IMG/VR virus record: IMGVR_UViG_3300036823_000383
Location: 1-64,000 of that record
DNA: 64,000 nt
Origin: a virus
Strand: one strand, 5' to 3'
Positions within the stretch are counted from its first letter, which is position 1; the number at the start of each line of letters is the position of its first letter. Positions 1 through 64,000 of the stretch are shown here, piece by piece. A program made the translations under genes and the position numbers. The notes under the pieces were generated by a model. That model made no database searches, was not told the DNA's origin, and saw only the letters and a program-made list of their open reading frames with translations.

Positions 1-1599
1 TCATGACGTCTCCGAGATGAAGAGTGGCGCAGGCGTAATGTTGCGGTTATGTGGCAAGTTGAGTTGTCGCACACGAGGGCATCGATTGATTCGCACGTGC
101 CTCACGGGTGAGACCGATATGTGCGACAGACTAAGGGAATTGACCAGGGGGTATTTGCGGACATCGGTCCTTACAGGTGAAGGCCCGCGGGTCGTGGCAA
201 AAATAACCGCTTTCGAACCCCGCGGAATCGCTCGCTGTGTGCAGTAGTTACACACCCCGGTGTGTCGAAACGTGTGAGGGCGGACGCGGTGCGGGGAACT
301 CCTCGGAGCGCGCGAGCTCCCGAGCGCCGGCGCCGCCGGGTGGCCTCCGGGGACATTCGGCGGAAGGCGCGCGACCGACCCTCGCGAACGAGAGGGCTCG
401 CTTTCGGCGCGCGTTGTCGGTATCTCTCGGCCGCGCTGGCCACGGCCGGTGAGTGCTCGGCCCCTTGGCGGAACGGTATACGCAGGGGATTTAAAATCCC
501 TGGACCGCGAGGTCGTCCCGGTTCGAGTCCGGGAGGGGCTACCGCTAGAATTCCCGCCGGATTCGTCTTCCGGGAGTGGGTCGCAGACGGAGCCGTCGTG
601 CTGCGATTGTGACGAATCTGTACCCATGTCCCGCTCGAGCTTCTTCCCGAATGCTTCCGCGGACTCCCGCCCGTAGACCTTGAAAACCATGGTCGTCGAG
701 CCATGGCCCATGAGCTTCGCGACGTCCTCTCGCGATACTCCGGCCTCGATGTTCCAGGTGGCGAAGGAGCGTCGAAGGTCGTTCGCCGTGACCCGCGGGA
801 TGCCGAGCTTGTCGCAGAGCGCCGGGAGGTCCTTCGACATCCGGGGCCAGGACGCCGGCAACCCGAGCCGCACTGCGGCGGTGAGGAGAAACCGGTGCGC
901 GTCGAGTGTGACCGGGATGATCCGATCGGACTTCTTCGTCTTCGTCCCACGGACGCGAACCGTCCAGTTCGCCAGGTCGACGTCATCAGCGGTGATGCGT
1001 GCGATCTCCGAGTGACGTGCCCCGACCGACAGTGCGATCGCTAGGGCAGCCTTCTTCGAATCGCTGAGCTGCGCGAACACCTTCGTCGCGTCTTGCCGTG
1101 TAAGGGTGCCGCTCCGAGGGGTGTACTCGATGGAGAACCCCACCGGGCGTAGCGACGAGATGTCGCCGGCGAACGCGCCGCCGCGCTTCGCGAGCTTGCA
1201 CATCTGCACGATCGCCGTGAGCTCCTTGCCGATCGTGTTCGACGACGCGCCCTCTTCACGACGCTGCGCGACGAAGCGGTCGACGCTCGTCGGCGTGATC
1301 GCGGCCATCTTCGTGTCCGCTCCGAAGATGCGCACGGCGTGACCGATCTTGACCGCGTACATCTCCGCAGTGCCCTCGGCCTTCGTTGCCGTCTTCACGC
1401 GGTTCAGCTCTTCGGACCACTTTGCGATAGTGGCCGTGTGCGAGGCTTCGTAATGCGGGTCGGCGGCGAGTCGCTCCCGCTCGGCGAGGTACGCTTCCGC
1501 TGCTTTGCGGTTCTTGCACCTCGTCGACTCCCGGTCACCGGTGACTGGGTCGGTACGGAGCCACCAGATCCCGCCTCGCTTGTAGAGCCCTTTCGACAT
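1..1599 (-). CDS. int: Tyrosine recombinase/integrase; frame reads on through the tRNA and host DNA
   Basis: N-terminal GLYKRGGIWW arm-binding motif; catalytic GARHSEI, GTKTKK, NDLRRSF, LMGH, KVY; the last ~200 codons are low-complexity and include the antisense tRNA; start set at ATG 1599. Confidence 0.93.
   Translation of the reverse strand: MSKGLYKRGGIWWLRTDPVTGDRESTRCKNRKAAEAYLAERERLAADPHYEASHTATIAKWSEELNRVKTATKAEGTAEMYAVKIGHAVRIFGADTKMAAITPTSVDRFVAQRREEGASSNTIGKELTAIVQMCKLAKRGGAFAGDISSLRPVGFSIEYTPRSGTLTRQDATKVFAQLSDSKKAALAIALSVGARHSEIARITADDVDLANWTVRVRGTKTKKSDRIIPVTLDAHRFLLTAAVRLGLPASWPRMSKDLPALCDKLGIPRVTANDLRRSFATWNIEAGVSREDVAKLMGHGSTTMVFKVYGRESAEAFGKKLERDMGTDSSQSQHDGSVCDPLPEDESGGNSSGSPSRTRTGTTSRSRDFKSPAYTVPPRGRALTGRGQRGREIPTTRAESEPSRSRGSVARLPPNVPGGHPAAPALGSSRAPRSSPHRVRPHTFRHTGVCNYCTQRAIPRGSKAVIFATTRGPSPVRTDVRKYPLVNSLSLSHISVSPVRHVRINRCPRVRQLNLPHNRNITPAPLFISETS
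459..541 (+). tRNA. tRNA-Leu(UAA), probable integration target (attL)
   Basis: Acceptor stem GGCCCCT/AGGGGCT, D arm TGGCGGAACGGTATACGC, anticodon stem GGGGA/TCCCT with loop TTTAAAA (TAA at 492-494), long variable arm, T loop GGTTCGAGTCC, discriminator A541 followed by CCG (full CCA not encoded). Confidence 0.95.
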
Positions 1600-1757
1600 G
1601 CGTTTGTTTCCTTCCAAGCTGTGAGCTTGTCTTCATCTACCCGTACCGAAGTGCCGACCTTGAAGCCGATCTCGTGCGCGATCTCGTACGCCTTCGGGCG
1701 CGAGCACCCGAGCGCTTCCTGGAGCTGAGCGACGGAGATCGATCGCGCGACTGTCAC
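1404..1757 (-). CDS. Excisionase-like HTH protein overlapping the 5' end of int
   Basis: ISVAQLQEALGCSRPKAYEIA..KVGTSVRVDEDKLTAW resembles HTH_17/Xis; GTG start overlaps the upstream TGA. Confidence 0.75.
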   Translation of the reverse strand: MTVARSISVAQLQEALGCSRPKAYEIAHEIGFKVGTSVRVDEDKLTAWKETNACRKGSTSEAGSGGSVPTQSPVTGSRRGARTAKQRKRTSPSGSDSPPTRITKPRTRPLSQSGPKS

Positions 1758-2170
1758 GACCCACCTCGCAGCTGCGCCGCGACGTCCGCCGGCACGTTGA
1801 AGAAGCCCTGCGCCCCGAGGCAGGGAACGATCTTCGGTGCCGGCTTCACGTCCTCGAGCACCAGCGCCCCCGGGCCCATGAACCACGGCGAACTCGCCTC
1901 GGTGACGAAGTCGACGATCGTCATCGCCCCGACGATGGCGCCGCGCGGGAGCTCCTCGAGCGGCGGCACCTCGAGCCCGCAGACGTCGAAGATGAACGCG
2001 GCCGCGTCACCGTACTCGCGCAGCGTGCAGCCCTTGGACGCGTGCAGGAGTACTCGGCCACGGAATTCGCGCATCCACGACGGGCAGCGCTCCCAGTCGC
2101 GGTTCTCGTGTCTCTTGTTGGCGTAGAGAATCGCCCACGGCCAGGGCTGGCGAACGGAGAGCGCCTTCAC
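1754..2170 (-). CDS. ASCH domain protein
   Basis: MKALSVRQPW...KRHENRDW...RGRVLLHAS...GAIVG...GAQGFF signature. Confidence 0.88.
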   Translation of the reverse strand: MKALSVRQPWPWAILYANKRHENRDWERCPSWMREFRGRVLLHASKGCTLREYGDAAAFIFDVCGLEVPPLEELPRGAIVGAMTIVDFVTEASSPWFMGPGALVLEDVKPAPKIVPCLGAQGFFNVPADVAAQLRGGS

Positions 2171-2517
2171 GCGGCACGTCCCTTCGACGGCGCGTTCGCG
2201 ATCCGCAGCAGCACGTCGGCGTGACACCGGTGTCCGGGCTTGCACCAGCACGCGAGCGTCTTCCCGCGGAGCTCGCGGACCACGTCGTCGACGGTGACCG
2301 CGAGCATGCCGACGAGGAGCGCGTGTTCGAAGTCACGGACGGCCATCTCACGCGCGGCGTCCTCGTCGTGAGGCGCGGGCGAGCCATCCGCTTTCGCGAA
2401 CGTGTAGTAGCCGAGCGTGTAAGGGTTCCCCCACTTCGACGGGCGCGAGACGACGACAGCGTGCTCCGGCTTCCGCCAGCCCTTCGTGCGTCGAAGCTGG
2501 ATCCGCGTCGGCATCAC
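2167..2517 (-). CDS. DUF4326 domain protein
   Basis: RIQLRRTKGWRKP..VSRPSKWGNPY...LRGKTLACWC...CHADVL. Confidence 0.88.
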   Translation of the reverse strand: MMPTRIQLRRTKGWRKPEHAVVVSRPSKWGNPYTLGYYTFAKADGSPAPHDEDAAREMAVRDFEHALLVGMLAVTVDDVVRELRGKTLACWCKPGHRCHADVLLRIANAPSKGRAA

Positions 2518-2747
2518 GCCGCCCCTTTCGGATCGCCGCTACCGATCCGGCCACCGCGCGCGCTCCACCCGGCGAGGTCTGGACCCTGGCCGCGAGCGCG
2601 TCGAGCGGCGGCGCTGGTGGACCGCCGCCGCCAGTTCGCCTGGAGCCACTCCCGCTCGTGCGCCTCGATGCGGGCGAGCATGGCGGCCCCCTCGCGTGCC
2701 GCGAGCACGCCCAGGACGAAGCCCAGCATGATTGCCGACGCCGTCAT
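2514..2747 (-). CDS. Small hypothetical membrane protein
   Basis: Hydrophobic N-terminus; stop overlaps the next start. Confidence 0.55.
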   Translation of the reverse strand: MTASAIMLGFVLGVLAAREGAAMLARIEAHEREWLQANWRRRSTSAAARRARGQGPDLAGWSARGGRIGSGDPKGAA

Positions 2748-2956
2748 GGGCGGCAGCTCCGCTGCTCGAAACGTTCCGGGATCTTCTCTACGTCAGACAA
2801 GCAATCACCTCCTGACGGGACCGGCGTCCCGCCGCGTGGCAGGCGGTTTTCAGTCGGAGAGGCGGTGTGGCCACCGCGCGTTCAGGTGACTCGATGCGTC
2901 GAGTCGATGGCCGAATGGCAGGCGTTCGAAAGCGTGTGCTGTAGTCGTCATGTTGC

Positions 2957-3433
2957 CTACAGCGCCCGCCGATAGCCGATGCGCGGGATGCCCACGATCA
3001 CGTGCTTCGCAGAGAGCTTCTTTAGCTTCGTGCGCACCATCGTCTCCGACCAGCAACGTCGGGTGGCGAGACTCAGCGCGTCGGAGAGCTCCGCAGCGTT
3101 GGTGATGCCGGTGGTCGCTGCGCACCGATCGAACACGGCAAGGAAACGGATCTCCTCCGGGTTCGGCGCGTACGGCTGAACGACCGGAGAGTGTTGCGAG
3201 CAACCTCGTACACGCTGAATATGGGAGTCGCACAATGCGACATGCGCGGTGGTCACAGAACGCGGAAGAGCTTTTGCGCTGGCGTCGGACGAGCCGAACA
3301 GCCTCCGCAACATATGATCCGGATCGGACGATGCCAGGTCTTCTGGATCGAGCACCGCGGCGGCAGCGGGGGAACTCTTCACGACGCACCTCGCGCAACG
3401 ACGCCCGAGGATCCATCGCGGCAGAACCAGCAC
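2957..3433 (-). CDS. Hypothetical protein with C-terminal winged helix
   Basis: AAELSDAL..SETMVRTKLKKL..VIVGIPRIGY resembles a wHTH; start uncertain. Confidence 0.5.
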   Translation of the reverse strand: MLVLPRWILGRRCARCVVKSSPAAAAVLDPEDLASSDPDHMLRRLFGSSDASAKALPRSVTTAHVALCDSHIQRVRGCSQHSPVVQPYAPNPEEIRFLAVFDRCAATTGITNAAELSDALSLATRRCWSETMVRTKLKKLSAKHVIVGIPRIGYRRAL

Positions 3434-3789
3434 GTTCCGTCAGGCTCGATCGTATAGAGAGAGCGGCACGTCGGGCAGATCACCGTCGGCTCGGCGACGG
3501 CGTCCGGAGGCGCCGCGGCGCACCTCTCACGGATCTCGTCGAAGCGCATCAAGTGCGGATCCGTGTCCCGCTCTTCCGGGCGCGCAGCGGTAGCTTGCTC
3601 GATGGCAGCGCCGACGGCGACACTCGCCTCGGGGACGCGCCCATCCGTCACTGGCTTTGCGTCGGGCGCGCCATCACTCCCGAGCGGCGCGCCGCGGGCT
3701 GCGCGGAAGAGCACAGCGTAGATGACCACCACCAAGAGAACCGCGGCGAGCGTGGCTCCTCCCAGAAACGTCAATGCAAAGGCGAGCAT
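3379..3789 (-). CDS. Membrane-anchored protein with C-terminal CxxC-CxxC zinc ribbon
   Basis: N-terminal TM; CPTC...CWFC. Confidence 0.55.
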   Translation of the reverse strand: MLAFALTFLGGATLAAVLLVVVIYAVLFRAARGAPLGSDGAPDAKPVTDGRVPEASVAVGAAIEQATAARPEERDTDPHLMRFDEIRERCAAAPPDAVAEPTVICPTCRSLYTIEPDGTCWFCRDGSSGVVARGAS

Positions 3790-4017
3790 CTAACGCCCCA
3801 ACTTTCGGCGCTCGGGTTGGTCCGACACGGCGAAGATCGCTGTCTTCAAGCGGCGCGCGAAAGGCGTTTTTCTGCTCGAGTATTCGTAGAGTTCGATGTG
3901 CGAGTTCGCCTTGATGGCCTCGAAGCAGCCAACGGTCTCTTCGTCGACGCATCGATCCACCTCTCGGTGGAGCGCACGCTTCAGAAGCGCGAGAGACGGG
4001 CGCAGCACCTTTGCCAT
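3790..4017 (-). CDS. Hypothetical protein
   Basis: ORF packed between cro and the next gene, GGAG-like RBS context. Confidence 0.45.
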   Translation of the reverse strand: MAKVLRPSLALLKRALHREVDRCVDEETVGCFEAIKANSHIELYEYSSRKTPFARRLKTAIFAVSDQPERRKLGR

Positions 4018-4020
4018 TGC

Positions 4021-4329
4021 TCAGCCGCCCTCAGTTCCGGTGGCACGGTGCTGCTCCTGGTCCTCGGCGCCTGGCAGCGTGAACGGCTCTGCCGGCGGCA
4101 ATGCCCACATGGCCACCGGCACTCCGAAGAGCTGCTGGAGCGGGAGCACGACCGCGAGCGGCGGTTTCCGGTCCCCGTACATGACCCGGTGGATTGCACT
4201 TCCGTCCTGGCCGCTGTTCTTCGTCAGGTCCGCGAGCGTCCACGCCCGTGCGCGCAGCTCGAGCCACGCCAGGCGAGCACCTTCCGAAAAGTGCTTGCCC
4301 AGGTTTCGTCGATGCATCGGAGAGCCCAT
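4021..4329 (-). CDS. Cro-like XRE HTH regulator
   Basis: WTLADLTKNSGQDGSAIHRVMYGDRKPPLAVVLPLQQLFGVP is an XRE HTH; divergent from the cI-like gene. Confidence 0.8.
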   Translation of the reverse strand: MGSPMHRRNLGKHFSEGARLAWLELRARAWTLADLTKNSGQDGSAIHRVMYGDRKPPLAVVLPLQQLFGVPVAMWALPPAEPFTLPGAEDQEQHRATGTEGG

Positions 4330-4425
4330 GAACAGGCAACATAGATGCGAAGGCGCAATATTGCAAGTACGCAAATGAGTGCGGCGCGGTTGCCGGCATC
4401 ATTGCCAGAGCGCAATAATGAACGC
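4330..4425. promoter_or_regulatory. Divergent lysis/lysogeny switch promoters with operator palindrome GCAATATTGC (4355-4364)
   Basis: Minus strand TTGCAA-N17-TATGTT (4366-4338); plus strand TTGCCG-N18-AATAAT (4390-4419) 6 nt before ATG 4426. Confidence 0.7.
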
Positions 4426-5064
4426 ATGGCGCGCCGCGGCAGCGATGACCCGCCGGATCTCTCAACTATTCGGGGCCGGTTCGAGTGGGCTCTGAAGCAG
4501 TGCGGTCACACGAAGCTCTCGCTGGCGCATGAAGCGGGGCTCGACCAGAGCCGGTTCTCAAGAGACATGAAGAGGCCGTCGGGCGAGGTGGTCCACGCCG
4601 TCACCACCGTCACAGGACTGGACTCCCGGTGGTGGCTCAAGGGCACCGGCACGCCGTGGCAGCCCGGACGGGAGCCGCGCCCCGAAGAGGTACGGAACCG
4701 CGACAAGCGGACGCGCGAGGGTCGGGAGGGGCCGGCGCAGGACGCTGAAGCCGCCCTCGAGGAATATCCGTTCGACGAAGGCGCTGACTACCGACGGGCG
4801 CGCGCGCTCGCCGCGTCCGACATGGTCCGTCTGCACGGCTGGAAAGCGTCACGCGTGATGGCGGATATTGGGAAGTTCATCGAGCGCTTCCACGAGCCGC
4901 ACGGCACGACGGATCGCCAGATCGCAGATGGGATCGTATCGACGATGGTGCGCGCTCGTGCCGAGGAAGAAGGCACCGCGAAGGTGAAGCCGGCGCCTTC
5001 ACGCGATCCGGCGCTGGCCCCTAAGCGACTCGCCGCGCGACCACGCGACGGATCGCGTCGCTAA
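4426..5064 (+). CDS. CI-like repressor (N-terminal XRE HTH, no S24 domain recognised)
   Basis: IRGRFEWALKQCGHTKLSLAHEAGLDQSRFSR..PSGEVVHAV..GLDSRWWLKGTG. Confidence 0.78.
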   Translation: MARRGSDDPPDLSTIRGRFEWALKQCGHTKLSLAHEAGLDQSRFSRDMKRPSGEVVHAVTTVTGLDSRWWLKGTGTPWQPGREPRPEEVRNRDKRTREGREGPAQDAEAALEEYPFDEGADYRRARALAASDMVRLHGWKASRVMADIGKFIERFHEPHGTTDRQIADGIVSTMVRARAEEEGTAKVKPAPSRDPALAPKRLAARPRDGSRR

Positions 5065-5623
5065 GCCAGCTTTTCCGAATACCGGGCGACATCTGTGGCG
5101 CTCGGAGCTCCTCGACGCTCGGCCAGGGCGCGGGCTCCCCACGCGTCCGAAGCAGGCGATCCGTCACCAACAAGATGGGCTGCCCTGTGACCTCGCCGAA
5201 CCGAAGCGCTGCGCAGCTCTGTGATGTGCCGAAGTCGAACGCGAGCTGGCGCCATCTCGCGCCACGCTCACGGCACGCGCTGACCGCCGCTGGCCGAGGT
5301 ACGCCGAGGCTCGCCGCAAGTCGGTCGGCTACGATCTCGGCGTCGGCCCCGCGATAGCCCTCCTCGATCAGCACCGCTTCCGCGCACTCGTGGAGCACAG
5401 CCCATCGGAGGCGGCGTGGCGGGAGGCCTTCGCGCACGTAGATCCGGCGCTGCCCGTTCACCCGCGCGAGGACGGCATCGCCAGGTAGTCCCAGGCCCGG
5501 CATCTGCCGAACGGCGACGAGCAGCTTCCTCGCGAGGCACATCGCGTCCACCGGTGCGTCCGAACGAAGCCTCAGCGTTCGCACCACCCGCTCCGCCAAC
5601 CCCTCGATGTCGATGCCCTGCAT
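5021..5623 (-). CDS. ImmA/IrrE-family metallopeptidase-like protein
   Basis: PVDA..LA, RIYVR..RRLRWAVLHECAE, E..ADRLAA.L..P, LA..FGTS pattern; convergent with and overlapping the repressor end. Confidence 0.8.
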   Translation of the reverse strand: MQGIDIEGLAERVVRTLRLRSDAPVDAMCLARKLLVAVRQMPGLGLPGDAVLARVNGQRRIYVREGLPPRRLRWAVLHECAEAVLIEEGYRGADAEIVADRLAASLGVPRPAAVSACRERGARWRQLAFDFGTSQSCAALRFGEVTGQPILLVTDRLLRTRGEPAPWPSVEELRAPQMSPGIRKSWLSDAIRRVVARRVA

Positions 5624-5744
5624 TTGCGCTCCCCATTCGACCAGCCGTCCCGTCGGTTGCTTCGAATCTTCACCGCCAGTCCCAACGTCGGGAAGCTGGT
5701 TACGTCCCCCAGGTCGGACAGGGTAAGACCTGCCTCGCTCAGTT

Positions 5745-5790
5745 CGCAATATTGCAGATTGACAATGTTGCGAATGAGCACGATAACGAG
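5745..5790 (+). promoter_or_regulatory. Early rightward promoter with operator copies
   Basis: GCAATATTGC at 5746-5755, TTGACA at 5759-5764 overlapping the variant ACAATGTTGC, GATAAC 17 nt later, GTG start 6 nt after that. Confidence 0.7.
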
Positions 5791-5793
5791 ATC

Positions 5794-6126
5794 GTGACCA
5801 ACGCAGAGGCGACTTTCCGCGAGTGCCAAACCCCGAAGACCTGCGCCAAATGCGGCGCCGTCCACGACGCGACCCGCTGGGCTCTGCTCTCATTCGTCGG
5901 CCTCCAGAGCGTCGACGAGGAGACCCTCGAGCTCCGGAACTGCCGCTGCGGCTCCACGCTCAGCGTCGCGGTCCAGCCTGGCACGGACACGCTCGAAGGC
6001 GTCGCGCCGGTACGCGCTGGTAGCGCCCCGACGCCGACGCGCGCCCCCGTCCCGGGACGGTACTCGTTCGTTCACGAAGCGTACCTTCGTCGGCTTGCCG
6101 AGTCGACGACGCGGGGTGTCGCGTGA
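5794..6126 (+). CDS. Small Cys-rich (zinc-binding) protein, first early gene
   Basis: KTCAKCG...W..L...LELRNCRCGSTL. Confidence 0.65.
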   Translation: MTNAEATFRECQTPKTCAKCGAVHDATRWALLSFVGLQSVDEETLELRNCRCGSTLSVAVQPGTDTLEGVAPVRAGSAPTPTRAPVPGRYSFVHEAYLRRLAESTTRGVA

Positions 6127-6422
6127 GCGGCCTCGGTTGCGTCGGCAACGGGCTCTACGTTCGCACCGGCGAACGGCGGACGCGCCTGCGACTGGTGCCC
6201 GTTGCGCAGCCTCGGGCAGCCGCGGAGCCGAAGCGTCCCCCGTGGACGCGGTTGGACGACGGTAGCTACGTCCTCGACTGCGGGGCTCGGCTGCATCGAG
6301 TCGAGAAGATCTGGTTCATCACCTTCCATGGGCGCTCTGTCCGCCTGGGTCGGCGCGCGACGTTCGTCACTGCGGCGCGCGCACTCGCCGCCTTCGCATG
6401 CGTGGGAGCGGTGTCCCGATGA
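6123..6422 (+). CDS. Hypothetical protein
   Basis: GTGA and ATGA coupled at both ends. Confidence 0.55.
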   Translation: MSGLGCVGNGLYVRTGERRTRLRLVPVAQPRAAAEPKRPPWTRLDDGSYVLDCGARLHRVEKIWFITFHGRSVRLGRRATFVTAARALAAFACVGAVSR

Positions 6423-6700
6423 GAAGCCCGCACCTCTGCATCATGCTCGCTGGCGCTGGCTTCCACGGCGCTGCCCAGATCCTCGAGCGAGCCGAGGACG
6501 CGCGGGCAGAGCGCGAGGCGATCGCGATCGCGCTGGCGACGCTCGAAGGCGCGCAGATCACGCTCCGGAAGCACCAGAAGGCGTTGCTGCACACTTCCGC
6601 TGCCTTCGAGCGTGGGCAGCTGAAGGGTCTCGAAGAGGACCTGGTGAAGCGCCTCGGCGAGCTCGTTACCCGCGAGGCGCGCCATGCCGCAGCTCACTGA
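6419..6700 (+). CDS. Hypothetical coiled-coil protein
   Basis: ATGA-coupled ORF in the early operon. Confidence 0.55.
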   Translation: MRSPHLCIMLAGAGFHGAAQILERAEDARAEREAIAIALATLEGAQITLRKHQKALLHTSAAFERGQLKGLEEDLVKRLGELVTREARHAAAH

Positions 6701-7073
6701 GCAGATCGCGCGAGACGCGGCTCGTCTTCGGCGCGCGCTCGGGGGCTTAACGCTCTGCATCGACTGCGGCGCCGAGAGGGCAATCGGCGCCAAGGAATGC
6801 ATGGCGTGCCGCCGGTGCACCCAGTGCGGTCTGACGGGCTGCTACCGCGAGGTGTGCGGGGAGGACGCGGGCATGGAGGCCGAGCGCTTCGACGAGCAGT
6901 TCGGACGGATCACCGATGCCTCCGCGGTGGTGCTCAGCGCGCTCTCTGTGGGGCCGATCTCTATCGAGCTCCTCAAGGAACGCCCGAAGTCCGCGCCGCC
7001 GGCGTCGTCGTTTCGTCCGGAGCACCAGGCGCGGATCGAACAGGCGCGCGCGGCGCGGGAGTGGCGGCCGTGA
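6684..7073 (+). CDS. Cys-rich hypothetical protein
   Basis: CIDC..CMACRRCTQC..C..C. Confidence 0.6.
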   Translation: MPQLTEQIARDAARLRRALGGLTLCIDCGAERAIGAKECMACRRCTQCGLTGCYREVCGEDAGMEAERFDEQFGRITDASAVVLSALSVGPISIELLKERPKSAPPASSFRPEHQARIEQARAAREWRP

Positions 7074-7411
7074 TCCCGACATCGCTCGTCGAGCTGCACC
7101 GGCTGCAGAAGGCAGCCGTGATCGCGCTGAAACCGCACTGCCTCGAGAGCCGCGTGAAGGACGCTTCGAATCGGTATGACCTCTACCTGGCTGCATGCGA
7201 GCAACGTCGCTCGCTCGTCAGCACGCGCTTCATCTCCACCCAGGTGGGGAGCCGCGACGCTGCTCGGCTGATCCGGGCGCACACCCAGGCCGCCTTCGAA
7301 GCCGTGACCGCTCTGCTCGCCGAGTGCGAGCGGGAGCTGTGCCTTTCTCCGAACCCGCAACCGACTGGAGATGCCGATGGAAACGCAATCGACCGCCCTC
7401 ACCACGACTGA
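7070..7411 (+). CDS. Hypothetical protein
   Basis: GTGA-coupled ORF. Confidence 0.5.
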   Translation: MIPTSLVELHRLQKAAVIALKPHCLESRVKDASNRYDLYLAACEQRRSLVSTRFISTQVGSRDAARLIRAHTQAAFEAVTALLAECERELCLSPNPQPTGDADGNAIDRPHHD

Positions 7412-8369
7412 ATCCGCGGCTCTCGCGCGCCCCGACGAGCTCACCGTCCAGGAGATCATCGCGCGCGTGGACAAGGTCAAAGAGGTCCAGAAGGCGGTGA
7501 TGCGCGATGGCGTGCACTTCGGTGTGGTGCCTGGCATCAGCAAGCCGTCCCTACTCAAGCCGGGGGCGGAAATCCTCGGAATGGCGTTCCGCCTGGCGGC
7601 GAAGTTCGTCATCACCGAGACCTTCGACGGCCCGCACCTCACCGTAAAAGCGGAATGCAATCTGATCCACGCGCCGACGGGAGCGTTCCTCGGTCAGGGC
7701 TTCGGGTCGTGCTCGACGCGCGAGAGCAAGTACGCCTGGCGCAAGGGAGAGCGCGTGTGTCCCGACTGCGGCAAGCCGGCCATCATGAAGAGCAAGTACG
7801 GCGATAACGGGGCGCAGCCGGGGTGGTTCTGCTTTGCGAAGAAGGACGGCTGCAACGCGAAGTTCGCCGCCAACGACGATCGGATCACCAGCCAAATCGC
7901 CGGACGGATCCCGAACGAGGACGTCGCCGACACCTACAACACCGTCCTGAAGATGGCGATCAAGCGGTCGCACGTCGCCGCGATCCTCTTCGTCACCTGC
8001 GCGTCCGAGATCTTCACCCAGGACGTCGAGGACATGCCCCGGGAGCAGGCCGACGATGCTGGCGACCGTCCGCAGGAGGGCGCGCGTCCCCAGGATGCAC
8101 GGCAGCAGTCCGCTCCGCGGGGACAGCAGCAGAAGACCGGTCAGCGCCCGAACAACGATGCCTCGGCGCGCGTCTCGAGGCTCATCGCGGCGTACGGCGA
8201 CGCGATCTCGACGGAGCAGCTCCAGGAGCTCAACAACGAGCGCCAAGAGCTGTGGGCCAGCCTTGGCGCGAATGACAAGCGGACGCTGAAGAGCGCTGCC
8301 GACGGCGCCGAGCAGCGCATCCGCAACTGGGACGGCCAGGGGGCGACGGGCACGGACGGGAAGCTCTGA
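7371..8369 (+). CDS. Putative single-strand annealing protein (Rad52/Sak/ERF-like phage family)
   Basis: HFGVVPG..KPSLLKPGAE..G.GSCST.E.KY..NTVLKMAIKR..SEIFTQDVED; next to SbcCD; inserted CPDC zinc motif. Confidence 0.65.
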   Translation: MPMETQSTALTTTESAALARPDELTVQEIIARVDKVKEVQKAVMRDGVHFGVVPGISKPSLLKPGAEILGMAFRLAAKFVITETFDGPHLTVKAECNLIHAPTGAFLGQGFGSCSTRESKYAWRKGERVCPDCGKPAIMKSKYGDNGAQPGWFCFAKKDGCNAKFAANDDRITSQIAGRIPNEDVADTYNTVLKMAIKRSHVAAILFVTCASEIFTQDVEDMPREQADDAGDRPQEGARPQDARQQSAPRGQQQKTGQRPNNDASARVSRLIAAYGDAISTEQLQELNNERQELWASLGANDKRTLKSAADGAEQRIRNWDGQGATGTDGKL

Positions 8370-8680
8370 TGCCGTCGTTCTTTGTGAAGCAACCGGACGG
8401 GCGGCTCGCTCGCTTCTCGTCCGTCGTCGACGACTTCGTGGCGTTCGACATGACGGCAGAGGAGGCCGAGCAGCTCATCCTGGACGAACTCGTCGAGGTT
8501 GCCCGGGCAACCGCCAAAGCAGCCGTTAAGCGCGGTATCGACGATGAGCTCCCGCGGCACCACGGGGTCTACGGCGATGGTCAGGCGCGCTGGCGCGACG
8601 CGCTCGAGACGGTGGAGTCGATCCACGGCAAGAACGCCAGGGCGCAGCGCGAGCGGCGACGCCTCGGGAGCGATTCGTGA
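8369..8680 (+). CDS. Hypothetical phage protein
   Basis: FFVKQPDGRLARFSSVVDDF..MT.EEA; coupled ORF. Confidence 0.65.
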   Translation: MPSFFVKQPDGRLARFSSVVDDFVAFDMTAEEAEQLILDELVEVARATAKAAVKRGIDDELPRHHGVYGDGQARWRDALETVESIHGKNARAQRERRRLGSDS

Positions 8681-9852
8681 AGCTCGCGTTCGTCACCGAC
8701 AACCACTTCGACGAGGCGTCCCGCTTCGAGGAGACGATCCGCGTCCACGACTTCATCGCCGAGGACGCTGCGCGCCGGGGCTGCGAGGGAACGCTCCTCG
8801 GCGGGGATCTCTACGAGGGGAAGAGCAGCATCGCGGAGCGGAACGCGGCGGTCGCGTGGGTGCTGAAGATGGCGACGATCGGCCCCGTCGTCGGCGTCAA
8901 GGGCAACCACGAGATCGACGGGGACCTCGACGTCTTCAACCGGCTCCGTGGGCGCCATCCGATCCGGATCCACTCGGATCCCGACGTAGACCGCATCGGC
9001 GACGTGCTGATCGCGTGCGTGCCGTGGCCGCGGAAGGCCTCTCTGATCGCGAAGTACGGCCGGCTCGGGCTCGAGGAGAGCAACGCCAAGGCGACCGACT
9101 ACCTTCGTCAGGACTTCCGCGGGCTCGCCGAGGCTATGGACGCGCACGGGGACGCGCCGCGCATCGCGCTCGCGCACGTCATGATCGACCGAGCGACGAC
9201 GGACCACGACCAGCCGATCGTCGGCGCCGACATGGCCGTCTCGCTCGAGGAGCTCGGGCTGCTCCGAGCCCACTTCTACGCCTGCGGGCACGTGCACGCG
9301 CAGCAGGCGTTCCGCATCGGCGATGCCGATTGCATCTACGGGGGCGCGCCGAAGCACTGCAACTGGGGCGAGCCAGGCCCGAAGGGGTACGTGGTGCTCA
9401 ACGTCGAAGGCGGCCGAGTCGTCGGGTGGGAGCGGGTCGCGACCCCTGCGACGCCCATGGCGCTCGTCAACGCCACGTGGTCGGGCCCGTTGGGCCAGGA
9501 CGACGGCGGTCAGCCCCGGGGGTTCCGCGACATGAAGCGCGAGGCCTCCGTCTCCGGCGCCGAGGTCCGCGTGCGTTACGCCGTCGAAGTGAGCGACCGT
9601 GCGGTCGCCAGTCGCGCCGCCGAGGAGTATCGCGCCGAGCTCCTCGCGAACGGCGCAGTGAGCGTCATCCTCGAGGAAGAGGTCATCGCGACGACGCGCG
9701 CCCGCGTCCCCGAGATCACGAGCGCCCTGACGATCGCCGAGAAGCTCTCGACGCTTTGGGCTGCGCGCGGCGAGGAGATTCCGGCGCCGGCGCGCGAGCG
9801 GCTGTTCACGAAGGTGACTGCTCTGGAGGAGGAAGCCCGTGCTGCAGCTTGA
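8677..9852 (+). CDS. sbcD: SbcD/Mre11-like metallophosphoesterase nuclease
   Basis: DxH, GDLY, GNHE, AH, GHVH motifs. Confidence 0.92.
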   Translation: MKLAFVTDNHFDEASRFEETIRVHDFIAEDAARRGCEGTLLGGDLYEGKSSIAERNAAVAWVLKMATIGPVVGVKGNHEIDGDLDVFNRLRGRHPIRIHSDPDVDRIGDVLIACVPWPRKASLIAKYGRLGLEESNAKATDYLRQDFRGLAEAMDAHGDAPRIALAHVMIDRATTDHDQPIVGADMAVSLEELGLLRAHFYACGHVHAQQAFRIGDADCIYGGAPKHCNWGEPGPKGYVVLNVEGGRVVGWERVATPATPMALVNATWSGPLGQDDGGQPRGFRDMKREASVSGAEVRVRYAVEVSDRAVASRAAEEYRAELLANGAVSVILEEEVIATTRARVPEITSALTIAEKLSTLWAARGEEIPAPARERLFTKVTALEEEARAAA

Positions 9853-12286
9853 GCGCGTCGAGTATCACAACGTCGGTCCGTTCTCGGACTTCGTCGTCGA
9901 TCTGTCGAAGTACGCCGACAAGCTCCTGATCGCCGTCTGCGGCGAAAACGGGGTGGGGAAGTCCTTCTTCCTCGAGTCCGCGTTCGCCGGTGCGATGTAT
10001 CGGACGATGCCCACTCAGGGCACGCTCGTGAAGCGAGCCACGGCGAAGGACTCGTGGATGCAATCCACGCTCGTGAACGGTGCTACGCGGACGTTTCGGC
10101 ATGTCCTCGACGGCGTGTCCGGCAAGTCCGAGGCCGTCGTCCTCGACGAGCATGGCATCTCGGTCCTGCCGGACTCGAAGGTGCGGTCGTTCGACGCTTG
10201 GGCGGCGAAGCACTGCCCGCCGCCGGAGGTCACGTTCGCCTCGCTCTTCGCCGCGCAGAACTCATCGGGGTTCCTCGGCGCGAAGCCCGCTGAGCGCAAG
10301 GCCATCCTGCTCCGGGTGCTCGGCATCGAGCGGCTCGAGCTCCTCGCCGCTCGCGCCCGCGAGCACGTCCGCGACACGCGGGTTGCGATCAACACGCTCA
10401 CCAGCCGGATCGACGACGAGAAGCGGCGCGCCACCGGCGATCCGGCCGAGATCGAGAAGGAATTAGACGCAGCTCGAGCCGGCGTCGCGACCGCTGAGCA
10501 GTCCCTTGTCGCCGCCCGTGCTGCTGTCGATGCCGCGCGAGCGGGCGCCGTGCTCATCGAGCAGCGGACCTGGGAGTTCAACGCCGTCCGAGACCGCCGT
10601 GAGGAACTCTTTACACGCCTTGCGGCGAAGCGCTCGGAGATCGCTGACATCGAGGAACGGATCGCCAACAACCGGAACATCCTCATCGACGCGGTGAAGA
10701 TCCGCGCGGCAGAGACTCGGCTCGTCGAACTCCGCGCCGAAGCTGCATCGCTCGAGACGTCGGTTCGGACGCACGAAGTCGCTCGCCTTACCGCGGTGCG
10801 GGAGCGCGACGGGCACGAGCGTTCGCGAGTCGCCGCAGAGGGCAGGGCAGCCGACGCGCGGGCTCGGCGCGCTCGGGCCGAGAAGCGGCTCGCGGATCGG
10901 TCGGTCATCGAGGAGGCCGCCCGCGTCCTCCCAGCCCGGCGTGAGGCGCTCGCGTCCGCGACGGAGGCCGTCGAAGCAGCTCGTCAGGCGCTCGAGGAGC
11001 TCCGCGGGCAGCGCCTCGACGGCGCCGCGGAGCGGATCGGTTCGCTCCGCCAGGGTCTGACGAACATCGCCGGGGATTGGGAACCGGACACGGGACTCGA
11101 TTACGCCAAGCAGGAAGCACTCAATCGCCTCTCACTCGATGACGATGCGGTCGAGGAGGCGAGAGAATTCCCAGCCCGGCTCCGAGCTGCCGAGCAGGCC
11201 GTCCGCGAGGCGGATGACGCCAGGGCGCACGAGGAAATCGCCGTCCGTCGGTTCGAGCCACTCGCGGCCCGCGTCAGCGATCTGGCTGCTGCCGAGCAGG
11301 ATACGAAGGACGCTGACGAGGCGGCGAACAAGGCCATCGAGGAGGCCGACGCCGCGAGAGTCGCCCGAGGACTGGCGGATGCGACGGCCGTGGACCGTGA
11401 GGAGCAGCGTGCCGCCGCGCAGGCCCGGGTGGTGGTGCTCGACCAGGAGATCGCCGTCGCCGTTCCGCTGGCCGCGCGAGTGACGAAGCTCGCCGAAGCA
11501 ACGGCGCGCATCGCGACCCACGAGCAACGTCTCGCGTCCGTCCGAGCGGAGCTCGCTCAGATCGATACCGACCTGACGGCCACACCCGAGCCGTCGGCGC
11601 CTCCCCCGATTCCCGACGTCGCTGCGTGCGCGTCAGCCGCGGACGCCGCGGAGAGCGAGGCGAGGCGCGCCGCGACGTCAGTCGCAGCCCTGGAGCAGCG
11701 TCTCGCGGACGCCCGCGCCTCCGAGGAGCGCCTCGCCGTTCTCACGAACGAACGAGGGGAGCACGACGACGAGCTCGCGGAGTGGACCCGGCTCGCCGCG
11801 GACATCGGGCGGGACGGCATCCAGGCGCTCGAGATCGACGCCGCCGGGCCCGAGCTCACGGAGATGGTGAACGACCTGCTCCATTCGTGCTTCGGCACTC
11901 GCTGGACGATATCCATCGAGACAACGCGGCTCTCGGCCGACGGCAAGCGTCAGCTCGAAGGCTGCGAGGTGATGGTGATCGACACGGTGTCCGGGCGCAC
12001 CGCCGAGGCGGCCGACTTCAGCGGCGGTGAGAAAGCCATTCTTGAGACGGCGACGAGTCTCGGCCTGATGATGCTCGCCTGCAAGCGGGCGGGGTCGAAG
12101 GACTGCACTCTCGTCCGTGACGAGTCCGGCGCGGCCGTCTCGAAGGGCAACGTGCGGGCCTACGTGGCGATGCTCCGGCGGGCCGCGGAGCGTGTCGGCG
12201 CGCGTCACGTCCTGCTCGTCTCGCACGTGCCCGAGGTGGTCGAGCTGTGCGACGACCGCATCAACATCCCGAGAGCGGCGGCGTGA
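9839..12286 (+). CDS. sbcC: SbcC/Rad50-like SMC ATPase
   Basis: Walker A GENGVGKS, Q-loop, long coiled coil, FSGGEK signature, Walker B LVRDE, VSH. Confidence 0.92.
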   Translation: MLQLERVEYHNVGPFSDFVVDLSKYADKLLIAVCGENGVGKSFFLESAFAGAMYRTMPTQGTLVKRATAKDSWMQSTLVNGATRTFRHVLDGVSGKSEAVVLDEHGISVLPDSKVRSFDAWAAKHCPPPEVTFASLFAAQNSSGFLGAKPAERKAILLRVLGIERLELLAARAREHVRDTRVAINTLTSRIDDEKRRATGDPAEIEKELDAARAGVATAEQSLVAARAAVDAARAGAVLIEQRTWEFNAVRDRREELFTRLAAKRSEIADIEERIANNRNILIDAVKIRAAETRLVELRAEAASLETSVRTHEVARLTAVRERDGHERSRVAAEGRAADARARRARAEKRLADRSVIEEAARVLPARREALASATEAVEAARQALEELRGQRLDGAAERIGSLRQGLTNIAGDWEPDTGLDYAKQEALNRLSLDDDAVEEAREFPARLRAAEQAVREADDARAHEEIAVRRFEPLAARVSDLAAAEQDTKDADEAANKAIEEADAARVARGLADATAVDREEQRAAAQARVVVLDQEIAVAVPLAARVTKLAEATARIATHEQRLASVRAELAQIDTDLTATPEPSAPPPIPDVAACASAADAAESEARRAATSVAALEQRLADARASEERLAVLTNERGEHDDELAEWTRLAADIGRDGIQALEIDAAGPELTEMVNDLLHSCFGTRWTISIETTRLSADGKRQLEGCEVMVIDTVSGRTAEAADFSGGEKAILETATSLGLMMLACKRAGSKDCTLVRDESGAAVSKGNVRAYVAMLRRAAERVGARHVLLVSHVPEVVELCDDRINIPRAAA

Positions 12287-12471
12287 ACGCGCAGTGGTTC
12301 GAAGTGACGACGGTTCTCGGCAAGACGTTCCGCGTGCTCGTCGTCAACGAGCGCGTTGCCGCGACGACGTGTCCGGAGGAGGCCGACGTCGGGTCGCTCT
12401 GGGCGGACGAGTGCCGCGACTTCGACCTGGCGGGCTGGACCGTGCGCCAGCTCCCGAGGGATCGGTCGTGA
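12283..12471 (+). CDS. Small hypothetical protein
   Basis: GTGA-coupled. Confidence 0.5.
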   Translation: MNAQWFEVTTVLGKTFRVLVVNERVAATTCPEEADVGSLWADECRDFDLAGWTVRQLPRDRS

Positions 12472-12659
12472 CCTGGTTCCGCTGCACCTGGGTCGACCGG
12501 TGCGAGACGTACGTCCGCATGGTCGCGGTTGCCGAAGGCCGCATCGCGGGCAGCGACATCGCTTACCCGTTCGGATTCGGCAGGGAGTGGAAGGAGGCCA
12601 GCGCCTTCGCTCTCCGGATGGGGTGGACGATCGAGCGTCTCGAGCCGGCCGAGGAATGA
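12468..12659 (+). CDS. Small hypothetical protein
   Basis: GTGA-coupled; same G-W-T-V/I C-terminal pattern as the preceding ORF. Confidence 0.5.
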   Translation: MTWFRCTWVDRCETYVRMVAVAEGRIAGSDIAYPFGFGREWKEASAFALRMGWTIERLEPAEE

Positions 12660-13033
12660 ACAAGAAGTGGCTCCTATCCAAGGACATCTACGGTCGCGAG
12701 CACGACCCGATCACGCGCGAGCGCGATCCCGAATCCGATCCGAAGCACCTCGCGTGGATCCGTTCGCTCCCGTGCGCTGTGCTCGCACATCCGTTGCCAG
12801 GCTCGACGCGGTGCCGCTTCCCGGTCGAGGCGCATCATCCGACGGGGGCAGGCCTGGCACTACGCGATGGGGACGCGGGCGCGATCCCGCTGTGCGGAAA
12901 ACATCATCGCGAGGAGCTGCACCTCTTCGCCGGATCGTTCCTCGGCTGGTCGAAAGAACGCATCCACGAGTGGGAGCGCGCGATGTCTGACTTGTACGAG
13001 CGCCTTGGGGTGCTGCGAAGGGAACTGCGATGA
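12656..13033 (+). CDS. DUF968/HNH-like zinc nuclease-fold protein
   Basis: KHLAWIRSLPC..EAHH..G.G..D..AIPLCGKHH..LH. Confidence 0.78.
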   Translation: MNKKWLLSKDIYGREHDPITRERDPESDPKHLAWIRSLPCAVLAHPLPGSTRCRFPVEAHHPTGAGLALRDGDAGAIPLCGKHHREELHLFAGSFLGWSKERIHEWERAMSDLYERLGVLRRELR

Positions 13034-13935
13034 GCGAACGAGCCGGCTACCTCCACGTCCACGACATGAGCGTGCACGTGTGGGAGGACACCGTCGAAGA
13101 GAAGGGGATCCGTGAAGTGTACGGTTCGATCCTCGCTGGCCTCCGAGGAAGGGGCTTCGCGACGAGACGCGACCCCGACGTGGAAAGGAGATGGCCCACG
13201 CTCGCCCCGTGGAATCACGTGGGCGAGAAGCGTGGCATCGAGTTCCACGCGAACACCTCGGGGCGGCACATCGAGCTGAGCTTCTTTCAAAACGTCAACC
13301 GCGGGCCGAACCCGAACTCCAACGGGGGCCGCTACGACTTCGACAAGTTCGCTCGACTGCCTCGGTACATGCGTCTGCACGCCGTCGCCGAAGTCGTGGC
13401 GGTGCTTGAGAAGCTGCGCCTGAACTATGGCTACGCGCTGAGCGCCGCACTCCGGAGCTCTGAGCCACTCGGGCGCGCCGTACTCCGCGTGCAGGAAGGT
13501 CGCCTCGACGAGGGCGATGCACTTGGCGCGTTCAACCGTTCGTGGTCGGCAGATCGTTTCGTCCGTGGCCCGGACGGCTGGCCCGCGAAGAGCGAGTTCA
13601 AGTCGTGGCCCTACTACGACCGAGACGGCATCGAGCTGCAGAGCGGTGACGTCCGGTACGCTCGCGTCGATGGGCGGCTCGTCCGTGGGACGGCGCACCC
13701 CGGCGTAAACGGGCAGTGGTTCCTCGTCTCACACGGCGAAAGCCTCGGCTCGCACCTGCACGCGAAGGCCCTCTTTCGGTGCGAGCACCCGGAGCTGGAG
13801 CCACGACGCCTCGTCCTGGGGCAGCCCGAGCGGCTTCATCGTGAGCTCGAAAAGCTGACCAAGGCGCGGTCGTATCGGCGAGTTGCCGCCGTGGGTGCGA
13901 CGCTCGCCCGCCTCGAATCGGGAGCGGCAGCGTGA
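13030..13935 (+). CDS. Hypothetical phage protein
   Basis: 301-aa ORF coupled at both ends; NGGRYDFDK motif. Confidence 0.7.
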   Translation: MSERAGYLHVHDMSVHVWEDTVEEKGIREVYGSILAGLRGRGFATRRDPDVERRWPTLAPWNHVGEKRGIEFHANTSGRHIELSFFQNVNRGPNPNSNGGRYDFDKFARLPRYMRLHAVAEVVAVLEKLRLNYGYALSAALRSSEPLGRAVLRVQEGRLDEGDALGAFNRSWSADRFVRGPDGWPAKSEFKSWPYYDRDGIELQSGDVRYARVDGRLVRGTAHPGVNGQWFLVSHGESLGSHLHAKALFRCEHPELEPRRLVLGQPERLHRELEKLTKARSYRRVAAVGATLARLESGAAA

Positions 13936-15521
13936 GACCTCCTGTCCTACGCGCCACGTTCGAGCCCACCGAGATGCTCGTCGACAACTTCGCCGGGGGC
14001 GGCGGGGCGTCCGAGGGTATCAAACGCGCCGTCCGCGCCCCGGACGTCGCGATCAATCACAACCCGGTCGCGCTCGCGATGCACCGCGCGAACCATCCAG
14101 AGACGCGGCACTACTGCGAAGACATCTGGGCAGCGGAGCCGCGCGAGGTGTGCTCCGGGCGTCGCGTCGGTTGGATCTGGTTCTCGCCCGACTGCACGTT
14201 CTTCTCAAAGGCTCGCGGAGCGAAGCCGATGCGGGACGCCGAGAGACGCGTGCGCGGGCTGGCATGGGTCGTTCCTCGCTGGATCCGAGCGGTGTGGCCT
14301 CGCGGGTTCCTGCTCGAAAACGTCGAAGAGTTCGAGGATTGGGGACCGCTCGGAGAAGATGGGCTTCCTGACAAGGGGCGCGCCGGGCGCACGTTCCGCG
14401 CGTGGGTCGCGCAGATCCGCGGGCTTGGGTACGCCGTCGAGTGGCGTCAACTCGTTTGCGCGGACTACGGCTCGCCGACTACTCGAAAGCGGCTGTACCT
14501 CATCGGTCGCCGCGACGGTCAGCCGATCGTTTGGCCGGAGCCGACGCACGGAAAGCATCGTCCGCAGCCGTGGCGCGCGACGTCCGAGATCATCGATTGG
14601 AGCCTCCCCGTCCGGTCGGTCTTCGGTCGCAAGAAACCGCTGGCGGAAGCGACGATGCGTCGAATCGCGAAGGGCCTGCAGCGCTACGTCGTCAATGCGC
14701 CGAACCCGTTCGTGATTCCCGTGACGCACCAGGGTGACTCCCGCGTGTATTCGATCGACGGTCCGTTGCCCACGGTGACGGGCGCGCACCGCGGCGAGCT
14801 TGCTCTGGTCAATCCGTTCGTCGTTCGGACCGGGCACTACTCCACCAAAACGGGCGCCGGCATCGAAGAAGGGCGCGGATGCGGCACCTTCCGGGGGCAG
14901 CCTCTCGACACGCCCCTCGGGACGATCTGCCGAACGAATGACAAGAACCTCGTCTGTCCGATTATCACGAAGCACTACGGCGACCCGGACCGAGTCGCTG
15001 GAGGCGGGACCGTAGTCGGGCACTCCGTCGATCGCCCGCTCGGGACGGTGACGTCACGGGACCACCACTCGCTGACAACGGCCTGGCTCACGAAGTACTA
15101 CGGCACGGCAACCGGCTCGTCGATGGACGCGCCGCTGCCCACGATCACTGCGAACGATCGCGGGGGCGGCCACCTCGCCGAGGTCCGGGCCTTCCTGATC
15201 AAGTACTACGGCGCGCAGTCCGGACAGCAGCAAAGCCTGTTCGACCCACTGCACACGGTGACGAGCAAGGCGCGCTTCGCCCTCGTGACGGTGTACGGGG
15301 AACTCTACGAGATCGTCGACATTGGGATGCGAATGCTGGCGCCTCGCGAGCTGTTCAGCGCGCAAGGCTTCGGCCCCGAGTACATCATCGATCTGGAGCA
15401 CAACGGGAAGCGGCTCACGAAAAGTGACCAGACAGAGCTCTGCGGCAACAGCCAGAGCCCCGACGTCGCCGAGGCACTCCTCGCGGCAAACACGGGACGG
15501 ACCAGGTCGGTGGCAGCGTGA
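13932..15521 (+). CDS. DNA (cytosine-5) methyltransferase
   Basis: DNFAGGGG, SPDC, LENVEEF, RKRLY, C-terminal GNS; five internal PLxT(V/I) repeats. Confidence 0.93.
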   Translation: MRPPVLRATFEPTEMLVDNFAGGGGASEGIKRAVRAPDVAINHNPVALAMHRANHPETRHYCEDIWAAEPREVCSGRRVGWIWFSPDCTFFSKARGAKPMRDAERRVRGLAWVVPRWIRAVWPRGFLLENVEEFEDWGPLGEDGLPDKGRAGRTFRAWVAQIRGLGYAVEWRQLVCADYGSPTTRKRLYLIGRRDGQPIVWPEPTHGKHRPQPWRATSEIIDWSLPVRSVFGRKKPLAEATMRRIAKGLQRYVVNAPNPFVIPVTHQGDSRVYSIDGPLPTVTGAHRGELALVNPFVVRTGHYSTKTGAGIEEGRGCGTFRGQPLDTPLGTICRTNDKNLVCPIITKHYGDPDRVAGGGTVVGHSVDRPLGTVTSRDHHSLTTAWLTKYYGTATGSSMDAPLPTITANDRGGGHLAEVRAFLIKYYGAQSGQQQSLFDPLHTVTSKARFALVTVYGELYEIVDIGMRMLAPRELFSAQGFGPEYIIDLEHNGKRLTKSDQTELCGNSQSPDVAEALLAANTGRTRSVAA

Positions 15522-16327
15522 TCGCCTCCGTCTGCCAGCGCTGGCGCGATCGCGCGGGCTCCTACCGCCCTGCGGGCGAGCCCATCCGGACGAGCGCGTA
15601 CGACGTTGCAGAGATCACGACGGACCGGGAGGCGCGCGCCTTCGTCGAGCGGCACCACTATAGCGGCTCGTACCCGGCGGCCCTGCGGCGCTTCGGGCTC
15701 TACCGTGGCGCCGAGCTCGTCGGCGTGGCCGTGCTGTCACAGCCCGCGAGCCAGGCCGCGCTCGATGCCGCGCTCCCATTCGCCGACGACGGCCGCGCGG
15801 AGCTCGGGCGCTTCGTGCTCCTCGACGAGGTCCCCGCGAACGGGGAGAGCTGGTTCCTTGCCCGCTGCTTCGAGCTGGCGCGCCGTGAGGGGTTCGTCGC
15901 CATCGTGGCGCACTCCGACCCCGAGCCGCGTCGCGCCGCCGGTGCCGTCGTCTTCGTCGGGCACATCGGCACGATCTACCAGGCGACGAACGCGACCTAC
16001 GTGGGGCGCACGGCGCGCCGCACGCGGCGGATGTTCGCCGACGGTACCGTTCTGTCGGACGCGGCGCTCTCGAAGCTCCGTAGTCGACGGAAGGGCTGGC
16101 GCTACGCGACGGAGCTCCTCATGGCGCACGGCGCGCCCCCGCCGGCTCGAGAGCTCATGCCCGGCGCGGACTGGCGTGCATGGGTGCGTGAGGCCGTAGA
16201 CGCCACCACGACCGCCTTCCGACACGGCGGCAACCATCGCTACGTGTGGGCGCTCGATCGCCGCCTGCGGCGCGCGCTTCCCGCATCGATGGCGTACCCG
16301 AAGTGGGAAAGCGCGGTGGCAGCGTGA
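15518..16327 (+). CDS. Mom-family DNA modification protein (adenine methylcarbamoylation, GNAT fold)
   Basis: FVERHHYS, ELGRFVLLD.VP.N.ESWFLA, SDP, GHIGTIYQATN. Confidence 0.85.
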   Translation: MIASVCQRWRDRAGSYRPAGEPIRTSAYDVAEITTDREARAFVERHHYSGSYPAALRRFGLYRGAELVGVAVLSQPASQAALDAALPFADDGRAELGRFVLLDEVPANGESWFLARCFELARREGFVAIVAHSDPEPRRAAGAVVFVGHIGTIYQATNATYVGRTARRTRRMFADGTVLSDAALSKLRSRRKGWRYATELLMAHGAPPPARELMPGADWRAWVREAVDATTTAFRHGGNHRYVWALDRRLRRALPASMAYPKWESAVAA

Positions 16328-16347
16328 AGGTCGAGTGGATGAACGGG

Positions 16348-17142
16348 CTATTCCTCATCTTCCACGTCCGTCTTTTCGCGTTCAGCCGCGGCGGATTCGT
16401 CAGCCATTTTGTCTATGGCCTGCTTGAAACGCTGACCCGCCTTGACTTCCTCAGCAGTAAGCGGTCGCCCGGCCCTCTCCATTTCGAGAAGGTCGATCAT
16501 GGCATGGCGCTTGAACCTCTCCGTCTTTGTGGGGTCTCGCAAGAGCCTGAGAATCAAATCACCGTCGCTTTTCGGTGGCGTGCGCTCTCTTCGAAGCGCA
16601 CGAACGGTCTCGAGAATCTCCTTCAGCATGTCGTCCGTTTGCCGAGGAGGCGGCGCATCCGGTGCATCGCCCAGGTTGGCGAGAACATTCTCCAGTGTTG
16701 GCCACGCGCCGTTGAACAGGCGCTCCAGTCGAGCATCCGGCAATGGATCGGGAAGCTGCGAGTTGATGGTGCGGATCAACTCCAGCGTGCCTTCCTTCGT
16801 CGCCTTCTTGATCTGAAACTGCGTCAGCGGACCCGGCTCGAGGTCCTCGGTCTCCATGCGCACGAGGTACGGGCAAACAAGCGCGGCGTCGAACTGCTTC
16901 GCGAGTGCGCCCGCCTCGAAGAGCAACCACGGCTGCCGCTGGTTCTCGGGTGTTACGACGAGGATGCCGACCTTGGATTCCGCGAGCACCGTGGCGACCT
17001 GGTCGCTCCATCGCGCACCAGCGCGGATCCCTTCAGAGGACATCCATGGCTTCGCCGCCTGGAGAACGTCCCCGATCCACGTATGCAGCTCCTTCGCAAC
17101 CGTTTGGCTGCGCCCCTTCGACCAGCTGATGAAAACCCTCAT
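16348..17142 (-). CDS. TIR domain protein (inverted moron)
   Basis: VFISWS...W.S..I..G.RW..L..SKVGI..TPEN..PWLLFEAGAL with catalytic Glu; PL.QFQ. Confidence 0.9.
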   Translation of the reverse strand: MRVFISWSKGRSQTVAKELHTWIGDVLQAAKPWMSSEGIRAGARWSDQVATVLAESKVGILVVTPENQRQPWLLFEAGALAKQFDAALVCPYLVRMETEDLEPGPLTQFQIKKATKEGTLELIRTINSQLPDPLPDARLERLFNGAWPTLENVLANLGDAPDAPPPRQTDDMLKEILETVRALRRERTPPKSDGDLILRLLRDPTKTERFKRHAMIDLLEMERAGRPLTAEEVKAGQRFKQAIDKMADESAAAEREKTDVEDEE

Positions 17143-17311
17143 TATCGCGGAGCGTACCGCGGACAGTTCCCCTCGCGAACACTTCCGGAGCAACCGGCAT
17201 GAAAAGCCTTCGAATCTCGTTGGAGATGTTCGCCGAAGAGCTCGAAGACGACCGCGACGAGGCAGAGGCGTGGCGCGAGGAGACGACGGAGCTGCTCAAG
17301 GAGACCGAGCC

Positions 17312-17788
17312 GTGACCCGCTGTCTCGTTGATGACTGCGCCGGAGAGCTCCGCGTCGGGCTCGATGGAGGGATCGGCTGCTCGACCTGCCAGCGCGCGTT
17401 CGGGTCGGAGTCTTTGTTCCGCCAGATCGACCAGCTGCGAGCGGTTGCCGCCGGCGCGCCGTCCGTCATCGAGGAACTCTCACGTCTGCGCACGCTCATC
17501 AACACGCCTCGGATCGACGACTTTCTCGAAGCTGTCCGGCTCGAAGCGGCGCACCAAGCGGAGCGCTTCGGCGTCGTGCACGACGGCGGCAAGGCGCCAT
17601 CGGATTGGTTCTGGCTCCTCGGCTTCCTCTCGGGCAAGGCGCTCGCGGCCGCGGTGAAAGGCGACACCGACAAGGCGTTGCACCACTGCATCTCGTCGGC
17701 AGCGGTGCTGCTGAACTGGCACGCGCATCTGTCGGGTGCGCGTCGCGGCATGCGGCCGGGCATCGCGCCGCCGGAGGACATCCGATGA
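17312..17788 (+). CDS. Conserved phage hypothetical protein
   Basis: DFLEAV..EAAHQ..HD.GK...DWFWLLGFL.GKA..KALHH.ISSAA.L.NWH. Confidence 0.7.
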   Translation: MTRCLVDDCAGELRVGLDGGIGCSTCQRAFGSESLFRQIDQLRAVAAGAPSVIEELSRLRTLINTPRIDDFLEAVRLEAAHQAERFGVVHDGGKAPSDWFWLLGFLSGKALAAAVKGDTDKALHHCISSAAVLLNWHAHLSGARRGMRPGIAPPEDIR

Positions 17789-18036
17789 GCACGTTCTGGT
17801 GCTGGGAGGCGGAGAACGAAGAGTCTGACGATGCGGAGCAGGTCGACGCTTACGATGCCGAGTGCGCCGCTGAGAAGTACATCGAGAGCCGGTGGTCCGA
17901 CTTCGATCACCCTGAGACGTCGTCGGTGGACGTGCGCGATGCGCAGGGGACCGTGACGCGCTGGACGGTCACGACCGAGCCGACGGTCGTCTTTCATGCG
18001 TCCCGCAAGAAGCTCGACGTCAAGGAGTTGCCGTGA
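17785..18036 (+). CDS. Hypothetical protein
   Basis: ATGA-coupled, GGAGG RBS. Confidence 0.6.
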   Translation: MSTFWCWEAENEESDDAEQVDAYDAECAAEKYIESRWSDFDHPETSSVDVRDAQGTVTRWTVTTEPTVVFHASRKKLDVKELP

Positions 18037-18172
18037 ATCCCGCTCCGACGCTTCCCATCATCGAAGCCGGCGTCGAGTGCACGCGCGTGGTGCACGGCGT
18101 CGGCGTGGCCGTCCTCGTTCGGCGCGATGAGCACGGTTTCATCTTCCGCCGCACCTACCGGAGGAACCGTCG

Positions 18173-18607
18173 ATGAAAGACGAGTGGACCGCCGAGGAAT
18201 GGGCGGCGATGGTGCCGGCAGACGTCGGACTCACCCGCAAGCCCGCGGTGAAGTACGAGTGCGACGGCTCGTGCGGGCACGTGTTCCGATGCCGCTCGCC
18301 GGGGATGCGTTTCGCGTGCGGCCGCTGGTTCTGCGCATGCCCGGGCGGCTCGGACGACAACCGATGCGCGGAGTGCTGGTGCCGGCTCGACCGGGCGGCG
18401 CCGGGACTGATCCGCAAGCTGCTGCGCGGCTCAGCGTGGCTCGCCGAGACGACGCTCTGCAGGCTCATCGCGGGCGAGGACGAGCATCCGGTGGTCGTCG
18501 ATGCGCTGTTTCAGCTCGTCGTCGACAAGCAGATCGAGTGGTTCGGCGACAACGCGCGCCGTGGCGCTCCGCTCCGGTACCGGCTCACGCGTCGAAAGGC
18601 CGCCTGA
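18173..18607 (+). CDS. Cys-rich hypothetical protein
   Basis: GGAGG RBS, nine Cys in the N-terminal half. Confidence 0.55.
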   Translation: MKDEWTAEEWAAMVPADVGLTRKPAVKYECDGSCGHVFRCRSPGMRFACGRWFCACPGGSDDNRCAECWCRLDRAAPGLIRKLLRGSAWLAETTLCRLIAGEDEHPVVVDALFQLVVDKQIEWFGDNARRGAPLRYRLTRRKAA

Positions 18608-18864
18608 TGAGCACCGTCGACGAGCATCCCGTCCACCGCGCAGCCCGCCAGCTCGCCGAGTGGGCCTACTGCGACTCGATGATCGAGCTCAATCGCTCGA
18701 AGCTCCGGGAGCTTTTGAGCGAGGACGAGCAGACGTCGGGGTACCTGCCCAGCGACGAGCAGTGCATGCAGTTCATTTGCGGTGGTGACGACGGCGCTCC
18801 TCCCCCTGACCTGGTCCGCGACTTCCCAAAGACGCACGCCTGGCTCGAGGAGTTCTGGTCGTGA
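18607..18864 (+). CDS. Hypothetical protein
   Basis: TGATG-coupled. Confidence 0.55.
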   Translation: MSTVDEHPVHRAARQLAEWAYCDSMIELNRSKLRELLSEDEQTSGYLPSDEQCMQFICGGDDGAPPPDLVRDFPKTHAWLEEFWS

Positions 18865-19169
18865 TCCTGGTCGACGAGCTGGTGGTATGGCCGCACGCGA
18901 AACACCGCTGTTTCAAGGGCGGGTCAGCCCACCTGACGACTGACGGTGACATCGAGGAGCTTCACGCTTTCGCGAAGCGGATCGGTCTCCGCCGCTCGTG
19001 GTTCCAGGATCACCCGTCGCACCCGCACTACGACCTGTCTCCAAAGCGGCACGCGGCTGCAATGAAGGCCGGCGCGCACTTCGTTCCGGCGTTCGACCAG
19101 GCACGGATGCGGATCGCGGCGCGCCGCGCGAAGGAGCAAGCGAGGCTCGAAAGGGAACTCGGAGCATGA
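18861..19169 (+). CDS. DUF4031 domain protein
   Basis: VD..HL..D..EELHAFA.RIGLRRSWFQ..HYDL..R..A..AGA. Confidence 0.88.
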   Translation: MILVDELVVWPHAKHRCFKGGSAHLTTDGDIEELHAFAKRIGLRRSWFQDHPSHPHYDLSPKRHAAAMKAGAHFVPAFDQARMRIAARRAKEQARLERELGA

Positions 19170-19471
19170 ACTTCTACGATCTCGGGCTCGAGGCTGTCAC
19201 CGATGTCGACGGCTGGGCGGTGTTCTCCGGCTGCGATGGAGAGGATCCGCGCTTCGTCTCGTTCCACGTCGACGAGTCAGACGCGTGCGAGTGCGTTCGC
19301 CGGATGAAGAGCGACCCCGAACGGAGCGACGACGTCGCTGCGGAGCTCGCAGTGCTCACCAGCGACATGGGTGTGGTTTCGGCGAACGACTTCGAGCTGC
19401 AGACGCATGAGCAGCTTCGCGCTCGGATCGAGCAGGCCAGAGCCGCCGGGCTGGCGGACGAGCTGCGATGA
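19166..19471 (+). CDS. Hypothetical protein
   Basis: ATGA-coupled. Confidence 0.55.
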   Translation: MNFYDLGLEAVTDVDGWAVFSGCDGEDPRFVSFHVDESDACECVRRMKSDPERSDDVAAELAVLTSDMGVVSANDFELQTHEQLRARIEQARAAGLADELR

Positions 19472-19959
19472 GTTCCTCGACGAAGTGCCCGGGCTGCTGT
19501 CGCGCCGTCGGTCACGACTGGAGCTGTCGCTTCTGTGGTCCGCAGGAGGACCAGCGAACCGCTGACGACTGTCTGCGGTGCTGCGTGGCGACCCTGATCG
19601 GGGTTCCGTACGAGGGTGTTCCGCACTTCGTCGAGCTCGCCGGCCCGGACGCTTGGCTCGCGCTGCTCTGGTGGTGCGAGTGGCAGGGGCTCGTTTTCGA
19701 GTGGGACTCGGACGACCCCGGCGTGCCTTGCATCGCAAAGGGGCCGAGCCCGCGCGACCCCGCTGCGAGGACGCACGCCGTAATCTGGTCGAGCGGCGGC
19801 GTCGTCTTCGACCCGCATGCGTCGCGTGACGGGCTCGCAGGGGCGCCGTCGATGTTCGCTCTGATTCGGCCAAAAGAGGCGCAACCGCGGGGCGAGGGCG
19901 CCGATTGCCCGCCGTGCGACGCCAGCGCCGATCCGTTCGAGGAGGCGAAGGAACCATGA
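19468..19959 (+). CDS. Putative papain/C39-like fold protein
   Basis: Q...DC..C.A.L..VPHF, then G.SPR, HAVI and VFDP. Confidence 0.55.
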   Translation: MSSSTKCPGCCRAVGHDWSCRFCGPQEDQRTADDCLRCCVATLIGVPYEGVPHFVELAGPDAWLALLWWCEWQGLVFEWDSDDPGVPCIAKGPSPRDPAARTHAVIWSSGGVVFDPHASRDGLAGAPSMFALIRPKEAQPRGEGADCPPCDASADPFEEAKEP

Positions 19960-20498
19960 CGAAGAGACTGGCGAAGGCCATCACGATGCTGAGCAAGCTG
20001 GACGAGGAGCAGACTGAGGAGCTGGCGAGAGCTCTACCGCCAGAAGCTCTCCTGTCGGCGCTTTGCGCTCTCGAGGGTTCACAGCGATCCACGTTGCTCG
20101 CGGAGTTACGCTGGGACGATTCCGGCGGGAAGTACTACAACAAAGCGCGCGTGTACGGCGCCGTCGCGGCTCAATACCGCGAGACTCTCGAACACCTGGC
20201 GAGGGCGGGCAGCGAGCGCGCCAAGGCGGCGTTGCTCTGGCGTGAATCCGAGCTGGGAGGCGTCCCTCGCGCGGAGCTCGAGGCGTTCGAAGCGCTCATG
20301 CGTTTGTCGCCGGCGGTTCCGGTACCGATGGTCCTCCACTGCCCGGAGTGCAGGGCCCGCCACGTCGACGAAGGCGAGTTCGCGACGAAGGTCCACCACA
20401 CCCAATCTTGCCAGTCGTGCGGGCTGACGTGGCGCCCGGCCGTCGTCGCCACGATCGGCGTGCAGTTTCTCCCAGGGTTCAAGAACGAGACCCCATGA
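19956..20498 (+). CDS. Hypothetical protein with C-terminal zinc ribbon
   Basis: LHCPECRARHVD..HHTQSCQSCG.TWRP. Confidence 0.65.
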   Translation: MTKRLAKAITMLSKLDEEQTEELARALPPEALLSALCALEGSQRSTLLAELRWDDSGGKYYNKARVYGAVAAQYRETLEHLARAGSERAKAALLWRESELGGVPRAELEAFEALMRLSPAVPVPMVLHCPECRARHVDEGEFATKVHHTQSCQSCGLTWRPAVVATIGVQFLPGFKNETP

Positions 20499-22258
20499 AG
20501 ACGCTCCGAATCTCAGACACGTTCGCGCCGCCCGTGGAGTGGCTACAGCTCTCGACGGTGACGTACGGCGCCTCCGGCTCGGGCAAGAGCGCCTTCGGGC
20601 GCACGCTCGCGGAGGAGGCCCACGCCGCGGGTATGCGGTTCGTCGTGATCGACGTGAAGGGCGACTACTACGGCCTGAAGAGCAGCGCGGACGGGAAGCG
20701 CGAAGGGCTCCCTATCGTCGTGTTCGGCGGCGACCACGCGGACGTCCCGCTAGACATCAACGCGGGCGCGGTCTTCGGTGAGACGATCGCGCAGCTCGCG
20801 CAGAGCGGCATCCTGGACCTGGAGCACTTCCCGAAGGACAAGCGCCTCGGCTTCCTCGCGGACTTCTTCGCGGCGCTCTATCACCACAACCGCGAGCCGC
20901 TCCTGGTGCTCCTCGACGAGGCCCAGGACTACGCGCCCCAAACGCCTCGCGGGCAGCTCGGGAGGGACGCCGCGCGCTGCCTCTCCGCCGTCGAGGACCT
21001 CACGAAGATGGGACGGAAGCACGGCATCGGCCGAGTCTTCTTCACGCAGCGAGGGAGCGGGCTGAACAAGGAGGTCTCCGAGATCTGTGACGTCCTCGTG
21101 GCGTTCCGCACGCCGGGCACGCTCGACCAGGATCGGGTCAAGACGTGGCTCGGCTCGAGCGGCTCGAAGGCTCAGGTGCAGGAGGCCATGGCGCGGATTG
21201 ATGGGCTGCCGACAGGGACGGCGCTCTTCGCGAGCTCGCACCCGGCGGTGCGCCACTTCGGCGTGCATGCGGTCCGGATTCCCGTGACGTTCGACTCAAG
21301 CGCGACGCCGACGCTCGGGCGACGGAAGCAGGAGCCGACGAGGCTCGCGACGCCGGCGCTCGACGAACTCCGCGCGCGCCTCGCATCGACCATCGAGCGC
21401 GTTCAGGCGGATGATCCGAAGGCCCTCCGAGCGCGGATAGCGGAGCTAGAGAAGCGGTCGCGCCCCCACTTCGAATCGTGTCCGATGAACCCCGCCTGGT
21501 CGGGAACGGTCTGCAAGGGGCTGAACGACAAGTGCACGTGCGGCAAGCCTCCGGCGACGAAGGTCGAGCGCATCGAGGTACCGGTGCTCGGCGACGCTCC
21601 AGTCGGAGCTTTGGTCAGCAGCGCCGAGACCATGCGCATGCTCGGCGTCGACCTGGTCGAGACCGCCCGCGTCATTCGTGAGGCGCTCGATCGAGCACAA
21701 GGGGCCGCCATTGCTCCTCAGGGCGCGTTCCGTCCGGTCAGCGCGGGCTACGAGCCCCGGCCCCGGCTGGCCCATCCCGAGAGCGTTCATGCGGCGCCAC
21801 GAGCGCCGGCGCCATCGAAGGGAAAGCCGGCGCTCGACCGACGCATCCTGACGCTGCTTGCGCAGTACCAGGGTAAGGGCATGGACCAGGCGCGCCTCGC
21901 GCTGCACCTCGGTCTCCACCAGCGCAACAAGGGGCTCGCCAACACGCTCGGTCGACTGCGCACCGTCGGCTTCGTGCGCGGCCACGAGATCACGGAAACG
22001 GGGCTCACGGCGCTCGGCCCCTTCGCGGCGCTGCCGACGGGCCAACGACTCTTCGATTGGTGGTTCAACCAAAAGCTACGCCCGACGGAGGCTCGTGTGC
22101 TGCAGGCGATCTCCGAGCGCGACGACTGGACGCGCGAGGACCTCGCCTCGCGTCTCGGCGTGCACGAGCGCAACAAGGGGCTGGCGAACGCGATCGGGAA
22201 GCTGCGGTCGCTCCGACTCGTCGACGGGATGAGATTGTCAGAGGAACTCGTCGGATGA
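20495..22258 (+). CDS. HerA/DUF87-like P-loop ATPase with tandem C-terminal winged helices
   Basis: GASGSGKS, VIDVKGDYYG, LLDEAQ..APQ, GRKHGI..TQR. Confidence 0.85.
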   Translation: MKTLRISDTFAPPVEWLQLSTVTYGASGSGKSAFGRTLAEEAHAAGMRFVVIDVKGDYYGLKSSADGKREGLPIVVFGGDHADVPLDINAGAVFGETIAQLAQSGILDLEHFPKDKRLGFLADFFAALYHHNREPLLVLLDEAQDYAPQTPRGQLGRDAARCLSAVEDLTKMGRKHGIGRVFFTQRGSGLNKEVSEICDVLVAFRTPGTLDQDRVKTWLGSSGSKAQVQEAMARIDGLPTGTALFASSHPAVRHFGVHAVRIPVTFDSSATPTLGRRKQEPTRLATPALDELRARLASTIERVQADDPKALRARIAELEKRSRPHFESCPMNPAWSGTVCKGLNDKCTCGKPPATKVERIEVPVLGDAPVGALVSSAETMRMLGVDLVETARVIREALDRAQGAAIAPQGAFRPVSAGYEPRPRLAHPESVHAAPRAPAPSKGKPALDRRILTLLAQYQGKGMDQARLALHLGLHQRNKGLANTLGRLRTVGFVRGHEITETGLTALGPFAALPTGQRLFDWWFNQKLRPTEARVLQAISERDDWTREDLASRLGVHERNKGLANAIGKLRSLRLVDGMRLSEELVG

Positions 22259-22386
22259 CGATCACCCTTACCATCCCTGCGCTGCTCATCACGCTCGTGC
22301 AGCTCGTCGGGCTCGTTCTCCTCATCGCGCTGGCGTTCGTCGGTGCGGTATTCCTGTGGGCCTTTCGGAAAGGGTTCTGGCGATGA
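22255..22386 (+). CDS. Small membrane protein
   Basis: 43 aa, hydrophobic, ATGA-coupled. Confidence 0.55.
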   Translation: MTITLTIPALLITLVQLVGLVLLIALAFVGAVFLWAFRKGFWR

Positions 22387-23273
22387 CTGACCGCGCCGCC
22401 GCCATCAAGGCCACGACCGAGGTCAGCCGCGTCGTCGAGGAGCTCCTGCGAGAGAACGCGAGCCTGAAACGCGCCAGCGAGCAGCGCCAGGAGCTCATCA
22501 GTGGCATCGCGTCCGTGCTCGGGTGCGATCCGAACCTGGCATCGATCGCGCTCCGCGCCGCTGCCGTCCACCGCGAGCTCTCCGAGATGACGAAGCGGGC
22601 GGAGACGGCGGAGCAAGCCGAGGCGCGTTGCCGCGAGATGTACGGAGACGCCTTCCACGCCGCACTCGCGAAAGAGGACCAGCTTGCCACCGTCACGGCC
22701 GAGCGGGACAACAACGCGGAGCCGATGGCTCGCATCGTCGACCTTCCCGCAAAGACTTCGACACGCCGTTGCATCAAGACGAGTAACCCATGCGGCACTG
22801 ACACGTGGATGGCCGGCTACGAGTGCAAGTGCGCCGAGTGCCAGACTTGGCTCGGGGAGTACGCCCCGTCCGTCCCCGCAGTGCCCGCTCACGTTGCGGG
22901 TGGGGAGAGCGACGAGTGGGACGACGCGAAGATTGACGAGTTGCTCAATCGCGGCTCGCACATGTGGCTAGAAGTGAAGTCGGCGCTGGTATGCATGAAG
23001 CGCCGCAATGCCCGCATCGCGTCGCTCGAAGCCGCCTCAACCGTCACGATCAACGGCGAGACCATGTCGACGAGCGAGGCGCTCCGAATCTCGCGGAACA
23101 ACACGTGGCACGCGCGGGAGGCGCTTGAGCGGTTGCGCGAGGAACTCGCCACGTTGCGCGCTCGGGAGACGGACGTGGCGAAGAGGCAACGGGAGAGCGA
23201 TATCGCGCACCGCGGGCACCACTCGCCGATGGATTGGCCCCTCGTCACCGCGCCGAAAGGAGACAGGACGTGA
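22383..23273 (+). CDS. Coiled-coil hypothetical protein with Cys insert
   Basis: Coupled ORF; C..T.NPCGTDT..C.C..CQ module. Confidence 0.6.
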   Translation: MTDRAAAIKATTEVSRVVEELLRENASLKRASEQRQELISGIASVLGCDPNLASIALRAAAVHRELSEMTKRAETAEQAEARCREMYGDAFHAALAKEDQLATVTAERDNNAEPMARIVDLPAKTSTRRCIKTSNPCGTDTWMAGYECKCAECQTWLGEYAPSVPAVPAHVAGGESDEWDDAKIDELLNRGSHMWLEVKSALVCMKRRNARIASLEAASTVTINGETMSTSEALRISRNNTWHAREALERLREELATLRARETDVAKRQRESDIAHRGHHSPMDWPLVTAPKGDRT

Positions 23274-23509
23274 AGACGCGCAAAGAACTCGACGGGGAAT
23301 GGCTGGACGCCGCCTTTGCTCTACGACGCGGAGAGACGCCGGATTTGGGTGCTCTGGTCAGGGAGGAGCGCGCCGTCGTCGACAGGCAAGTCGCGGCGAA
23401 GGCAATCCGGTGGGCGGCGAAAGAACGCGAGCACGTCTACCCGCAGGCCATGGGGTTTCTCCGGGAGCTCGCGGACCGCCTCGAAAGCGGCGAAGTGGAG
23501 ATCGAATGA
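23270..23509 (+). CDS. Hypothetical protein
   Basis: AGGAG RBS, coupled. Confidence 0.55.
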   Translation: MKTRKELDGEWLDAAFALRRGETPDLGALVREERAVVDRQVAAKAIRWAAKEREHVYPQAMGFLRELADRLESGEVEIE

Positions 23510-23631
23510 AACCCCTCCGCATCCTCCTTGCCGGCGTGCTCTGCATCGTCGGCTGGATCGGGCTCGCGGCCATGGCGCTGGCGTTCGCGGTGTTTGATGC
23601 GGCTACGGGAGAGGAACGAGCCCGGCTTTGA
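23506..23631 (+). CDS. Small membrane protein
   Basis: Hydrophobic, ATGA-coupled. Confidence 0.5.
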   Translation: MKPLRILLAGVLCIVGWIGLAAMALAFAVFDAATGEERARL

Positions 23632-23828
23632 CCCCCGCCGACGTCACGGACCGCGTCGACGCTCTCCGCCGGAGCGCGCGCGGACACGAGGGCGCGGATG
23701 GCTGGGCCGGCGTGGAGGGCCAGATCTGGCGCGACGCCCTCTCCGCGATCGCCGACGGGTGCACCGAGCCGGAGGAGATGGCGCGCGCTGCGCTCGAGAC
23801 GGAGAAGATCGACTTCTCTCGGTGGTGA
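23628..23828 (+). CDS. Small conserved phage protein, last early gene
   Basis: V..RV...E..IW.D.L.AIA.G....A.AAL.T..IDF.RW. Confidence 0.65.
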   Translation: MTPADVTDRVDALRRSARGHEGADGWAGVEGQIWRDALSAIADGCTEPEEMARAALETEKIDFSRW

Positions 23829-23830
23829 GG

Positions 23831-24615
23831 TCACTTCGCGCAGCCGCAAACCCCGCCGTGATGCGAACAGCAGCCCTGGTGGCTCCCGCTGCAAGTGCAA
23901 GTCGGTGACAGCATGCCGTCGCAGCACCGGAGCGATCCGTCGCCGTCATCGTCGTCGCTCACCGCGGTCGCCCGCGCGCGGGCGGGGGGCGGCGGAGGCG
24001 GCGTCTCCGCAATCTTGGCGAGCTTCTCGGACTCCTTCTCGTCGCCGATGGCTTCCGACATCTGCATGACGATCTCGGCGCAGTTGCGGGGCCGTAGTCG
24101 CGGACGCAGGTGCGGACGCGCTGCTCGCGTCCGGACGGTCCGAGCAGCTTGATGTACGCGACATCCTTGTCGTGCTCCGCCTGCTTCACCGCGGCGGCTT
24201 GCGCTTCGCGCACGCGCTGCTCGTTCTCGCGTTGCTCGTGGGCGGCGATCTCTGCCGATTCGCGGAGCTTCTCACGCTGCTGCTGCTCGGCGATTGCGCG
24301 TTCTTGTCGCTCGTTCCCCTCCCGTATTTGCCGCTCTTCATCGGCACGCCGCCGTTCCTCGCGCCAATGGTTGGCGAGCCGCGAGGCGACTCCAAGGTCA
24401 GCGTTGGCGTCGTCGCACCGGATGTACCCGATGGTGTTTTCCTTGCACCGCGCCACCCTAGCCGCGGCCTCAGACTCGAGCGCCTCGCACGACTCGAGCG
24501 AGGCGCATCCGAGCTTCAGCTTGTCCGGGAAGTCGTCCGTCTGAAGAAAGACCGAGGCGCACCCCAGCAACGAGATACAAACGACGACGGACGCGACGTG
24601 GATACTCCGCCCCAT
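23831..24615 (-). pseudogene. Lipoprotein with C-terminal CCSHHGGV motif, split by a 1-nt frameshift near 24090
   Basis: Lipobox LLGC at the N-terminus; coding-like sequence changes frame at a C4 run (DYGP to NCAEIVMQMSE...CCDG..GCCSHHGGVC). Confidence 0.65.
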
Positions 24616-24749
24616 GATCCATCGGTAAAGCACGAGACGCGCGCGGAACGGAATCCTGCCGTTTCGTTCAGGATAGCGGCCACCTCTGTGGTCGCCGTAC
24701 AGTCGTGGCGATCCGTCCTTCGACGGACACCACAAAGAAGGGGGGCGCG

Positions 24750-24926
24750 ATGCCCGACGATCCGAACAAGCGTGGACCAGCAGACCGCGAGCGCATCAAC
24801 ATCCACGAGCCATGGGAGCTTCGCTATTGGGCCGATCACTTCGGCGTGACGGAGCAGCAGATCATCGACTGCGTGAAGAAGGTCGGCGTGATGGTGAAGG
24901 ACGTGAAGAAGTGTCTCGGTAAGTGA
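24750..24926 (+). CDS. DUF3606 domain protein
   Basis: MPDD..RG..DR.RINIHE.WELRYW...FGVT...V.KVG..V. Confidence 0.88.
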   Translation: MPDDPNKRGPADRERINIHEPWELRYWADHFGVTEQQIIDCVKKVGVMVKDVKKCLGK

Positions 24927-24932
24927 AAGCCA

Positions 24933-24960
24933 GGCCCCTCGCTGGACAGGGCGAGGGGCC
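24933..24960. terminator. GC hairpin between convergent genes
   Basis: GGCCCCTCGC-N8-GCGAGGGGCC perfect 10-bp stem. Confidence 0.65.
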
Positions 24961-24962
24961 GT

Positions 24963-25172
24963 TCACGCCGTCCCGGAGCCTGGCGGCACGTCGTGGCCTG
25001 GCGCCTCCCACGTCCAGAACAGGATGATCCGCTCCGTCTCGTTCGTGTCGCGGCACGCGGCCGTCCCCACGAGCCGCCATTCCGGCTGCGGATTTTCGAA
25101 AGGCTCGACGGGGTCCGGCGGCTTCTCGCTCGAGGGGTCATAGCTCTCGAACATCGTTCGGTACCGCATCAC
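24963..25172 (-). CDS. Small hypothetical protein
   Basis: Preceded by CTAGGGA element; ends at the hairpin. Confidence 0.5.
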   Translation of the reverse strand: MMRYRTMFESYDPSSEKPPDPVEPFENPQPEWRLVGTAACRDTNETERIILFWTWEAPGHDVPPGSGTA

Positions 25173-25709
25173 TTTTCCCTAGCGCGCGAGCGCGCCGGCG
25201 GCAGCCCGCTATCCTCCCGGACCTGCCGCACCCGACCCACTCAGGCGACTGCCCTCACGCCCCGAGCTGCTCAGCGGCGCTCGGCTGCTGCCACGAGTAC
25301 GCGCGCGTGCCGTCCTCGTGGGGCGTCCTCACGGGGCTCGTCCGCGGCGTCTGGGTGGCGCACACCTGGTCCCACCCGCGAGAGGCGACCATCCATCGCT
25401 CGACGGCGGGCGAGCCGCTGGACGCGCCACCGAGGTGGGCGAGGTAACGCGCAACCGGGTCCCCGAGGCTGCCGACGAGGGCGCCATGCTCACCGTCATC
25501 CTTGCCGCGCCCGGCGTCTACCGGGCGGAGCTCCGCGCCGCCGACGGCTCGCTCATCTGCCGTCTCGTTGGACCAGCGTGGTGGCTCCTCGAGCAGCTCG
25601 AGCACACCATGCCGGCGCCGCCCGCCGTTGACCCCTGCTCGATTGTTCCTTCTCAGGAGGCTCCTCGCGGATGGTAACTTTGAAGCATGAACCAGGGGAC
25701 CTCGTCGCC

Positions 25710-26387
25710 ATGAAGCTCATCGGATTCTCGTTTGCTGCGTTACTGCTGGTGAGCTGCGGTGCTCGCACGAACCTCGGCGAGGCCGTGAGCGATGGCCCGC
25801 AAGACGGCGCCGTCGTCGTCGGCGCTGGCGGTTTCGTCGGTACCGGCGGCGTCAGCGTCGTGTTGCCACCGGGCTCGGGCGGAGCTCGCCCGCTCGGCTC
25901 TGGCGGCTCGCGGCCGTCGGCTGGCGGCTTCCCGACGGGCGCCGGCGGGCACGGCGCAGGAGGCGTCGTCGTGGGCGCTGGCGGCTTCGTGGGCGCCGGC
26001 GGCACGACGATCGGGAGCGGAGGCCAGGTGATGGCGTCGGGCGGCACCGTCGGCGCGGGCGGCGCCATCGAGCCCGTCGACGCGGGCCCGAACTACTGCG
26101 ACCCGGCGATCCAATGCGCGGGACGGAAGTGCCGCGGCGTCATCGACTGCGGACACCTTCAGCAGATCGACTGCTCGCAGTACGTGACGTGCGCGTCGGA
26201 CGAGTACTGCCGCGGCCTCGACTTCCTAGGGTACTGCACGTCGGTGTTCGCGGGACTCGGCTGCGGCCCGGGCGGCGCGGTGCGCATCTGCGTCGGCAGC
26301 ACCTGCGAGGACTGCACGCTGCCTCCGGAGGAGCCAGGGTGTGCGACGCCGGATAACGGCGCCTCGTACCTCTGCCCGTCGAAATGA
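25710..26387 (+). CDS. Gly-rich/Cys-rich lipoprotein (myxobacterial style)
   Basis: Signal MKLIGFSFAALLLVSC, GAGG repeats, Cys-rich C-terminal domain. Confidence 0.8.
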   Translation: MKLIGFSFAALLLVSCGARTNLGEAVSDGPQDGAVVVGAGGFVGTGGVSVVLPPGSGGARPLGSGGSRPSAGGFPTGAGGHGAGGVVVGAGGFVGAGGTTIGSGGQVMASGGTVGAGGAIEPVDAGPNYCDPAIQCAGRKCRGVIDCGHLQQIDCSQYVTCASDEYCRGLDFLGYCTSVFAGLGCGPGGAVRICVGSTCEDCTLPPEEPGCATPDNGASYLCPSK

Positions 26388-26390
26388 CGA

Positions 26391-26420
26391 AGGCCCCCAG
26401 CTCCGAAGAGCCAGGGGCCT
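26391..26420. terminator. Hairpin between convergent morons
   Basis: AGGCCCC..GCTC-CGAA-GAGC..GGGGCCT. Confidence 0.6.
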
Positions 26421-26443
26421 ACCGCATTACCAGTAAGCGTCGG

Positions 26444-27871
26444 TCAGAGACCGCTGACGCGCGCGGGCGCGAGGCTCTTCGCCGGAGTGCCGCCGTTGCC
26501 GAGCTGCTTCTGAGAGTTGTCACCCCAGCAGTAGAAGTGCGCGTTGTTCAGGTCGCACGTCGCGCCGGGGAGCGCGGCCGGCGCCGCGACGAAGAGCGTA
26601 CCGGACCCGTGTCCTGAGACGGCAACGGGCGTCGTCGACAGGTGTGGGCTCGTCGGGCTGTTCGAATAGTCGAACCCGTCGCCGAGTTCGCCATCGTCAC
26701 CTAAGCCCCAGCACGACGCCGCTCCACTCGACGTGACCGCGCACGTCGTGAATTCGCTGGCGCTCATGTTCTGGACGCCGCTTGACAGACCCGACACCGA
26801 GACGGGCACGTTGCTGTCGTGATCGTTCATGCCGGATGTGTCGATGGTCCCGTTACCAAGCTCGCCGCCCGGGTTGTAACCCCAGCACTTCGCAGCGCCG
26901 CTCTGCACCGCACAGCTCCACCCGATCCCGACGGTTGCCCAGGTCACGCCGCTCGACATGCCGCTGACCGCGACGGCCGTCAGCGACGACGTGTTCGCCC
27001 CATTCCCGAGCCCTCCGTAAGAGCCGTCGCCCCAGCACTTCAGCGCGCCGCTGACGATCGCGCATGAATCCGCGCGACCCGTGGCCACCATCGTGGCGCC
27101 GGAGATACCAGATACCGCAACGGGTGCCGTTCGAGACGTCGTCGTACCGTCCCCGATCTGACCGAAGTAGTTGTCCCCCCAGCACTTGACGGCTCCCGTC
27201 GAGAGCGTTGCGCAAGTGGTGAAGTCGCCCGACGAGAGCTGCACGACGCCGCTGGTGAGCCCGGAAACGGATTGGCCGACGGTGCGACTGGTGAGAGTGC
27301 CGTCGCCGATCTGCCCGTCCGAGTTGTGTCCCCAGCATACGGCGGCCCCGTTCACGATGGCACACGCATGATAGGCGCCGCACACGACGCTCGTCGCGCC
27401 TCCGCTCGCGTTCGTCACCGGCACGGGAACGAGTGAGTCGAGAGTGCCTCCGTTCCCGAGCTGGCCGGCGGAGCCTTCGCCCCAGCACACGACGCCGCCG
27501 GAAGCGATCGCGCAACCGAAGTCACCGCCCTGGCAAATCTCCGTGTCGCCTACGAAGATCGATTGCGGAGCTGTTTCGACGGTACCGCCCGAGAAGGTGC
27601 CGATCGCCTTGAACGTGTGAGCACCGGGAGCGACCGTCGGGAATCCTACGCTCGTGTTCCACGGCGAACCGAACGACGTCGACATAAGAACGCCGTCCAC
27701 GTAGTAGTCGACCTTCGTGGCATCCGCCGACGCTGTGGCAGCGTACGAGGTGTTACCGCCGTGAAGGACAGCGCTTGCGCTGATCGAGCACGTCCCGGTG
27801 CACGCTGCCTGGCTCGGCGTGGCGTAAGCGAGAGCAATTGCTAACAGTGCGAATAATTTCAATGATTTCAT
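26444..27871 (-). CDS. Secreted RCC1/BLIP-II-like beta-propeller with N-terminal Ig-like domain
   Basis: Signal peptide ending SQA-A; seven C..G..CWG.N..GQLG.G repeats; AGGAG RBS. Confidence 0.9.
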   Translation of the reverse strand: MKSLKLFALLAIALAYATPSQAACTGTCSISASAVLHGGNTSYAATASADATKVDYYVDGVLMSTSFGSPWNTSVGFPTVAPGAHTFKAIGTFSGGTVETAPQSIFVGDTEICQGGDFGCAIASGGVVCWGEGSAGQLGNGGTLDSLVPVPVTNASGGATSVVCGAYHACAIVNGAAVCWGHNSDGQIGDGTLTSRTVGQSVSGLTSGVVQLSSGDFTTCATLSTGAVKCWGDNYFGQIGDGTTTSRTAPVAVSGISGATMVATGRADSCAIVSGALKCWGDGSYGGLGNGANTSSLTAVAVSGMSSGVTWATVGIGWSCAVQSGAAKCWGYNPGGELGNGTIDTSGMNDHDSNVPVSVSGLSSGVQNMSASEFTTCAVTSSGAASCWGLGDDGELGDGFDYSNSPTSPHLSTTPVAVSGHGSGTLFVAAPAALPGATCDLNNAHFYCWGDNSQKQLGNGGTPAKSLAPARVSGL

Positions 27872-27921
27872 TTCTTCTCCTTTGACCAATGAGCTGGTCG
27901 CTCAGGGCCGTCGGCCGACGG

Positions 27922-28167
27922 TCACTTCGGATTTCGCTGTTTCGCGCGCCACCGCTCCATTTCGCGGGCGCACTTTTCCGCCGCGCGGATGCGCGCCGCG
28001 GGCACGTCGAAGCGCTGCGCCATCCGAGCCCACGCGATGACCGTCTCGGGCGCGCAGAGATCGGACGCCCGCAAGACGAACGCCGGCTCATCCGGGTCCA
28101 GCAAGAGGCCCGATGGCGCCGGCTGGCTCGGGCGGTTCCCCCGGGGCGGCGGCCTCGTCGACCCCAT
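27922..28167 (-). CDS. Hypothetical phage protein
   Basis: PDEPAFVLRASDL.AP..V..WA..A..A.EME.W pattern. Confidence 0.65.
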   Translation of the reverse strand: MGSTRPPPRGNRPSQPAPSGLLLDPDEPAFVLRASDLCAPETVIAWARMAQRFDVPAARIRAAEKCAREMERWRAKQRNPK

Positions 28168-28700
28168 TAGGGCTCGTCGTCGTCGGGCTTGCCGGCGTAG
28201 TGAGGGAACGGCTCGGCGATCGCGATCGGCTGAAACGCCGTCGGCGTGTCCTCGCCGCGCTCACGCTGTCGCTGTCGGCGCTCCTCGTAGACGTCCTGCC
28301 CGCCGCCGGCGGCGCGGACCTGGTCCCGTGGGCTCGGCGCGAACGCCTCGAGCGCCGTCGTGTGCGGCAGCCCGCGGGCGCGCTCGGCTAGCATCTGCCG
28401 CTGGAGTTCGGCCTCGTGCTCCTTCTTCGTGCGGCTGTCCACGATCATGCTGAGCGTCGGCTGCTCCTCGCGGAAGCGCATCGACGGCCTGCCGTAGAGC
28501 GCCGTCTCGGCGTCGGCGATCCGCTTCTCGCGGGCGAGCTGCTCACCCTTCCAGAGGTTCTTGTACTGCAGGGCTTCAGCTTCCGCTTTGAGGAGCGGCC
28601 GCCGGATGAACCAGTGAAACGCGCCCATCAGTACGCTGCCCGTAGCTCCGCTCCCGGCAATCACCTTCAGCCAGGACATCACCTCGGGATCGATCGCCAT
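28167..28700 (-). CDS. Membrane-anchored protein in lysis module (holin/antiholin/i-spanin candidate)
   Basis: Single N-terminal hydrophobic segment then coiled coil; position near the endolysin. Confidence 0.55.
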   Translation of the reverse strand: MAIDPEVMSWLKVIAGSGATGSVLMGAFHWFIRRPLLKAEAEALQYKNLWKGEQLAREKRIADAETALYGRPSMRFREEQPTLSMIVDSRTKKEHEAELQRQMLAERARGLPHTTALEAFAPSPRDQVRAAGGGQDVYEERRQRQRERGEDTPTAFQPIAIAEPFPHYAGKPDDDEP

Positions 28701-28707
28701 CGTTGCC

Positions 28708-29076
28708 TCACTCGCCGTCGAGGTGCCCGAGGGGAGGCGCCGTGTTCTTCGCGACGACGGCGCGGAGTCGATCAGCCTCGCCGGGGAGCTCCATTCGGAC
28801 GAGGAGATCTATCAGCGTGTTGATGGAGATCGTGATGTTCGCCTCGTTGAAGCCGAAGCGCGTGTTGCCATCGCCGAGGCGCTGGTCGTTCTTCTGGCGC
28901 CACTCGTCGACTTCCTTGCGCCACAGGTCGATCTCGTCGAAGCGGTCGTGCGCTCGCGTGAGCATCGCCTCTATGCGGTCGAGTTGCGACAGCTCCGGAA
29001 GCGGATCGGCGGGCGGATTCGGGTCCGCCTGCAGAGGGAATTGCTCGGGCGCGCTAGCGTCGTCTCGTTCGCTCAT
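28708..29076 (-). CDS. Hypothetical protein
   Basis: ATGA-coupled to the endolysin candidate. Confidence 0.6.
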   Translation of the reverse strand: MSERDDASAPEQFPLQADPNPPADPLPELSQLDRIEAMLTRAHDRFDEIDLWRKEVDEWRQKNDQRLGDGNTRFGFNEANITISINTLIDLLVRMELPGEADRLRAVVAKNTAPPLGHLDGE

Positions 29077-29651
29077 GATGCTCCCTCCGGGGGCAGGACG
29101 TCGGGCTGAACCTCGCCCGTCTCGTGCCCGATGACGCCGAGCGCCTTAATGAGCGCGGCGTAGTAGTCCTCGATGTTGAGGCGGTCCCCGTTCGGGTTTG
29201 CGTGCGTGTGCAGCCCGAGGAAGTAGTGTTCGTCGTACATCCCCGTCGTCGCTTGCAGGAAGTCGTTGCACGCGAGCGCGTCCGTCACCTCGGACGACCG
29301 GCAGATCGTATCGACAAGCCGCTTGAAGCCCAGCGCGGGCGTCGGGTCGCCCGCGAACCAAGTCGTGTACGGGACGACCTTGCCCGCGGCGTCGTCGAAC
29401 TTCGAGTCGACGTGCTTGAAGGAGTACTGGTCGGGGTGCGTCGTCGTGATCGCTCCCATGTTGTTGCTGCCGGCGCCTTCGCCCTCTTTCCACCCCGCGC
29501 CGTAATTCGTCTCGTGCCAAGCGACGAGCCGGCAGAAGAGCGACTTCGCGGCCGTCATGCCCGGAAGGGCATCGACGATCGACTTGGCTTGGGTGTGGGT
29601 GAGCATCAGAGCAAGTTCCGTAACCAAGGCGGCAGCCTCGGCGTGATCCAT
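29073..29651 (-). CDS. Putative lysozyme-fold endolysin (glucosaminidase/muramidase-like)
   Basis: VAWHETNYG...NNMGAI with catalytic Glu, later YF and Y motifs. Confidence 0.65.
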   Translation of the reverse strand: MDHAEAAALVTELALMLTHTQAKSIVDALPGMTAAKSLFCRLVAWHETNYGAGWKEGEGAGSNNMGAITTTHPDQYSFKHVDSKFDDAAGKVVPYTTWFAGDPTPALGFKRLVDTICRSSEVTDALACNDFLQATTGMYDEHYFLGLHTHANPNGDRLNIEDYYAALIKALGVIGHETGEVQPDVLPPEGAS

Positions 29652-29718
29652 GCGGCGCAGAGCACGAGCACGAGGCTCACTCGCGCGTTCGGCGCGGCGG
29701 ACTCGGCTCGAGTCCGCG

Positions 29719-30669
29719 TCACAGCGGCGCGTTCGCGGCGATGCCCGCCGAAGCCGCGGCCTCGGCTTCTTTCGCCGTCATGCCGGCGTGGTACTTCGCC
29801 GCGATCCCGGCGTTGGCCCACGCCTGGAACTGCGCGAGCGTCGGCGACGCCTTGGGCACCGGCACGTTGCCGCCGAATGCGTTGAAGTCTGCCAGCAGCC
29901 CGGCCCAGTCGAAGCCGCTTGCGGCTTTCGTCTGGCCCTTGCCGATGAGGTCCGGGGTGAGGAGCGCGTACGCCTCGCCGCCCGCGTGCGAGACGGCGTA
30001 CTTCTTCAGCGCGGCCCAGGTGAGCGTGATGATGAGCCCCCACGTCGCAATCTGAACGCCCGCGGCGTTGTAGCCGACGATTACGACGCAGTGTCCGTTC
30101 TCGGGGTTCGGTGCGCCCGCGACGTCCCACACCGCGCTGTCGTTCGCGGGGAAGGGCGAGATCCACTCATCGGGTAGCGCCATGCCGAGCACGACAGTCT
30201 CGAAGAGCTCGAGCGCCTGCATGACCTGCGTCTTGTTCGTCGCGTCGACGACGACCCAGCCGGACGCCTTCGTGCCGTTCGGGAAGCCCGTCTTGACGGC
30301 GTAGTTGAGGGCGGTCTCCTCGTCGCAGCCACGATCCGTGCTCGGGTCCTTCGGGTTGTAACCGCCGATCGCCGAGTACCACTTGATGATGTCGGGGAGC
30401 GCCGTGTGGTAGAGCGCGCCGGCGTTGCCGGTGAAGACGGCGAGCGAGTGTCCGAAGAGTCCCGCGATGACGCAGTCGCCGAGCCGGTCATTCCCCATCA
30501 CGTCGCGCAGAGCGGCGAGCGCCTTCGAGGAATACGAGCATGTCGCCGCCGGGGTCGGGAGCGAGACGGCGTAGCGCGCGAAGTGCAAGCGCGGTCCGAC
30601 CGCCACCGGCGGGGTCCGCCCGAACTTGACGTTGCGGTTCAGGTGCTGCGCGTAGACCTCTTTGAGCAT
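29719..30669 (-). CDS. Papain-like (C1-type) cysteine peptidase
   Basis: GND..GDCVIA, D.GC, GHCVVIVGYN, TWG. Confidence 0.75.
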   Translation of the reverse strand: MLKEVYAQHLNRNVKFGRTPPVAVGPRLHFARYAVSLPTPAATCSYSSKALAALRDVMGNDRLGDCVIAGLFGHSLAVFTGNAGALYHTALPDIIKWYSAIGGYNPKDPSTDRGCDEETALNYAVKTGFPNGTKASGWVVVDATNKTQVMQALELFETVVLGMALPDEWISPFPANDSAVWDVAGAPNPENGHCVVIVGYNAAGVQIATWGLIITLTWAALKKYAVSHAGGEAYALLTPDLIGKGQTKAASGFDWAGLLADFNAFGGNVPVPKASPTLAQFQAWANAGIAAKYHAGMTAKEAEAAASAGIAANAPL

Positions 30670-30680
30670 GACGTTCCCTT

Positions 30681-31010
30681 TCAGTGCGCGCCGCCGTCGC
30701 GGACGACGAGCGCAGAGATGTTGTCGGCTGCGGACAGCCCGGAGGAGATCGCGGCGTCAGGCCCGTCCTCGAGGAACGGCTCGCACGCGGCTTCGAACAC
30801 GAGCGTCACGCGCTCGACCGGTAGGCCCTGCGCGGCCGCGCTCTCCGCGAGCTGGGCGGCGCGCTGACGCGCAAAGCGCTCGCAGCTGTCGGGGGTGCCC
30901 CCGTCCCGCGAGACCGGAGCCGGAGGCGGCACCGGCACCGGGGCAGGCGAGGGCACGACCGTGCACGAGCACACGGTGAGCAGACACGCGAGAATGAGCA
31001 GTCGTGCCAA
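30681..31010 (-). CDS. Small lipoprotein (o-spanin candidate)
   Basis: TTG start with GGAGG RBS, LLILACLLTVCSC, Pro-rich linker. Confidence 0.55.
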   Translation of the reverse strand: MARLLILACLLTVCSCTVVPSPAPVPVPPPAPVSRDGGTPDSCERFARQRAAQLAESAAAQGLPVERVTLVFEAACEPFLEDGPDAAISSGLSAADNISALVVRDGGAH

Positions 31011-31026
31011 GGGGTCCTCCAGCGCG

Positions 31027-31650
31027 TCAGGCGTAGACCGTGACGCCGACGTTCGTGGTGTTGCCGCCGACAGCCGCCGCCTTGATCCGTCGGACGGCGA
31101 CGGGTTCGATTGCGTGCGCTGCGACCTGGATGGCGTCGATCGCGTTGTCATCGCCCTGCGCCACGATCACGCCGGCCGCGTGGCCCTTAACGGAACGGAA
31201 GACCGAGCCGATCGCGACGATGTCGCCGACGCCGATCCGGAACTGTCCGAGCGCGTCGTTCTGACCGGGGAAGGAGACGACGCAGAGCGTCGGGTCGTCG
31301 AATGCCACGGCGCCGCGGATCGTCTCGCCACCGTTCGCCGCGGTGAGCAGGAAGTCTTCCGACGTAGTAACCCCGGCGACCGTTCCGGTGGCGGTGACCT
31401 TGTTGCCCGCGCCCGTCTTGTACGACCCCGTGTGAGCCGCCGTGGAGATGGTCAGCGTCCGAGGAGCGACGCGGTAACCCGCCGCTTTGAGGGTGGCCTC
31501 CGTGCCAGTGTAGGCGGTGTTTCCGGTCCCGTAGACGATCGGTGAGGTGCTCGTTGCCGCTGCGTTCAAGAGGCCCGACAGGTCATCGACGGTCCCGCGG
31601 GTGAACGATCCGGGAGAACCAAAGAGATCCTGCGGCGAGGTGCCGAGCAT
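31027..31650 (-). CDS. Putative virion structural protein
   Basis: Thr/Ala/Gly-rich beta protein, preceded by the GTAGGGG late motif. Confidence 0.65.
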   Translation of the reverse strand: MLGTSPQDLFGSPGSFTRGTVDDLSGLLNAAATSTSPIVYGTGNTAYTGTEATLKAAGYRVAPRTLTISTAAHTGSYKTGAGNKVTATGTVAGVTTSEDFLLTAANGGETIRGAVAFDDPTLCVVSFPGQNDALGQFRIGVGDIVAIGSVFRSVKGHAAGVIVAQGDDNAIDAIQVAAHAIEPVAVRRIKAAAVGGNTTNVGVTVYA

Positions 31651-31689
31651 GGGCCGCCCCTACGTTGCGGCCGCGTTGCCTGGCAAGGC

Positions 31690-32364
31690 TCAGGCCGACG
31701 TTTTCACCAGCTGGTAGGCGCGCGTTCCCGGGCGGCTCTTCGCATCGATGCGCCACCGCTCGCGGAGCTCGCCGAAGACCTGGTCCACCTCGCCCGTCTT
31801 CCGGTCCCGGCGAATCTGGTACCCGCGCGGCCGCGTCTCGAACGGCTGCTTCACGAGGCCCATGTGATCGTAGGGCGGCGGCGCGCCGACGATGAAGAAG
31901 TTGGGGAGTAGGAAGTTCGAGACGAGGATCCCGTCGATCGGGTACGAGTCGCCTTCGACGGCGTCGACGAGCTCGCGGGCGACGTCGTATCCGTCTGGGC
32001 CCGGTACCCACAGCGCCGTGTTCGGGTTCCCGGCCATCTCGCTGACCTCGTGCGAGAAGCCGACGGACGGCGCCTCGCCGGCCTGCGTCAGCGTCCCGAC
32101 GAAGACGTACGAGACCGGAACGCCGCGCTCGTCCTTGTCGTGGTAGGCGCCCGCTCCTGCAACGTCGGAAAGGTCACGCGCCTTCACGATGCGCATTCCT
32201 GGCAGAACAAACCGGGGCGACGGCAGGAACTCGATGGTCGGAGTGGGCCAGCCCCACGCGGGCGCCACGTGCTCGCGTTGCTGCTTCGCGCAGACCGTCG
32301 CGATCTCGAGCAGCTCGCCGCTCGACAGGGACGTCGACTCGTTAATGAACGCGGCGTCGATCAT
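31690..32364 (-). CDS. Zincin-like putative metallopeptidase
   Basis: GAYH, SHEVSEM..NP, EL.DAVE..Y.IDG..VSNF..P. Confidence 0.65.
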   Translation of the reverse strand: MIDAAFINESTSLSSGELLEIATVCAKQQREHVAPAWGWPTPTIEFLPSPRFVLPGMRIVKARDLSDVAGAGAYHDKDERGVPVSYVFVGTLTQAGEAPSVGFSHEVSEMAGNPNTALWVPGPDGYDVARELVDAVEGDSYPIDGILVSNFLLPNFFIVGAPPPYDHMGLVKQPFETRPRGYQIRRDRKTGEVDQVFGELRERWRIDAKSRPGTRAYQLVKTSA

Positions 32365-32654
32365 GGCTCACACCACGCGTCCGACGAGCACATGAGCTCG
32401 CCGGCTTGGCACCGCGGGGTCGCGGCGGGTCCGGACAGCTGTGCCATGCCCGCCGTGCAGAACCGACCGCAGTCGTACTGGCTTCTCGCCGGACGGGCGC
32501 AGAGCGTCGCCGCGCTGGCACACGCTTCCGCGCACCGGCCGCCGGCGTCCGCGTGCACGGGCGGTGGCTTCTGACCCGTCCCCGCGCGGTCCTGATGGCA
32601 TCCCGTCGCGCCCCCGAAGAAGAGCAGGAGCGCGAGGAGCAGGAGCGCCCTCAC
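32361..32654 (-). CDS. Small Cys-rich lipoprotein
   Basis: MRALLLLALLLFFGGATGC plus eight further Cys. Confidence 0.6.
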   Translation of the reverse strand: MRALLLLALLLFFGGATGCHQDRAGTGQKPPPVHADAGGRCAEACASAATLCARPARSQYDCGRFCTAGMAQLSGPAATPRCQAGELMCSSDAWCEP

Positions 32655-33301
32655 TGAGCGTCGCCGACGGCCGGCGTCGGGGCGTCCGAACAGTCCTGCG
32701 CCCATTCCGTCGCGGCATCCGAGGAGAACTTCGTCGCTGCCACCGCGAGCGCTGCGAATGCGCCGGCCGTTGACGCGAGCCCGATGCGCCAGCCCTTGTC
32801 GGAGACGATGCCGGCAGCGACGCCGGTGCCCCCCGAGACGATGCCATCGGCCCACGCGGCGCGCGTGAAGAGCTGATGGTCACTGTCGAGCGAATCGCAG
32901 TGGTGCTGATCGCGCGGAGGCGCGGCGGTCCCGAGCATCATGCGAGGCTTTGCCGCCTCCTCGAAGGAGCCCGCGCAGCCGGTGATCGCAACGAGCGCCG
33001 CGAGAAGAACGAGCATCGTCACCGCAGCGGACCGAGGCGGCGCGCTCGCGAGCTTCGCCATCAGCGCGGCGCGCTCGTCCGGACCCATGACTCGAGCGAT
33101 CTTCGAGAGTGGCGCGACCTTGATTCGCGACAGCCGCGTGAAGACCCAGGAGATGACGCCGAACGCCATGCCGGCGAGGGTGAGGGCTTGAGCATCCGTC
33201 ATCCCCAGCGATGGCAGGTACTTCGCTGCCAGTATCGCGATCACGCCCGCCAGAAACTTTATCCATCCCGCCGTGTTGACGGGCTCGTCGCCGTTCATCA
33301 T
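32651..33301 (-). CDS. Multi-TM protein, holin-like N-terminus with internal lipobox
   Basis: Two N-terminal TMs, internal MLVLLAALVAITGC, two C-terminal hydrophobic helices. Confidence 0.6.
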   Translation of the reverse strand: MMNGDEPVNTAGWIKFLAGVIAILAAKYLPSLGMTDAQALTLAGMAFGVISWVFTRLSRIKVAPLSKIARVMGPDERAALMAKLASAPPRSAAVTMLVLLAALVAITGCAGSFEEAAKPRMMLGTAAPPRDQHHCDSLDSDHQLFTRAAWADGIVSGGTGVAAGIVSDKGWRIGLASTAGAFAALAVAATKFSSDAATEWAQDCSDAPTPAVGDAQ

Positions 33302-33315
33302 GTTGCGTCTCCCTT

Positions 33316-33960
33316 TCAGAGTCCGCGCAGCGCCGATCGCAACGCGGGGTAGATGTCGTTTCCGAGCTTCGTGTAGCCCGTGGGCGTCGGATGAATCCCG
33401 TCGCATAGATCCCCACCGACGAGCGTCGTCGTCGCCCGGTATAGCTGAATACCTTCCTCGCCGAGGGTGTCCCACACGCCGGTTCTCGTGGTCGTAAGCG
33501 ACGTGTTGTTCGCCGCCGGCGCAGTGCCGCTGAAGACTGTGTTGACGACGAAACGCGCCTGAGGCTCACGCGAATGGATCTGCTCGATCAGCGACTGGTA
33601 GTTCGCAGCGAACGAGCCGCTGTCCTCGGCGTTCGTTCCCAGGTTCAACATGATCACCTGCACACCGTGCAGCGGCTTGCCCGTGCCGAGGTAGTTGGTG
33701 ATCGTATTGGTAGTGAAACCGCTGCCGTTGGTCGACGGCGCACCGGGCAGCTTGTCGTTGCACGAGTCGCCGTTGATGCCCTCGTGGTGCCGCGTCGGCG
33801 CGTACGAAGCCGTCGAGTTGTTCTGCTGCCCCAGCCACTGAATCGAGGTGTACCCGTCAGCGATCGCGAGCGTATCGAGCGCGGAGCGGTAGCCGTTGTA
33901 GACAGTGTCCGTCGTCGTCGATGTGCAGTCGTACCCGCGAGTGATCGAATCCCCGGTCAT
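33316..33960 (-). CDS. SGNH/GDSL hydrolase (esterase); true start uncertain
   Basis: GDSIT, HEGING, LGTN, DGIHP. Confidence 0.85.
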   Translation of the reverse strand: MTGDSITRGYDCTSTTTDTVYNGYRSALDTLAIADGYTSIQWLGQQNNSTASYAPTRHHEGINGDSCNDKLPGAPSTNGSGFTTNTITNYLGTGKPLHGVQVIMLNLGTNAEDSGSFAANYQSLIEQIHSREPQARFVVNTVFSGTAPAANNTSLTTTRTGVWDTLGEEGIQLYRATTTLVGGDLCDGIHPTPTGYTKLGNDIYPALRSALRGL

Positions 33961-34085
33961 CAGGACCGAGGCGTCAGCACCGAGAGGAGAGGTACCGAGT
34001 CTTGCGTCGGCCCCGCAGCATCCAGTCGCTAGTAGGAGGCCACCGATGAAGGTGTTAGCCCTACGCAGCGACGCCGCGGGGCCGA

Positions 34086-35486
34086 TCAGAATCTCCCTGC
34101 TGGGAAGTCGACCCGCAGCGAGGTGTAGTCGGCCTTCATCATGTTGGTCGCCGCGGTGCCCGTGTTCTTGAAGACGCCCACTGCCATGCCGAGCAGCGTG
34201 CTATTCGGCAGGTTCGTGGTGACCGTCGCCTTCAGCGCCTTGTCCACGTAGAACGCGACGCTAGATGATCCAGGGTAGGTGACCACCTGCAGCTCGTTGT
34301 AGGTCGCAGCAACCAGCGAGATGGTGGTGTCCACCGGTGTTCCGACACCTCCCGTGGTGCACCCGGCGAGCCAGTCCGTCGTGTTGACTGCGCTCGTCGT
34401 GTCGTAGATGAAGCCACACCCATCAGCGAAGATTTTCTGAGACGGAGCGCGTTGCTTCATGAGCCCCGCGTTGATCGCAAACGTGTTCGTGCCGTTCGAA
34501 AGAACGGGTGCCGTGATGCGAGTGGTCAGACTGAAGCCGACGTTGCTAGTGGAGTAGACGATCGACTCGCCGCCGTCCGCGGCGGTATTGGATGCGGTCC
34601 ACGCATTTGCGATACCGCACATGCCGGTTGCGGTGGACGTACCGGATGCGCACAGAATCTCGCCTACCGCGGAGGCGGAGTTCGTGCTTTGCGCGGCGAC
34701 GGTAACACCGGTCCCGCTCGTGAATCGCGCCCACCCGGCGGACCCAGGCGCATTCGCGACGGCCGCGTTTTCCGTAAGATCGTCCACGTGCACGATGACT
34801 TCGTCGGGACCTGCTTTCGCGTCGGTTCGCAGCAGGAACACCGGAGACGTGCCGACGGTCACCGACGGACCGAGGTAGCTGTATTCGCCGCCTGCGCGGC
34901 GATTCCCAAGCTTCACGCGCACGCGCGCCCCCGGGAACTCCGCCGCCTGATCGAGATTCGGGTGGCGCGTGACGACGAACGTAGATCCGGCGCCGCCGAG
35001 GTTGGTCGCGCAGTACACACCGTTCTCGAACCGGTTCGTTCTCTGCTGAATCAGAAAGCAGTCGCCCGAGCCGAGCGTGACGCCGTCGATCGGGGGCAGC
35101 ACCCCGTTTGAGTTTTCCGTCAGCGTCGAGTTGACACCGCTGGAGCCGTTTGAATATGTGCTCGCCGGTAGATCTGCGACGGCTGCCGCCTGGACGGCGA
35201 TGCCTCTGGAGTCGATGTAATTCTTCGTCGCAAGATCTTGCGGGAGCGTCGGGTCTGCGCCGCTATGGACGGGGTGCCCGTTCAGGTCCATGTCCCCGGT
35301 GGTGTGCGAGATGGTGATGTTGCCCGCGTTGTCGACGACGGCGCCGAACACCGTCTTCTTCAGAACGCAGCCGAGGACGACGTCGCCCTTCGCGTCGAGG
35401 CAGTTCGCATTCGGGGGAGGCCCCGACGGGGCGCATCCGGCCAGCACCAGCAACGCACAGAGCAGCGCAAATAGACGCTTGTTCAT
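34086..35486 (-). CDS. Tail-fibre-like protein with lipoprotein signal peptide
   Basis: MNKRLFALLCALLVLAGC; DP..QD.ATK.Y.D and IDGVTL..GD..L..Q.N..ENGVY fibre motifs; lectin-like C-terminus. Confidence 0.75.
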   Translation of the reverse strand: MNKRLFALLCALLVLAGCAPSGPPPNANCLDAKGDVVLGCVLKKTVFGAVVDNAGNITISHTTGDMDLNGHPVHSGADPTLPQDLATKNYIDSRGIAVQAAAVADLPASTYSNGSSGVNSTLTENSNGVLPPIDGVTLGSGDCFLIQQRTNRFENGVYCATNLGGAGSTFVVTRHPNLDQAAEFPGARVRVKLGNRRAGGEYSYLGPSVTVGTSPVFLLRTDAKAGPDEVIVHVDDLTENAAVANAPGSAGWARFTSGTGVTVAAQSTNSASAVGEILCASGTSTATGMCGIANAWTASNTAADGGESIVYSTSNVGFSLTTRITAPVLSNGTNTFAINAGLMKQRAPSQKIFADGCGFIYDTTSAVNTTDWLAGCTTGGVGTPVDTTISLVAATYNELQVVTYPGSSSVAFYVDKALKATVTTNLPNSTLLGMAVGVFKNTGTAATNMMKADYTSLRVDFPAGRF

Positions 35487-35650
35487 GCTCCTACCTCGAC
35501 CTCATCGTTCGCGTCGTTGGTCTCAACGACGTCGTTGGTGTTGTCCACGCCGACGATGTCCTTCGTGTTCGTCGGTCCCCCGCCACCGCTCGATGGAAGC
35601 GCGTGAGGAGAGAGCAACGAGAGGCATCCGAGGCCCACGAAGAACGCCAT
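35483..35650 (-). CDS. 55-aa peptide absent from the ORF track
   Basis: MAFFVGLG...DVVETNDANDEVEVGA; GTAGGG motif upstream; stop overlaps the next ATG. Confidence 0.65.
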   Translation of the reverse strand: MAFFVGLGCLSLLSPHALPSSGGGGPTNTKDIVGVDNTNDVVETNDANDEVEVGA

Positions 35651-35713
35651 TCGCGGGGCCCTACACCGCTGCGGTTCCCGATTCCTAGGCCGCGAGGTCT
35701 TTTCCGAACGGCC

Positions 35714-37486
35714 TTACGCGCCGACCTTGACGTCGTCGCTTGCGCTATCGACTTCGATCACGTCGCTGTTCACGCCGATGACGTCGGTGGTGTTGCTGGT
35801 CGGGATCGGGAACGTCTGGACTTCGACGCTGTAGGTGCCGTTGACGTCGCTGCGCGTTGAGGACCCCGTGGTGCGGCACAGGAGAGTCGTCGTTCCGAGC
35901 GAGAAAATTGCCCCCGGCATCGACGGAATCCCGGTGATCGTGGTCGCCGCGCCTCCAGGATCTTGCAGGACTGCGTTTGCGCCGCCCTTCCTGCTGAACC
36001 ATTGCACGTGCTCGTACAGGTAGTAGTCGGTGCCGGAATTGGCATACATCCAGAAGCGAACGCGCGTTATCGCGTTGTCGGCTAACGGGACCGTCGCGAG
36101 CGTGATCGGGGACAGCGACGCGACGGCGAACGGACCGGCAAAAGTCAGCTTGGTGAGCGGCGTCGTGTTGTCGAAGAAGAGATTGATTCCGTTCGCGCCG
36201 TCGCAGAGCAAACCAACGAGCGCCGTCAGGATGTCCTCGACGGTGGCGCCGTTCAGGTGAAACTTCGGAACCGGAGTGCCGCCGTGGAAGGCGTGCTGCA
36301 CCTCGCCTTCGTTGTCCGGCGTGACGGCGTACGCGGTGCTACTCGAGCCGTCCGAGTGGAGCGTCCCGAGAGCCAGCGTTCCGTCGCCGTGAATATCGGC
36401 GACGCCACCGAGCACCGTGAGCCCGGTGCCGTCCTTGCCGTAGAGCATCGACGCGGCCGCGATGCCCTGCGTTGCAGGGACCCAGTCGCCGAAGTCGGCG
36501 TCCCACACGATCATCTCGTCGGCGTAAGTGCCCGACCCGATGAGGTCCTTCAGCTTCGGGCGAGGGTGCACGTGCGCGGCATCAGCCGCCTTCCCGCTTG
36601 CGCCCGCGGCGGCGCTGGCGGCGAGCGCTTGGATGTCGCCGACCAACCCCGCGGTGACGGTGATCGTTCGGTTCGCAGAGAGGTCGCCTCCGCCCGTCGC
36701 GAGGCCTGCGGCGCTGACCGTTCGCGTCGTCGGCGGCGCCCCGACCTGCGTCGCGGTGTAGTCCCCTGTCTGCGCCGTGACGCCGCCGACGCGCCCGAAC
36801 ACGGACGAGACGGGCGAAGAAATGCCGGGCAGGTGCGAGATGCCGAGGACGCCCGTGACCGCGCTGTCGTCGGCGAGGTTGATGGCGCCGGCCTTGCCGA
36901 GCTTCCCGCTTGTGCCGTTGAACAGCACTGGGCGTCCGTCGACCGAGCTGCTCGGTCCGGAAAAGTCTCCGCCGCCTACTGGCGCGCCGTTGCTCCCGGG
37001 GACGCCGGGCCCGCACATGGTGAGATTGCCCGCGCCATCGACGGTTCCGACGGGGAAGTCGCCAGCTGAATAGGAGCCAACTCGTTCGCAGCGCCCCGTC
37101 GTCGGGCCGACGCGGACGAGCCCGTTGCTGTTCGCGGCAAGCCCAGTGACGGACGCCGGCAGCACGCCGAGCAGGGCGCAGAATCCCGAGGTCCCGCGAA
37201 GAGTCGCCTGCAGCAAGACGCCGTAGACGCTGCCTGCGTTCGAGAGAGACTCGGTGAGCGCGCGCTTCACGGTCGGCGCGGCCGGCGGTACGGGTCCGTT
37301 TTGCCCGACGACGACAACGTCACCGAGGGCGCCGTCCTGCGCGTCGTCGGCGGCGAGGATCACCTGCGTTGCGACCACGCCTCCGAGCAGCGCGATCCGC
37401 TCGCGGCGGTCGTACTCGTCGAGCTGCTGTTGCAGCTTCGCGACGCTCACGTCGCTCACAGCGGCTGCTCCGTTACCTCGAGCCAC
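35714..37486 (-). CDS. Tail fibre protein
   Basis: GP.SS.D..FNGTSGK, VSSVFGR.G.VTAQ.GDY, GL.TGGGDLSANRT, A..DAAHVHP fibre motifs. Confidence 0.8.
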   Translation of the reverse strand: MARGNGAAAVSDVSVAKLQQQLDEYDRRERIALLGGVVATQVILAADDAQDGALGDVVVVGQNGPVPPAAPTVKRALTESLSNAGSVYGVLLQATLRGTSGFCALLGVLPASVTGLAANSNGLVRVGPTTGRCERVGSYSAGDFPVGTVDGAGNLTMCGPGVPGSNGAPVGGGDFSGPSSSVDGRPVLFNGTSGKLGKAGAINLADDSAVTGVLGISHLPGISSPVSSVFGRVGGVTAQTGDYTATQVGAPPTTRTVSAAGLATGGGDLSANRTITVTAGLVGDIQALAASAAAGASGKAADAAHVHPRPKLKDLIGSGTYADEMIVWDADFGDWVPATQGIAAASMLYGKDGTGLTVLGGVADIHGDGTLALGTLHSDGSSSTAYAVTPDNEGEVQHAFHGGTPVPKFHLNGATVEDILTALVGLLCDGANGINLFFDNTTPLTKLTFAGPFAVASLSPITLATVPLADNAITRVRFWMYANSGTDYYLYEHVQWFSRKGGANAVLQDPGGAATTITGIPSMPGAIFSLGTTTLLCRTTGSSTRSDVNGTYSVEVQTFPIPTSNTTDVIGVNSDVIEVDSASDDVKVGA

Positions 37487-38322
37487 GCGTCGTACAAGTA
37501 AAACCCAGCCTGCTGCTGGTTCAGCTTCACCGCGATCGCGCCGCTGTTCACCTCGATGGACGGCAGCCAGTCCGTGTCAGCGACCTGCGTGCCGCCGGTG
37601 GACTTCGACGTGATGATGGCGCTCGCACTCGCCGCGACCGTGCCACCAGAATCCGTTGTGAAACGCCGCTTGATCGCCCAGATCGACTCACCGCCTCCGG
37701 ACTTCACGGCCGACACGTTCAGGCTCGCGATGCATGTGCGGCTCTTCGTCGGGACGATGGGGCCGACGAACGAGATGCCGACGGCGACCGTCGAGCCGTG
37801 CGCGAACTTCTTCCGCACCGGAAACGAGTTCTGCACCTGCGCGTCGAGCGTGCGATTCCAGCCGACCGCCTCGAACTCGCCGCGCTCGCCTGGAATGGTC
37901 TCCCGGTACGAATCGGGGAAGGCGTTCAGCGCGATCCCGCGTTCGAAGACGATCTCACCCGAGTCCGTGAGCGCGCGGCAGCGGCAGATCCAAGACGCCG
38001 CGCCACCGCCCGGGAGACCCGTGCCCGGCGGCATCGGTAGGTGGACAACGTCCTGGGGACCAGCGGGCGTGACCCTCGTCGCGCCCGACTCGGTGAACAG
38101 CAACGCCGTCGGCCACCACTCGCGCGCCGACTTGGATGCGAGCGGCGAGCTTGGGTCGGATGCGTCGTAGAGCTCGTACGTCACCGATGTGACTCCGGCA
38201 GCTGGGTTCGTCTCGAGCGTGAGCGCGAGCGTATCTCCAGATCTGGAGCGGTAGATCCGGTCGCCGCTGACGGGGTCCTCGCTCGGCGTACCTTGGATCG
38301 TGAAGGCGGCGAGGTTGTCCAC
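37456..38322 (-). CDS. Putative tail/structural protein
   Basis: Position in the fibre cluster; GTG start defined by the late motif. Confidence 0.65.
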   Translation of the reverse strand: MDNLAAFTIQGTPSEDPVSGDRIYRSRSGDTLALTLETNPAAGVTSVTYELYDASDPSSPLASKSAREWWPTALLFTESGATRVTPAGPQDVVHLPMPPGTGLPGGGAASWICRCRALTDSGEIVFERGIALNAFPDSYRETIPGERGEFEAVGWNRTLDAQVQNSFPVRKKFAHGSTVAVGISFVGPIVPTKSRTCIASLNVSAVKSGGGESIWAIKRRFTTDSGGTVAASASAIITSKSTGGTQVADTDWLPSIEVNSGAIAVKLNQQQAGFYLYDAWLEVTEQPL

Positions 38323-38356
38323 GCGCCGCCCCCTACACCGGCATCTTCGCTTCTTG

Positions 38357-38740
38357 CTAGGCGGTGGGCCCGCGCCTCCGCGGCGCCTCCTCGAGCGAGT
38401 CACCGGCGACGTTGAACGTCAGCGCGCCGAAGGCCCGGTTGTGCCCGAGCTCCCTGACCATGACCATGTGAGCGCCCCCCGAGATCGGGATGACGACGAG
38501 CTGATCGAGGCGCGCTCGGGTGAGTACCTGCCGCCGGTACCCGTCGACGGTCGGTGCCTGGACGAGCACTTCGAGCGGGAGCACGACGCCGCCGTCGGCA
38601 TCCGCGCTGGAGTAGTCGACGTTCACGATGCACGCGACGCCGGCGGCCGGGCTCTGCGTCGTGACGTCGAGCGACAGCTTAAAGCGGTTCGTCCCGACAT
38701 TGTCGGGCGAGAAGTCCGCGAGAAAGGGCTGGTCGCTCAT
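38357..38740 (-). CDS. Hypothetical tail-region protein
   Basis: ATGA-coupled. Confidence 0.6.
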   Translation of the reverse strand: MSDQPFLADFSPDNVGTNRFKLSLDVTTQSPAAGVACIVNVDYSSADADGGVVLPLEVLVQAPTVDGYRRQVLTRARLDQLVVIPISGGAHMVMVRELGHNRAFGALTFNVAGDSLEEAPRRRGPTA

Positions 38741-39858
38741 TCGGTTGTCACGTCGAAGTGGGCGTACACCGAGCCGCCGCCGGGAGTCATCATGGCGAGC
38801 ATGTAGTGGCCGGCGCGCGACAGGGTGAGCTTGCAGACGCCGGAGAGACCTAGGTCCGGGAAGACGGGCAGCTCCATCGAGGAGCCGTCGAGCGGCCATT
38901 CGACGTACCAAGGCACGTAAGCGGCAGTCGAGATTTGCGGGTCGACGCCGGCGCCGGCGCTCTCGACGGCCTCGACGACGACGCTCACCGGGAAGCGAGC
39001 GTCGATCCGGAGCGACCGCAGCGGGTGTCCCGCGGCTGCATTCAGACGCGTCAGGCGGTCGCCGTCAGGCGGGTCCTGCCAGTCGACGACATCCGGCGCG
39101 ACGAAGCGCTCGATCGTCGGCGCGAGCCCGAACAGCGGAGGTAGAGTGCTCTCGAGCCACGCCACCTCGGTGTCAGTGAGCCTCCTGGTGAAGAACAGGG
39201 CTCGGCCGACGGTGCCGCCGAAGGAAGTCAGTCCTCCGCCGAAGAGCTTCGTTCCCGAACCGAGGAAGTCTGTCGGCGTGTAAGCCGCGGAGAAGAGCGC
39301 GGCGCAGTTCTTCCGCCAGTCGACCGTCGGCGACGCGAGAGCTGTGGCCTTGCCGAACCGCACGACGTGGAGCTGCGGACCGTCCGACGTGGGCGGCCCG
39401 CTCCCGCCTCCGCCGATGTCGGACCAGGACACGTTCCCAGCCCCGTTGTTCAGCTTCACTTGGAGCAGGCCGTCGTAGAACACGAGCTTCGGCTGAACGC
39501 CCGTGAACGTTCCATCCACGATGAAGACCAGCGTGTACTCGCCGGCCACGACGCCCGGGAGCGGAGCGAGCGTCGTCGGAGAAAGGTCGCTCGCTGTCGT
39601 GAGGACGAGCCCGCCCGCGCCGCCGAATGCCGACGGATCCGCGGCGATTGCAGCCCCCTCGACGACCGCGTTCCACCACGTGTGGACGGAGTCGCCGTTC
39701 TGGAATCGGCGTAGAGAAGACGGCGCGCGGTTCACCACGTCGACGACCACGCCCGCCGCAGTCCTCACGTCACCTGAGCTCGTGCGGGCGTCGAACGACA
39801 AGAGGCACGCCGGCATGTCCTCCGGCGAGGTGATGAAGCGCAGGTCGAACGCCGGCAT
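38737..39858 (-). CDS. LamG/concanavalin-like putative receptor-binding protein
   Basis: Beta-rich; FGG.VG....F.R.LTD.E....E pattern. Confidence 0.6.
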   Translation of the reverse strand: MPAFDLRFITSPEDMPACLLSFDARTSSGDVRTAAGVVVDVVNRAPSSLRRFQNGDSVHTWWNAVVEGAAIAADPSAFGGAGGLVLTTASDLSPTTLAPLPGVVAGEYTLVFIVDGTFTGVQPKLVFYDGLLQVKLNNGAGNVSWSDIGGGGSGPPTSDGPQLHVVRFGKATALASPTVDWRKNCAALFSAAYTPTDFLGSGTKLFGGGLTSFGGTVGRALFFTRRLTDTEVAWLESTLPPLFGLAPTIERFVAPDVVDWQDPPDGDRLTRLNAAAGHPLRSLRIDARFPVSVVVEAVESAGAGVDPQISTAAYVPWYVEWPLDGSSMELPVFPDLGLSGVCKLTLSRAGHYMLAMMTPGGGSVYAHFDVTTE

Positions 39859-41066
39859 CAGAGCCCCGCGGCATGCGAGCCGAGCAGCCGGCTCCGGTAC
39901 AGCTGCCCGTTCATGCCGAAGAAGAGGCGCCCCTTGATCGCGCGAACGCAGAACGACGACAGCGCGGCGACGGTGGGCGAGGACCGGTAGATCCGCGTCG
40001 CGAGGATCCACGTCGCGCCGCGATCGATCGAGAAGTAGATCTGCCCGAGAGGGAAGGACGCGACGAAGACGCCGTAAAGCGCGGTGAGGCACCGAGGGGA
40101 GGCCAAGGTGAGAGTGTTTCCAGATGGCCTTGCCGTGCCTGTCACCCAAACGTCGCCGTCGATCGACGTGGCGATGAAGTTGCCGACGCCGGCCGTCGAG
40201 ACCGCCAAGAACACGCCATCTCCGAACGTGTGCGTGTATGCGCCGGCCGTGAATGTCGTCGTGCTAGCGGTCCACGTGACGCCGTCGTCGGAATAGGCGA
40301 GCTTCGTCTGCGCTATCCAGCTCGCGACGAGCCGTCCATTCGATCGCTGCGAAATCTTCAGGCCGGCATTGGACCCGGTGATGGCGGCCGGCGGCGTGCG
40401 CTGCGTGGCTACCGGCGTCGCAGTGTTCGTGAGCGTAGCGATGTACGGGGTCGACGACGTCTTGCCGATCGCTACGAACAGGTCGTGCACCTGGTCATAG
40501 AAGATCGCGTCGATGGACGTCGGGCTCCCAGGGAGCGTGACGGTGGCGCCGGTGATGGCGAGCGACGACGACGTCCCGGATCGGAGATCGGCGGACCTCA
40601 TCGAGCCGTCCGAGGCACCGAACAACGTGATGATGTCGCTCGATGCGCAGCACTGGAAGTTGTGTGACCCGAACCCCGACGTGGTCGGGTCCTGCCACGA
40701 CGCGCCGCCGTCGGTCGACAGCTTCACCTCACCAGCGGCAGACGAATCGACGAGCGCCATGAAGCCGTCACCCTGCGAGCAGACGTCGTCCGGCTGGCTT
40801 CCGACGGTGGAGTCGGTGGACGCGGGGATGAGATCCATCGCAGCGCCGAGCCACTTCGCTCCGAACGTCGAGAAGAAAGCGTCCTCGTTCCGGTCCGAGA
40901 CGGCGAGCCCGCCTCCTGAGATTCGGATCGGAGCGATCGGCGAAACCTTGCCACCCGCGTAGCCGTCTACGGCCCGTGATATGTTCAGGTCGATCTGCGT
41001 GAAGGTCGCCCCGGTGATCCTCACGTTGTCGCCGATGCCCGTCGGCCAGACGCGTGCGAAGGTCAT
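39858..41066 (-). CDS. Tail protein with Asp-box (BNR) beta-propeller
   Basis: STDGGASW, SDDGVTW, SIDGDVW, SIDRGATW. Confidence 0.75.
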   Translation of the reverse strand: MTFARVWPTGIGDNVRITGATFTQIDLNISRAVDGYAGGKVSPIAPIRISGGGLAVSDRNEDAFFSTFGAKWLGAAMDLIPASTDSTVGSQPDDVCSQGDGFMALVDSSAAGEVKLSTDGGASWQDPTTSGFGSHNFQCCASSDIITLFGASDGSMRSADLRSGTSSSLAITGATVTLPGSPTSIDAIFYDQVHDLFVAIGKTSSTPYIATLTNTATPVATQRTPPAAITGSNAGLKISQRSNGRLVASWIAQTKLAYSDDGVTWTASTTTFTAGAYTHTFGDGVFLAVSTAGVGNFIATSIDGDVWVTGTARPSGNTLTLASPRCLTALYGVFVASFPLGQIYFSIDRGATWILATRIYRSSPTVAALSSFCVRAIKGRLFFGMNGQLYRSRLLGSHAAGL

Positions 41067-41785
41067 GAGTCCGTTACTCCTGCGCACCCTGTCAGGGAGC
41101 TCGTTGTGAAAAACCCCACCTCGGTGATCACCGATCCTTCGGCCCACGCGGGCAGAGCATCGGCCAGGATTTCCTCGCCGCGTCGGATGAGCGAGAGCTC
41201 TTTCGAGCCCGGGGGGATCCCCGCTCCGATGTCGAGGACAGCGACCACGATGTCGCGGTCGCTAAAGTTCGGGTAGTCGGACCAGGTTCGCTCGCCGCTG
41301 ACGCCGCGCGAGAAAGGGTCGGCGCCGGGCACGTACGGAGCGAAGGCGCGACCCATGAGCGTCACGCGACTAGTGGACCACGGCGTGTCCAAGACGGAGA
41401 AGCGCGCATCGAGCGCGCGCAGCGTGGCGGTGAGGATCGGTATCTCGGACGACTGCACGTCGACCCACCTGCTCGAAGCGTCCGCTCGGCGCTGGACGTC
41501 GGTCTCGTCGACCGACGGCACGATGCCGAGGATGTCCTCGTAGGCCGGGAGCGCGTCTTGGGCGAGACTCGGAAAGGCCTGGAGCGCGGCGCGCTCGTCG
41601 AACGCGGCCGACGCCGCGAGCCCGATCGACATCGAGATGAGTCGGAGCGCGTCGATGCTGTCTTCGTCCTCGGAGGTGCCGCCGTCGCCGAGCGCGCTTC
41701 GCAGCGCTTTGTAGCTTTTCTCGACCGGCGAGTCGTCGCCGCCGAGGTCGACCGGCATCATCGACGGCCAACCGAGCCCGCTCAC
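41063..41785 (-). CDS. Baseplate wedge protein (P2 gpI/Mu gp48-like)
   Basis: P..A.D.L..YE.ILGI.P...RR and C-terminal LPAW; downstream of baseplate J. Confidence 0.65.
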   Translation of the reverse strand: MSGLGWPSMMPVDLGGDDSPVEKSYKALRSALGDGGTSEDEDSIDALRLISMSIGLAASAAFDERAALQAFPSLAQDALPAYEDILGIVPSVDETDVQRRADASSRWVDVQSSEIPILTATLRALDARFSVLDTPWSTSRVTLMGRAFAPYVPGADPFSRGVSGERTWSDYPNFSDRDIVVAVLDIGAGIPPGSKELSLIRRGEEILADALPAWAEGSVITEVGFFTTSSLTGCAGVTDS

Positions 41786-42279
41786 AGGATCACCACGAGC
41801 ACGGCGCCGTCGACGGCCGCGAACGTGCCTCCGCCGAACTCCTTCAGGGCGATCGAGATGGTCGACCCCGACACGGATGCTGCGGCGTCGCGCACCGTCG
41901 TGCGGTTCACTGGGAAGGCGAGAGCGCACACGATCGACGTGGACTGCTGGACGCCGTTCTCGTCGGGGTAGCTGGAAGCGTACTGGAGAGAAAGGGCTCC
42001 GACGCCGGTCCGCCCCGGGATTGGCGGTAGATACGGCGCGCCGGTCTTGGTGTTCGGGTTCCAGCTCTCGGCGCGCGCGGAGATGACCGGCGTCACGCCG
42101 CCGGTCGAGTCGATCAGCGCCCACGCGCGAAAGCTGGTGAGTCCCAAGCCCGCGAGCTGGAACCTCACGAGGTTCAGCATATCGGCGCCGATCTGCGTCT
42201 CGGGGTTCGTGACGGGCTTCTGGTCGCGCAGCTGCGGTCCAAAGCTGTCGAGGCTCGGGCGTCGAGGAGAACCGCTCAT
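41782..42279 (-). CDS. Hypothetical baseplate-region protein
   Basis: Coupled at both ends. Confidence 0.6.
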   Translation of the reverse strand: MSGSPRRPSLDSFGPQLRDQKPVTNPETQIGADMLNLVRFQLAGLGLTSFRAWALIDSTGGVTPVISARAESWNPNTKTGAPYLPPIPGRTGVGALSLQYASSYPDENGVQQSTSIVCALAFPVNRTTVRDAAASVSGSTISIALKEFGGGTFAAVDGAVLVVIL

Positions 42280-43853
42280 TGCGCGTAGACTCCGAAGTCG
42301 TTGAGGGTCAGCAGCCGAGGGCCTTCCTGCGAGATGTCAGGAGGGAGCGTCGGTGTCGTGTGGCTCACGAAGCGCAGGGACACACCCGAGAGCGCGCGCC
42401 CGAGCGCGTCGAAGAGGCTCGTACCGATCGACTCGCCAGCCTCGTAGGGGAACTCGTCCGCGGGCTCGGGCCACCGGTATGCGCGGCCCGCGCGCGGGCT
42501 CGTGGCAAGGTCGATCATCTCGCCAGGTCCGAGCGAATCGAAGTACGACTCGGCGGCTTCGGCGATCGACTCCAGCAACGGCGTGTAGGGGCAGACCACG
42601 CTGTTGACCGTGAGCGTTGCCGGGGCGTTGTCGCTGAGCTGCACGACGTACTCGGTTCCCGACACCAAGGTCACGCTGGCGACGAGCGGGAGCTTTTCGA
42701 AGCGGCTCGTTGTCGCGTTCCACACCATCATCGCCGGGCCGACGCCGGTCGACGGAACGACTGCGCTGTTCACGTGGAAGTGGGTCGCGTCCGGCAGTGA
42801 AGTGACTCGGCAGAACGCGTCGACGGACGTGTCCGTCCCGATCGGTGATGGCCACGGTGTGGCGTCCGCCCATCCACCGGTGGTCTTCGTGCGCATCTTG
42901 AGCGCCATCGACATGCTGATCGGGTCGGATACAGCGGCGTGCAGCAGCACGTATGGGCGCGCCGGGACGACCGGGGACGAGGGGGGCGTCAGGTAGTTCC
43001 GCGCCAGCGTCAGGACGGCGTTGGCGGAGTCCACGCGGGCAGTCGGCCCTTGGGTGCTGCGTTTCCCGACAATGACGACGCACACGGAGCCGGCGTTGAA
43101 GAGACACGGGTAGACGAAGGCCGTCCGGATCGCCGTCGAGACGCCGCGTGCCCACGCGCGGAACTGCGCGCGGTTCCCGCTCGCCGGCTTCCTGCGGATG
43201 CGGTCCAGCAGCCGATCGAGCACGTCCGCGTCATTCTCCGCATCGAAGCCACCGGCGAAGTCCGTCGAAGTGGTGCCGGTCGGGCCAGCTCCCAAAGGCA
43301 CGTTCGCGCCCTTCGACAGCGTCGTGCCGCTCTCGGGGTTCGTTCCCTTGCCGCCCTTGACGGCGACCATGGTGAGCGTCGCAATGCCGCTCACAGCGCG
43401 GACGGTCGAGCTCGCCTGGTAGGTGTTGCCCTGTGGGTCGGTCGCGGTGAAGACCGCCGGGTCGCCGAGCAGCGTGGACCCGACGAAGATCGACCCAGTC
43501 GTAGCAGGCCAGCTCACCTGACCCGCGCCGCTAGATGCCGGCAGCGGGGTTACGTCCCACTCGGCGCAGTGGAACCCGCGTAACCAAGTCGATGTTGCCG
43601 ACGAGGGGTTCGTCTGCTGCGCCGTGAAGCGCGCGCGCTGCTGCCCTGACTGCAGCCCGAGATCGAGCGCGTCGAAACGCAGGTAGTCTCGGCTGCCATC
43701 CTGCGTCGCCTGACGGATCTCCTCCTCGGTGAAGAAGTCCTTCGTGTCGGGATTGACGAGCCGCCTAAGGCCGTTGCGGAAGTTCGCGAGCATCTCGTCG
43801 CGGAGTACTCCGCGCGCGAAGGTAACGAAGGCTGGCTCGCTCGGCGTGGTCAT
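42276..43853 (-). CDS. Baseplate J-like protein
   Basis: A...G..TN, GGFDAE.D..L..RL...PASGN..F..WA..AFVYP..GSV.V. Confidence 0.88.
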   Translation of the reverse strand: MTTPSEPAFVTFARGVLRDEMLANFRNGLRRLVNPDTKDFFTEEEIRQATQDGSRDYLRFDALDLGLQSGQQRARFTAQQTNPSSATSTWLRGFHCAEWDVTPLPASSGAGQVSWPATTGSIFVGSTLLGDPAVFTATDPQGNTYQASSTVRAVSGIATLTMVAVKGGKGTNPESGTTLSKGANVPLGAGPTGTTSTDFAGGFDAENDADVLDRLLDRIRRKPASGNRAQFRAWARGVSTAIRTAFVYPCLFNAGSVCVVIVGKRSTQGPTARVDSANAVLTLARNYLTPPSSPVVPARPYVLLHAAVSDPISMSMALKMRTKTTGGWADATPWPSPIGTDTSVDAFCRVTSLPDATHFHVNSAVVPSTGVGPAMMVWNATTSRFEKLPLVASVTLVSGTEYVVQLSDNAPATLTVNSVVCPYTPLLESIAEAAESYFDSLGPGEMIDLATSPRAGRAYRWPEPADEFPYEAGESIGTSLFDALGRALSGVSLRFVSHTTPTLPPDISQEGPRLLTLNDFGVYAQ

Positions 43854-44323
43854 TGGGCGAGCCTCGACGCAATGTTGGACGGATCCCGAAGGGGTGTGCT
43901 GCGCTCACGGGCCGAATCGGATGCGCGGAGGTTCGTCCACCTCACGGTGACCTCGGCCCAGTCGTCGTCCGAGGCGACGTCGACACCGATGAGCTTGATG
44001 TCGCGGCGGTCGATCAGACGTTTCAGCGCGATCCGTGCCTCGGACTCGAGTCGCCGCGTGGCGCCCTGGTCGAGCTTCCTCACGTCGACGAAGCGCGCTC
44101 CCACCTCCGCGACGCACGCGCCCGACTTCCGAACGGTCGTGAGGGCCGTCAGCACCTGCTCGTCGATCGGGTGCAGGCCCTGGAAAAGGCTCAGCACCTC
44201 GAGCGTGCGCAGGTCGACCAGGTCCGCGAGCACGCCGGGGGGAGCGGTCGGGACGGTGTCCGTCGTCGCCGGCACGAACTGCCCGAGCGGCGAGACTCCG
44301 ATCGGCGGGATGACGAGCGGCAC
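43850..44323 (-). CDS. Baseplate sheath-initiator (gp25/Mu gp46-like)
   Basis: Size, position before baseplate J, G.R..L..EA..AL..LI pattern. Confidence 0.6.
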   Translation of the reverse strand: MPLVIPPIGVSPLGQFVPATTDTVPTAPPGVLADLVDLRTLEVLSLFQGLHPIDEQVLTALTTVRKSGACVAEVGARFVDVRKLDQGATRRLESEARIALKRLIDRRDIKLIGVDVASDDDWAEVTVRWTNLRASDSARERSTPLRDPSNIASRLAQ

Positions 44324-44356
44324 GCGGCCGCCCCTACACCGCCGCGCGCTGCTACG

Positions 44357-45226
44357 TCACGGGCAGGCGAGCGGGCACGAATCGTCGGCCGCCAGCTTGA
44401 CCGCCTCGTAGCGGACCCAGGCCGGATCGGCGATCGGCGCGGTCAGCACCGTCACGGCCGTCGAGGGGGCATGGTCTACGGTGGGTCCCGTTACCACGAG
44501 GCACGCGCTGCGTTCGCACTTCCCGCTGATGTCGGTGGAGAACTGCCGCGCCGAGCTCGAGCTCGTGAATCGCACGCACTGCCGGTACCCGACGTTGAAG
44601 AGGAGGTCCGGCGTGCTGCCGCCGCAGTTCGCGAGCGGCGCGCAAACGGACGGCGCCCCATTGACCTCGCGTTGCTGTGGCTGGCTTGGAAGGACAAGCG
44701 ACTCGTCGTCGGCATACGTGTCCACGACCGTGCTGGCGCATGACTCGTAGCTGTCGCACTTGAATTGCCCGCTCGCAGGGTATCCGGACGGAGCACTGTC
44801 GGCCGTCCACCCGCACGCGCTGTCGCAGTCCTGGCCGGCGGCGCTCGGTGGCTTGCACGCATCATGGCTCGTCGGCTTCGGTAGGGCGCCGCCCGCACCG
44901 CTGTCCTTGGTCGCCTGCCGTCCACCGGCACCAGCGTCCTCGGCGCCCGAGCCTGCGCCGCTGTCGCCGGCAGGAGCGCCGCCGGCGCCACTATCGGCGA
45001 GATCGCCGCCCGCGCCGGGAGGCGGATCATCGGTGTGCGTCGCGCCGCCGGTACCGACGACATCTGCGCGCGCGCCGCCCGCGGCGTCCGCCAGCTCCAT
45101 CGCCGCCGCGCCGCCGCTCGCCGTCGCGTTGCCGGCGTCCTGCTCCGAAGCCGCGGGTGGGCTCCCAGATCCGCAGGCCACGAGGAACCATCCGAGACCG
45201 AGAATCGCTACCGCCCCACGAGTCAT
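44357..45226 (-). CDS. Gly-rich/Cys-rich lipoprotein moron in the baseplate operon
   Basis: MTRGAVAILGLGWFLVAC, DAG/GAGG linker, Cys-rich domain. Confidence 0.75.
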   Translation of the reverse strand: MTRGAVAILGLGWFLVACGSGSPPAASEQDAGNATASGGAAAMELADAAGGARADVVGTGGATHTDDPPPGAGGDLADSGAGGAPAGDSGAGSGAEDAGAGGRQATKDSGAGGALPKPTSHDACKPPSAAGQDCDSACGWTADSAPSGYPASGQFKCDSYESCASTVVDTYADDESLVLPSQPQQREVNGAPSVCAPLANCGGSTPDLLFNVGYRQCVRFTSSSSARQFSTDISGKCERSACLVVTGPTVDHAPSTAVTVLTAPIADPAWVRYEAVKLAADDSCPLACP

Positions 45227-45342
45227 TTGTATCAAGCCTGAATGCGGCAACCGAGGCTGTCGATACTGCTCGCGCGGTCACCGCCAGAGAGGGAGCCTCA
45301 AACGCGTGACTTCACGCGTGAAAGTGACGACCATGATCGGTC

Positions 45343-45696
45343 ATGACCAGAACGAAGCGAGCGTTACTTGGAGCCGCCGGCGGGCTCGGCGCGTGGTTCC
45401 TTGTCGTGAAGGTGTTCGGATTCGGACAGGCGGACGCCTACGTCGAGTGCGTGCAGACACTTGCTGGGCTTAGCTGCACCGTGACCCACCGTGCCGGACG
45501 ATCATCGGCGAAGGTTTGTTGGGACGTCGTGTCGACTTGTGCGAACGGCGTCGTTGCGACGGGATCCGGGTGTGGCTCGGTCACTCCCGAAGCCAAGACG
45601 GTCGTCATTATCCCATGGTCTGAGGTTCGGAACTGGAGCGCCTGCGACGCGGTTCGCTCGGTGTCCATGACGAATATGAAGGTCGAGCTTCAGTAG
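45343..45696 (+). CDS. Small exported/membrane protein (inverted moron)
   Basis: N-terminal hydrophobic helix, six Cys, opposite strand to the tail operon. Confidence 0.65.
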   Translation: MTRTKRALLGAAGGLGAWFLVVKVFGFGQADAYVECVQTLAGLSCTVTHRAGRSSAKVCWDVVSTCANGVVATGSGCGSVTPEAKTVVIIPWSEVRNWSACDAVRSVSMTNMKVELQ

Positions 45697-45701
45697 ACCT
45701 T

Positions 45702-45926
45702 TCACGCCGCGTGGTCGAGCGGGCAATTCGGGAATGGCAGCGTCGGGGGCGTGGGCGGCGCGGGTAGCGACGGCGACGGGATCGGCAACGGCCCGACGTC
45801 GAGTGAGGGCATGCCGGGCAGCGGCGGTGGCGCGGGCAGCGTCGGGGGCGTGGGCGGCGCGGGTAGCGACGGCGACGGGATCGGCAACGGCCCGACGTCG
45901 AGTGAGGGGAACGCGCACGCGCTCAT
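45702..45926 (-). CDS. 74-aa Pro-rich protein with internal duplication
   Basis: ATGA-coupled to the spike gene; PSLDVGPLPIPSPSLPAPPTPPTLP twice. Confidence 0.6.
   Translation of the reverse strand: MSACAFPSLDVGPLPIPSPSLPAPPTPPTLPAPPPLPGMPSLDVGPLPIPSPSLPAPPTPPTLPFPNCPLDHAA
45736..45908. repeat. Two exact 74-bp direct repeats, period 99 nt
   Basis: 45736-45809 equals 45835-45908. Confidence 0.9.
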
Positions 45927-46603
45927 GGCGAATAGAAGAAGCTCAACGAGGGAGGCATCGCGGGACCGCCGGCGAAGGGGAGCGCCGTCGCCGTGTTCGC
46001 GCCCACTGCGACGCTGCCGTTGATCGAGCACTTCGCTGCAACCACGTTGAACTCTCCGGGTTTCAGAGTGAGCCACGTCGAGGCGTCAGCCCGCATCGTG
46101 ATGCCGGTGTCCTTCGCCAGCGTCACGGCGTAGCCGTCACCATGCACGAGCGAGATGCTTTCCTGTTTCGGGTCCAGCGCGACGGCGAGCGCCTTCGTCG
46201 GCGCGCCTCCGCTGAAAGCGTACGGAACGTAGATCGTCGCGATCGTGTTCTTGTCCGAGTCGTCCGTATCGCTCAGCGACAGGAAGCCCCCACCGTATCC
46301 CGCAAGCGCGATCGTCCCCGACGCGAGGCCATTCGGGAACGCGCCGTCGAGGCGCGTGTCGCGGTAGGCGATCGGCACGACGCGATCGCCCGCGCGGAGC
46401 GCCACGACGTCGACGTGGTTGTCACCGTCCTCGTCGCGAGGGCGGCCGAGCAGTCCGAGACCGCCGTACGCGAGCTGGTCGTCCGCCTCCTCGTCGCCAG
46501 GCCCCGCCATCGTCAGGAGCACGCTTTTGGTTTTCGCCGCGAGCGACGTCGAGACGACGCGGAAGAATCCCGCCGTGAAGTCGAACAGCGTCGACGAGCT
46601 CAT
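45923..46603 (-). CDS. Baseplate central spike (Mu gp45-like)
   Basis: G..G..GRP..V......IAYRD.R..G...G.IAL then beta-helix-like repeats. Confidence 0.7.
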   Translation of the reverse strand: MSSSTLFDFTAGFFRVVSTSLAAKTKSVLLTMAGPGDEEADDQLAYGGLGLLGRPRDEDGDNHVDVVALRAGDRVVPIAYRDTRLDGAFPNGLASGTIALAGYGGGFLSLSDTDDSDKNTIATIYVPYAFSGGAPTKALAVALDPKQESISLVHGDGYAVTLAKDTGITMRADASTWLTLKPGEFNVVAAKCSINGSVAVGANTATALPFAGGPAMPPSLSFFYSP

Positions 46604-46914
46604 GCGTCGCGCACCCCGCCGTTTTCGATGAAGCCGTGCCAGCCGCACGCGACCGTCTTCCCTTCATCGTCCACGAGGTTAATCGAAGGCGACAAGGTCA
46701 GGTCGGCGCAGCTCGTTCCTGATGCCTGCCATCTCGGACGCGGTAGAGCCGCCTCGGGAACGCCACGGTCGCGAAACCAGACGAGCAAACCGTGGTCGCC
46801 GCAGCCGGGACACACTTCGAGAACGATCCCCTGCGCGTCCGCCGCGGAGTCGACGTGCCCAAACCCCCCGTCCCTCCACACGACGAATCGGGCATCCAGA
46901 TCGACGAGTCTCAC
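46600..46914 (-). CDS. DUF6527-like small zinc-binding protein
   Basis: CPGCG..H, RW..SG..DLTLSPSI, CGWHGFIENG; GTGA/ATGA coupled. Confidence 0.7.
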   Translation of the reverse strand: MRLVDLDARFVVWRDGGFGHVDSAADAQGIVLEVCPGCGDHGLLVWFRDRGVPEAALPRPRWQASGTSCADLTLSPSINLVDDEGKTVACGWHGFIENGGVRDA

Positions 46915-48053
46915 GAGAGCCTCCAAACGCCCTGCTTCAGGAGCGTGATGCGCGAGGTGTCGCCCCCGTCGGTACCCTCGCCGGGGCGCCGCTCGAGACA
47001 CACTCGGGTGAGGTAGTACGGCCCGAGCGCGCCGCCGGCGATGTCCGTCGCGACGTCGCCGACCGTATCGGGCGCGAAGTTGATGAGGGTGCGCCCGTCC
47101 CAATACGAGAGCCCGTCCGCGGATATATCGAGCGCGTCCTTCCGCTGGCTGCGCGCGGAGAGCTCGCGATGCGCGGCGGCCTGAGCGAGCGCGTCGGTGC
47201 CCATTTGCTGCCCTGGGATCAAGATGGGCCGCGTGAAGCCCGCGGCCGTCACGTCGAGGTCCACGGCGTTGCCCTGCGTCTTGCCGATTGGGAAGCCGTC
47301 GCTGTCGTAGCGGGTGCCGTTCACCTGCACGATGTTCGGGATGCCGGAGAAGTCCTTCGCGCGCTCGATGTCGAGCACGTTGTTGATGCTCGCCGAGTCG
47401 CCACGGAAGTGGCGGAAGTCGTAGATCGACGGCTGCTCGTCGTCGGGCGCGGAGACCACGATCTTCCCGTCGGGGCTGTCCCAATGCATCATCCCGAAGC
47501 GCCGAAGGTGACGGTCGGCGGCCTGGAAGATCGTCTCCGGGAGCTGCACGCGGGCCTGCTGCTCCTGGACCTTGTCGGGCGGGGTGAGCGGTTCCTTCGT
47601 CGACTTCGACGGCTTCCCCGTGATCAGGTCGCGCGCGGCGTTGCCCTTGAAGACGAAGTCCGACGCCGTGTATCCGAGCGGCGCGTAGAGCTTCACGAGC
47701 CAATCGGCGAGGGTGATGTCCTTCACCTTCAGGTTCGGATTGCCGCTGCAGAAGTTCGCGTCGGCGAGCTTCGTCCGCGCCGTCATCCGGATCGCTGCGC
47801 CGCCCGTGACGTCACCCTTCACGTTGTTCAGCTCGAGCCGCCCGGTCAGCACGATGCGGCCGTTGACCTTCACCTGGTACTGCTTGCCAAGGGCAACGAA
47901 GTCCTCGAGCTCATCCCAGGTGCCATCGTCGCCGACCTCGAACGCCGCCTCGCTCGGCTGCGTCAGGTCGTTCGTGATGGCGAGCGAGGTGAAGGCGTCG
48001 AACTCGCCCTGGCCGATCGCCTCCACCGACACGACGTCGAGCGGGCGCGCCAT
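46911..48053 (-). CDS. Baseplate hub (Mu gp44/gpP-like)
   Basis: F.S..IT.DL..A.F, V.VNG..VLTG, L.D, ET.F..R, DG.IV, NNVL. Confidence 0.8.
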   Translation of the reverse strand: MARPLDVVSVEAIGQGEFDAFTSLAITNDLTQPSEAAFEVGDDGTWDELEDFVALGKQYQVKVNGRIVLTGRLELNNVKGDVTGGAAIRMTARTKLADANFCSGNPNLKVKDITLADWLVKLYAPLGYTASDFVFKGNAARDLITGKPSKSTKEPLTPPDKVQEQQARVQLPETIFQAADRHLRRFGMMHWDSPDGKIVVSAPDDEQPSIYDFRHFRGDSASINNVLDIERAKDFSGIPNIVQVNGTRYDSDGFPIGKTQGNAVDLDVTAAGFTRPILIPGQQMGTDALAQAAAHRELSARSQRKDALDISADGLSYWDGRTLINFAPDTVGDVATDIAGGALGPYYLTRVCLERRPGEGTDGGDTSRITLLKQGVWRLS

Positions 48054-49054
48054 CAGACGTACACCCTGACGATGGTGCCAGGGTCGATCGATAGCGGGTC
48101 CTCGATGCGGTACTGGTTCAGGTCGAGGAGGTCCTCGGCGGGCTGCCCGAGCTCAGCGGCGATGTCGAACAGCGTGCGCCGCTTGTCGAAGGTGCGCGTG
48201 GTCGTGGCTCGCTTTTGCCTCGAGACGGCGTCGCTTTCGGCGGAGCTCGCCATGTCGAGGAGTACCGAAAGCTTCCGCGCGAGGCGCGAGCTCGCGGGGT
48301 CGGTGAACATCGAGCGCGCCTCCTCCGTCTTGTCCGAGAAGGTCGTGATGAGGTTCTCGATGTTCCGACGGATGAGCCCGGCCGTAGCGATCGCGTCATC
48401 GAGCACCGTGTCGGGGTAGTTCAAGATCCCCTGCAGCTGGTTCACCGCGTCGACGAGCGCGTCGAGCGAGCCATCCCAGACGCCGGCCTGCTGCGCGTCG
48501 AAAACTGCCTCCTGCACGATGCGCGGCCCGCTCGATCTCGCCGAGGGTCGCGTGACCTTGCTGCCGTCGATCGAGTCCTCGTTGTCCTCGACGAACGTGA
48601 ACACCACGCCCGCGGCGTCGCGCTCGGCGTTCGCGTCCTCGGTGCGCTTGTACGTCAGCGCACGCGCGCGAACGCGACCAGTCGTGGGCAGAATGAGATC
48701 GCCCGTCTCCTGCGCATCGAAGGAGTCGAGGATCTGGTTCAGCACGTCCGGGTACTGGTTCTGCGAGTCGTCCAGCCCGGGCTCGTCGATGGTGTTGTTC
48801 TGGAAGAGGCAGGTGACGGTCCACTGGCGCTCCTTGCCGCCGGTCGAGTCGATCTTCACGCCCTTCCGGTACGGGCGCTGCCGGAGGACGAGGCGGTTGC
48901 CGCCCTCCTCCTCGATGCGCTGCACGGAGAATGCGATGGGATCGCCGCCCGCAACAGCCCACGTCGCGACGTCGAAGCCCTCCCACACCTCGGTCGCCGG
49001 GTTGTCGGCGATCGGGTTCTTCTTCCGCGCGGCGTTTAAGTCTGCTGCTCCCAT
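48053..49054 (-). CDS. DNA circularisation protein (Mu gpN-like) with LysM-like C-terminus
   Basis: F.V..EEGG.R...PYR.G..DSTG...R, G.L..PT.G, F.ED; LN..I.DP..I.PGT. Confidence 0.85.
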   Translation of the reverse strand: MGAADLNAARKKNPIADNPATEVWEGFDVATWAVAGGDPIAFSVQRIEEEGGNRLVLRQRPYRKGVKIDSTGGKERQWTVTCLFQNNTIDEPGLDDSQNQYPDVLNQILDSFDAQETGDLILPTTGRVRARALTYKRTEDANAERDAAGVVFTFVEDNEDSIDGSKVTRPSARSSGPRIVQEAVFDAQQAGVWDGSLDALVDAVNQLQGILNYPDTVLDDAIATAGLIRRNIENLITTFSDKTEEARSMFTDPASSRLARKLSVLLDMASSAESDAVSRQKRATTTRTFDKRRTLFDIAAELGQPAEDLLDLNQYRIEDPLSIDPGTIVRVYV

Positions 49055-49057
49055 GGG

Positions 49058-51127
49058 TCACCGGTTCGAAGGGGTAGGGGTGCTGCCCGGCACGTTCGGC
49101 AGACCCGCCACGGGGCCGCGTGAGCCGTTCCCGCCTGCGCCCCCCGGAGGCTTGATGCCGTTCAACGCCGCTGCAGCCGTGCGAGCGCCGCTGACGAGGT
49201 CCCGTAGAACCTTGCTGACGTCGTTCGCTGAGCGCGCCGTCTTCTTCAGGCCGTCGGCCGCATCTCGTCCGGCGGCGCCGGCGGACTTCGACTCCGGCTC
49301 CTGCGGCTTGAGCTGGACGGGCGGTGGCGGCACGAGGGAAGGCGGCGCGTTCTTCACCTTGAAGGCCATCTCGCGGTCGTAGTCGGCGCCGCTGACCGCT
49401 TTCGACGGACCGGTCATCGCTTCGCCGATCGCAGCGAAGATCCCGCCTTGCCCCTTCGTCTCGTCGACGAGCTTCTTCAGGTTGTAGATCGTCGCGATCA
49501 CGCCACCGGCTGCGGCGAGCCCCACCCCGGCAACGGCGGCAGTTCCCCCGGCGGCGACGGCAGCGCCGGCGCCCGCGAGCAACCCCCCGCCTCCGGCTGC
49601 GGCGGCCGTGCCGGCGCCCGCTGCTGCCACCGGAGCCGCCATCTGAGCGGCTTCGGCGGCGCCGACGAACCACTCGGGCATCGTCGTAGCGGCGGCCTCT
49701 GCAGCTGCCGCACCGCCCGTCGCTGCTGCCTCGCCGGCAGCTGCGGCCGCCCCACCGCCTTTGAGCGCACCGAGCAGCGCCTTCCCGCCGGCGAGCGCGA
49801 GCCCACCCGCGATGACGCCGCCGACGTCGGACGCGACCTTGCCACCGACGATGGCCGCGCCCGTCGCGACCGGGTGATCGACGGCGACACCGACGAACTC
49901 GGCGAGCTTGTCGGCGAGCTTCGGCATCGCCGCCGAGATCTTGTCCATCGCCGCGAGGACCTCGGGGCGCTCGAACGCCTTCGTGAAGCGGTTGAGCGCC
50001 GCGTCGAGGTTCCTCGATGGCTCGTTCAGGCGCGCCTTCGCCTGCGCCTCGAGCTCCGCCGCGGTGAGCGTTATCTTGCCGGCCTGGTCGAGATAGTGGT
50101 GATACGCGTCGAGACCCGCCTGGGTCTTCTGCTTCACCGTGCCCTGCATCTCGTTGAAGGCCTTCGAGTAGACCTCGCCGAACTGCGAGATGAGCTTCAG
50201 CTGGTCGCCGCTGAACGCCTTCGCGAGGATCTCTTTCTTGCCGCCCGAGTGGCCGAGGATCTTCTCGATCGCGTCCTTGTCGGTGACGCCCTTATGGGCA
50301 AGCTTCACGTGGAGCGTCTTCTCGACCTCCTTCACCTTGTCGGTCGCGCCGAGCGTGTCGAGGAGCCCGGCGACGGCGCCGATGCTCTTCTTCAGGCTGC
50401 CCGTCGCACCGTCGGCGACGTTGAGCATGGCGCCGATGCGCTCGAAGCCCTTCTCGCCCTGGAGCCCGAGCTGCTTCGCGCTGGCGCCGACGATGGATAG
50501 CTTCTCGCCCATCGCCTCGATCGAGATGCCGCCCTTGTTGCCCATCGCGATCGCCGCGGCCATCGCCTGCGGGAGCTCCTCCTTCGTGATGGCGAACTTC
50601 TCGTTCAGCTGACCAGCGACGACGGTGAGCGCCTGCATGCTCGCGCCCGTCGCGGTCTGCGCTTTGGCCACCTCTTCGGTCGCGGCCTTCGCGTACTCGA
50701 CGTCGCCGATGTCCTCGTAGAGCCCCTTGAAGCTCGCGGCGACCGCGGTGTTCGACTGCTTCCAGCGGTCGCCGACGCCCTCGATGTCCTTCTGAATGTC
50801 CCGCCAATCCGTCGCCGCGCCCGTGCCAGCCTGGATCGCGAATGCGAGATCTCGATACGACGAGACGAGCGCGAGCGCGTTCTTCACGCCGCCGCCGAGT
50901 GTGAGCGCGCCACCGAGCGTGACGGCGGTCTTCAGCGTGGACGCGATCTCGGAGCCGAGATTCCGGATCGAGTCGACGCCCGCCTTCGCCCCATCGCTGA
51001 GCGCGCGCTTCAGCGCGTTGCCGGATTCCGCGGACGTGCGCTTCGTCTCGTCGCCCATCCGACGGAGGCCGGCGACGTAGCTCGAGGACTCGAGCGTCGC
51101 CCGTACCGCTGCGTCGCGCGTCGCCAC
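49058..51127 (-). CDS. Tail tape measure protein
   Basis: 689-aa Ala/Gly-rich helical protein after the chaperone gene. Confidence 0.88.
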   Translation of the reverse strand: MATRDAAVRATLESSSYVAGLRRMGDETKRTSAESGNALKRALSDGAKAGVDSIRNLGSEIASTLKTAVTLGGALTLGGGVKNALALVSSYRDLAFAIQAGTGAATDWRDIQKDIEGVGDRWKQSNTAVAASFKGLYEDIGDVEYAKAATEEVAKAQTATGASMQALTVVAGQLNEKFAITKEELPQAMAAAIAMGNKGGISIEAMGEKLSIVGASAKQLGLQGEKGFERIGAMLNVADGATGSLKKSIGAVAGLLDTLGATDKVKEVEKTLHVKLAHKGVTDKDAIEKILGHSGGKKEILAKAFSGDQLKLISQFGEVYSKAFNEMQGTVKQKTQAGLDAYHHYLDQAGKITLTAAELEAQAKARLNEPSRNLDAALNRFTKAFERPEVLAAMDKISAAMPKLADKLAEFVGVAVDHPVATGAAIVGGKVASDVGGVIAGGLALAGGKALLGALKGGGAAAAAGEAAATGGAAAAEAAATTMPEWFVGAAEAAQMAAPVAAAGAGTAAAAGGGGLLAGAGAAVAAGGTAAVAGVGLAAAGGVIATIYNLKKLVDETKGQGGIFAAIGEAMTGPSKAVSGADYDREMAFKVKNAPPSLVPPPPVQLKPQEPESKSAGAAGRDAADGLKKTARSANDVSKVLRDLVSGARTAAAALNGIKPPGGAGGNGSRGPVAGLPNVPGSTPTPSNR

Positions 51128-51284
51128 GGCCGGCCCCTACTCCGCGAGGGGTGTCCGTGTCGCTACCGCGGGCGGAGGCGCTTCAGCCCGAACCCTTTGA
51201 GCACGAGTGAGCCGTACTCGAGGAAGGCATCTATGTCCTCACCCCGCGCGCCCCGCATCGTGTCGAGTAACTGCTGCGGGGTGA

Positions 51285-51950
51285 TCAGCCCGCAGTCGAT
51301 GGCTCCGACGACCCAGGCGAGGACCTGGCCTTCAGATAGGCCAAGTGCAGCTGCGCCATAGTGATGAAATAGATCTCCTGCGTAGCGTCGTCGAATGCGA
51401 ATAAAGGGGCGAGGTTCTGCCTTGCGACGAGCGCGGCGCTGAGCGCCGTCATCTCCTCAGCGCGCATGCCCCCGAGCTTCGGGTCGAGCACGCGTCGGTA
51501 CTGCGCGAGCTTCCCGTTCACCTGCTCGAGCGATGGCCGGTCGTAGCTCTTCTCGAGCTCGCGCGCATCGAACGCGAGTTGCTCGTACGGGAACTTCGGA
51601 GAGCGGATCGCGAACCAGAGCTTGCAGAGCTCCTCGAGATCTTCGAAGAGGATCTTGTCCTTTTCCGGGTCGATCTTGTCGCTCTTCGCGATGCCGTATG
51701 CCTCGACACGGGCCTTCCGCATGTCCGGTCCTCGGAGCACGCGGAGAACGATCGGCTCGGCGACGAACGTGCCGGTCTTCGGGTCCCGCTTGTAGATCTC
51801 GTCGGGGAATCCGATGCTCCCGTCGGCTAGCTCGATCGCGCCGAGGTCATCCCACTTCTTCGCGGCGACCTGCTCCCAGACATGGGCTCGGTCGTCCTCG
51901 CGGAGCTTCTCGTTCCCCGCCAGCGTTGCGAATGGATCGGCTTCGCTCAT
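51285..51950 (-). CDS. Tail assembly chaperone (G-like); -1 frameshift extends to 51163
   Basis: Between tube and tape measure; slippery CCCTTTA at 51408-51402. Confidence 0.8.
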   Translation of the reverse strand: MSEADPFATLAGNEKLREDDRAHVWEQVAAKKWDDLGAIELADGSIGFPDEIYKRDPKTGTFVAEPIVLRVLRGPDMRKARVEAYGIAKSDKIDPEKDKILFEDLEELCKLWFAIRSPKFPYEQLAFDARELEKSYDRPSLEQVNGKLAQYRRVLDPKLGGMRAEEMTALSAALVARQNLAPLFAFDDATQEIYFITMAQLHLAYLKARSSPGSSEPSTAG

Positions 51951-51996
51951 GCCCGATCACCGTACGGGCAAAACGGTGTCGCGGTCCAGGGCGCGG

Positions 51997-52371
51997 CTAG
52001 ACGTACTCGCCCTTGCCGATGAGGTGGCAGGAGTACTTGATGGCGTCGTCGACGCTGCCCTCCGCGGGCCGCTCGGTGAACGCCCCGGTGAAGGTCATCG
52101 TCTCACCGGGGAACTTCACCCGGATCTGCACGATGGTGAGCGCCTTCACGGCCTTCAGGTAGTCGCGCTCGAAGCCGTCCTCGTCGACGAGTGCGTCGAA
52201 GGAGACCTCGCCTTCCTCCGGGCCCTTGGTGATGCCCGCGGGACTGCGCTTCAGCGTGTGCTGCAGCTTCGCGTTGTTCTTGATGTTCGTCTTGACGTTG
52301 ACGGCCTGCACCAGGTCGCCGGCGCCGAACGCGACGCGAGCTTTCGGATAGACCTTGAAGTCGTCGGACAT
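51997..52371 (-). CDS. Tail tube protein
   Basis: 124-aa beta protein directly after the sheath. Confidence 0.75.
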   Translation of the reverse strand: MSDDFKVYPKARVAFGAGDLVQAVNVKTNIKNNAKLQHTLKRSPAGITKGPEEGEVSFDALVDEDGFERDYLKAVKALTIVQIRVKFPGETMTFTGAFTERPAEGSVDDAIKYSCHLIGKGEYV

Positions 52372-52381
52372 CGCGCTCTCC

Positions 52382-53911
52382 TCAGTTGAACCGCTGCCCG
52401 ACCACGCCGAACTTGGCGAGCGGCTTCACGATCTTGAAAGGGATGACGAGGTTCACCTGCGTCTCGTCTCCGTCGTCGACGGCGACGATCAGCGAGCCAT
52501 CGGCAACGGCCGCTTCGAACGCCTGGAGCTGCACGACGCCCTTCTTCACCCAGACCTGGCGGATCCGACTGACGACCCACGCGCGGACGTCGCGCTCCTC
52601 GATGACGCCCTCGATGTCCGGCGGGTCGCCGTCCGGAGGAACGTCCCGCATGATCTTCGCCCGCGGGAAGACGAGCGGCAGGTTGTCACGGATGTCGCGA
52701 ACGACGATGAATGCGCCGTCGACGTTCTGCACGTCCAGGCACCGACGGTCCGCGCCGCCAGAGGCGTCGAGGCTGTACGTCGTGATGGGACGAATCAGGA
52801 CGGGGTCACCGCTGACGTTGTATGCGACGAGGGATACGCCGTTGCCGAGCGCGTCCTCGCTCGTCGCGAGCACCGGGTTGTCCGTGATCGGGTCGATGGA
52901 GCCGTAGATGCCGTCGAGCACCTCGCCGATCCGATTGCCCGCCGGATCGATCGACACGACCGCGAGCCGAGCGCCCGCCTCGCGCCCGGAGATCTCGCAG
53001 GGGAGCGAGAGGGCGTTCGGCACGTCGACATCTTCGAACAGCGGTGAATTGAGGCCGATGGCCCCGACCTTCGTAGCGCTGAGCGCTCCGGTGCTCGCGA
53101 TGATGCATTGCTGCAGCTTCGCGTTGAGCCCGCTCCCCACGTTGCCCATGATCGTCCGGATGCGCTTCGCATTCGCGGTTCCCGACGCGGACTGCGCGTC
53201 GACGTTGCTGAGGCACGGGACGATGTAGTGGTATTCCTTGCCGCCCGCGGCCGTCGCGATCGCCGTGTAGTCCGGGTCGCTGCTGCCGCCGGACAAAGCA
53301 GTGAGGGTCGCAGCGCCTGCAACGGCTTCCGTGCCGTTCTGCGCGGCGTTCAGCTTCACACGCACCTTGCAGTCGTTCCCGTTGTTGCCGGTGACCTTGA
53401 AGGTCAGCGTGGTGACGCCAGTGCCGCCCGACGATGCCGTGAGCGGCAGGTCCGTCGTTTTCGAGCTGATGGTCGCGATCGCGTTCGCCTTGAACGTGTC
53501 CGCGGATTGTCCGGCGAGCCACGGCACGTCGATCGAGCGACCGGCGATGAGCCAGTTCACGCTCTGGTCGGCGACGGGAGATCCCGACGCGGTGATCGAG
53601 AGAGTGGCGCTGCCCGTTCCGGCGGTCGGCGCGCCGAAGTCGACGACGGCCGTTGGGTACTTCCGGTAGATCTGTTTCGCCGCAAGATGACCCACGGAGC
53701 CGGAGCCGTACGCGAGCGACGCCGTTGCCTCGCCGCCACCGGCGCGGATCTCGGTGTCGACCGTGAGGTTGCCGGAGCTCGCCTTCGGCGCGAGCAAGAG
53801 CACACGGAGCGGCGCGGAGCCGGGGCCCGCTGCGCCGGCGAGAAGATCGACGGAGACGTAGACGCCGGGCGTGAGGGTCGCCGGGCTGACTGCCTTCGGA
53901 ATGGTCATCAT
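52382..53911 (-). CDS. Tail sheath protein (Mu gpL-like)
   Basis: IP...TPGVY, YGSGS..H, LSGG..DP, L.NGVS, R.ITTY. Confidence 0.92.
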   Translation of the reverse strand: MMTIPKAVSPATLTPGVYVSVDLLAGAAGPGSAPLRVLLLAPKASSGNLTVDTEIRAGGGEATASLAYGSGSVGHLAAKQIYRKYPTAVVDFGAPTAGTGSATLSITASGSPVADQSVNWLIAGRSIDVPWLAGQSADTFKANAIATISSKTTDLPLTASSGGTGVTTLTFKVTGNNGNDCKVRVKLNAAQNGTEAVAGAATLTALSGGSSDPDYTAIATAAGGKEYHYIVPCLSNVDAQSASGTANAKRIRTIMGNVGSGLNAKLQQCIIASTGALSATKVGAIGLNSPLFEDVDVPNALSLPCEISGREAGARLAVVSIDPAGNRIGEVLDGIYGSIDPITDNPVLATSEDALGNGVSLVAYNVSGDPVLIRPITTYSLDASGGADRRCLDVQNVDGAFIVVRDIRDNLPLVFPRAKIMRDVPPDGDPPDIEGVIEERDVRAWVVSRIRQVWVKKGVVQLQAFEAAVADGSLIVAVDDGDETQVNLVIPFKIVKPLAKFGVVGQRFN

Positions 53912-54471
53912 TCGCTCCCAGCGCGACGACGCGCCTTAACGGGCGGCGCTTCAGCCGCGGTATCGATGAGCTCGACCGCCTTCGCGGGCGCGGGTTCCGG
54001 CGCGACTTGAGCCGGCGGGAGATCGCCGCTCCCTGGAAGCTGGTCGGCTGGTCCGAGGAGCGGCGTCTCGGTCTGCTCGAGCGTGCCTTTGACGATCTCG
54101 GCCTTGGCGGCTTCCGCCTTGGCGGCTTCCGCCTTGGCGAGTTCCGCCTTCTGCTCGGGCGAGGCGCTCTCTTCAGCCTGCGCTTTGCAGAAGGTTTCGA
54201 ACTCTTCCTTCGTCTGAAGCTTCAGCGACCCCGCGGCGAGCTCCGTCTGCCAGGCCTTGAGGTGCGCCTGTACATCGGCAGCCGGGATGAGGTGGACCTC
54301 GTCCGTGAGCCACTCGAGCTCGTCGAGCTCCTGGCTGCCGTCGGGGCGCGCGCGCATCTTCGCGCGCACGCCAATCCACTGCGGCTTCGTCGTCGGGCTC
54401 CCCGAACCAGGACGACCGACGATGTGCCCCTCGACGGAGCTGACGTAGAGATCGCCTTCCGGAACCTTCAC
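53908..54471 (-). CDS. Hypothetical protein preceding the sheath
   Basis: Late motif upstream; AKAEA repeats. Confidence 0.7.
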   Translation of the reverse strand: MKVPEGDLYVSSVEGHIVGRPGSGSPTTKPQWIGVRAKMRARPDGSQELDELEWLTDEVHLIPAADVQAHLKAWQTELAAGSLKLQTKEEFETFCKAQAEESASPEQKAELAKAEAAKAEAAKAEIVKGTLEQTETPLLGPADQLPGSGDLPPAQVAPEPAPAKAVELIDTAAEAPPVKARRRAGSE

Positions 54472-54515
54472 GCTCGCGGCCCTACTCCGCCGCGAGCGCG
54501 CTATGTCAAGCTGGC

Positions 54516-54704
54516 CTACTCCGGGTCACGCTGCTTCGGGAGGACGCAGATCGCTCTCTGGTCGCTCGCGCACGCGTCGCAGAGCTGGCGCAGCACACGG
54601 CGCCGGCCCGCTTCCTTGCGGGCCTCGTCGTCCCCGTGCCACGCGCGCACGCCAGGCACCGCGCCACCGACGCAGTTCTCGACGCCGTTCGGGCAGGTCG
54701 CCAC
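54516..54704 (-). CDS. Small Cys-containing protein, probably leaderless
   Basis: TATACT 7 nt before GTG; CP..C and CDAC. Confidence 0.5.
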   Translation of the reverse strand: MATCPNGVENCVGGAVPGVRAWHGDDEARKEAGRRRVLRQLCDACASDQRAICVLPKQRDPE

Positions 54705-54746
54705 GGCGGGGAGTATACGGGCGGATGAACCGCGCGCCCGCGACCA

Positions 54747-55742
54747 TCAGGGATCCTGCGGGATTGTTGTTTTGACGTTCGTCGTCGTAGGCAGCGGGTT
54801 CGGGTCCGTCGGCAGGTTCGTGTCCGGGTTCACGGAGCTGATATTCGCCGTCCGCCACGTCGCGAAGGTGCGCGGATCGTACTTCGAGTAGACGCGCGTC
54901 GTCGCGAGCCGCACGCCGTAGACGTAATACTGCTGGTAGAACGGCGTCCGCCCAGCGAGACGGAAGCGGGAGCGGATCTGCACGCCGTCGATGTCGCTCA
55001 CGCGAATCCCGAGCACGTCGTCGAACCAGATCTGGTCAAATAGAAGGTCGCTGCAGTTCTCGAGGATCCTCATCCCCTCGGCGCGCCGTCGCATATCGGA
55101 GTCTTGCCGCGAGGTGATGACGAGGAGAGACCACTGCTCCTTGTACGCGAGGCGCCCACGCGCGACGCGCGCGGTGCCGCGGTTCATCGTGCTCATCGTC
55201 AGGCCGTCGGCTGACTCGCTGCCCTCCCACACGAGCACGAGCGCCGGCGTCGCGCCGATGGCGGACGAGAACAGCTCGAGGTCCAGATTCGGCGCTCCTA
55301 CCGATTCGTAAATCGCGGCGTACTGGACGAGGTCCTCGCCGAAGATCGGCACGTCGGTGCCGCCGGCGAGGGGGTTCGCGACCGTGACGAAGAGCGGGTT
55401 CGCGATCTGGTCGAGCCCATCGGGAACCGCACCGTCGAGCCACTGCAGCTTCGTGCCCGCGGGCAGGTTCTGCTTCACGCCGCCGCACAGCGACTCGACG
55501 TCGATCGTCTGGGAGCCGGTCACCTGCCAGCTCCCGTCGGCGTTCGCTGGATTCGGGAGCACGCGATAGATGAGGTCCGGACGGATCGAGCCGTTGATTA
55601 CGGCCGCGAGCCACATGTTCCGGCCGATCGCTACGGGCGCGGTCAGCGGCGGATTGAACGACGCCTTGCCGCCCGCGCGTGTCCCGCACAGGCGACCGAC
55701 GATGCCGATCAGGCCCCGCGCCTGATCAAGGGTTGTTGCCAC
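54747..55742 (-). CDS. Putative tail terminator/neck protein
   Basis: Position between morphogenesis gene and sheath; TPALVL.WEG. Confidence 0.6.
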   Translation of the reverse strand: MATTLDQARGLIGIVGRLCGTRAGGKASFNPPLTAPVAIGRNMWLAAVINGSIRPDLIYRVLPNPANADGSWQVTGSQTIDVESLCGGVKQNLPAGTKLQWLDGAVPDGLDQIANPLFVTVANPLAGGTDVPIFGEDLVQYAAIYESVGAPNLDLELFSSAIGATPALVLVWEGSESADGLTMSTMNRGTARVARGRLAYKEQWSLLVITSRQDSDMRRRAEGMRILENCSDLLFDQIWFDDVLGIRVSDIDGVQIRSRFRLAGRTPFYQQYYVYGVRLATTRVYSKYDPRTFATWRTANISSVNPDTNLPTDPNPLPTTTNVKTTIPQDP

Positions 55743-55863
55743 GCTTCTCCGTCTGCCGGACCGCGACGACGGGGCGCTTCGGTCCCTGCGAGACGGCCAG
55801 CTTCTTCGGCTTCGGAACGGCCTTCACCACGCTCGGCCCGTCGCGCTTCTCGGTGAGTCGCAT
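55726..55863 (-). CDS. 45-aa basic peptide absent from the ORF track
   Basis: MRLTEKRDG...RGNNP; late motif 6 nt upstream. Confidence 0.5.
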   Translation of the reverse strand: MRLTEKRDGPSVVKAVPKPKKLAVSQGPKRPVVAVRQTEKRGNNP

Positions 55864-55896
55864 AACGCGTCCCTACACCGCGGGACCGACATCGAG

Positions 55897-56313
55897 CTAC
55901 CCGATGACCTCTCGCAGGAAGAGGTCCACGATCTCGTCGCTCGCGCCGTCGATGTCGATGTCGAGGAAGTCGCGCACCGGCATGATGCCCTTGCTCGAGT
56001 GCCCGCTCTTCTCGGGCGGCAGGTGATAGACGCCGTACGGCACGTCCGTGAACGCCGTCGCCCAGTCCTCGCCGTAGTCGGGCTGGATGCTGCCCGCGAG
56101 CACGCCCGTGTCGTTGAGGGTCTTCCCGCCCTCGAGGAGTGCCCGGAGGCTCGGCTTCCACTGCCCGCGGCCCTCCGAATAGAACTCGTAGTCGACGGCG
56201 TCGACGAGTACCTGAGCCGCCGACGGCATGAGCGCGCGCACGTTGCCGCCGCGGGCAATCCACTCGTCGAGGACGCCGTCGAGTTCGCTGGTGTCGAAGC
56301 CGACCTTCACCAT
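55897..56313 (-). CDS. Virion morphogenesis protein (Mu gpG-like)
   Basis: F.SEG..W.P, L.DTG.L..SI, T.VPY..YH, MP.R.FL. Confidence 0.85.
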   Translation of the reverse strand: MVKVGFDTSELDGVLDEWIARGGNVRALMPSAAQVLVDAVDYEFYSEGRGQWKPSLRALLEGGKTLNDTGVLAGSIQPDYGEDWATAFTDVPYGVYHLPPEKSGHSSKGIMPVRDFLDIDIDGASDEIVDLFLREVIG

Positions 56314-56813
56314 CAGAAGCCGCCGCGCGGGCTCCGGCTCCGTCCCGACGGTGCGAAGACGAACGGCTTCTCGCCCGAGCGCAACGACGGCCGGATGAGT
56401 CCACCCGTCTGCTTGTTCTGCTGGCCGCTCGGCGTTGCCAGCCCGCCCTTCGACATCTTGTCGATATCGGTCTTCGCTGCCGTGTAGCGCGCCCAGTAGC
56501 GGCCCTTGCCGTCCTCGGCGATGAACTCGCCCTTCGTCTCGGACGCGAGCTCACAGGCTATCCACGCCATCTTCGCGCGCAGGCTGACGTCGGGGCCGTG
56601 GGCGCCTGGCGTGCCGACCATCGCCGTCACCTGGTCGAGCGTGAATGCGCGAAGAAGCAGCGCGAGCGCTTCGCCCTCGGCCTCGGCGAGGATCTCGTCG
56701 ATGACGCTTTGCTCGGCTCTTCCGTCTCCGTCCCGATCGAAGATCTGGTCGACGCGCGCCGCGGTGATGCGGCTGTCGAGATCGGCCCGGGAAAGGAACT
56801 GGGGCGTCGCCAT
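56313..56813 (-). CDS. Head-tail adaptor (Mu gp36/DUF1320-like)
   Basis: DL..R..D.DGDG..I..AE.E..L, IA, RY..A..G. Confidence 0.75.
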   Translation of the reverse strand: MATPQFLSRADLDSRITAARVDQIFDRDGDGRAEQSVIDEILAEAEGEALALLLRAFTLDQVTAMVGTPGAHGPDVSLRAKMAWIACELASETKGEFIAEDGKGRYWARYTAAKTDIDKMSKGGLATPSGQQNKQTGGLIRPSLRSGEKPFVFAPSGRSRSPRGGF

Positions 56814-56851
56814 GGGACGCCCCTACCGCGCGACGATGACCCGGGTGAAGG

Positions 56852-57298
56852 TCAGTCGACGACGTGCGTCTCGGCGACGACGTGGCCCTGCCGCTCGAGC
56901 TCGGCGAGCTCGCTCTGGCTGAAGCCCGTCACCGGGTTGCCCGGCGTCATCACGGTCTCGCCGTGTCGGAGAACACACTGCGCGATGTGGCGCCCCGTGT
57001 GCCGGCGCTCCTTCGGAGGCGGGAGCGGAGCGAGCTGGCTCATCCCCTCGTCGTCGTCGCCTTCGTCGCCCTCGTCGCTGTCCGCGCCGGAACCGTCGTC
57101 ATCGGAGTCCGCGTCGTCGGGGGTGGAGTCGTCATCCGACGTCCCGTCGGGGGCGTCGGCCTCGTTGCCCGTTGCGTCGGCGGTGTCCGTCTCGGCTTCG
57201 GCGCCGGTGACCGGAGCGCCGCTCGCGCCCTCCACCGTGCCCGTGGCGGTTGCGGTTTCGCTCGTCGTCTTTGCGTTCTTGGCGCGTCGTCGTCCCAT
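56852..57298 (-). CDS. Acidic-linker protein after the capsid gene
   Basis: Asp-rich linker, short C-terminal domain, late motif upstream. Confidence 0.7.
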   Translation of the reverse strand: MGRRRAKNAKTTSETATATGTVEGASGAPVTGAEAETDTADATGNEADAPDGTSDDDSTPDDADSDDDGSGADSDEGDEGDDDEGMSQLAPLPPPKERRHTGRHIAQCVLRHGETVMTPGNPVTGFSQSELAELERQGHVVAETHVVD

Positions 57299-57388
57299 GG
57301 CTGCGCCCCTACCACGCGACTTCCGTCCCCCAAAGGCAGAGGCCGACGTCCCGTCGGGGGCGTCGGCCTCGTTGCCCGTTGCGTCGGC
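57136..57388. repeat. 46-bp exact direct repeat (57136-57181, 57343-57388)
   Basis: CCGACGTCCCGTCGGGGGCGTCGGCCTCGTTGCCCGTTGCGTCGGC twice. Confidence 0.9.
57332..57376 (-). terminator. Terminator-like hairpin after the major capsid gene
   Basis: Minus strand GAGGCCGACGCCCC-CGAC-GGGACGTCGGCCTC followed by TGCCTTT. Confidence 0.65.
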
Positions 57389-58480
57389 TCAGACGTACGC
57401 GCCGGTCGCGATGACGCCGGCGATCGTCGACGTGATCACGCCGATTTCGCCCATCGACGCGACGACCATCGTGCCGCCGTAAGGCCCGCGGTTCTCGACG
57501 CGGAACTCCCGCGTCTCGAAGCCGGTGCCGTTCGGCCCGCGCCGACGGAAGGTGTAGGAAGTGGCGACTTCCTCGCCGTCGACCGGCACGCTCTGGTCGG
57601 GAACCACGATGCCCGACACGACGCCCTTCGGGAAGATGAAGTCGAGGCCACCGGTGGTCTCGTTCTTCACCTTGCCGGCGACCACGCGGATCGTTCCGAC
57701 ACCGGGGATGTCGAAGTCGATCTTCTGCTTACTCGCCTTGTTGAGCTGCTGAATCGCCCCACCGAGGATCGCATCGCCGTTGAACTGGCGATAGTGGTCC
57801 TTCACCTTGGGGTGCCGGACGAAGGCGTTCGCGAGCTGCCGGTTCATCGCGTAGAACGCGATCTCCTGAGCGCTCTGTTCGCCCATCGTCTGGATGTCGA
57901 GGATCGGGTCTGACGCCGTACCTCCGTTCCAGTTCTGCCCGGCGCCGATCACGTAGCGGTTCGCCGCTGCGAGGTTCGCTGCCGTGACGAGAAGGCCGCC
58001 CGTGCCGAGAATGTCGATCTCGCGATCGAGCATCAGCGCCTTGCTGCAGCGCTTACCGGCCGCGACGCGCGGCTTGTAGTTCGGGTTCGTCGCGTTCGCC
58101 TCGGTCTGGTCCGGGATGAACGAGCCGATGAACCGGTCGATGACCTTGTAGGTCGTCAGGCTCGAGCTCGGATCCACCTCGGGGACCATGCCCTGAGCGG
58201 AACCCTTCACGTCGACGCGACGATAGGTGTCGTCCGACGAGAAGGTTCGGAACTTGTCCTGGTCCTTGTCGACCAGCATGATCGGGCTCACGTCGTCGGC
58301 GCGCATGTCCGCGTTCCGATAGCCGGCGAGGTACGTCGGCAGCTCGGTGGGATCGTGCACGTCCGAGGGGAGCAGTGACAGCTTCACGCTGCCGTAGCCC
58401 TGGGACGCAAAGAAGCGCTGGGCGGCTTCGGTGACTGCCTCGACCGAGTTGCCCGAGGCGCGGAATTCTCCGGGTTTCAT
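57389..58480 (-). CDS. Major capsid protein
   Basis: 363 aa after protease and cement genes; AD...P...V, L.RE, W..T.SDP..DI. Confidence 0.85.
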   Translation of the reverse strand: MKPGEFRASGNSVEAVTEAAQRFFASQGYGSVKLSLLPSDVHDPTELPTYLAGYRNADMRADDVSPIMLVDKDQDKFRTFSSDDTYRRVDVKGSAQGMVPEVDPSSSLTTYKVIDRFIGSFIPDQTEANATNPNYKPRVAAGKRCSKALMLDREIDILGTGGLLVTAANLAAANRYVIGAGQNWNGGTASDPILDIQTMGEQSAQEIAFYAMNRQLANAFVRHPKVKDHYRQFNGDAILGGAIQQLNKASKQKIDFDIPGVGTIRVVAGKVKNETTGGLDFIFPKGVVSGIVVPDQSVPVDGEEVATSYTFRRRGPNGTGFETREFRVENRGPYGGTMVVASMGEIGVITSTIAGVIATGAYV

Positions 58481-58508
58481 GATTGGCTCCTGTACTTCCT
58501 GCTCTGGG

Positions 58509-58898
58509 TCAGACCGAGGTGGTGATGCCGACTCCGAGGGTGACCTCGAAGAGATCGCTGAGGACGGCCGAGCGCTCGGCCATGCCGATGACGCTGACCT
58601 TGTCCGCGGTGGCCGCGACGATCTTGCCCGTCGCGTCCGGGCCGACGCGCTGGCCACGCGTGATGGTGCCGCCCGCGAGGGCGATGAACGTTCCGACCAC
58701 GCCGATGTCGCCGTAGTCGTTGACGGCGATGTCGGAGCGCGCGATGCCGTAGACGAGGTCGGTCGTTGCCGCCGTCGGCACGACGCAGTCGTCGGTGGCC
58801 GTGTCGAGCTTGACCGGCGTCCCTTTCGGGATGATGGAACCCGAAGAGTTCTTCTTGCTCTTCGAGAGAATGGGCAGTTCGCGGGGCTGAAAGGACAT
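58509..58898 (-). CDS. Capsid cement/decoration protein (DUF2190-like)
   Basis: GIA..G...AGG.IT.G..V.PDA.GK.V...IG.A...A. Confidence 0.82.
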   Translation of the reverse strand: MSFQPRELPILSKSKKNSSGSIIPKGTPVKLDTATDDCVVPTAATTDLVYGIARSDIAVNDYGDIGVVGTFIALAGGTITRGQRVGPDATGKIVAATADKVSVIGMAERSAVLSDLFEVTLGVGITTSV

Positions 58899-58951
58899 GG
58901 TGGTCTCCTTGGTTGCTGCTCTTGGCTGCTACGTGGCCTCTGGCGGCTTCC

Positions 58952-60805
58952 TCAGCGGACCGCGCTCAGGTTGACGAACTTGCCCGTGCGCTTCGCCTCG
59001 CAGGCGGCGATGAACACGGTGTCGTAGTCCATGTTCTCCGCGCCCTTCACGGTGGCGCGGAAAGCGTTCACCGAACGCTCGGTGTCGTTGGCGCCGGGGT
59101 ACATCGACAGATCGACGACGTCCGTGCGCGTGGTCGGCGCAGTGCGCGGCGCGGTCGCGATCGTCCGTCCGCCGCCGGCGGGCGTCTTCGCGCCGGCACC
59201 GGTCGAGGTCCGGAGGACCGGGTTCTCGAGACCCTCGTTCCCCTCGCCGGGCGCGGGGTACTTCTCGAGGAACGCCTTGCGACCCTTCGTCGCGTGGAAG
59301 AGCTGAAGCACTTCCTTCTGCGACTCGTCGCCGCCGAAGTACGTGCGGCACGCGGCCGCGACGTCGGTCGTCTGCTCTTCCTCGGTGCGGGCCGAGTTGA
59401 TGTCCTGAAGGCTCTTCAGCTCGGGCATCACCTGCTCGAGCGTCGCGGCCGCCGCCATCGTGTCCGAGATGCGCTGCACGGCCGCATCGGGATTCTCGAC
59501 GCCGCCGGCCTTGAAGAGCGCCATCAGCTGGTCGGTCAGCGACGCCGCACTCGCCTCGAGCTTCCGCTTGTCGGCCTTGTCGGCCACGAGCTTCGCGCTC
59601 ACGAGCGCCTTGATCGCATCGAGCAGGGCGACCCGCTGCGCCGCGACCTTCGCGATGCCCGCCGCGCGATCGGCGAGGCGCTCGTCGCTGATGTCCGGAT
59701 CCAGCCCGAGCGCCGACACGAAGGCCGTGCGGATCGAGAGGAGAGACATGACGGAGTTGCCGATGGCGTCGTCGGTCTCTTTGACGCCGAGCTTCGAGGC
59801 GAGGAGTTTGCTGAGGGACATGGTGGATCTCTCCTGAGGGTTCCTGGATGCAGTGGCTGCGGCGGGCGCCGCTGCGGCGTCGCCAGGATCGGTTTCGGTT
59901 TCGGTGGCGCTGTCGTCGGTGACGGCGCCCGGGGTGAACAGCAGGAGCGCCTGCGCCATCACGTCGAAAGCGAGCGTGAGGGCGGGCAGTCCGAGGATCG
60001 TGCGGATGCCGCCGATGATGTCGTCGACGTCGATGCCGGTCATGTCGGCACCGGTCGCGAGCAGCGAAGCGAGCGTCTCGAGCTGACCGCGGATTTCTTC
60101 CGCCGTCGCCGTGACGGGCAGGCCGAGGCAGCGGCGGATGCTCGACTGCGCCTCTTCGGGCGTTCCAGCCGAGTAGTAGTAGTCGAGCCGGACGCGCTCC
60201 TGCGTCGGAGCATCCTTCGCCGCGGCGAGGTCAGTCATGCCCTCGATGAAGGGCTGATTGGTGAGCGCCACCGACGTGAGCAGCGGACCGATCGGCTTCG
60301 CCGTCTTGCCGTCGATCGCGTTCAGCGCGACGGCGACGGAAGCGGACTTGTACTGCCCGTTCTTGACGTAGCTCTTCGCGGGCTCGAGCCAGCGGGTGAG
60401 GGCCCAGAGCTCGGCGCCGCTCGTGCCGGTACGGGTCTCGAGATCGAGCACCCAGCCCTGCGCGGGCGCGCCCGTCGCCGGGATCGTGCCGCTCGTCGCC
60501 TCGTACTCGGAGGCGTGGTGGAAGTCCCACGGGATGACGTCCGAGGTGCCCTTGCCGTCCGAACCGGCGAGGAACCAGGGGTGCGCGTGGAAGTTCGCGA
60601 CGATGGCGTCGAACGTCTCCTTCGTCAGCTTGAAGGGGAGTTCGCCGCCGCCGTAGCCCTTGTAGTCGCCCTCGAGAGCGACCTGCTGCCACTTCGGTCC
60701 GTCGCCCACGGCGTCTGCGGAGAGCAGGAACGCGAGGCGCACCGTCCTCGTCGTCTCGCGAGCGAGACGGAGGTGTTGCGGCGTGGAGCGACGACGGAGT
60801 GCCAC
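58952..60805 (-). CDS. Prohead protease-scaffold (Mu gpI-like)
   Basis: D.HH, APAQGW, W...A...G.YK..S, L.SVALTN.PF; helical scaffold C-terminus with an internal ATG (59821) and AGGAG RBS. Confidence 0.88.
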   Translation of the reverse strand: MALRRRSTPQHLRLARETTRTVRLAFLLSADAVGDGPKWQQVALEGDYKGYGGGELPFKLTKETFDAIVANFHAHPWFLAGSDGKGTSDVIPWDFHHASEYEATSGTIPATGAPAQGWVLDLETRTGTSGAELWALTRWLEPAKSYVKNGQYKSASVAVALNAIDGKTAKPIGPLLTSVALTNQPFIEGMTDLAAAKDAPTQERVRLDYYYSAGTPEEAQSSIRRCLGLPVTATAEEIRGQLETLASLLATGADMTGIDVDDIIGGIRTILGLPALTLAFDVMAQALLLFTPGAVTDDSATETETDPGDAAAAPAAATASRNPQERSTMSLSKLLASKLGVKETDDAIGNSVMSLLSIRTAFVSALGLDPDISDERLADRAAGIAKVAAQRVALLDAIKALVSAKLVADKADKRKLEASAASLTDQLMALFKAGGVENPDAAVQRISDTMAAAATLEQVMPELKSLQDINSARTEEEQTTDVAAACRTYFGGDESQKEVLQLFHATKGRKAFLEKYPAPGEGNEGLENPVLRTSTGAGAKTPAGGGRTIATAPRTAPTTRTDVVDLSMYPGANDTERSVNAFRATVKGAENMDYDTVFIAACEAKRTGKFVNLSAVR

Positions 60806-60807
60806 GT

Positions 60808-61245
60808 TTAGCCGCGATCCTCTCGAGAAACCTGGTCGAGCAGGACGTAGTAGACGTGGATCCTGCACTGGCCGGCGGTGAGGGTGCTGAGATTCACGTT
60901 CGACGTGAACGAGGCTCGCGGCGTCTTGCCGCCGGCGAACTGCGGGCAGCCGTCTGCCGCGCCGTTGCCGACGCGGTTGATGGTTCCGAGGTTGTTTGCA
61001 CCACCGACCATCAGCGTGGTCGTGGCGCCGCTGAAGCCAAGGTCGACCTTCAACGTGCCGCTGGCGCCGTCGGTGAAGGCGGTCGTCGCGTTCGCATCGA
61101 CGCCGACGATCGATGCATCCGCGGGCAGCGCCGACGCGAAGTCGAGGAACTTCGTCATAGCCGCGGCGGTGATGTCCCCGAACGCGACGTCGAACGCTTG
61201 CTTTCGGATGCGGGCGTTGAACGCCTTGAGTTCTCGATCGAGCAT
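60808..61245 (-). CDS. Putative head decoration/structural protein
   Basis: Beta-sandwich-like LP..A.I...TAF...L.V.G...LTAG..I.V.Y; GGAG RBS. Confidence 0.65.
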   Translation of the reverse strand: MLDRELKAFNARIRKQAFDVAFGDITAAAMTKFLDFASALPADASIVGVDANATTAFTDGASGTLKVDLGFSGATTTLMVGGANNLGTINRVGNGAADGCPQFAGGKTPRASFTSNVNLSTLTAGQCRIHVYYVLLDQVSREDRG

Positions 61246-61348
61246 CGGGTTTCTTCTCCAGCGGTTGAGGTGCCAGCCCTCGACGTTCGCGGCCCTACTC
61301 CGCGGTCTGCGCCGCGTGTCAAGGACGTCTCGGCGCGATGGCCGACGC

Positions 61349-64000
61349 TCAGACGCCGAAGTCGCCGAGGAGCGAACGCATGCCGCTGCCGCTGAAGCCC
61401 GGATCGGGAAGGTCCTGAATCTCACTTCCGTCGTGCACGGTGAGGCCACGCGCCTTCACCTGCTTCTCGGAGAGCGAGCTCATCCGGTCGCGGCAGTTGT
61501 ATCCCCACGGCGTCACCGCGTGCTGCCAGAACGGGTCGCTCGCCTTCAGCACCCAGCCGTCGACGGCGCCGTGAGTCGGTCGCTGCCGCGAATCCTTCAC
61601 GCCGCGGATCTGCCAGTACGGGCGATCGACGAGCGCCGCTGGCTGCGTCATCTCGGTGAGCCGCCCGACGGAGTGAGCCTGCGCGATGTTCGTTCGCGCG
61701 ATCGTCTCGATGTGCGACGAACTCGCGGGCGTCCACCCGGCGGAGACGATCCGCTCGTTCATGAACTTGGAGAACTGCTTCACGTCGGCGCCCTCGCCGA
61801 TCATTCGGCCGAGCTCCGCGTGCACGAGGTTCAGGAGATCCTGCGACTGGAGCCGCGCGACCGTGAACGCGCGACGCTTCGCGCCGGCGGCGAGCGCGTC
61901 GAACTTCTCCTTCGTCAGCACGTCCTTCGACTCGAAGAAGGACTGCGCGGACTTGAAGCTCTTGTCCGCGAAGCCGGGCTTCGCCGGTACCGCGGCCTTG
62001 TCTGCCGGGGCGGCGAACTTCGCCGGTGCGATCTCCACGTCGTGTGCGGCCTCGTAGCTCGAGTCGAGCGCGCCGAGCATCTCGCCGTGGAGTACTCGCC
62101 GCGAGAGCGACCGGACGTATTCGTCCAGGTCGAGCCCGCGCGCCGCGCGGCTCACGGCGCCGTAGATCTGAATCGGGCTGTCGAGTCCACTGCCGGCGGA
62201 GATGAGCTTCTTTGCCCACTCGGACGTGCGCAGCGCGAGCTCCGGGACGGCCTTGGCGATGATCGCCTCGATGGAGCCGTAGACGGAGCTCGGCTGCTTC
62301 GCAGCGCAGACGTGCTCGCCATACAGCTCGTGCGGCGTCAGCATGAGCGCGCGCTCGCCCATCGCCGCGAGAACGACCGGCGCGCGCTCTCCGAAGGCAG
62401 CGAATATGCGCTCCGCTCCCTGGTCGGTCACCGCGCCGCGCGCGAGCAGCACCGCTCGCGAGACGCCGCCTGCCGCGCGTAGGCCGGTCGCGTCCGCCGC
62501 GTCGTCGGATGCGGCGCCCGACTGCTGCTCGTCGGACTCCTCCGAAGAACCTACGGCGGGCGTACCCGGAGCTTTCGGCGCAGGCGGGGGAAGCGGCTTC
62601 GGGCCCTTCGGAGGCGGTGGGGCGGGGGATGCCTTCGGCGGTCCGTCGTTCGAGCTGGGCGGAGGTGGCGACGGCGGATCCTCAGCGGGTTCGACGCCCG
62701 CCGCTTCCTTGCCCTGCACCTCGCCCTTGGCGAGCCGCTTAGCCTCGAACTCTGCGATCGTGAGAGCGCCATCAGGATCGGTCTTCCCGTCTGCGCCGAG
62801 GAGAGGACCGAGCCCCTTCGTCTGGCGCGCCTCGTTCACCGAGACGACCTTCGCGAGATCTGTTGGAGCAAGCTCGAACGCCGCGGGCGGCGCGTCGGTC
62901 TTCCCGCCGGCGCCGTCGTTCTCCGTCGTCGCCTCGCCAGGCTGTGCCGCGAGGTCCCCGGGCTGCTCCGCCTGGCCCTTCGGGTAGACGATGGTGGCTT
63001 CCGGTGTCGCGGGGAACTCGCCTCCAGAAGCTCGCGTCACCATCCGGATGACGGCCTCGTTGTCGGCCGGCTGACGGAAGCCCGAGACCTCGTACGCGTC
63101 TTTCAGTGAGACGGGCATGCCGCCTTCGACGGTCTTCTTCAGACGGTCGAGCTCCTTCTCGCGGTTCTTGAGGTCCGCCTTCAAGACGAGGCGGGGGGCG
63201 TGGGCGACTTCCGCGGCGCCGTAGTTTGCCTCGATGATCTGGTCGCCGAGGTAGTCCTCGATCACCTCGCTCAGCATGTCCGCGTCGGCGAGCGTGATCA
63301 TGAGCTGCTCGCTCTGCATCACGACGGATTGGGTCGAACCGAGCCCCATCGCCTGGGCGTCCGTGGTCCCCGTCTGACCGAGCACGAGTTTGCTGTTCTG
63401 CTTGTCGGCCTCTTCGATCGTCTCCTGGTGAATGTCGCCCGCCATGCGTTGCGGCTGGGTGACGTTCAGCGAGACGCCACGCGGGAACGCGCCGTACCCG
63501 TTGCCGGGAAGCTGCTCGAGGATCTCTTCGATCGCGTCGATGTCGTTCTCGCCGATGTCGGCGTCCTTGTCGATCACGGCCGTGCGCCACGGCTTCGCGA
63601 AGAGCTCGAGCAGGATCATGCGCTCGCGCGCGCCGAACCGCTTGAAGAACGACCAGTAGAGGCAGCGCCGCGCGAGCCCCTCGCGCTCGATGTAGTCGCC
63701 GAAGAGCTGCGGCGTGAACCAGATGAAGTGCCGCGGCAGATCGCGGAGCGCGATGCCCTCGTCGGTGAAGCCGGTGACGCCCTGGCGCTCGACATAGCGG
63801 AGCTCCCGGTTCGGTCCGATGTTGAGTAGGCGCGGGTGGATCCACTCGAGCCCCGTGACGACCCACTTCACCTGTCCGTAGCGGGGGTGCACGGAACCAG
63901 GAACGAGCGTCCAGAGCTTCTCGAGCGCCGAGCGCCCGTCGAAGAGCCCCCACGCGAGCTGCCGGAACGCGAGCTTCAGATTCGGGATGCGCTCGACCTG
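61349..64000 (-). CDS. Portal protein (DUF935/Mu gp29-like) fused to a MuF minor head domain; 5' end outside the window
   Basis: G.S..E..W, GL.R..W..FK, E.F..P, SK.VLGQT.T; C-terminal AFTVA, TI.RTN...A...GR, D.R.RP.H...G..DPFW..P.GYNCR. Confidence 0.9.
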   Translation of the reverse strand, partial: QVERIPNLKLAFRQLAWGLFDGRSALEKLWTLVPGSVHPRYGQVKWVVTGLEWIHPRLLNIGPNRELRYVERQGVTGFTDEGIALRDLPRHFIWFTPQLFGDYIEREGLARRCLYWSFFKRFGARERMILLELFAKPWRTAVIDKDADIGENDIDAIEEILEQLPGNGYGAFPRGVSLNVTQPQRMAGDIHQETIEEADKQNSKLVLGQTGTTDAQAMGLGSTQSVVMQSEQLMITLADADMLSEVIEDYLGDQIIEANYGAAEVAHAPRLVLKADLKNREKELDRLKKTVEGGMPVSLKDAYEVSGFRQPADNEAVIRMVTRASGGEFPATPEATIVYPKGQAEQPGDLAAQPGEATTENDGAGGKTDAPPAAFELAPTDLAKVVSVNEARQTKGLGPLLGADGKTDPDGALTIAEFEAKRLAKGEVQGKEAAGVEPAEDPPSPPPPSSNDGPPKASPAPPPPKGPKPLPPPAPKAPGTPAVGSSEESDEQQSGAASDDAADATGLRAAGGVSRAVLLARGAVTDQGAERIFAAFGERAPVVLAAMGERALMLTPHELYGEHVCAAKQPSSVYGSIEAIIAKAVPELALRTSEWAKKLISAGSGLDSPIQIYGAVSRAARGLDLDEYVRSLSRRVLHGEMLGALDSSYEAAHDVEIAPAKFAAPADKAAVPAKPGFADKSFKSAQSFFESKDVLTKEKFDALAAGAKRRAFTVARLQSQDLLNLVHAELGRMIGEGADVKQFSKFMNERIVSAGWTPASSSHIETIARTNIAQAHSVGRLTEMTQPAALVDRPYWQIRGVKDSRQRPTHGAVDGWVLKASDPFWQHAVTPWGYNCRDRMSSLSEKQVKARGLTVHDGSEIQDLPDPGFSGSGMRSLLGDFGV

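Follow-up and report, generated by a model that had tools for sequence, protein, structure and literature searches.

We consider it probable that the window (the whole 64,000-nt stretch of DNA analysed here) starts at the left attachment site, attL, of an 87.8-kb myovirus-like prophage inserted in a tRNA-Leu(TAA) gene, that the phage attachment site attP lies inside the 3′ part of the integrase gene int, and that the C-terminus of the integrase (Int) is exchanged on integration. Both attachment sites are present, related genomes carry the empty site, int can be read in the integrated and the excised configuration, and its open frame and C-terminal helix are conserved across the family.

Attachment sites and the prophage

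The left junction and the main prophage features are as follows, the structural genes being taken from a PHROGs scan of 91 predicted proteins:
459..543, plus strand: host tRNA-Leu(TAA) gene (ARAGORN; Rfam RF00005, 52.6 bits)
487..544, unstranded: attL core, an exact 58-bp direct repeat that begins in the anticodon stem and stops one base beyond the tRNA 3′ end
C8:127111-127168, equivalent to window 88274-88331 and outside the window: attR, the second 58-bp copy, 100% identical
545..64000, unstranded: 63.5 kb at the left end of the 87.8-kb prophage, whose remainder extends to window-equivalent 88273
49061-51127, minus strand: tape measure
52385-53911, minus strand: tail sheath
57392-58657, minus strand: major head protein
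61352 to beyond 64000, minus strand: portal
L163:4271-6085, beyond the window: large terminase

Baseplate and protease genes were also assigned by the PHROGs scan, and by this predicted gene content the element is a myovirus-like prophage of a soil myxobacterium. The preliminary description had anticipated a duplicated tRNA 3′ fragment beyond position 64000, and it was located at attR: the 58-bp repeat occurs at only two places in its own genome, with 100% identity and a spacing of 87,787 bp. An intact tRNA would be missing from the free phage, since only tRNA positions 29-85 are duplicated at attR and ARAGORN finds no tRNA there; the 3′ part of the host tRNA-Leu(TAA) is regenerated by phage DNA.

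The source genome was assembled from a soil metagenome into 154 contigs, and both prophage junctions lie on one of them, 155 kb long. In the contigs of the probable source run the core forms a separate unitig, which does not distinguish attP or attB from attL plus attR; the depth of the core unitig in run X1 is 19.3 against 9.9 and 9.4 for the flanks. The unoccupied site was found in two genomes of the same genus, G101 and G102, where the tRNA-Leu gene is followed directly by a thiolase gene, and an attB junction was seen in a contig of run X4. A 151-nt contig from another soil run, X2, passes from P-arm-like sequence (28 of the 30 letters shown match) through the core into 18 nt on the int side, and by its sequence is an attP junction.

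The integrase gene in its two configurations

The following features were assigned to int and its surroundings:
1..1599, minus strand: int ORF in the integrated state (‘IntX’-like form), residues 1-371 phage-encoded and 372-532 from host DNA
622..1599, minus strand: folded part of Int, about residues 1-326 (Pfam; AlphaFold model of the homologue P0006)
545..621, minus strand: phage-encoded linker from the catalytic domain to the core, residues 327-352 (GC by codon position 0.64/0.49/0.69)
607..623, minus strand: first copy of a candidate arm-type site for Int binding; this 17-mer matches GTACAGATYCGTCACAA and encodes TDSSQ
L002 1390-1406, minus strand: candidate arm-type site, copy 2, across the core and 95-111 bp beyond it, encoding TDPSQ
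1..486, minus strand: host-derived Int tail, residues 372-532 plus stop (GC by codon position flat, 0.63/0.62/0.67)
1602..1760, minus strand: small helix-turn-helix (HTH) ORF directly upstream of int (Pfam HTH_17, E 7.8e-5, 23.3 bits, below the 27-bit cutoff)

In the prophage state the minus-strand int ORF runs from the ATG at 1599 to the TGA at 3-1 and encodes 532 aa from the ATG, as found both by the ORF listing and by a script. An alternative TTG start lies upstream at 1617. The Pfam domain Phage_integrase (PF00589) covers residues 179-313 (61.9 bits against a cutoff of 27.1), and R195, K220, R276, H299 and Y309, which we assigned to the canonical positions by eye, are invariant in a 17-sequence alignment. 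Three residues before R276 stands Asn273 (NDLRR) instead of His; more distant members have Asn or Lys there. The folded part comprises an N-terminal three-stranded domain, a core-binding domain and a catalytic domain. For the homologue P0006, AlphaFold gives pLDDT above 88 over residues 1-320, below 50 over residues 332-406 (disordered) and 70-81 for a helix at 406-431. The small HTH ORF is a candidate excisionase or regulator and has one homologue in the related loci, upstream of int in L054.

The preliminary description had placed the catalytic Tyr at about codon 310 and had read int without a stop through the antisense tRNA-Leu and roughly 150 further codons to the TGA at 3-1. Both readings hold: the Tyr is residue 309 (codon 675-673), the frame crosses the tRNA antisense at residues 353-381, including the peptide SPSRTRTGTTSRSRDFKS, and 151 further codons precede the stop. 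The other five frames of 1-458 contain 1-8 stops each, and simple arithmetic (65% GC, about 2.5% of random codons being stops) puts the chance of 151 open codons at about 2%. GC by codon position is 0.60/0.51/0.85 in the int body. A host gene in the same orientation (ORF at window 4 to -649) has its ATG at 4-2, where it shares bases with the int stop at 3-1. When the tail region is aligned with G101 and G102, the gaps are not multiples of three, and the same frame would supply 19 codons in G102 and 126 in G101; the 161 host-encoded residues look non-coding and arbitrary.

A stop between 545 and 640 lost by assembly error had been raised beforehand as an objection to this reading. The int frame contains none in that interval, and such a loss is unlikely because Logan contigs of the probable source run reproduce 515-1700 and 1-516 without a single difference, and homologues share the open frame. 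No terminator-like site was found between int and the tRNA; over 1-2600 there is one, at 2098-2110, against 1.6 expected. An Rfam scan of 1-1700 returned the tRNA and no other RNA family, and the predicted RNA fold of 545-660 is unremarkable (z -1.13).

Rebuilding attP in silico, as the preliminary description had suggested, gives an Int of 431 aa with a C-terminus different from that of the integrated form and, as set out below, conserved across the family. The core occupies codons 352-371 of the 431-codon ORF, 3′ of the catalytic Tyr, and the last 60 residues, encoded by phage DNA beyond it, are replaced by the 161 host-encoded residues on integration. GC by codon position in the phage tail is 0.70/0.62/0.69, and neither tail carries a codon-usage signal. 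The 431-aa protein ends in ...RRAA (the host tmRNA tag is ANDNAIALAA), and its stop overlaps, as ATGA, the ATG of a 54-codon phage ORF. On our reading of the sequence, the bases that encode ...RRAA and the stop fall together with a GGAGG Shine-Dalgarno sequence and with the ATG of this next gene. The phage operon across attP from int encodes HTH and sigma-like regulators together with replication genes. The genes downstream of attP are not conserved among the related loci compared: the 54-aa, 317-aa, 99-aa and 220-aa proteins adjoining attR had no tblastn match there.

In the proposed mechanism, int of the excised circular phage would encode a folded body that resembles lambda Int and extends about 17 residues past Tyr309, continue through a disordered linker that holds one arm-type site, then through the 58-bp core and a second arm-type site, and close with a conserved amphipathic helix ending ...RRAA at residue 431, in ATGA overlap with the next phage gene. 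Integration would cut int at the core, leaving residues 1-371 joined to the rest of the tRNA and to host intergenic DNA, from which the prophage copy would gain 161 arbitrary residues up to the ATGA at the host gene start (532 aa). Because int runs across the recombination site, insertion would swap the conserved tail for host sequence, and excision would restore the original gene. Both isoforms are probably made in cells, and transcription of int may, as the preliminary description proposed, yield antisense RNA to the tRNA.

Related integrases and alternative explanations

The 19 closest protein matches (51-83% identity) target different tRNAs. In all 19 the int frame stays open for 106-166 residues after the Tyr, and all 19 carry two in-frame copies of a TxxS[QH]-type motif, one on either side of the antisense-tRNA-like stretch. 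The two copies co-vary within each protein. They lie 54-78 codons apart in a set of 27 proteins, with about nine different spacings; the 19 closest show three. At the DNA level, the 17-mer has no other match in the window or in L002 at up to 3 mismatches, and 27 related loci likewise have a pair of 14-mers on either side of the core. Over 28 loci of the wider family, the distance between the flanking repeats is not biased towards multiples of three (remainders 0/1/2 in 10/8/10 loci).

Many homologues end in a helix, often with ...RRAA, whose sequence varies by conservative substitution (WxLAxAA... or FRAxxxxWFRRAA) and is conserved at the residue level between proteins that are only 30-40% identical. 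Of 76 N-complete matches, 33 align with the profile into its last 18 positions, as do 29 of 140 N-complete representatives taken at 50% identity. Among long-tailed homologues, 15 of 48 end in AA and 22 of 48 in A, and part of these endings could be explained by the ATGA overlap, which forces an NNA last codon.

The search for related loci used the 17-sequence alignment. The relatives from the metagenome scan are mostly 30-37% identical, and two close ones (L083 and L095) are cut in their N-terminal part; among known phage records, tblastn hit 25 and none exceeded 30% identity. In 67 deduplicated loci an antisense tRNA starts within 330 nt after the Tyr codon, and, counted from Tyr+15, the int frame stays open for a median of 75 codons, compared with 21 and 15 for the remaining two frames. 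It has the longest open run in 52 of these 67 loci and in 10 of 46 other loci, counts that do not represent independent events since the homologues are mutually related. In 36 other deduplicated loci int adjoins a complete antisense tRNA, and in 21 of the 36 the ORF stops inside the tRNA. In 18 of 51 other loci carrying only a tRNA fragment, the ORF stops before the fragment, which argues that Int can catalyse recombination without a tail spanning the core.

This last observation also favours an explanation that we think unlikely, in which attP does lie in the int ORF and functional Int ends after the catalytic domain, so that the tail is merely tolerated and the two isoforms are equal in function. 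The open frame and the apparent conservation of the tail would then follow from GC-rich DNA, from the arm-type sites and from the ribosome-binding site and start of the next gene. Flat codon-position GC in both tails fits this, as do the predicted disorder of the linker in P0006, the lack of three-base bias in the repeat spacing of the wider family, the 17-mer repeats, which account for the TxxSQ motifs, and the GGAGG...ATGA underlying the ...RRAA-stop end. It does not explain as readily why the second motif stays in frame in all of the closest homologues despite their differing spacings, why the open run of int exceeds those of the two control frames about 3.5- to 5-fold, or why the terminal helix, predicted by AlphaFold at pLDDT 70-81, is kept through conservative substitutions in such divergent proteins.

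We give very little credence to the idea that the host-encoded tail is itself selected and functional. Its long open run and the overlap of its stop with a host start codon could be taken in favour, but the flat codon-position GC, the gaps against the same-genus genomes, the early ends of the frame in G102 and G101 and the stops inside the tRNA in other integrated relatives all speak against it. A wrong join of tRNA, int and host flank during assembly or binning is equally hard to credit: the fragmented soil-metagenome assembly and a repeat longer than the assembler word size, which creates ambiguous paths, leave room for such an error, but the two junctions share one contig and an exact repeat, the host flanks are contiguous in G101 and G102, the core has about twice the flank depth, and int lies beside a complete antisense tRNA in many other loci. 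An attP inside int, with a tail exchanged on integration, remains our preferred reading.

Known systems and implications

The closest parallel to an attP inside int is phage Mx8, which targets tRNA-Asp where the present prophage uses tRNA-Leu(TAA); for Mx9, a 2003 report by Julien is said to place attP inside int as well. The Mx8 precedent invoked in the preliminary description agrees with a review and an Islander study, according to which attP lies inside Mx8 int and integration gives the gene a new 3′ end; the review ascribes a similar integration principle to Mx9. Mx8 Int (IntP/IntX), whose architecture the present gene matches, and the 532/431-aa Int have in common that both are tyrosine integrases of myxobacterial phages whose core is the antisense 3′ part of a tRNA downstream of the Tyr. 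Our own reading of the Mx8 Int record places the Tyr at about residue 354 and the antisense T-arm peptide near 415 of 534 aa in total. In both phages a small HTH gene lies directly upstream of int, annotated in Mx8 as the MerR-like uoi. However, BLASTP detects no similarity between the two integrases (E 1.9), hhalign gives a weak match over the recombinase body only (probability 47.8%, E 1.9e-4), and tblastn hit 25 phage records, none of them Mx8. The elements also differ in size, an 88-kb contractile-tailed prophage against 49.5 kb for Mx8, and a tail of 60 residues whose terminal helix is conserved across the family sets the present Int apart from that of Mx8.

In lambda, attP is located outside int; here the core and both candidate arm sites fall inside the int ORF. 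The predicted structure of P0006 has full-length lambda integrase (1z1b) as its best PDB match (E 1.5e-9 over 352 columns), N-terminal domain included, and the direct repeats flank the core in the manner of P and P′ arm sites, which makes them candidates for that role.

In mycobacteriophage BPs and its relatives, according to PMC4557955, attP also lies inside a coding sequence, so that a C-terminal segment is lost on integration; the virally encoded form bears a C-terminal ssrA-like degradation tag, and the BPs integrase too has a C-terminal proteolysis signal. The loss of a C-terminal segment on integration is shared with the present system, where the excised form ends ...RRAA, but the gene interrupted in BPs is the repressor, and the ORF interrupted here is the integrase, which sets aside a BPs-type attP-in-repressor arrangement. 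On the tentative reading given below, the present system would be a BPs-like integration-dependent genetic switch, but one built on int. In SSV, the archaeal fuselloviruses, the att site lies inside int and integration interrupts the gene, as described in PMC5861418. A split int of this type is not what we find: residues 1-371, with the whole Pfam domain, are contiguous in the prophage, so the catalytic body stays whole and the tail alone is exchanged.

By analogy with what is reported for Mx8, loss of the helix would alter the activity, stability or directionality of Int. Across attP, the ATGA overlap links the int stop to the next operon, which integration might therefore disconnect from int expression. 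Tentatively, and with more doubt than confidence, we suggest that integration acts as a reversible covalent switch on Int across a large family of myxobacterial phage integrases, in which the helix, with its Ala-Ala end in the excised form only, may serve as a degron or as an inter-subunit latch that sets stability or directionality, and in which the next operon may be uncoupled as well.

For annotation, the finding is a warning that, in GC-rich genomes, an integrase ORF beside a tRNA gene can end in a long tail of host origin, and that the real Int C-terminus may be encoded at the opposite prophage end, tens of kilobases distant. The family could also supply myxobacterial integration vectors beyond those of Mx8 and Mx9. 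The Mx8 arrangement has so far passed for an oddity confined to one or two phages; the present Int and its relatives place the same design in an integrase lineage that BLAST does not link to Mx8 and that uses several tRNA targets. Their conserved terminal helix, which only the excised phage can encode, offers a testable handle on the bias between integration and excision in some temperate phages.

The attachment site of the prophage

The window (G000:C8:38838-102837, from the 8.8-Mb, 154-contig source genome) begins with an integrase gene that overlaps a tRNA gene on the opposite strand:

1599 to 3-1, minus strand: int ORF in the integrated state, ATG to TGA, 532 aa (ORF listing and script)
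459-543, plus strand: tRNA-Leu(TAA) (ARAGORN and Rfam)

The Pfam Phage_integrase domain spans Int residues 179-313 and the catalytic Tyr is residue 309, after which the frame crosses tRNA-Leu(TAA) in antisense and continues for 151 further codons. The Tyr, the read-through of the antisense tRNA and the extension of about 150 codons to the TGA at 3-1 are all present as the preliminary description had them. A TTG at 1617 is an alternative start; the homologues begin at the ATG. A terminator search found no terminator-like site between int and the tRNA; int transcription might yield RNA antisense to the tRNA, as the preliminary description proposed. Tyrosine recombinases usually have a second catalytic His at the position occupied here by Asn273 (NDLRR; int codons 272-274, window 778-786). 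All 17 closest sequences in the alignment share this Asn, and more distant members have either Asn or Lys there; an excerpt of PMC5861418 gives Lys at the equivalent position of SSV-type integrases.

Searching the genome with window positions 440-700 returned one other match, 58 bp and 100% identical, at C8:127111-127168. This is the duplicated tRNA 3′ fragment (attR) that had been anticipated beyond position 64,000, and it lies 87,787 bp rightward, outside the window. The repeated core extends from the anticodon stem to one base beyond the tRNA 3′ end; no tRNA was found at the second copy, which is flanked by a thiolase gene on the right and phage-type genes on the left. In two same-genus genomes, G102 and G101, a homologue of window 1-458 precedes an intact tRNA-Leu(TAA) and the thiolase flank directly follows it; since both host flanks are contiguous with the intact tRNA, these genomes carry an unoccupied attB. 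The core forms its own 58-bp unitig in the Logan assembly of the probable source run, with a depth of 19.3 versus 9.9 and 9.4 for its flanks, as expected for two copies. Two other sequencing runs gave weak but direct support for the other junctions, each through a single low-depth contig: in the soil run X2, a 151-nt contig links 18 nt of the int side, through the core, to a stretch matching the right prophage end (28 of 30 letters shown) and is the attP junction of a close relative, and in X4 a contig joining the host left flank, core and thiolase-side flank is an attB junction.

The core occurs at only two places in the genome, which indicates one element and rules out a tandem pair. A crude, GC3-based gene caller predicted 91 proteins between the att sites, whose matches identify the element as a prophage:

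PHROGs matches of predicted prophage proteins
tail sheath: E 5e-55
baseplate (wedge and two hub proteins): E 9.9e-22, 9.2e-15 and 6.8e-22
tape measure: E 4.1e-8
major head protein: E 2.6e-24
head protease: E 1.3e-23
portal: E 2.6e-39
large terminase: E 8.2e-46
helicase: E 1.7e-86

A DnaC-like loader, SbcCD-like proteins and several methyltransferases were also matched. SbcD- and SbcC-like genes, a large DNA methyltransferase and a Mom-like modification gene lie in a row at 8677-16324. Five copies of a unit of about 150 bp, 60-72% identical (26850-27514), fall within a 481-codon minus-strand ORF and suggest that it encodes a repeat-domain protein. The prophage also contains exact direct repeats of 74 bp (45736-45908, 99 bp apart) and 46 bp (57136-57388, 207 bp apart). 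TTA, the codon of the target tRNA, is very rare in predicted prophage genes (9 of 23,035 codons) and absent from int.

Two C-termini of Int

When attP was rebuilt by script, joining the right end, core and left end, int encoded 431 residues: residues 1-371 are shared with the prophage form, and the remaining 60 are encoded beside attR, in a stretch also listed as a minus-strand ORF of L002, the locus around attR. In the prophage this 60-residue end gives way to 161 residues read from host DNA, namely the 5′ part of the tRNA gene and the intergenic region. The attachment site therefore lies inside int, and the excised and integrated genes encode different C-termini. Rebuilding and translating the gene in silico, as had been proposed, yields a C-terminus unlike that of the prophage form; the claim of different integrated and excised C-termini is borne out by what the two gene forms encode (431 versus 532 aa), and the main interpretation, attP inside int with exchange of the C-terminus on integration, holds from the att sites and both reading frames. 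We infer that both forms are made and may differ in activity or stability.

The TGA of the 431-aa form overlaps the ATG of a 54-codon ORF (ATGA, L002 1318-1321), beyond which a 317-aa HTH protein, a sigma-like protein and replication genes follow on the same strand.

The long host-encoded tail of the integrated form appears to be an accident of this host, since its GC by codon position is flat (0.63/0.62/0.67 versus 0.60/0.51/0.85 in the Int body), alignment of its region to G101 and G102 needs gaps of non-triplet length, and the int frame would end after 126 codons in G101 and 19 in G102. A second ATGA occurs where the integrated form ends: its TGA at 3-1 shares bases with the start codon (ATG, 4-2) of a host ORF of 217 codons that runs on the same strand and is without a Pfam match. 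This is probably a coincidence. Host intergenic blocks upstream of the tRNA (window ~60-330) are well conserved in two same-genus genomes with non-triplet gaps and might serve the neighbouring host gene as promoter or leader; they have no match in Rfam.

The phage-encoded tail and the integrase family

In GC-rich DNA long open frames come for free, and the G+C of the window is about 65-70%. The phage-encoded tail might be such a frame rather than part of the protein: its codon-position GC is flat (0.70/0.62/0.69), and its conservation lies partly at the DNA level, where the motifs on either side of the core, TDSSQ before and TDPSQ behind, each correspond to one copy of a 17-mer direct repeat (window 607-623 and L002 1390-1406, both on the int strand, with no further copies found). 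Because of their position these copies are candidate arm-type sites. The ...RRAA-stop end sits over the GGAGG and ATG of the next gene, again a DNA-level explanation. However, a protein search with Int returned 89 matches, and all 19 closest (51-83% identity) continue for 106-166 residues after the Tyr, with antisense-tRNA-like peptides of at least three kinds between catalytic domain and end, and so they target different tRNAs. All 19 carry a second motif copy in the int frame, and the two copies co-vary within each protein. About nine different spacings, from 54 to 78 codons, occur among the 27 proteins that have both copies (by a loose regular expression; one value, 31, is a spurious first match), and a spacing that is variable yet always in frame points to selection acting on the reading frame.

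An amphipathic pattern is conserved over the last ~20 residues (FRAxxxxWFRRAA or WxLAxAAxxxGVL...), where proteins of only 30-40% identity differ by conservative substitutions. The last 18 positions of a 39-member profile were reached in 33 of 76 N-complete matches from the 89-match search, and in an exhaustive search (1,296 representatives at the 50% identity level, E up to 1e-30) by 29 of the 140 N-complete sequences among the best 150, 98 of these 140 being at least 400 aa long. An AlphaFold model of the homologue P0006 has a confident body, a disordered stretch (residues 332-406, pLDDT <50) and a helix at 406-431 (pLDDT 70-81). The best structural match of the body is full-length lambda integrase (1z1b, E 1.5e-9, 352 columns), which fits an enzyme using arm-type sites. 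These comparisons indicate that the C-terminus of excised Int is conserved, and its predicted helix-bearing tail is a feature of the subfamily containing this Int.

A short tandem repeat (unit CGGTTGTA, L002 1424-1446) adjoins attR between the second 17-mer and the core, and could be a further protein-binding site of attP.

DNA of relatives with 26-57% identity came from 37 genome loci, 31 viral contigs, 80 metagenome loci and 10 same-family-genome loci; 32 of the 37 genome loci are labelled Myxococcota, Myxococcales, Polyangia, Kofleriaceae, Archangium or Deltaproteobacteria. The 143 loci with the Tyr aligned formed 120 clusters, 119 without this window's two forms, and as all are related the counts are not independent trials:

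tRNA sequence near int
antisense fragment only (attP-like): 51 loci; ORF reads through in 31, stops before in 18, runs off the locus in 2
complete antisense tRNA (integrated): 36 loci; ORF reads through in 7, stops inside in 21, stops before in 8
sense fragment: 8 loci
sense complete tRNA: 1 locus
not detected: 23 loci

At the 67 loci where an antisense tRNA starts at most 330 nt beyond the Tyr codon, the int frame, counted from Tyr+15, stays open for a median of 75 codons, compared with 21 and 15 for the two other frames, and it gives the longest run at 52 of these loci; the 46 remaining loci have medians of 21/34/38, with the int frame longest in 10. Flanking 14-mer direct repeats occur at 28 loci, this one included, with no three-base preference in their spacing (10/8/10), and in several tRNA-Phe-targeting members the ORF stops between the core and the second repeat. 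The survey indicates that it is usual in this lineage for the ORF to enter or cross the core, but that the tail beyond it differs in length and content from member to member. At two integrated loci from Kofleriaceae and Deltaproteobacteria MAGs (L042, L044), the int ORF runs antisense through two consecutive complete tRNAs, Lys(CTT) and Arg(TCG).

Relation to known integration systems

The preliminary description had invoked phage Mx8 as precedent, in agreement with an excerpt of a review in which the Mx8 attP lies within int and integration makes a new 3′ end that alters integrase function without abolishing it; the same excerpt ascribes a similar principle to Mx9. An excerpt of the Islander paper likewise has the Mx8 and SSV integrases extending across attP. 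The Mx8 Int record has the layout seen here (Tyr near 354, an antisense T-arm-like peptide near 415, end at 534), and its int start is overlapped by a MerR-like HTH gene; an HTH gene lies at the int start here too. However, BLASTP between the two integrases gives E 1.9, and profile comparison only 47.8% probability, over the recombinase body only.

Outside the myxophages, the nearest functional analogue is the integration-dependent immunity of mycobacteriophage BPs: according to the excerpted text of PMC4557955, its attP falls within the repressor gene, an ssrA-like tag is present on the viral form, and the C-terminus of Int likewise bears a proteolysis signal. Excised Int here ends in ...RRAA and the host tmRNA tag is ANDNAIALAA; an AA end occurs in 15 of 48 long-tailed homologues. 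This C-terminus may plausibly act as a degron, but the choice of final codon is already limited by the ATGA overlap.

Full-text literature searches found no description of this arrangement as a family-wide feature. The prophage is a well-resolved integrated example of an arrangement of the Mx8 kind, and its integrase lineage has no recognisable relationship with Mx8 Int.
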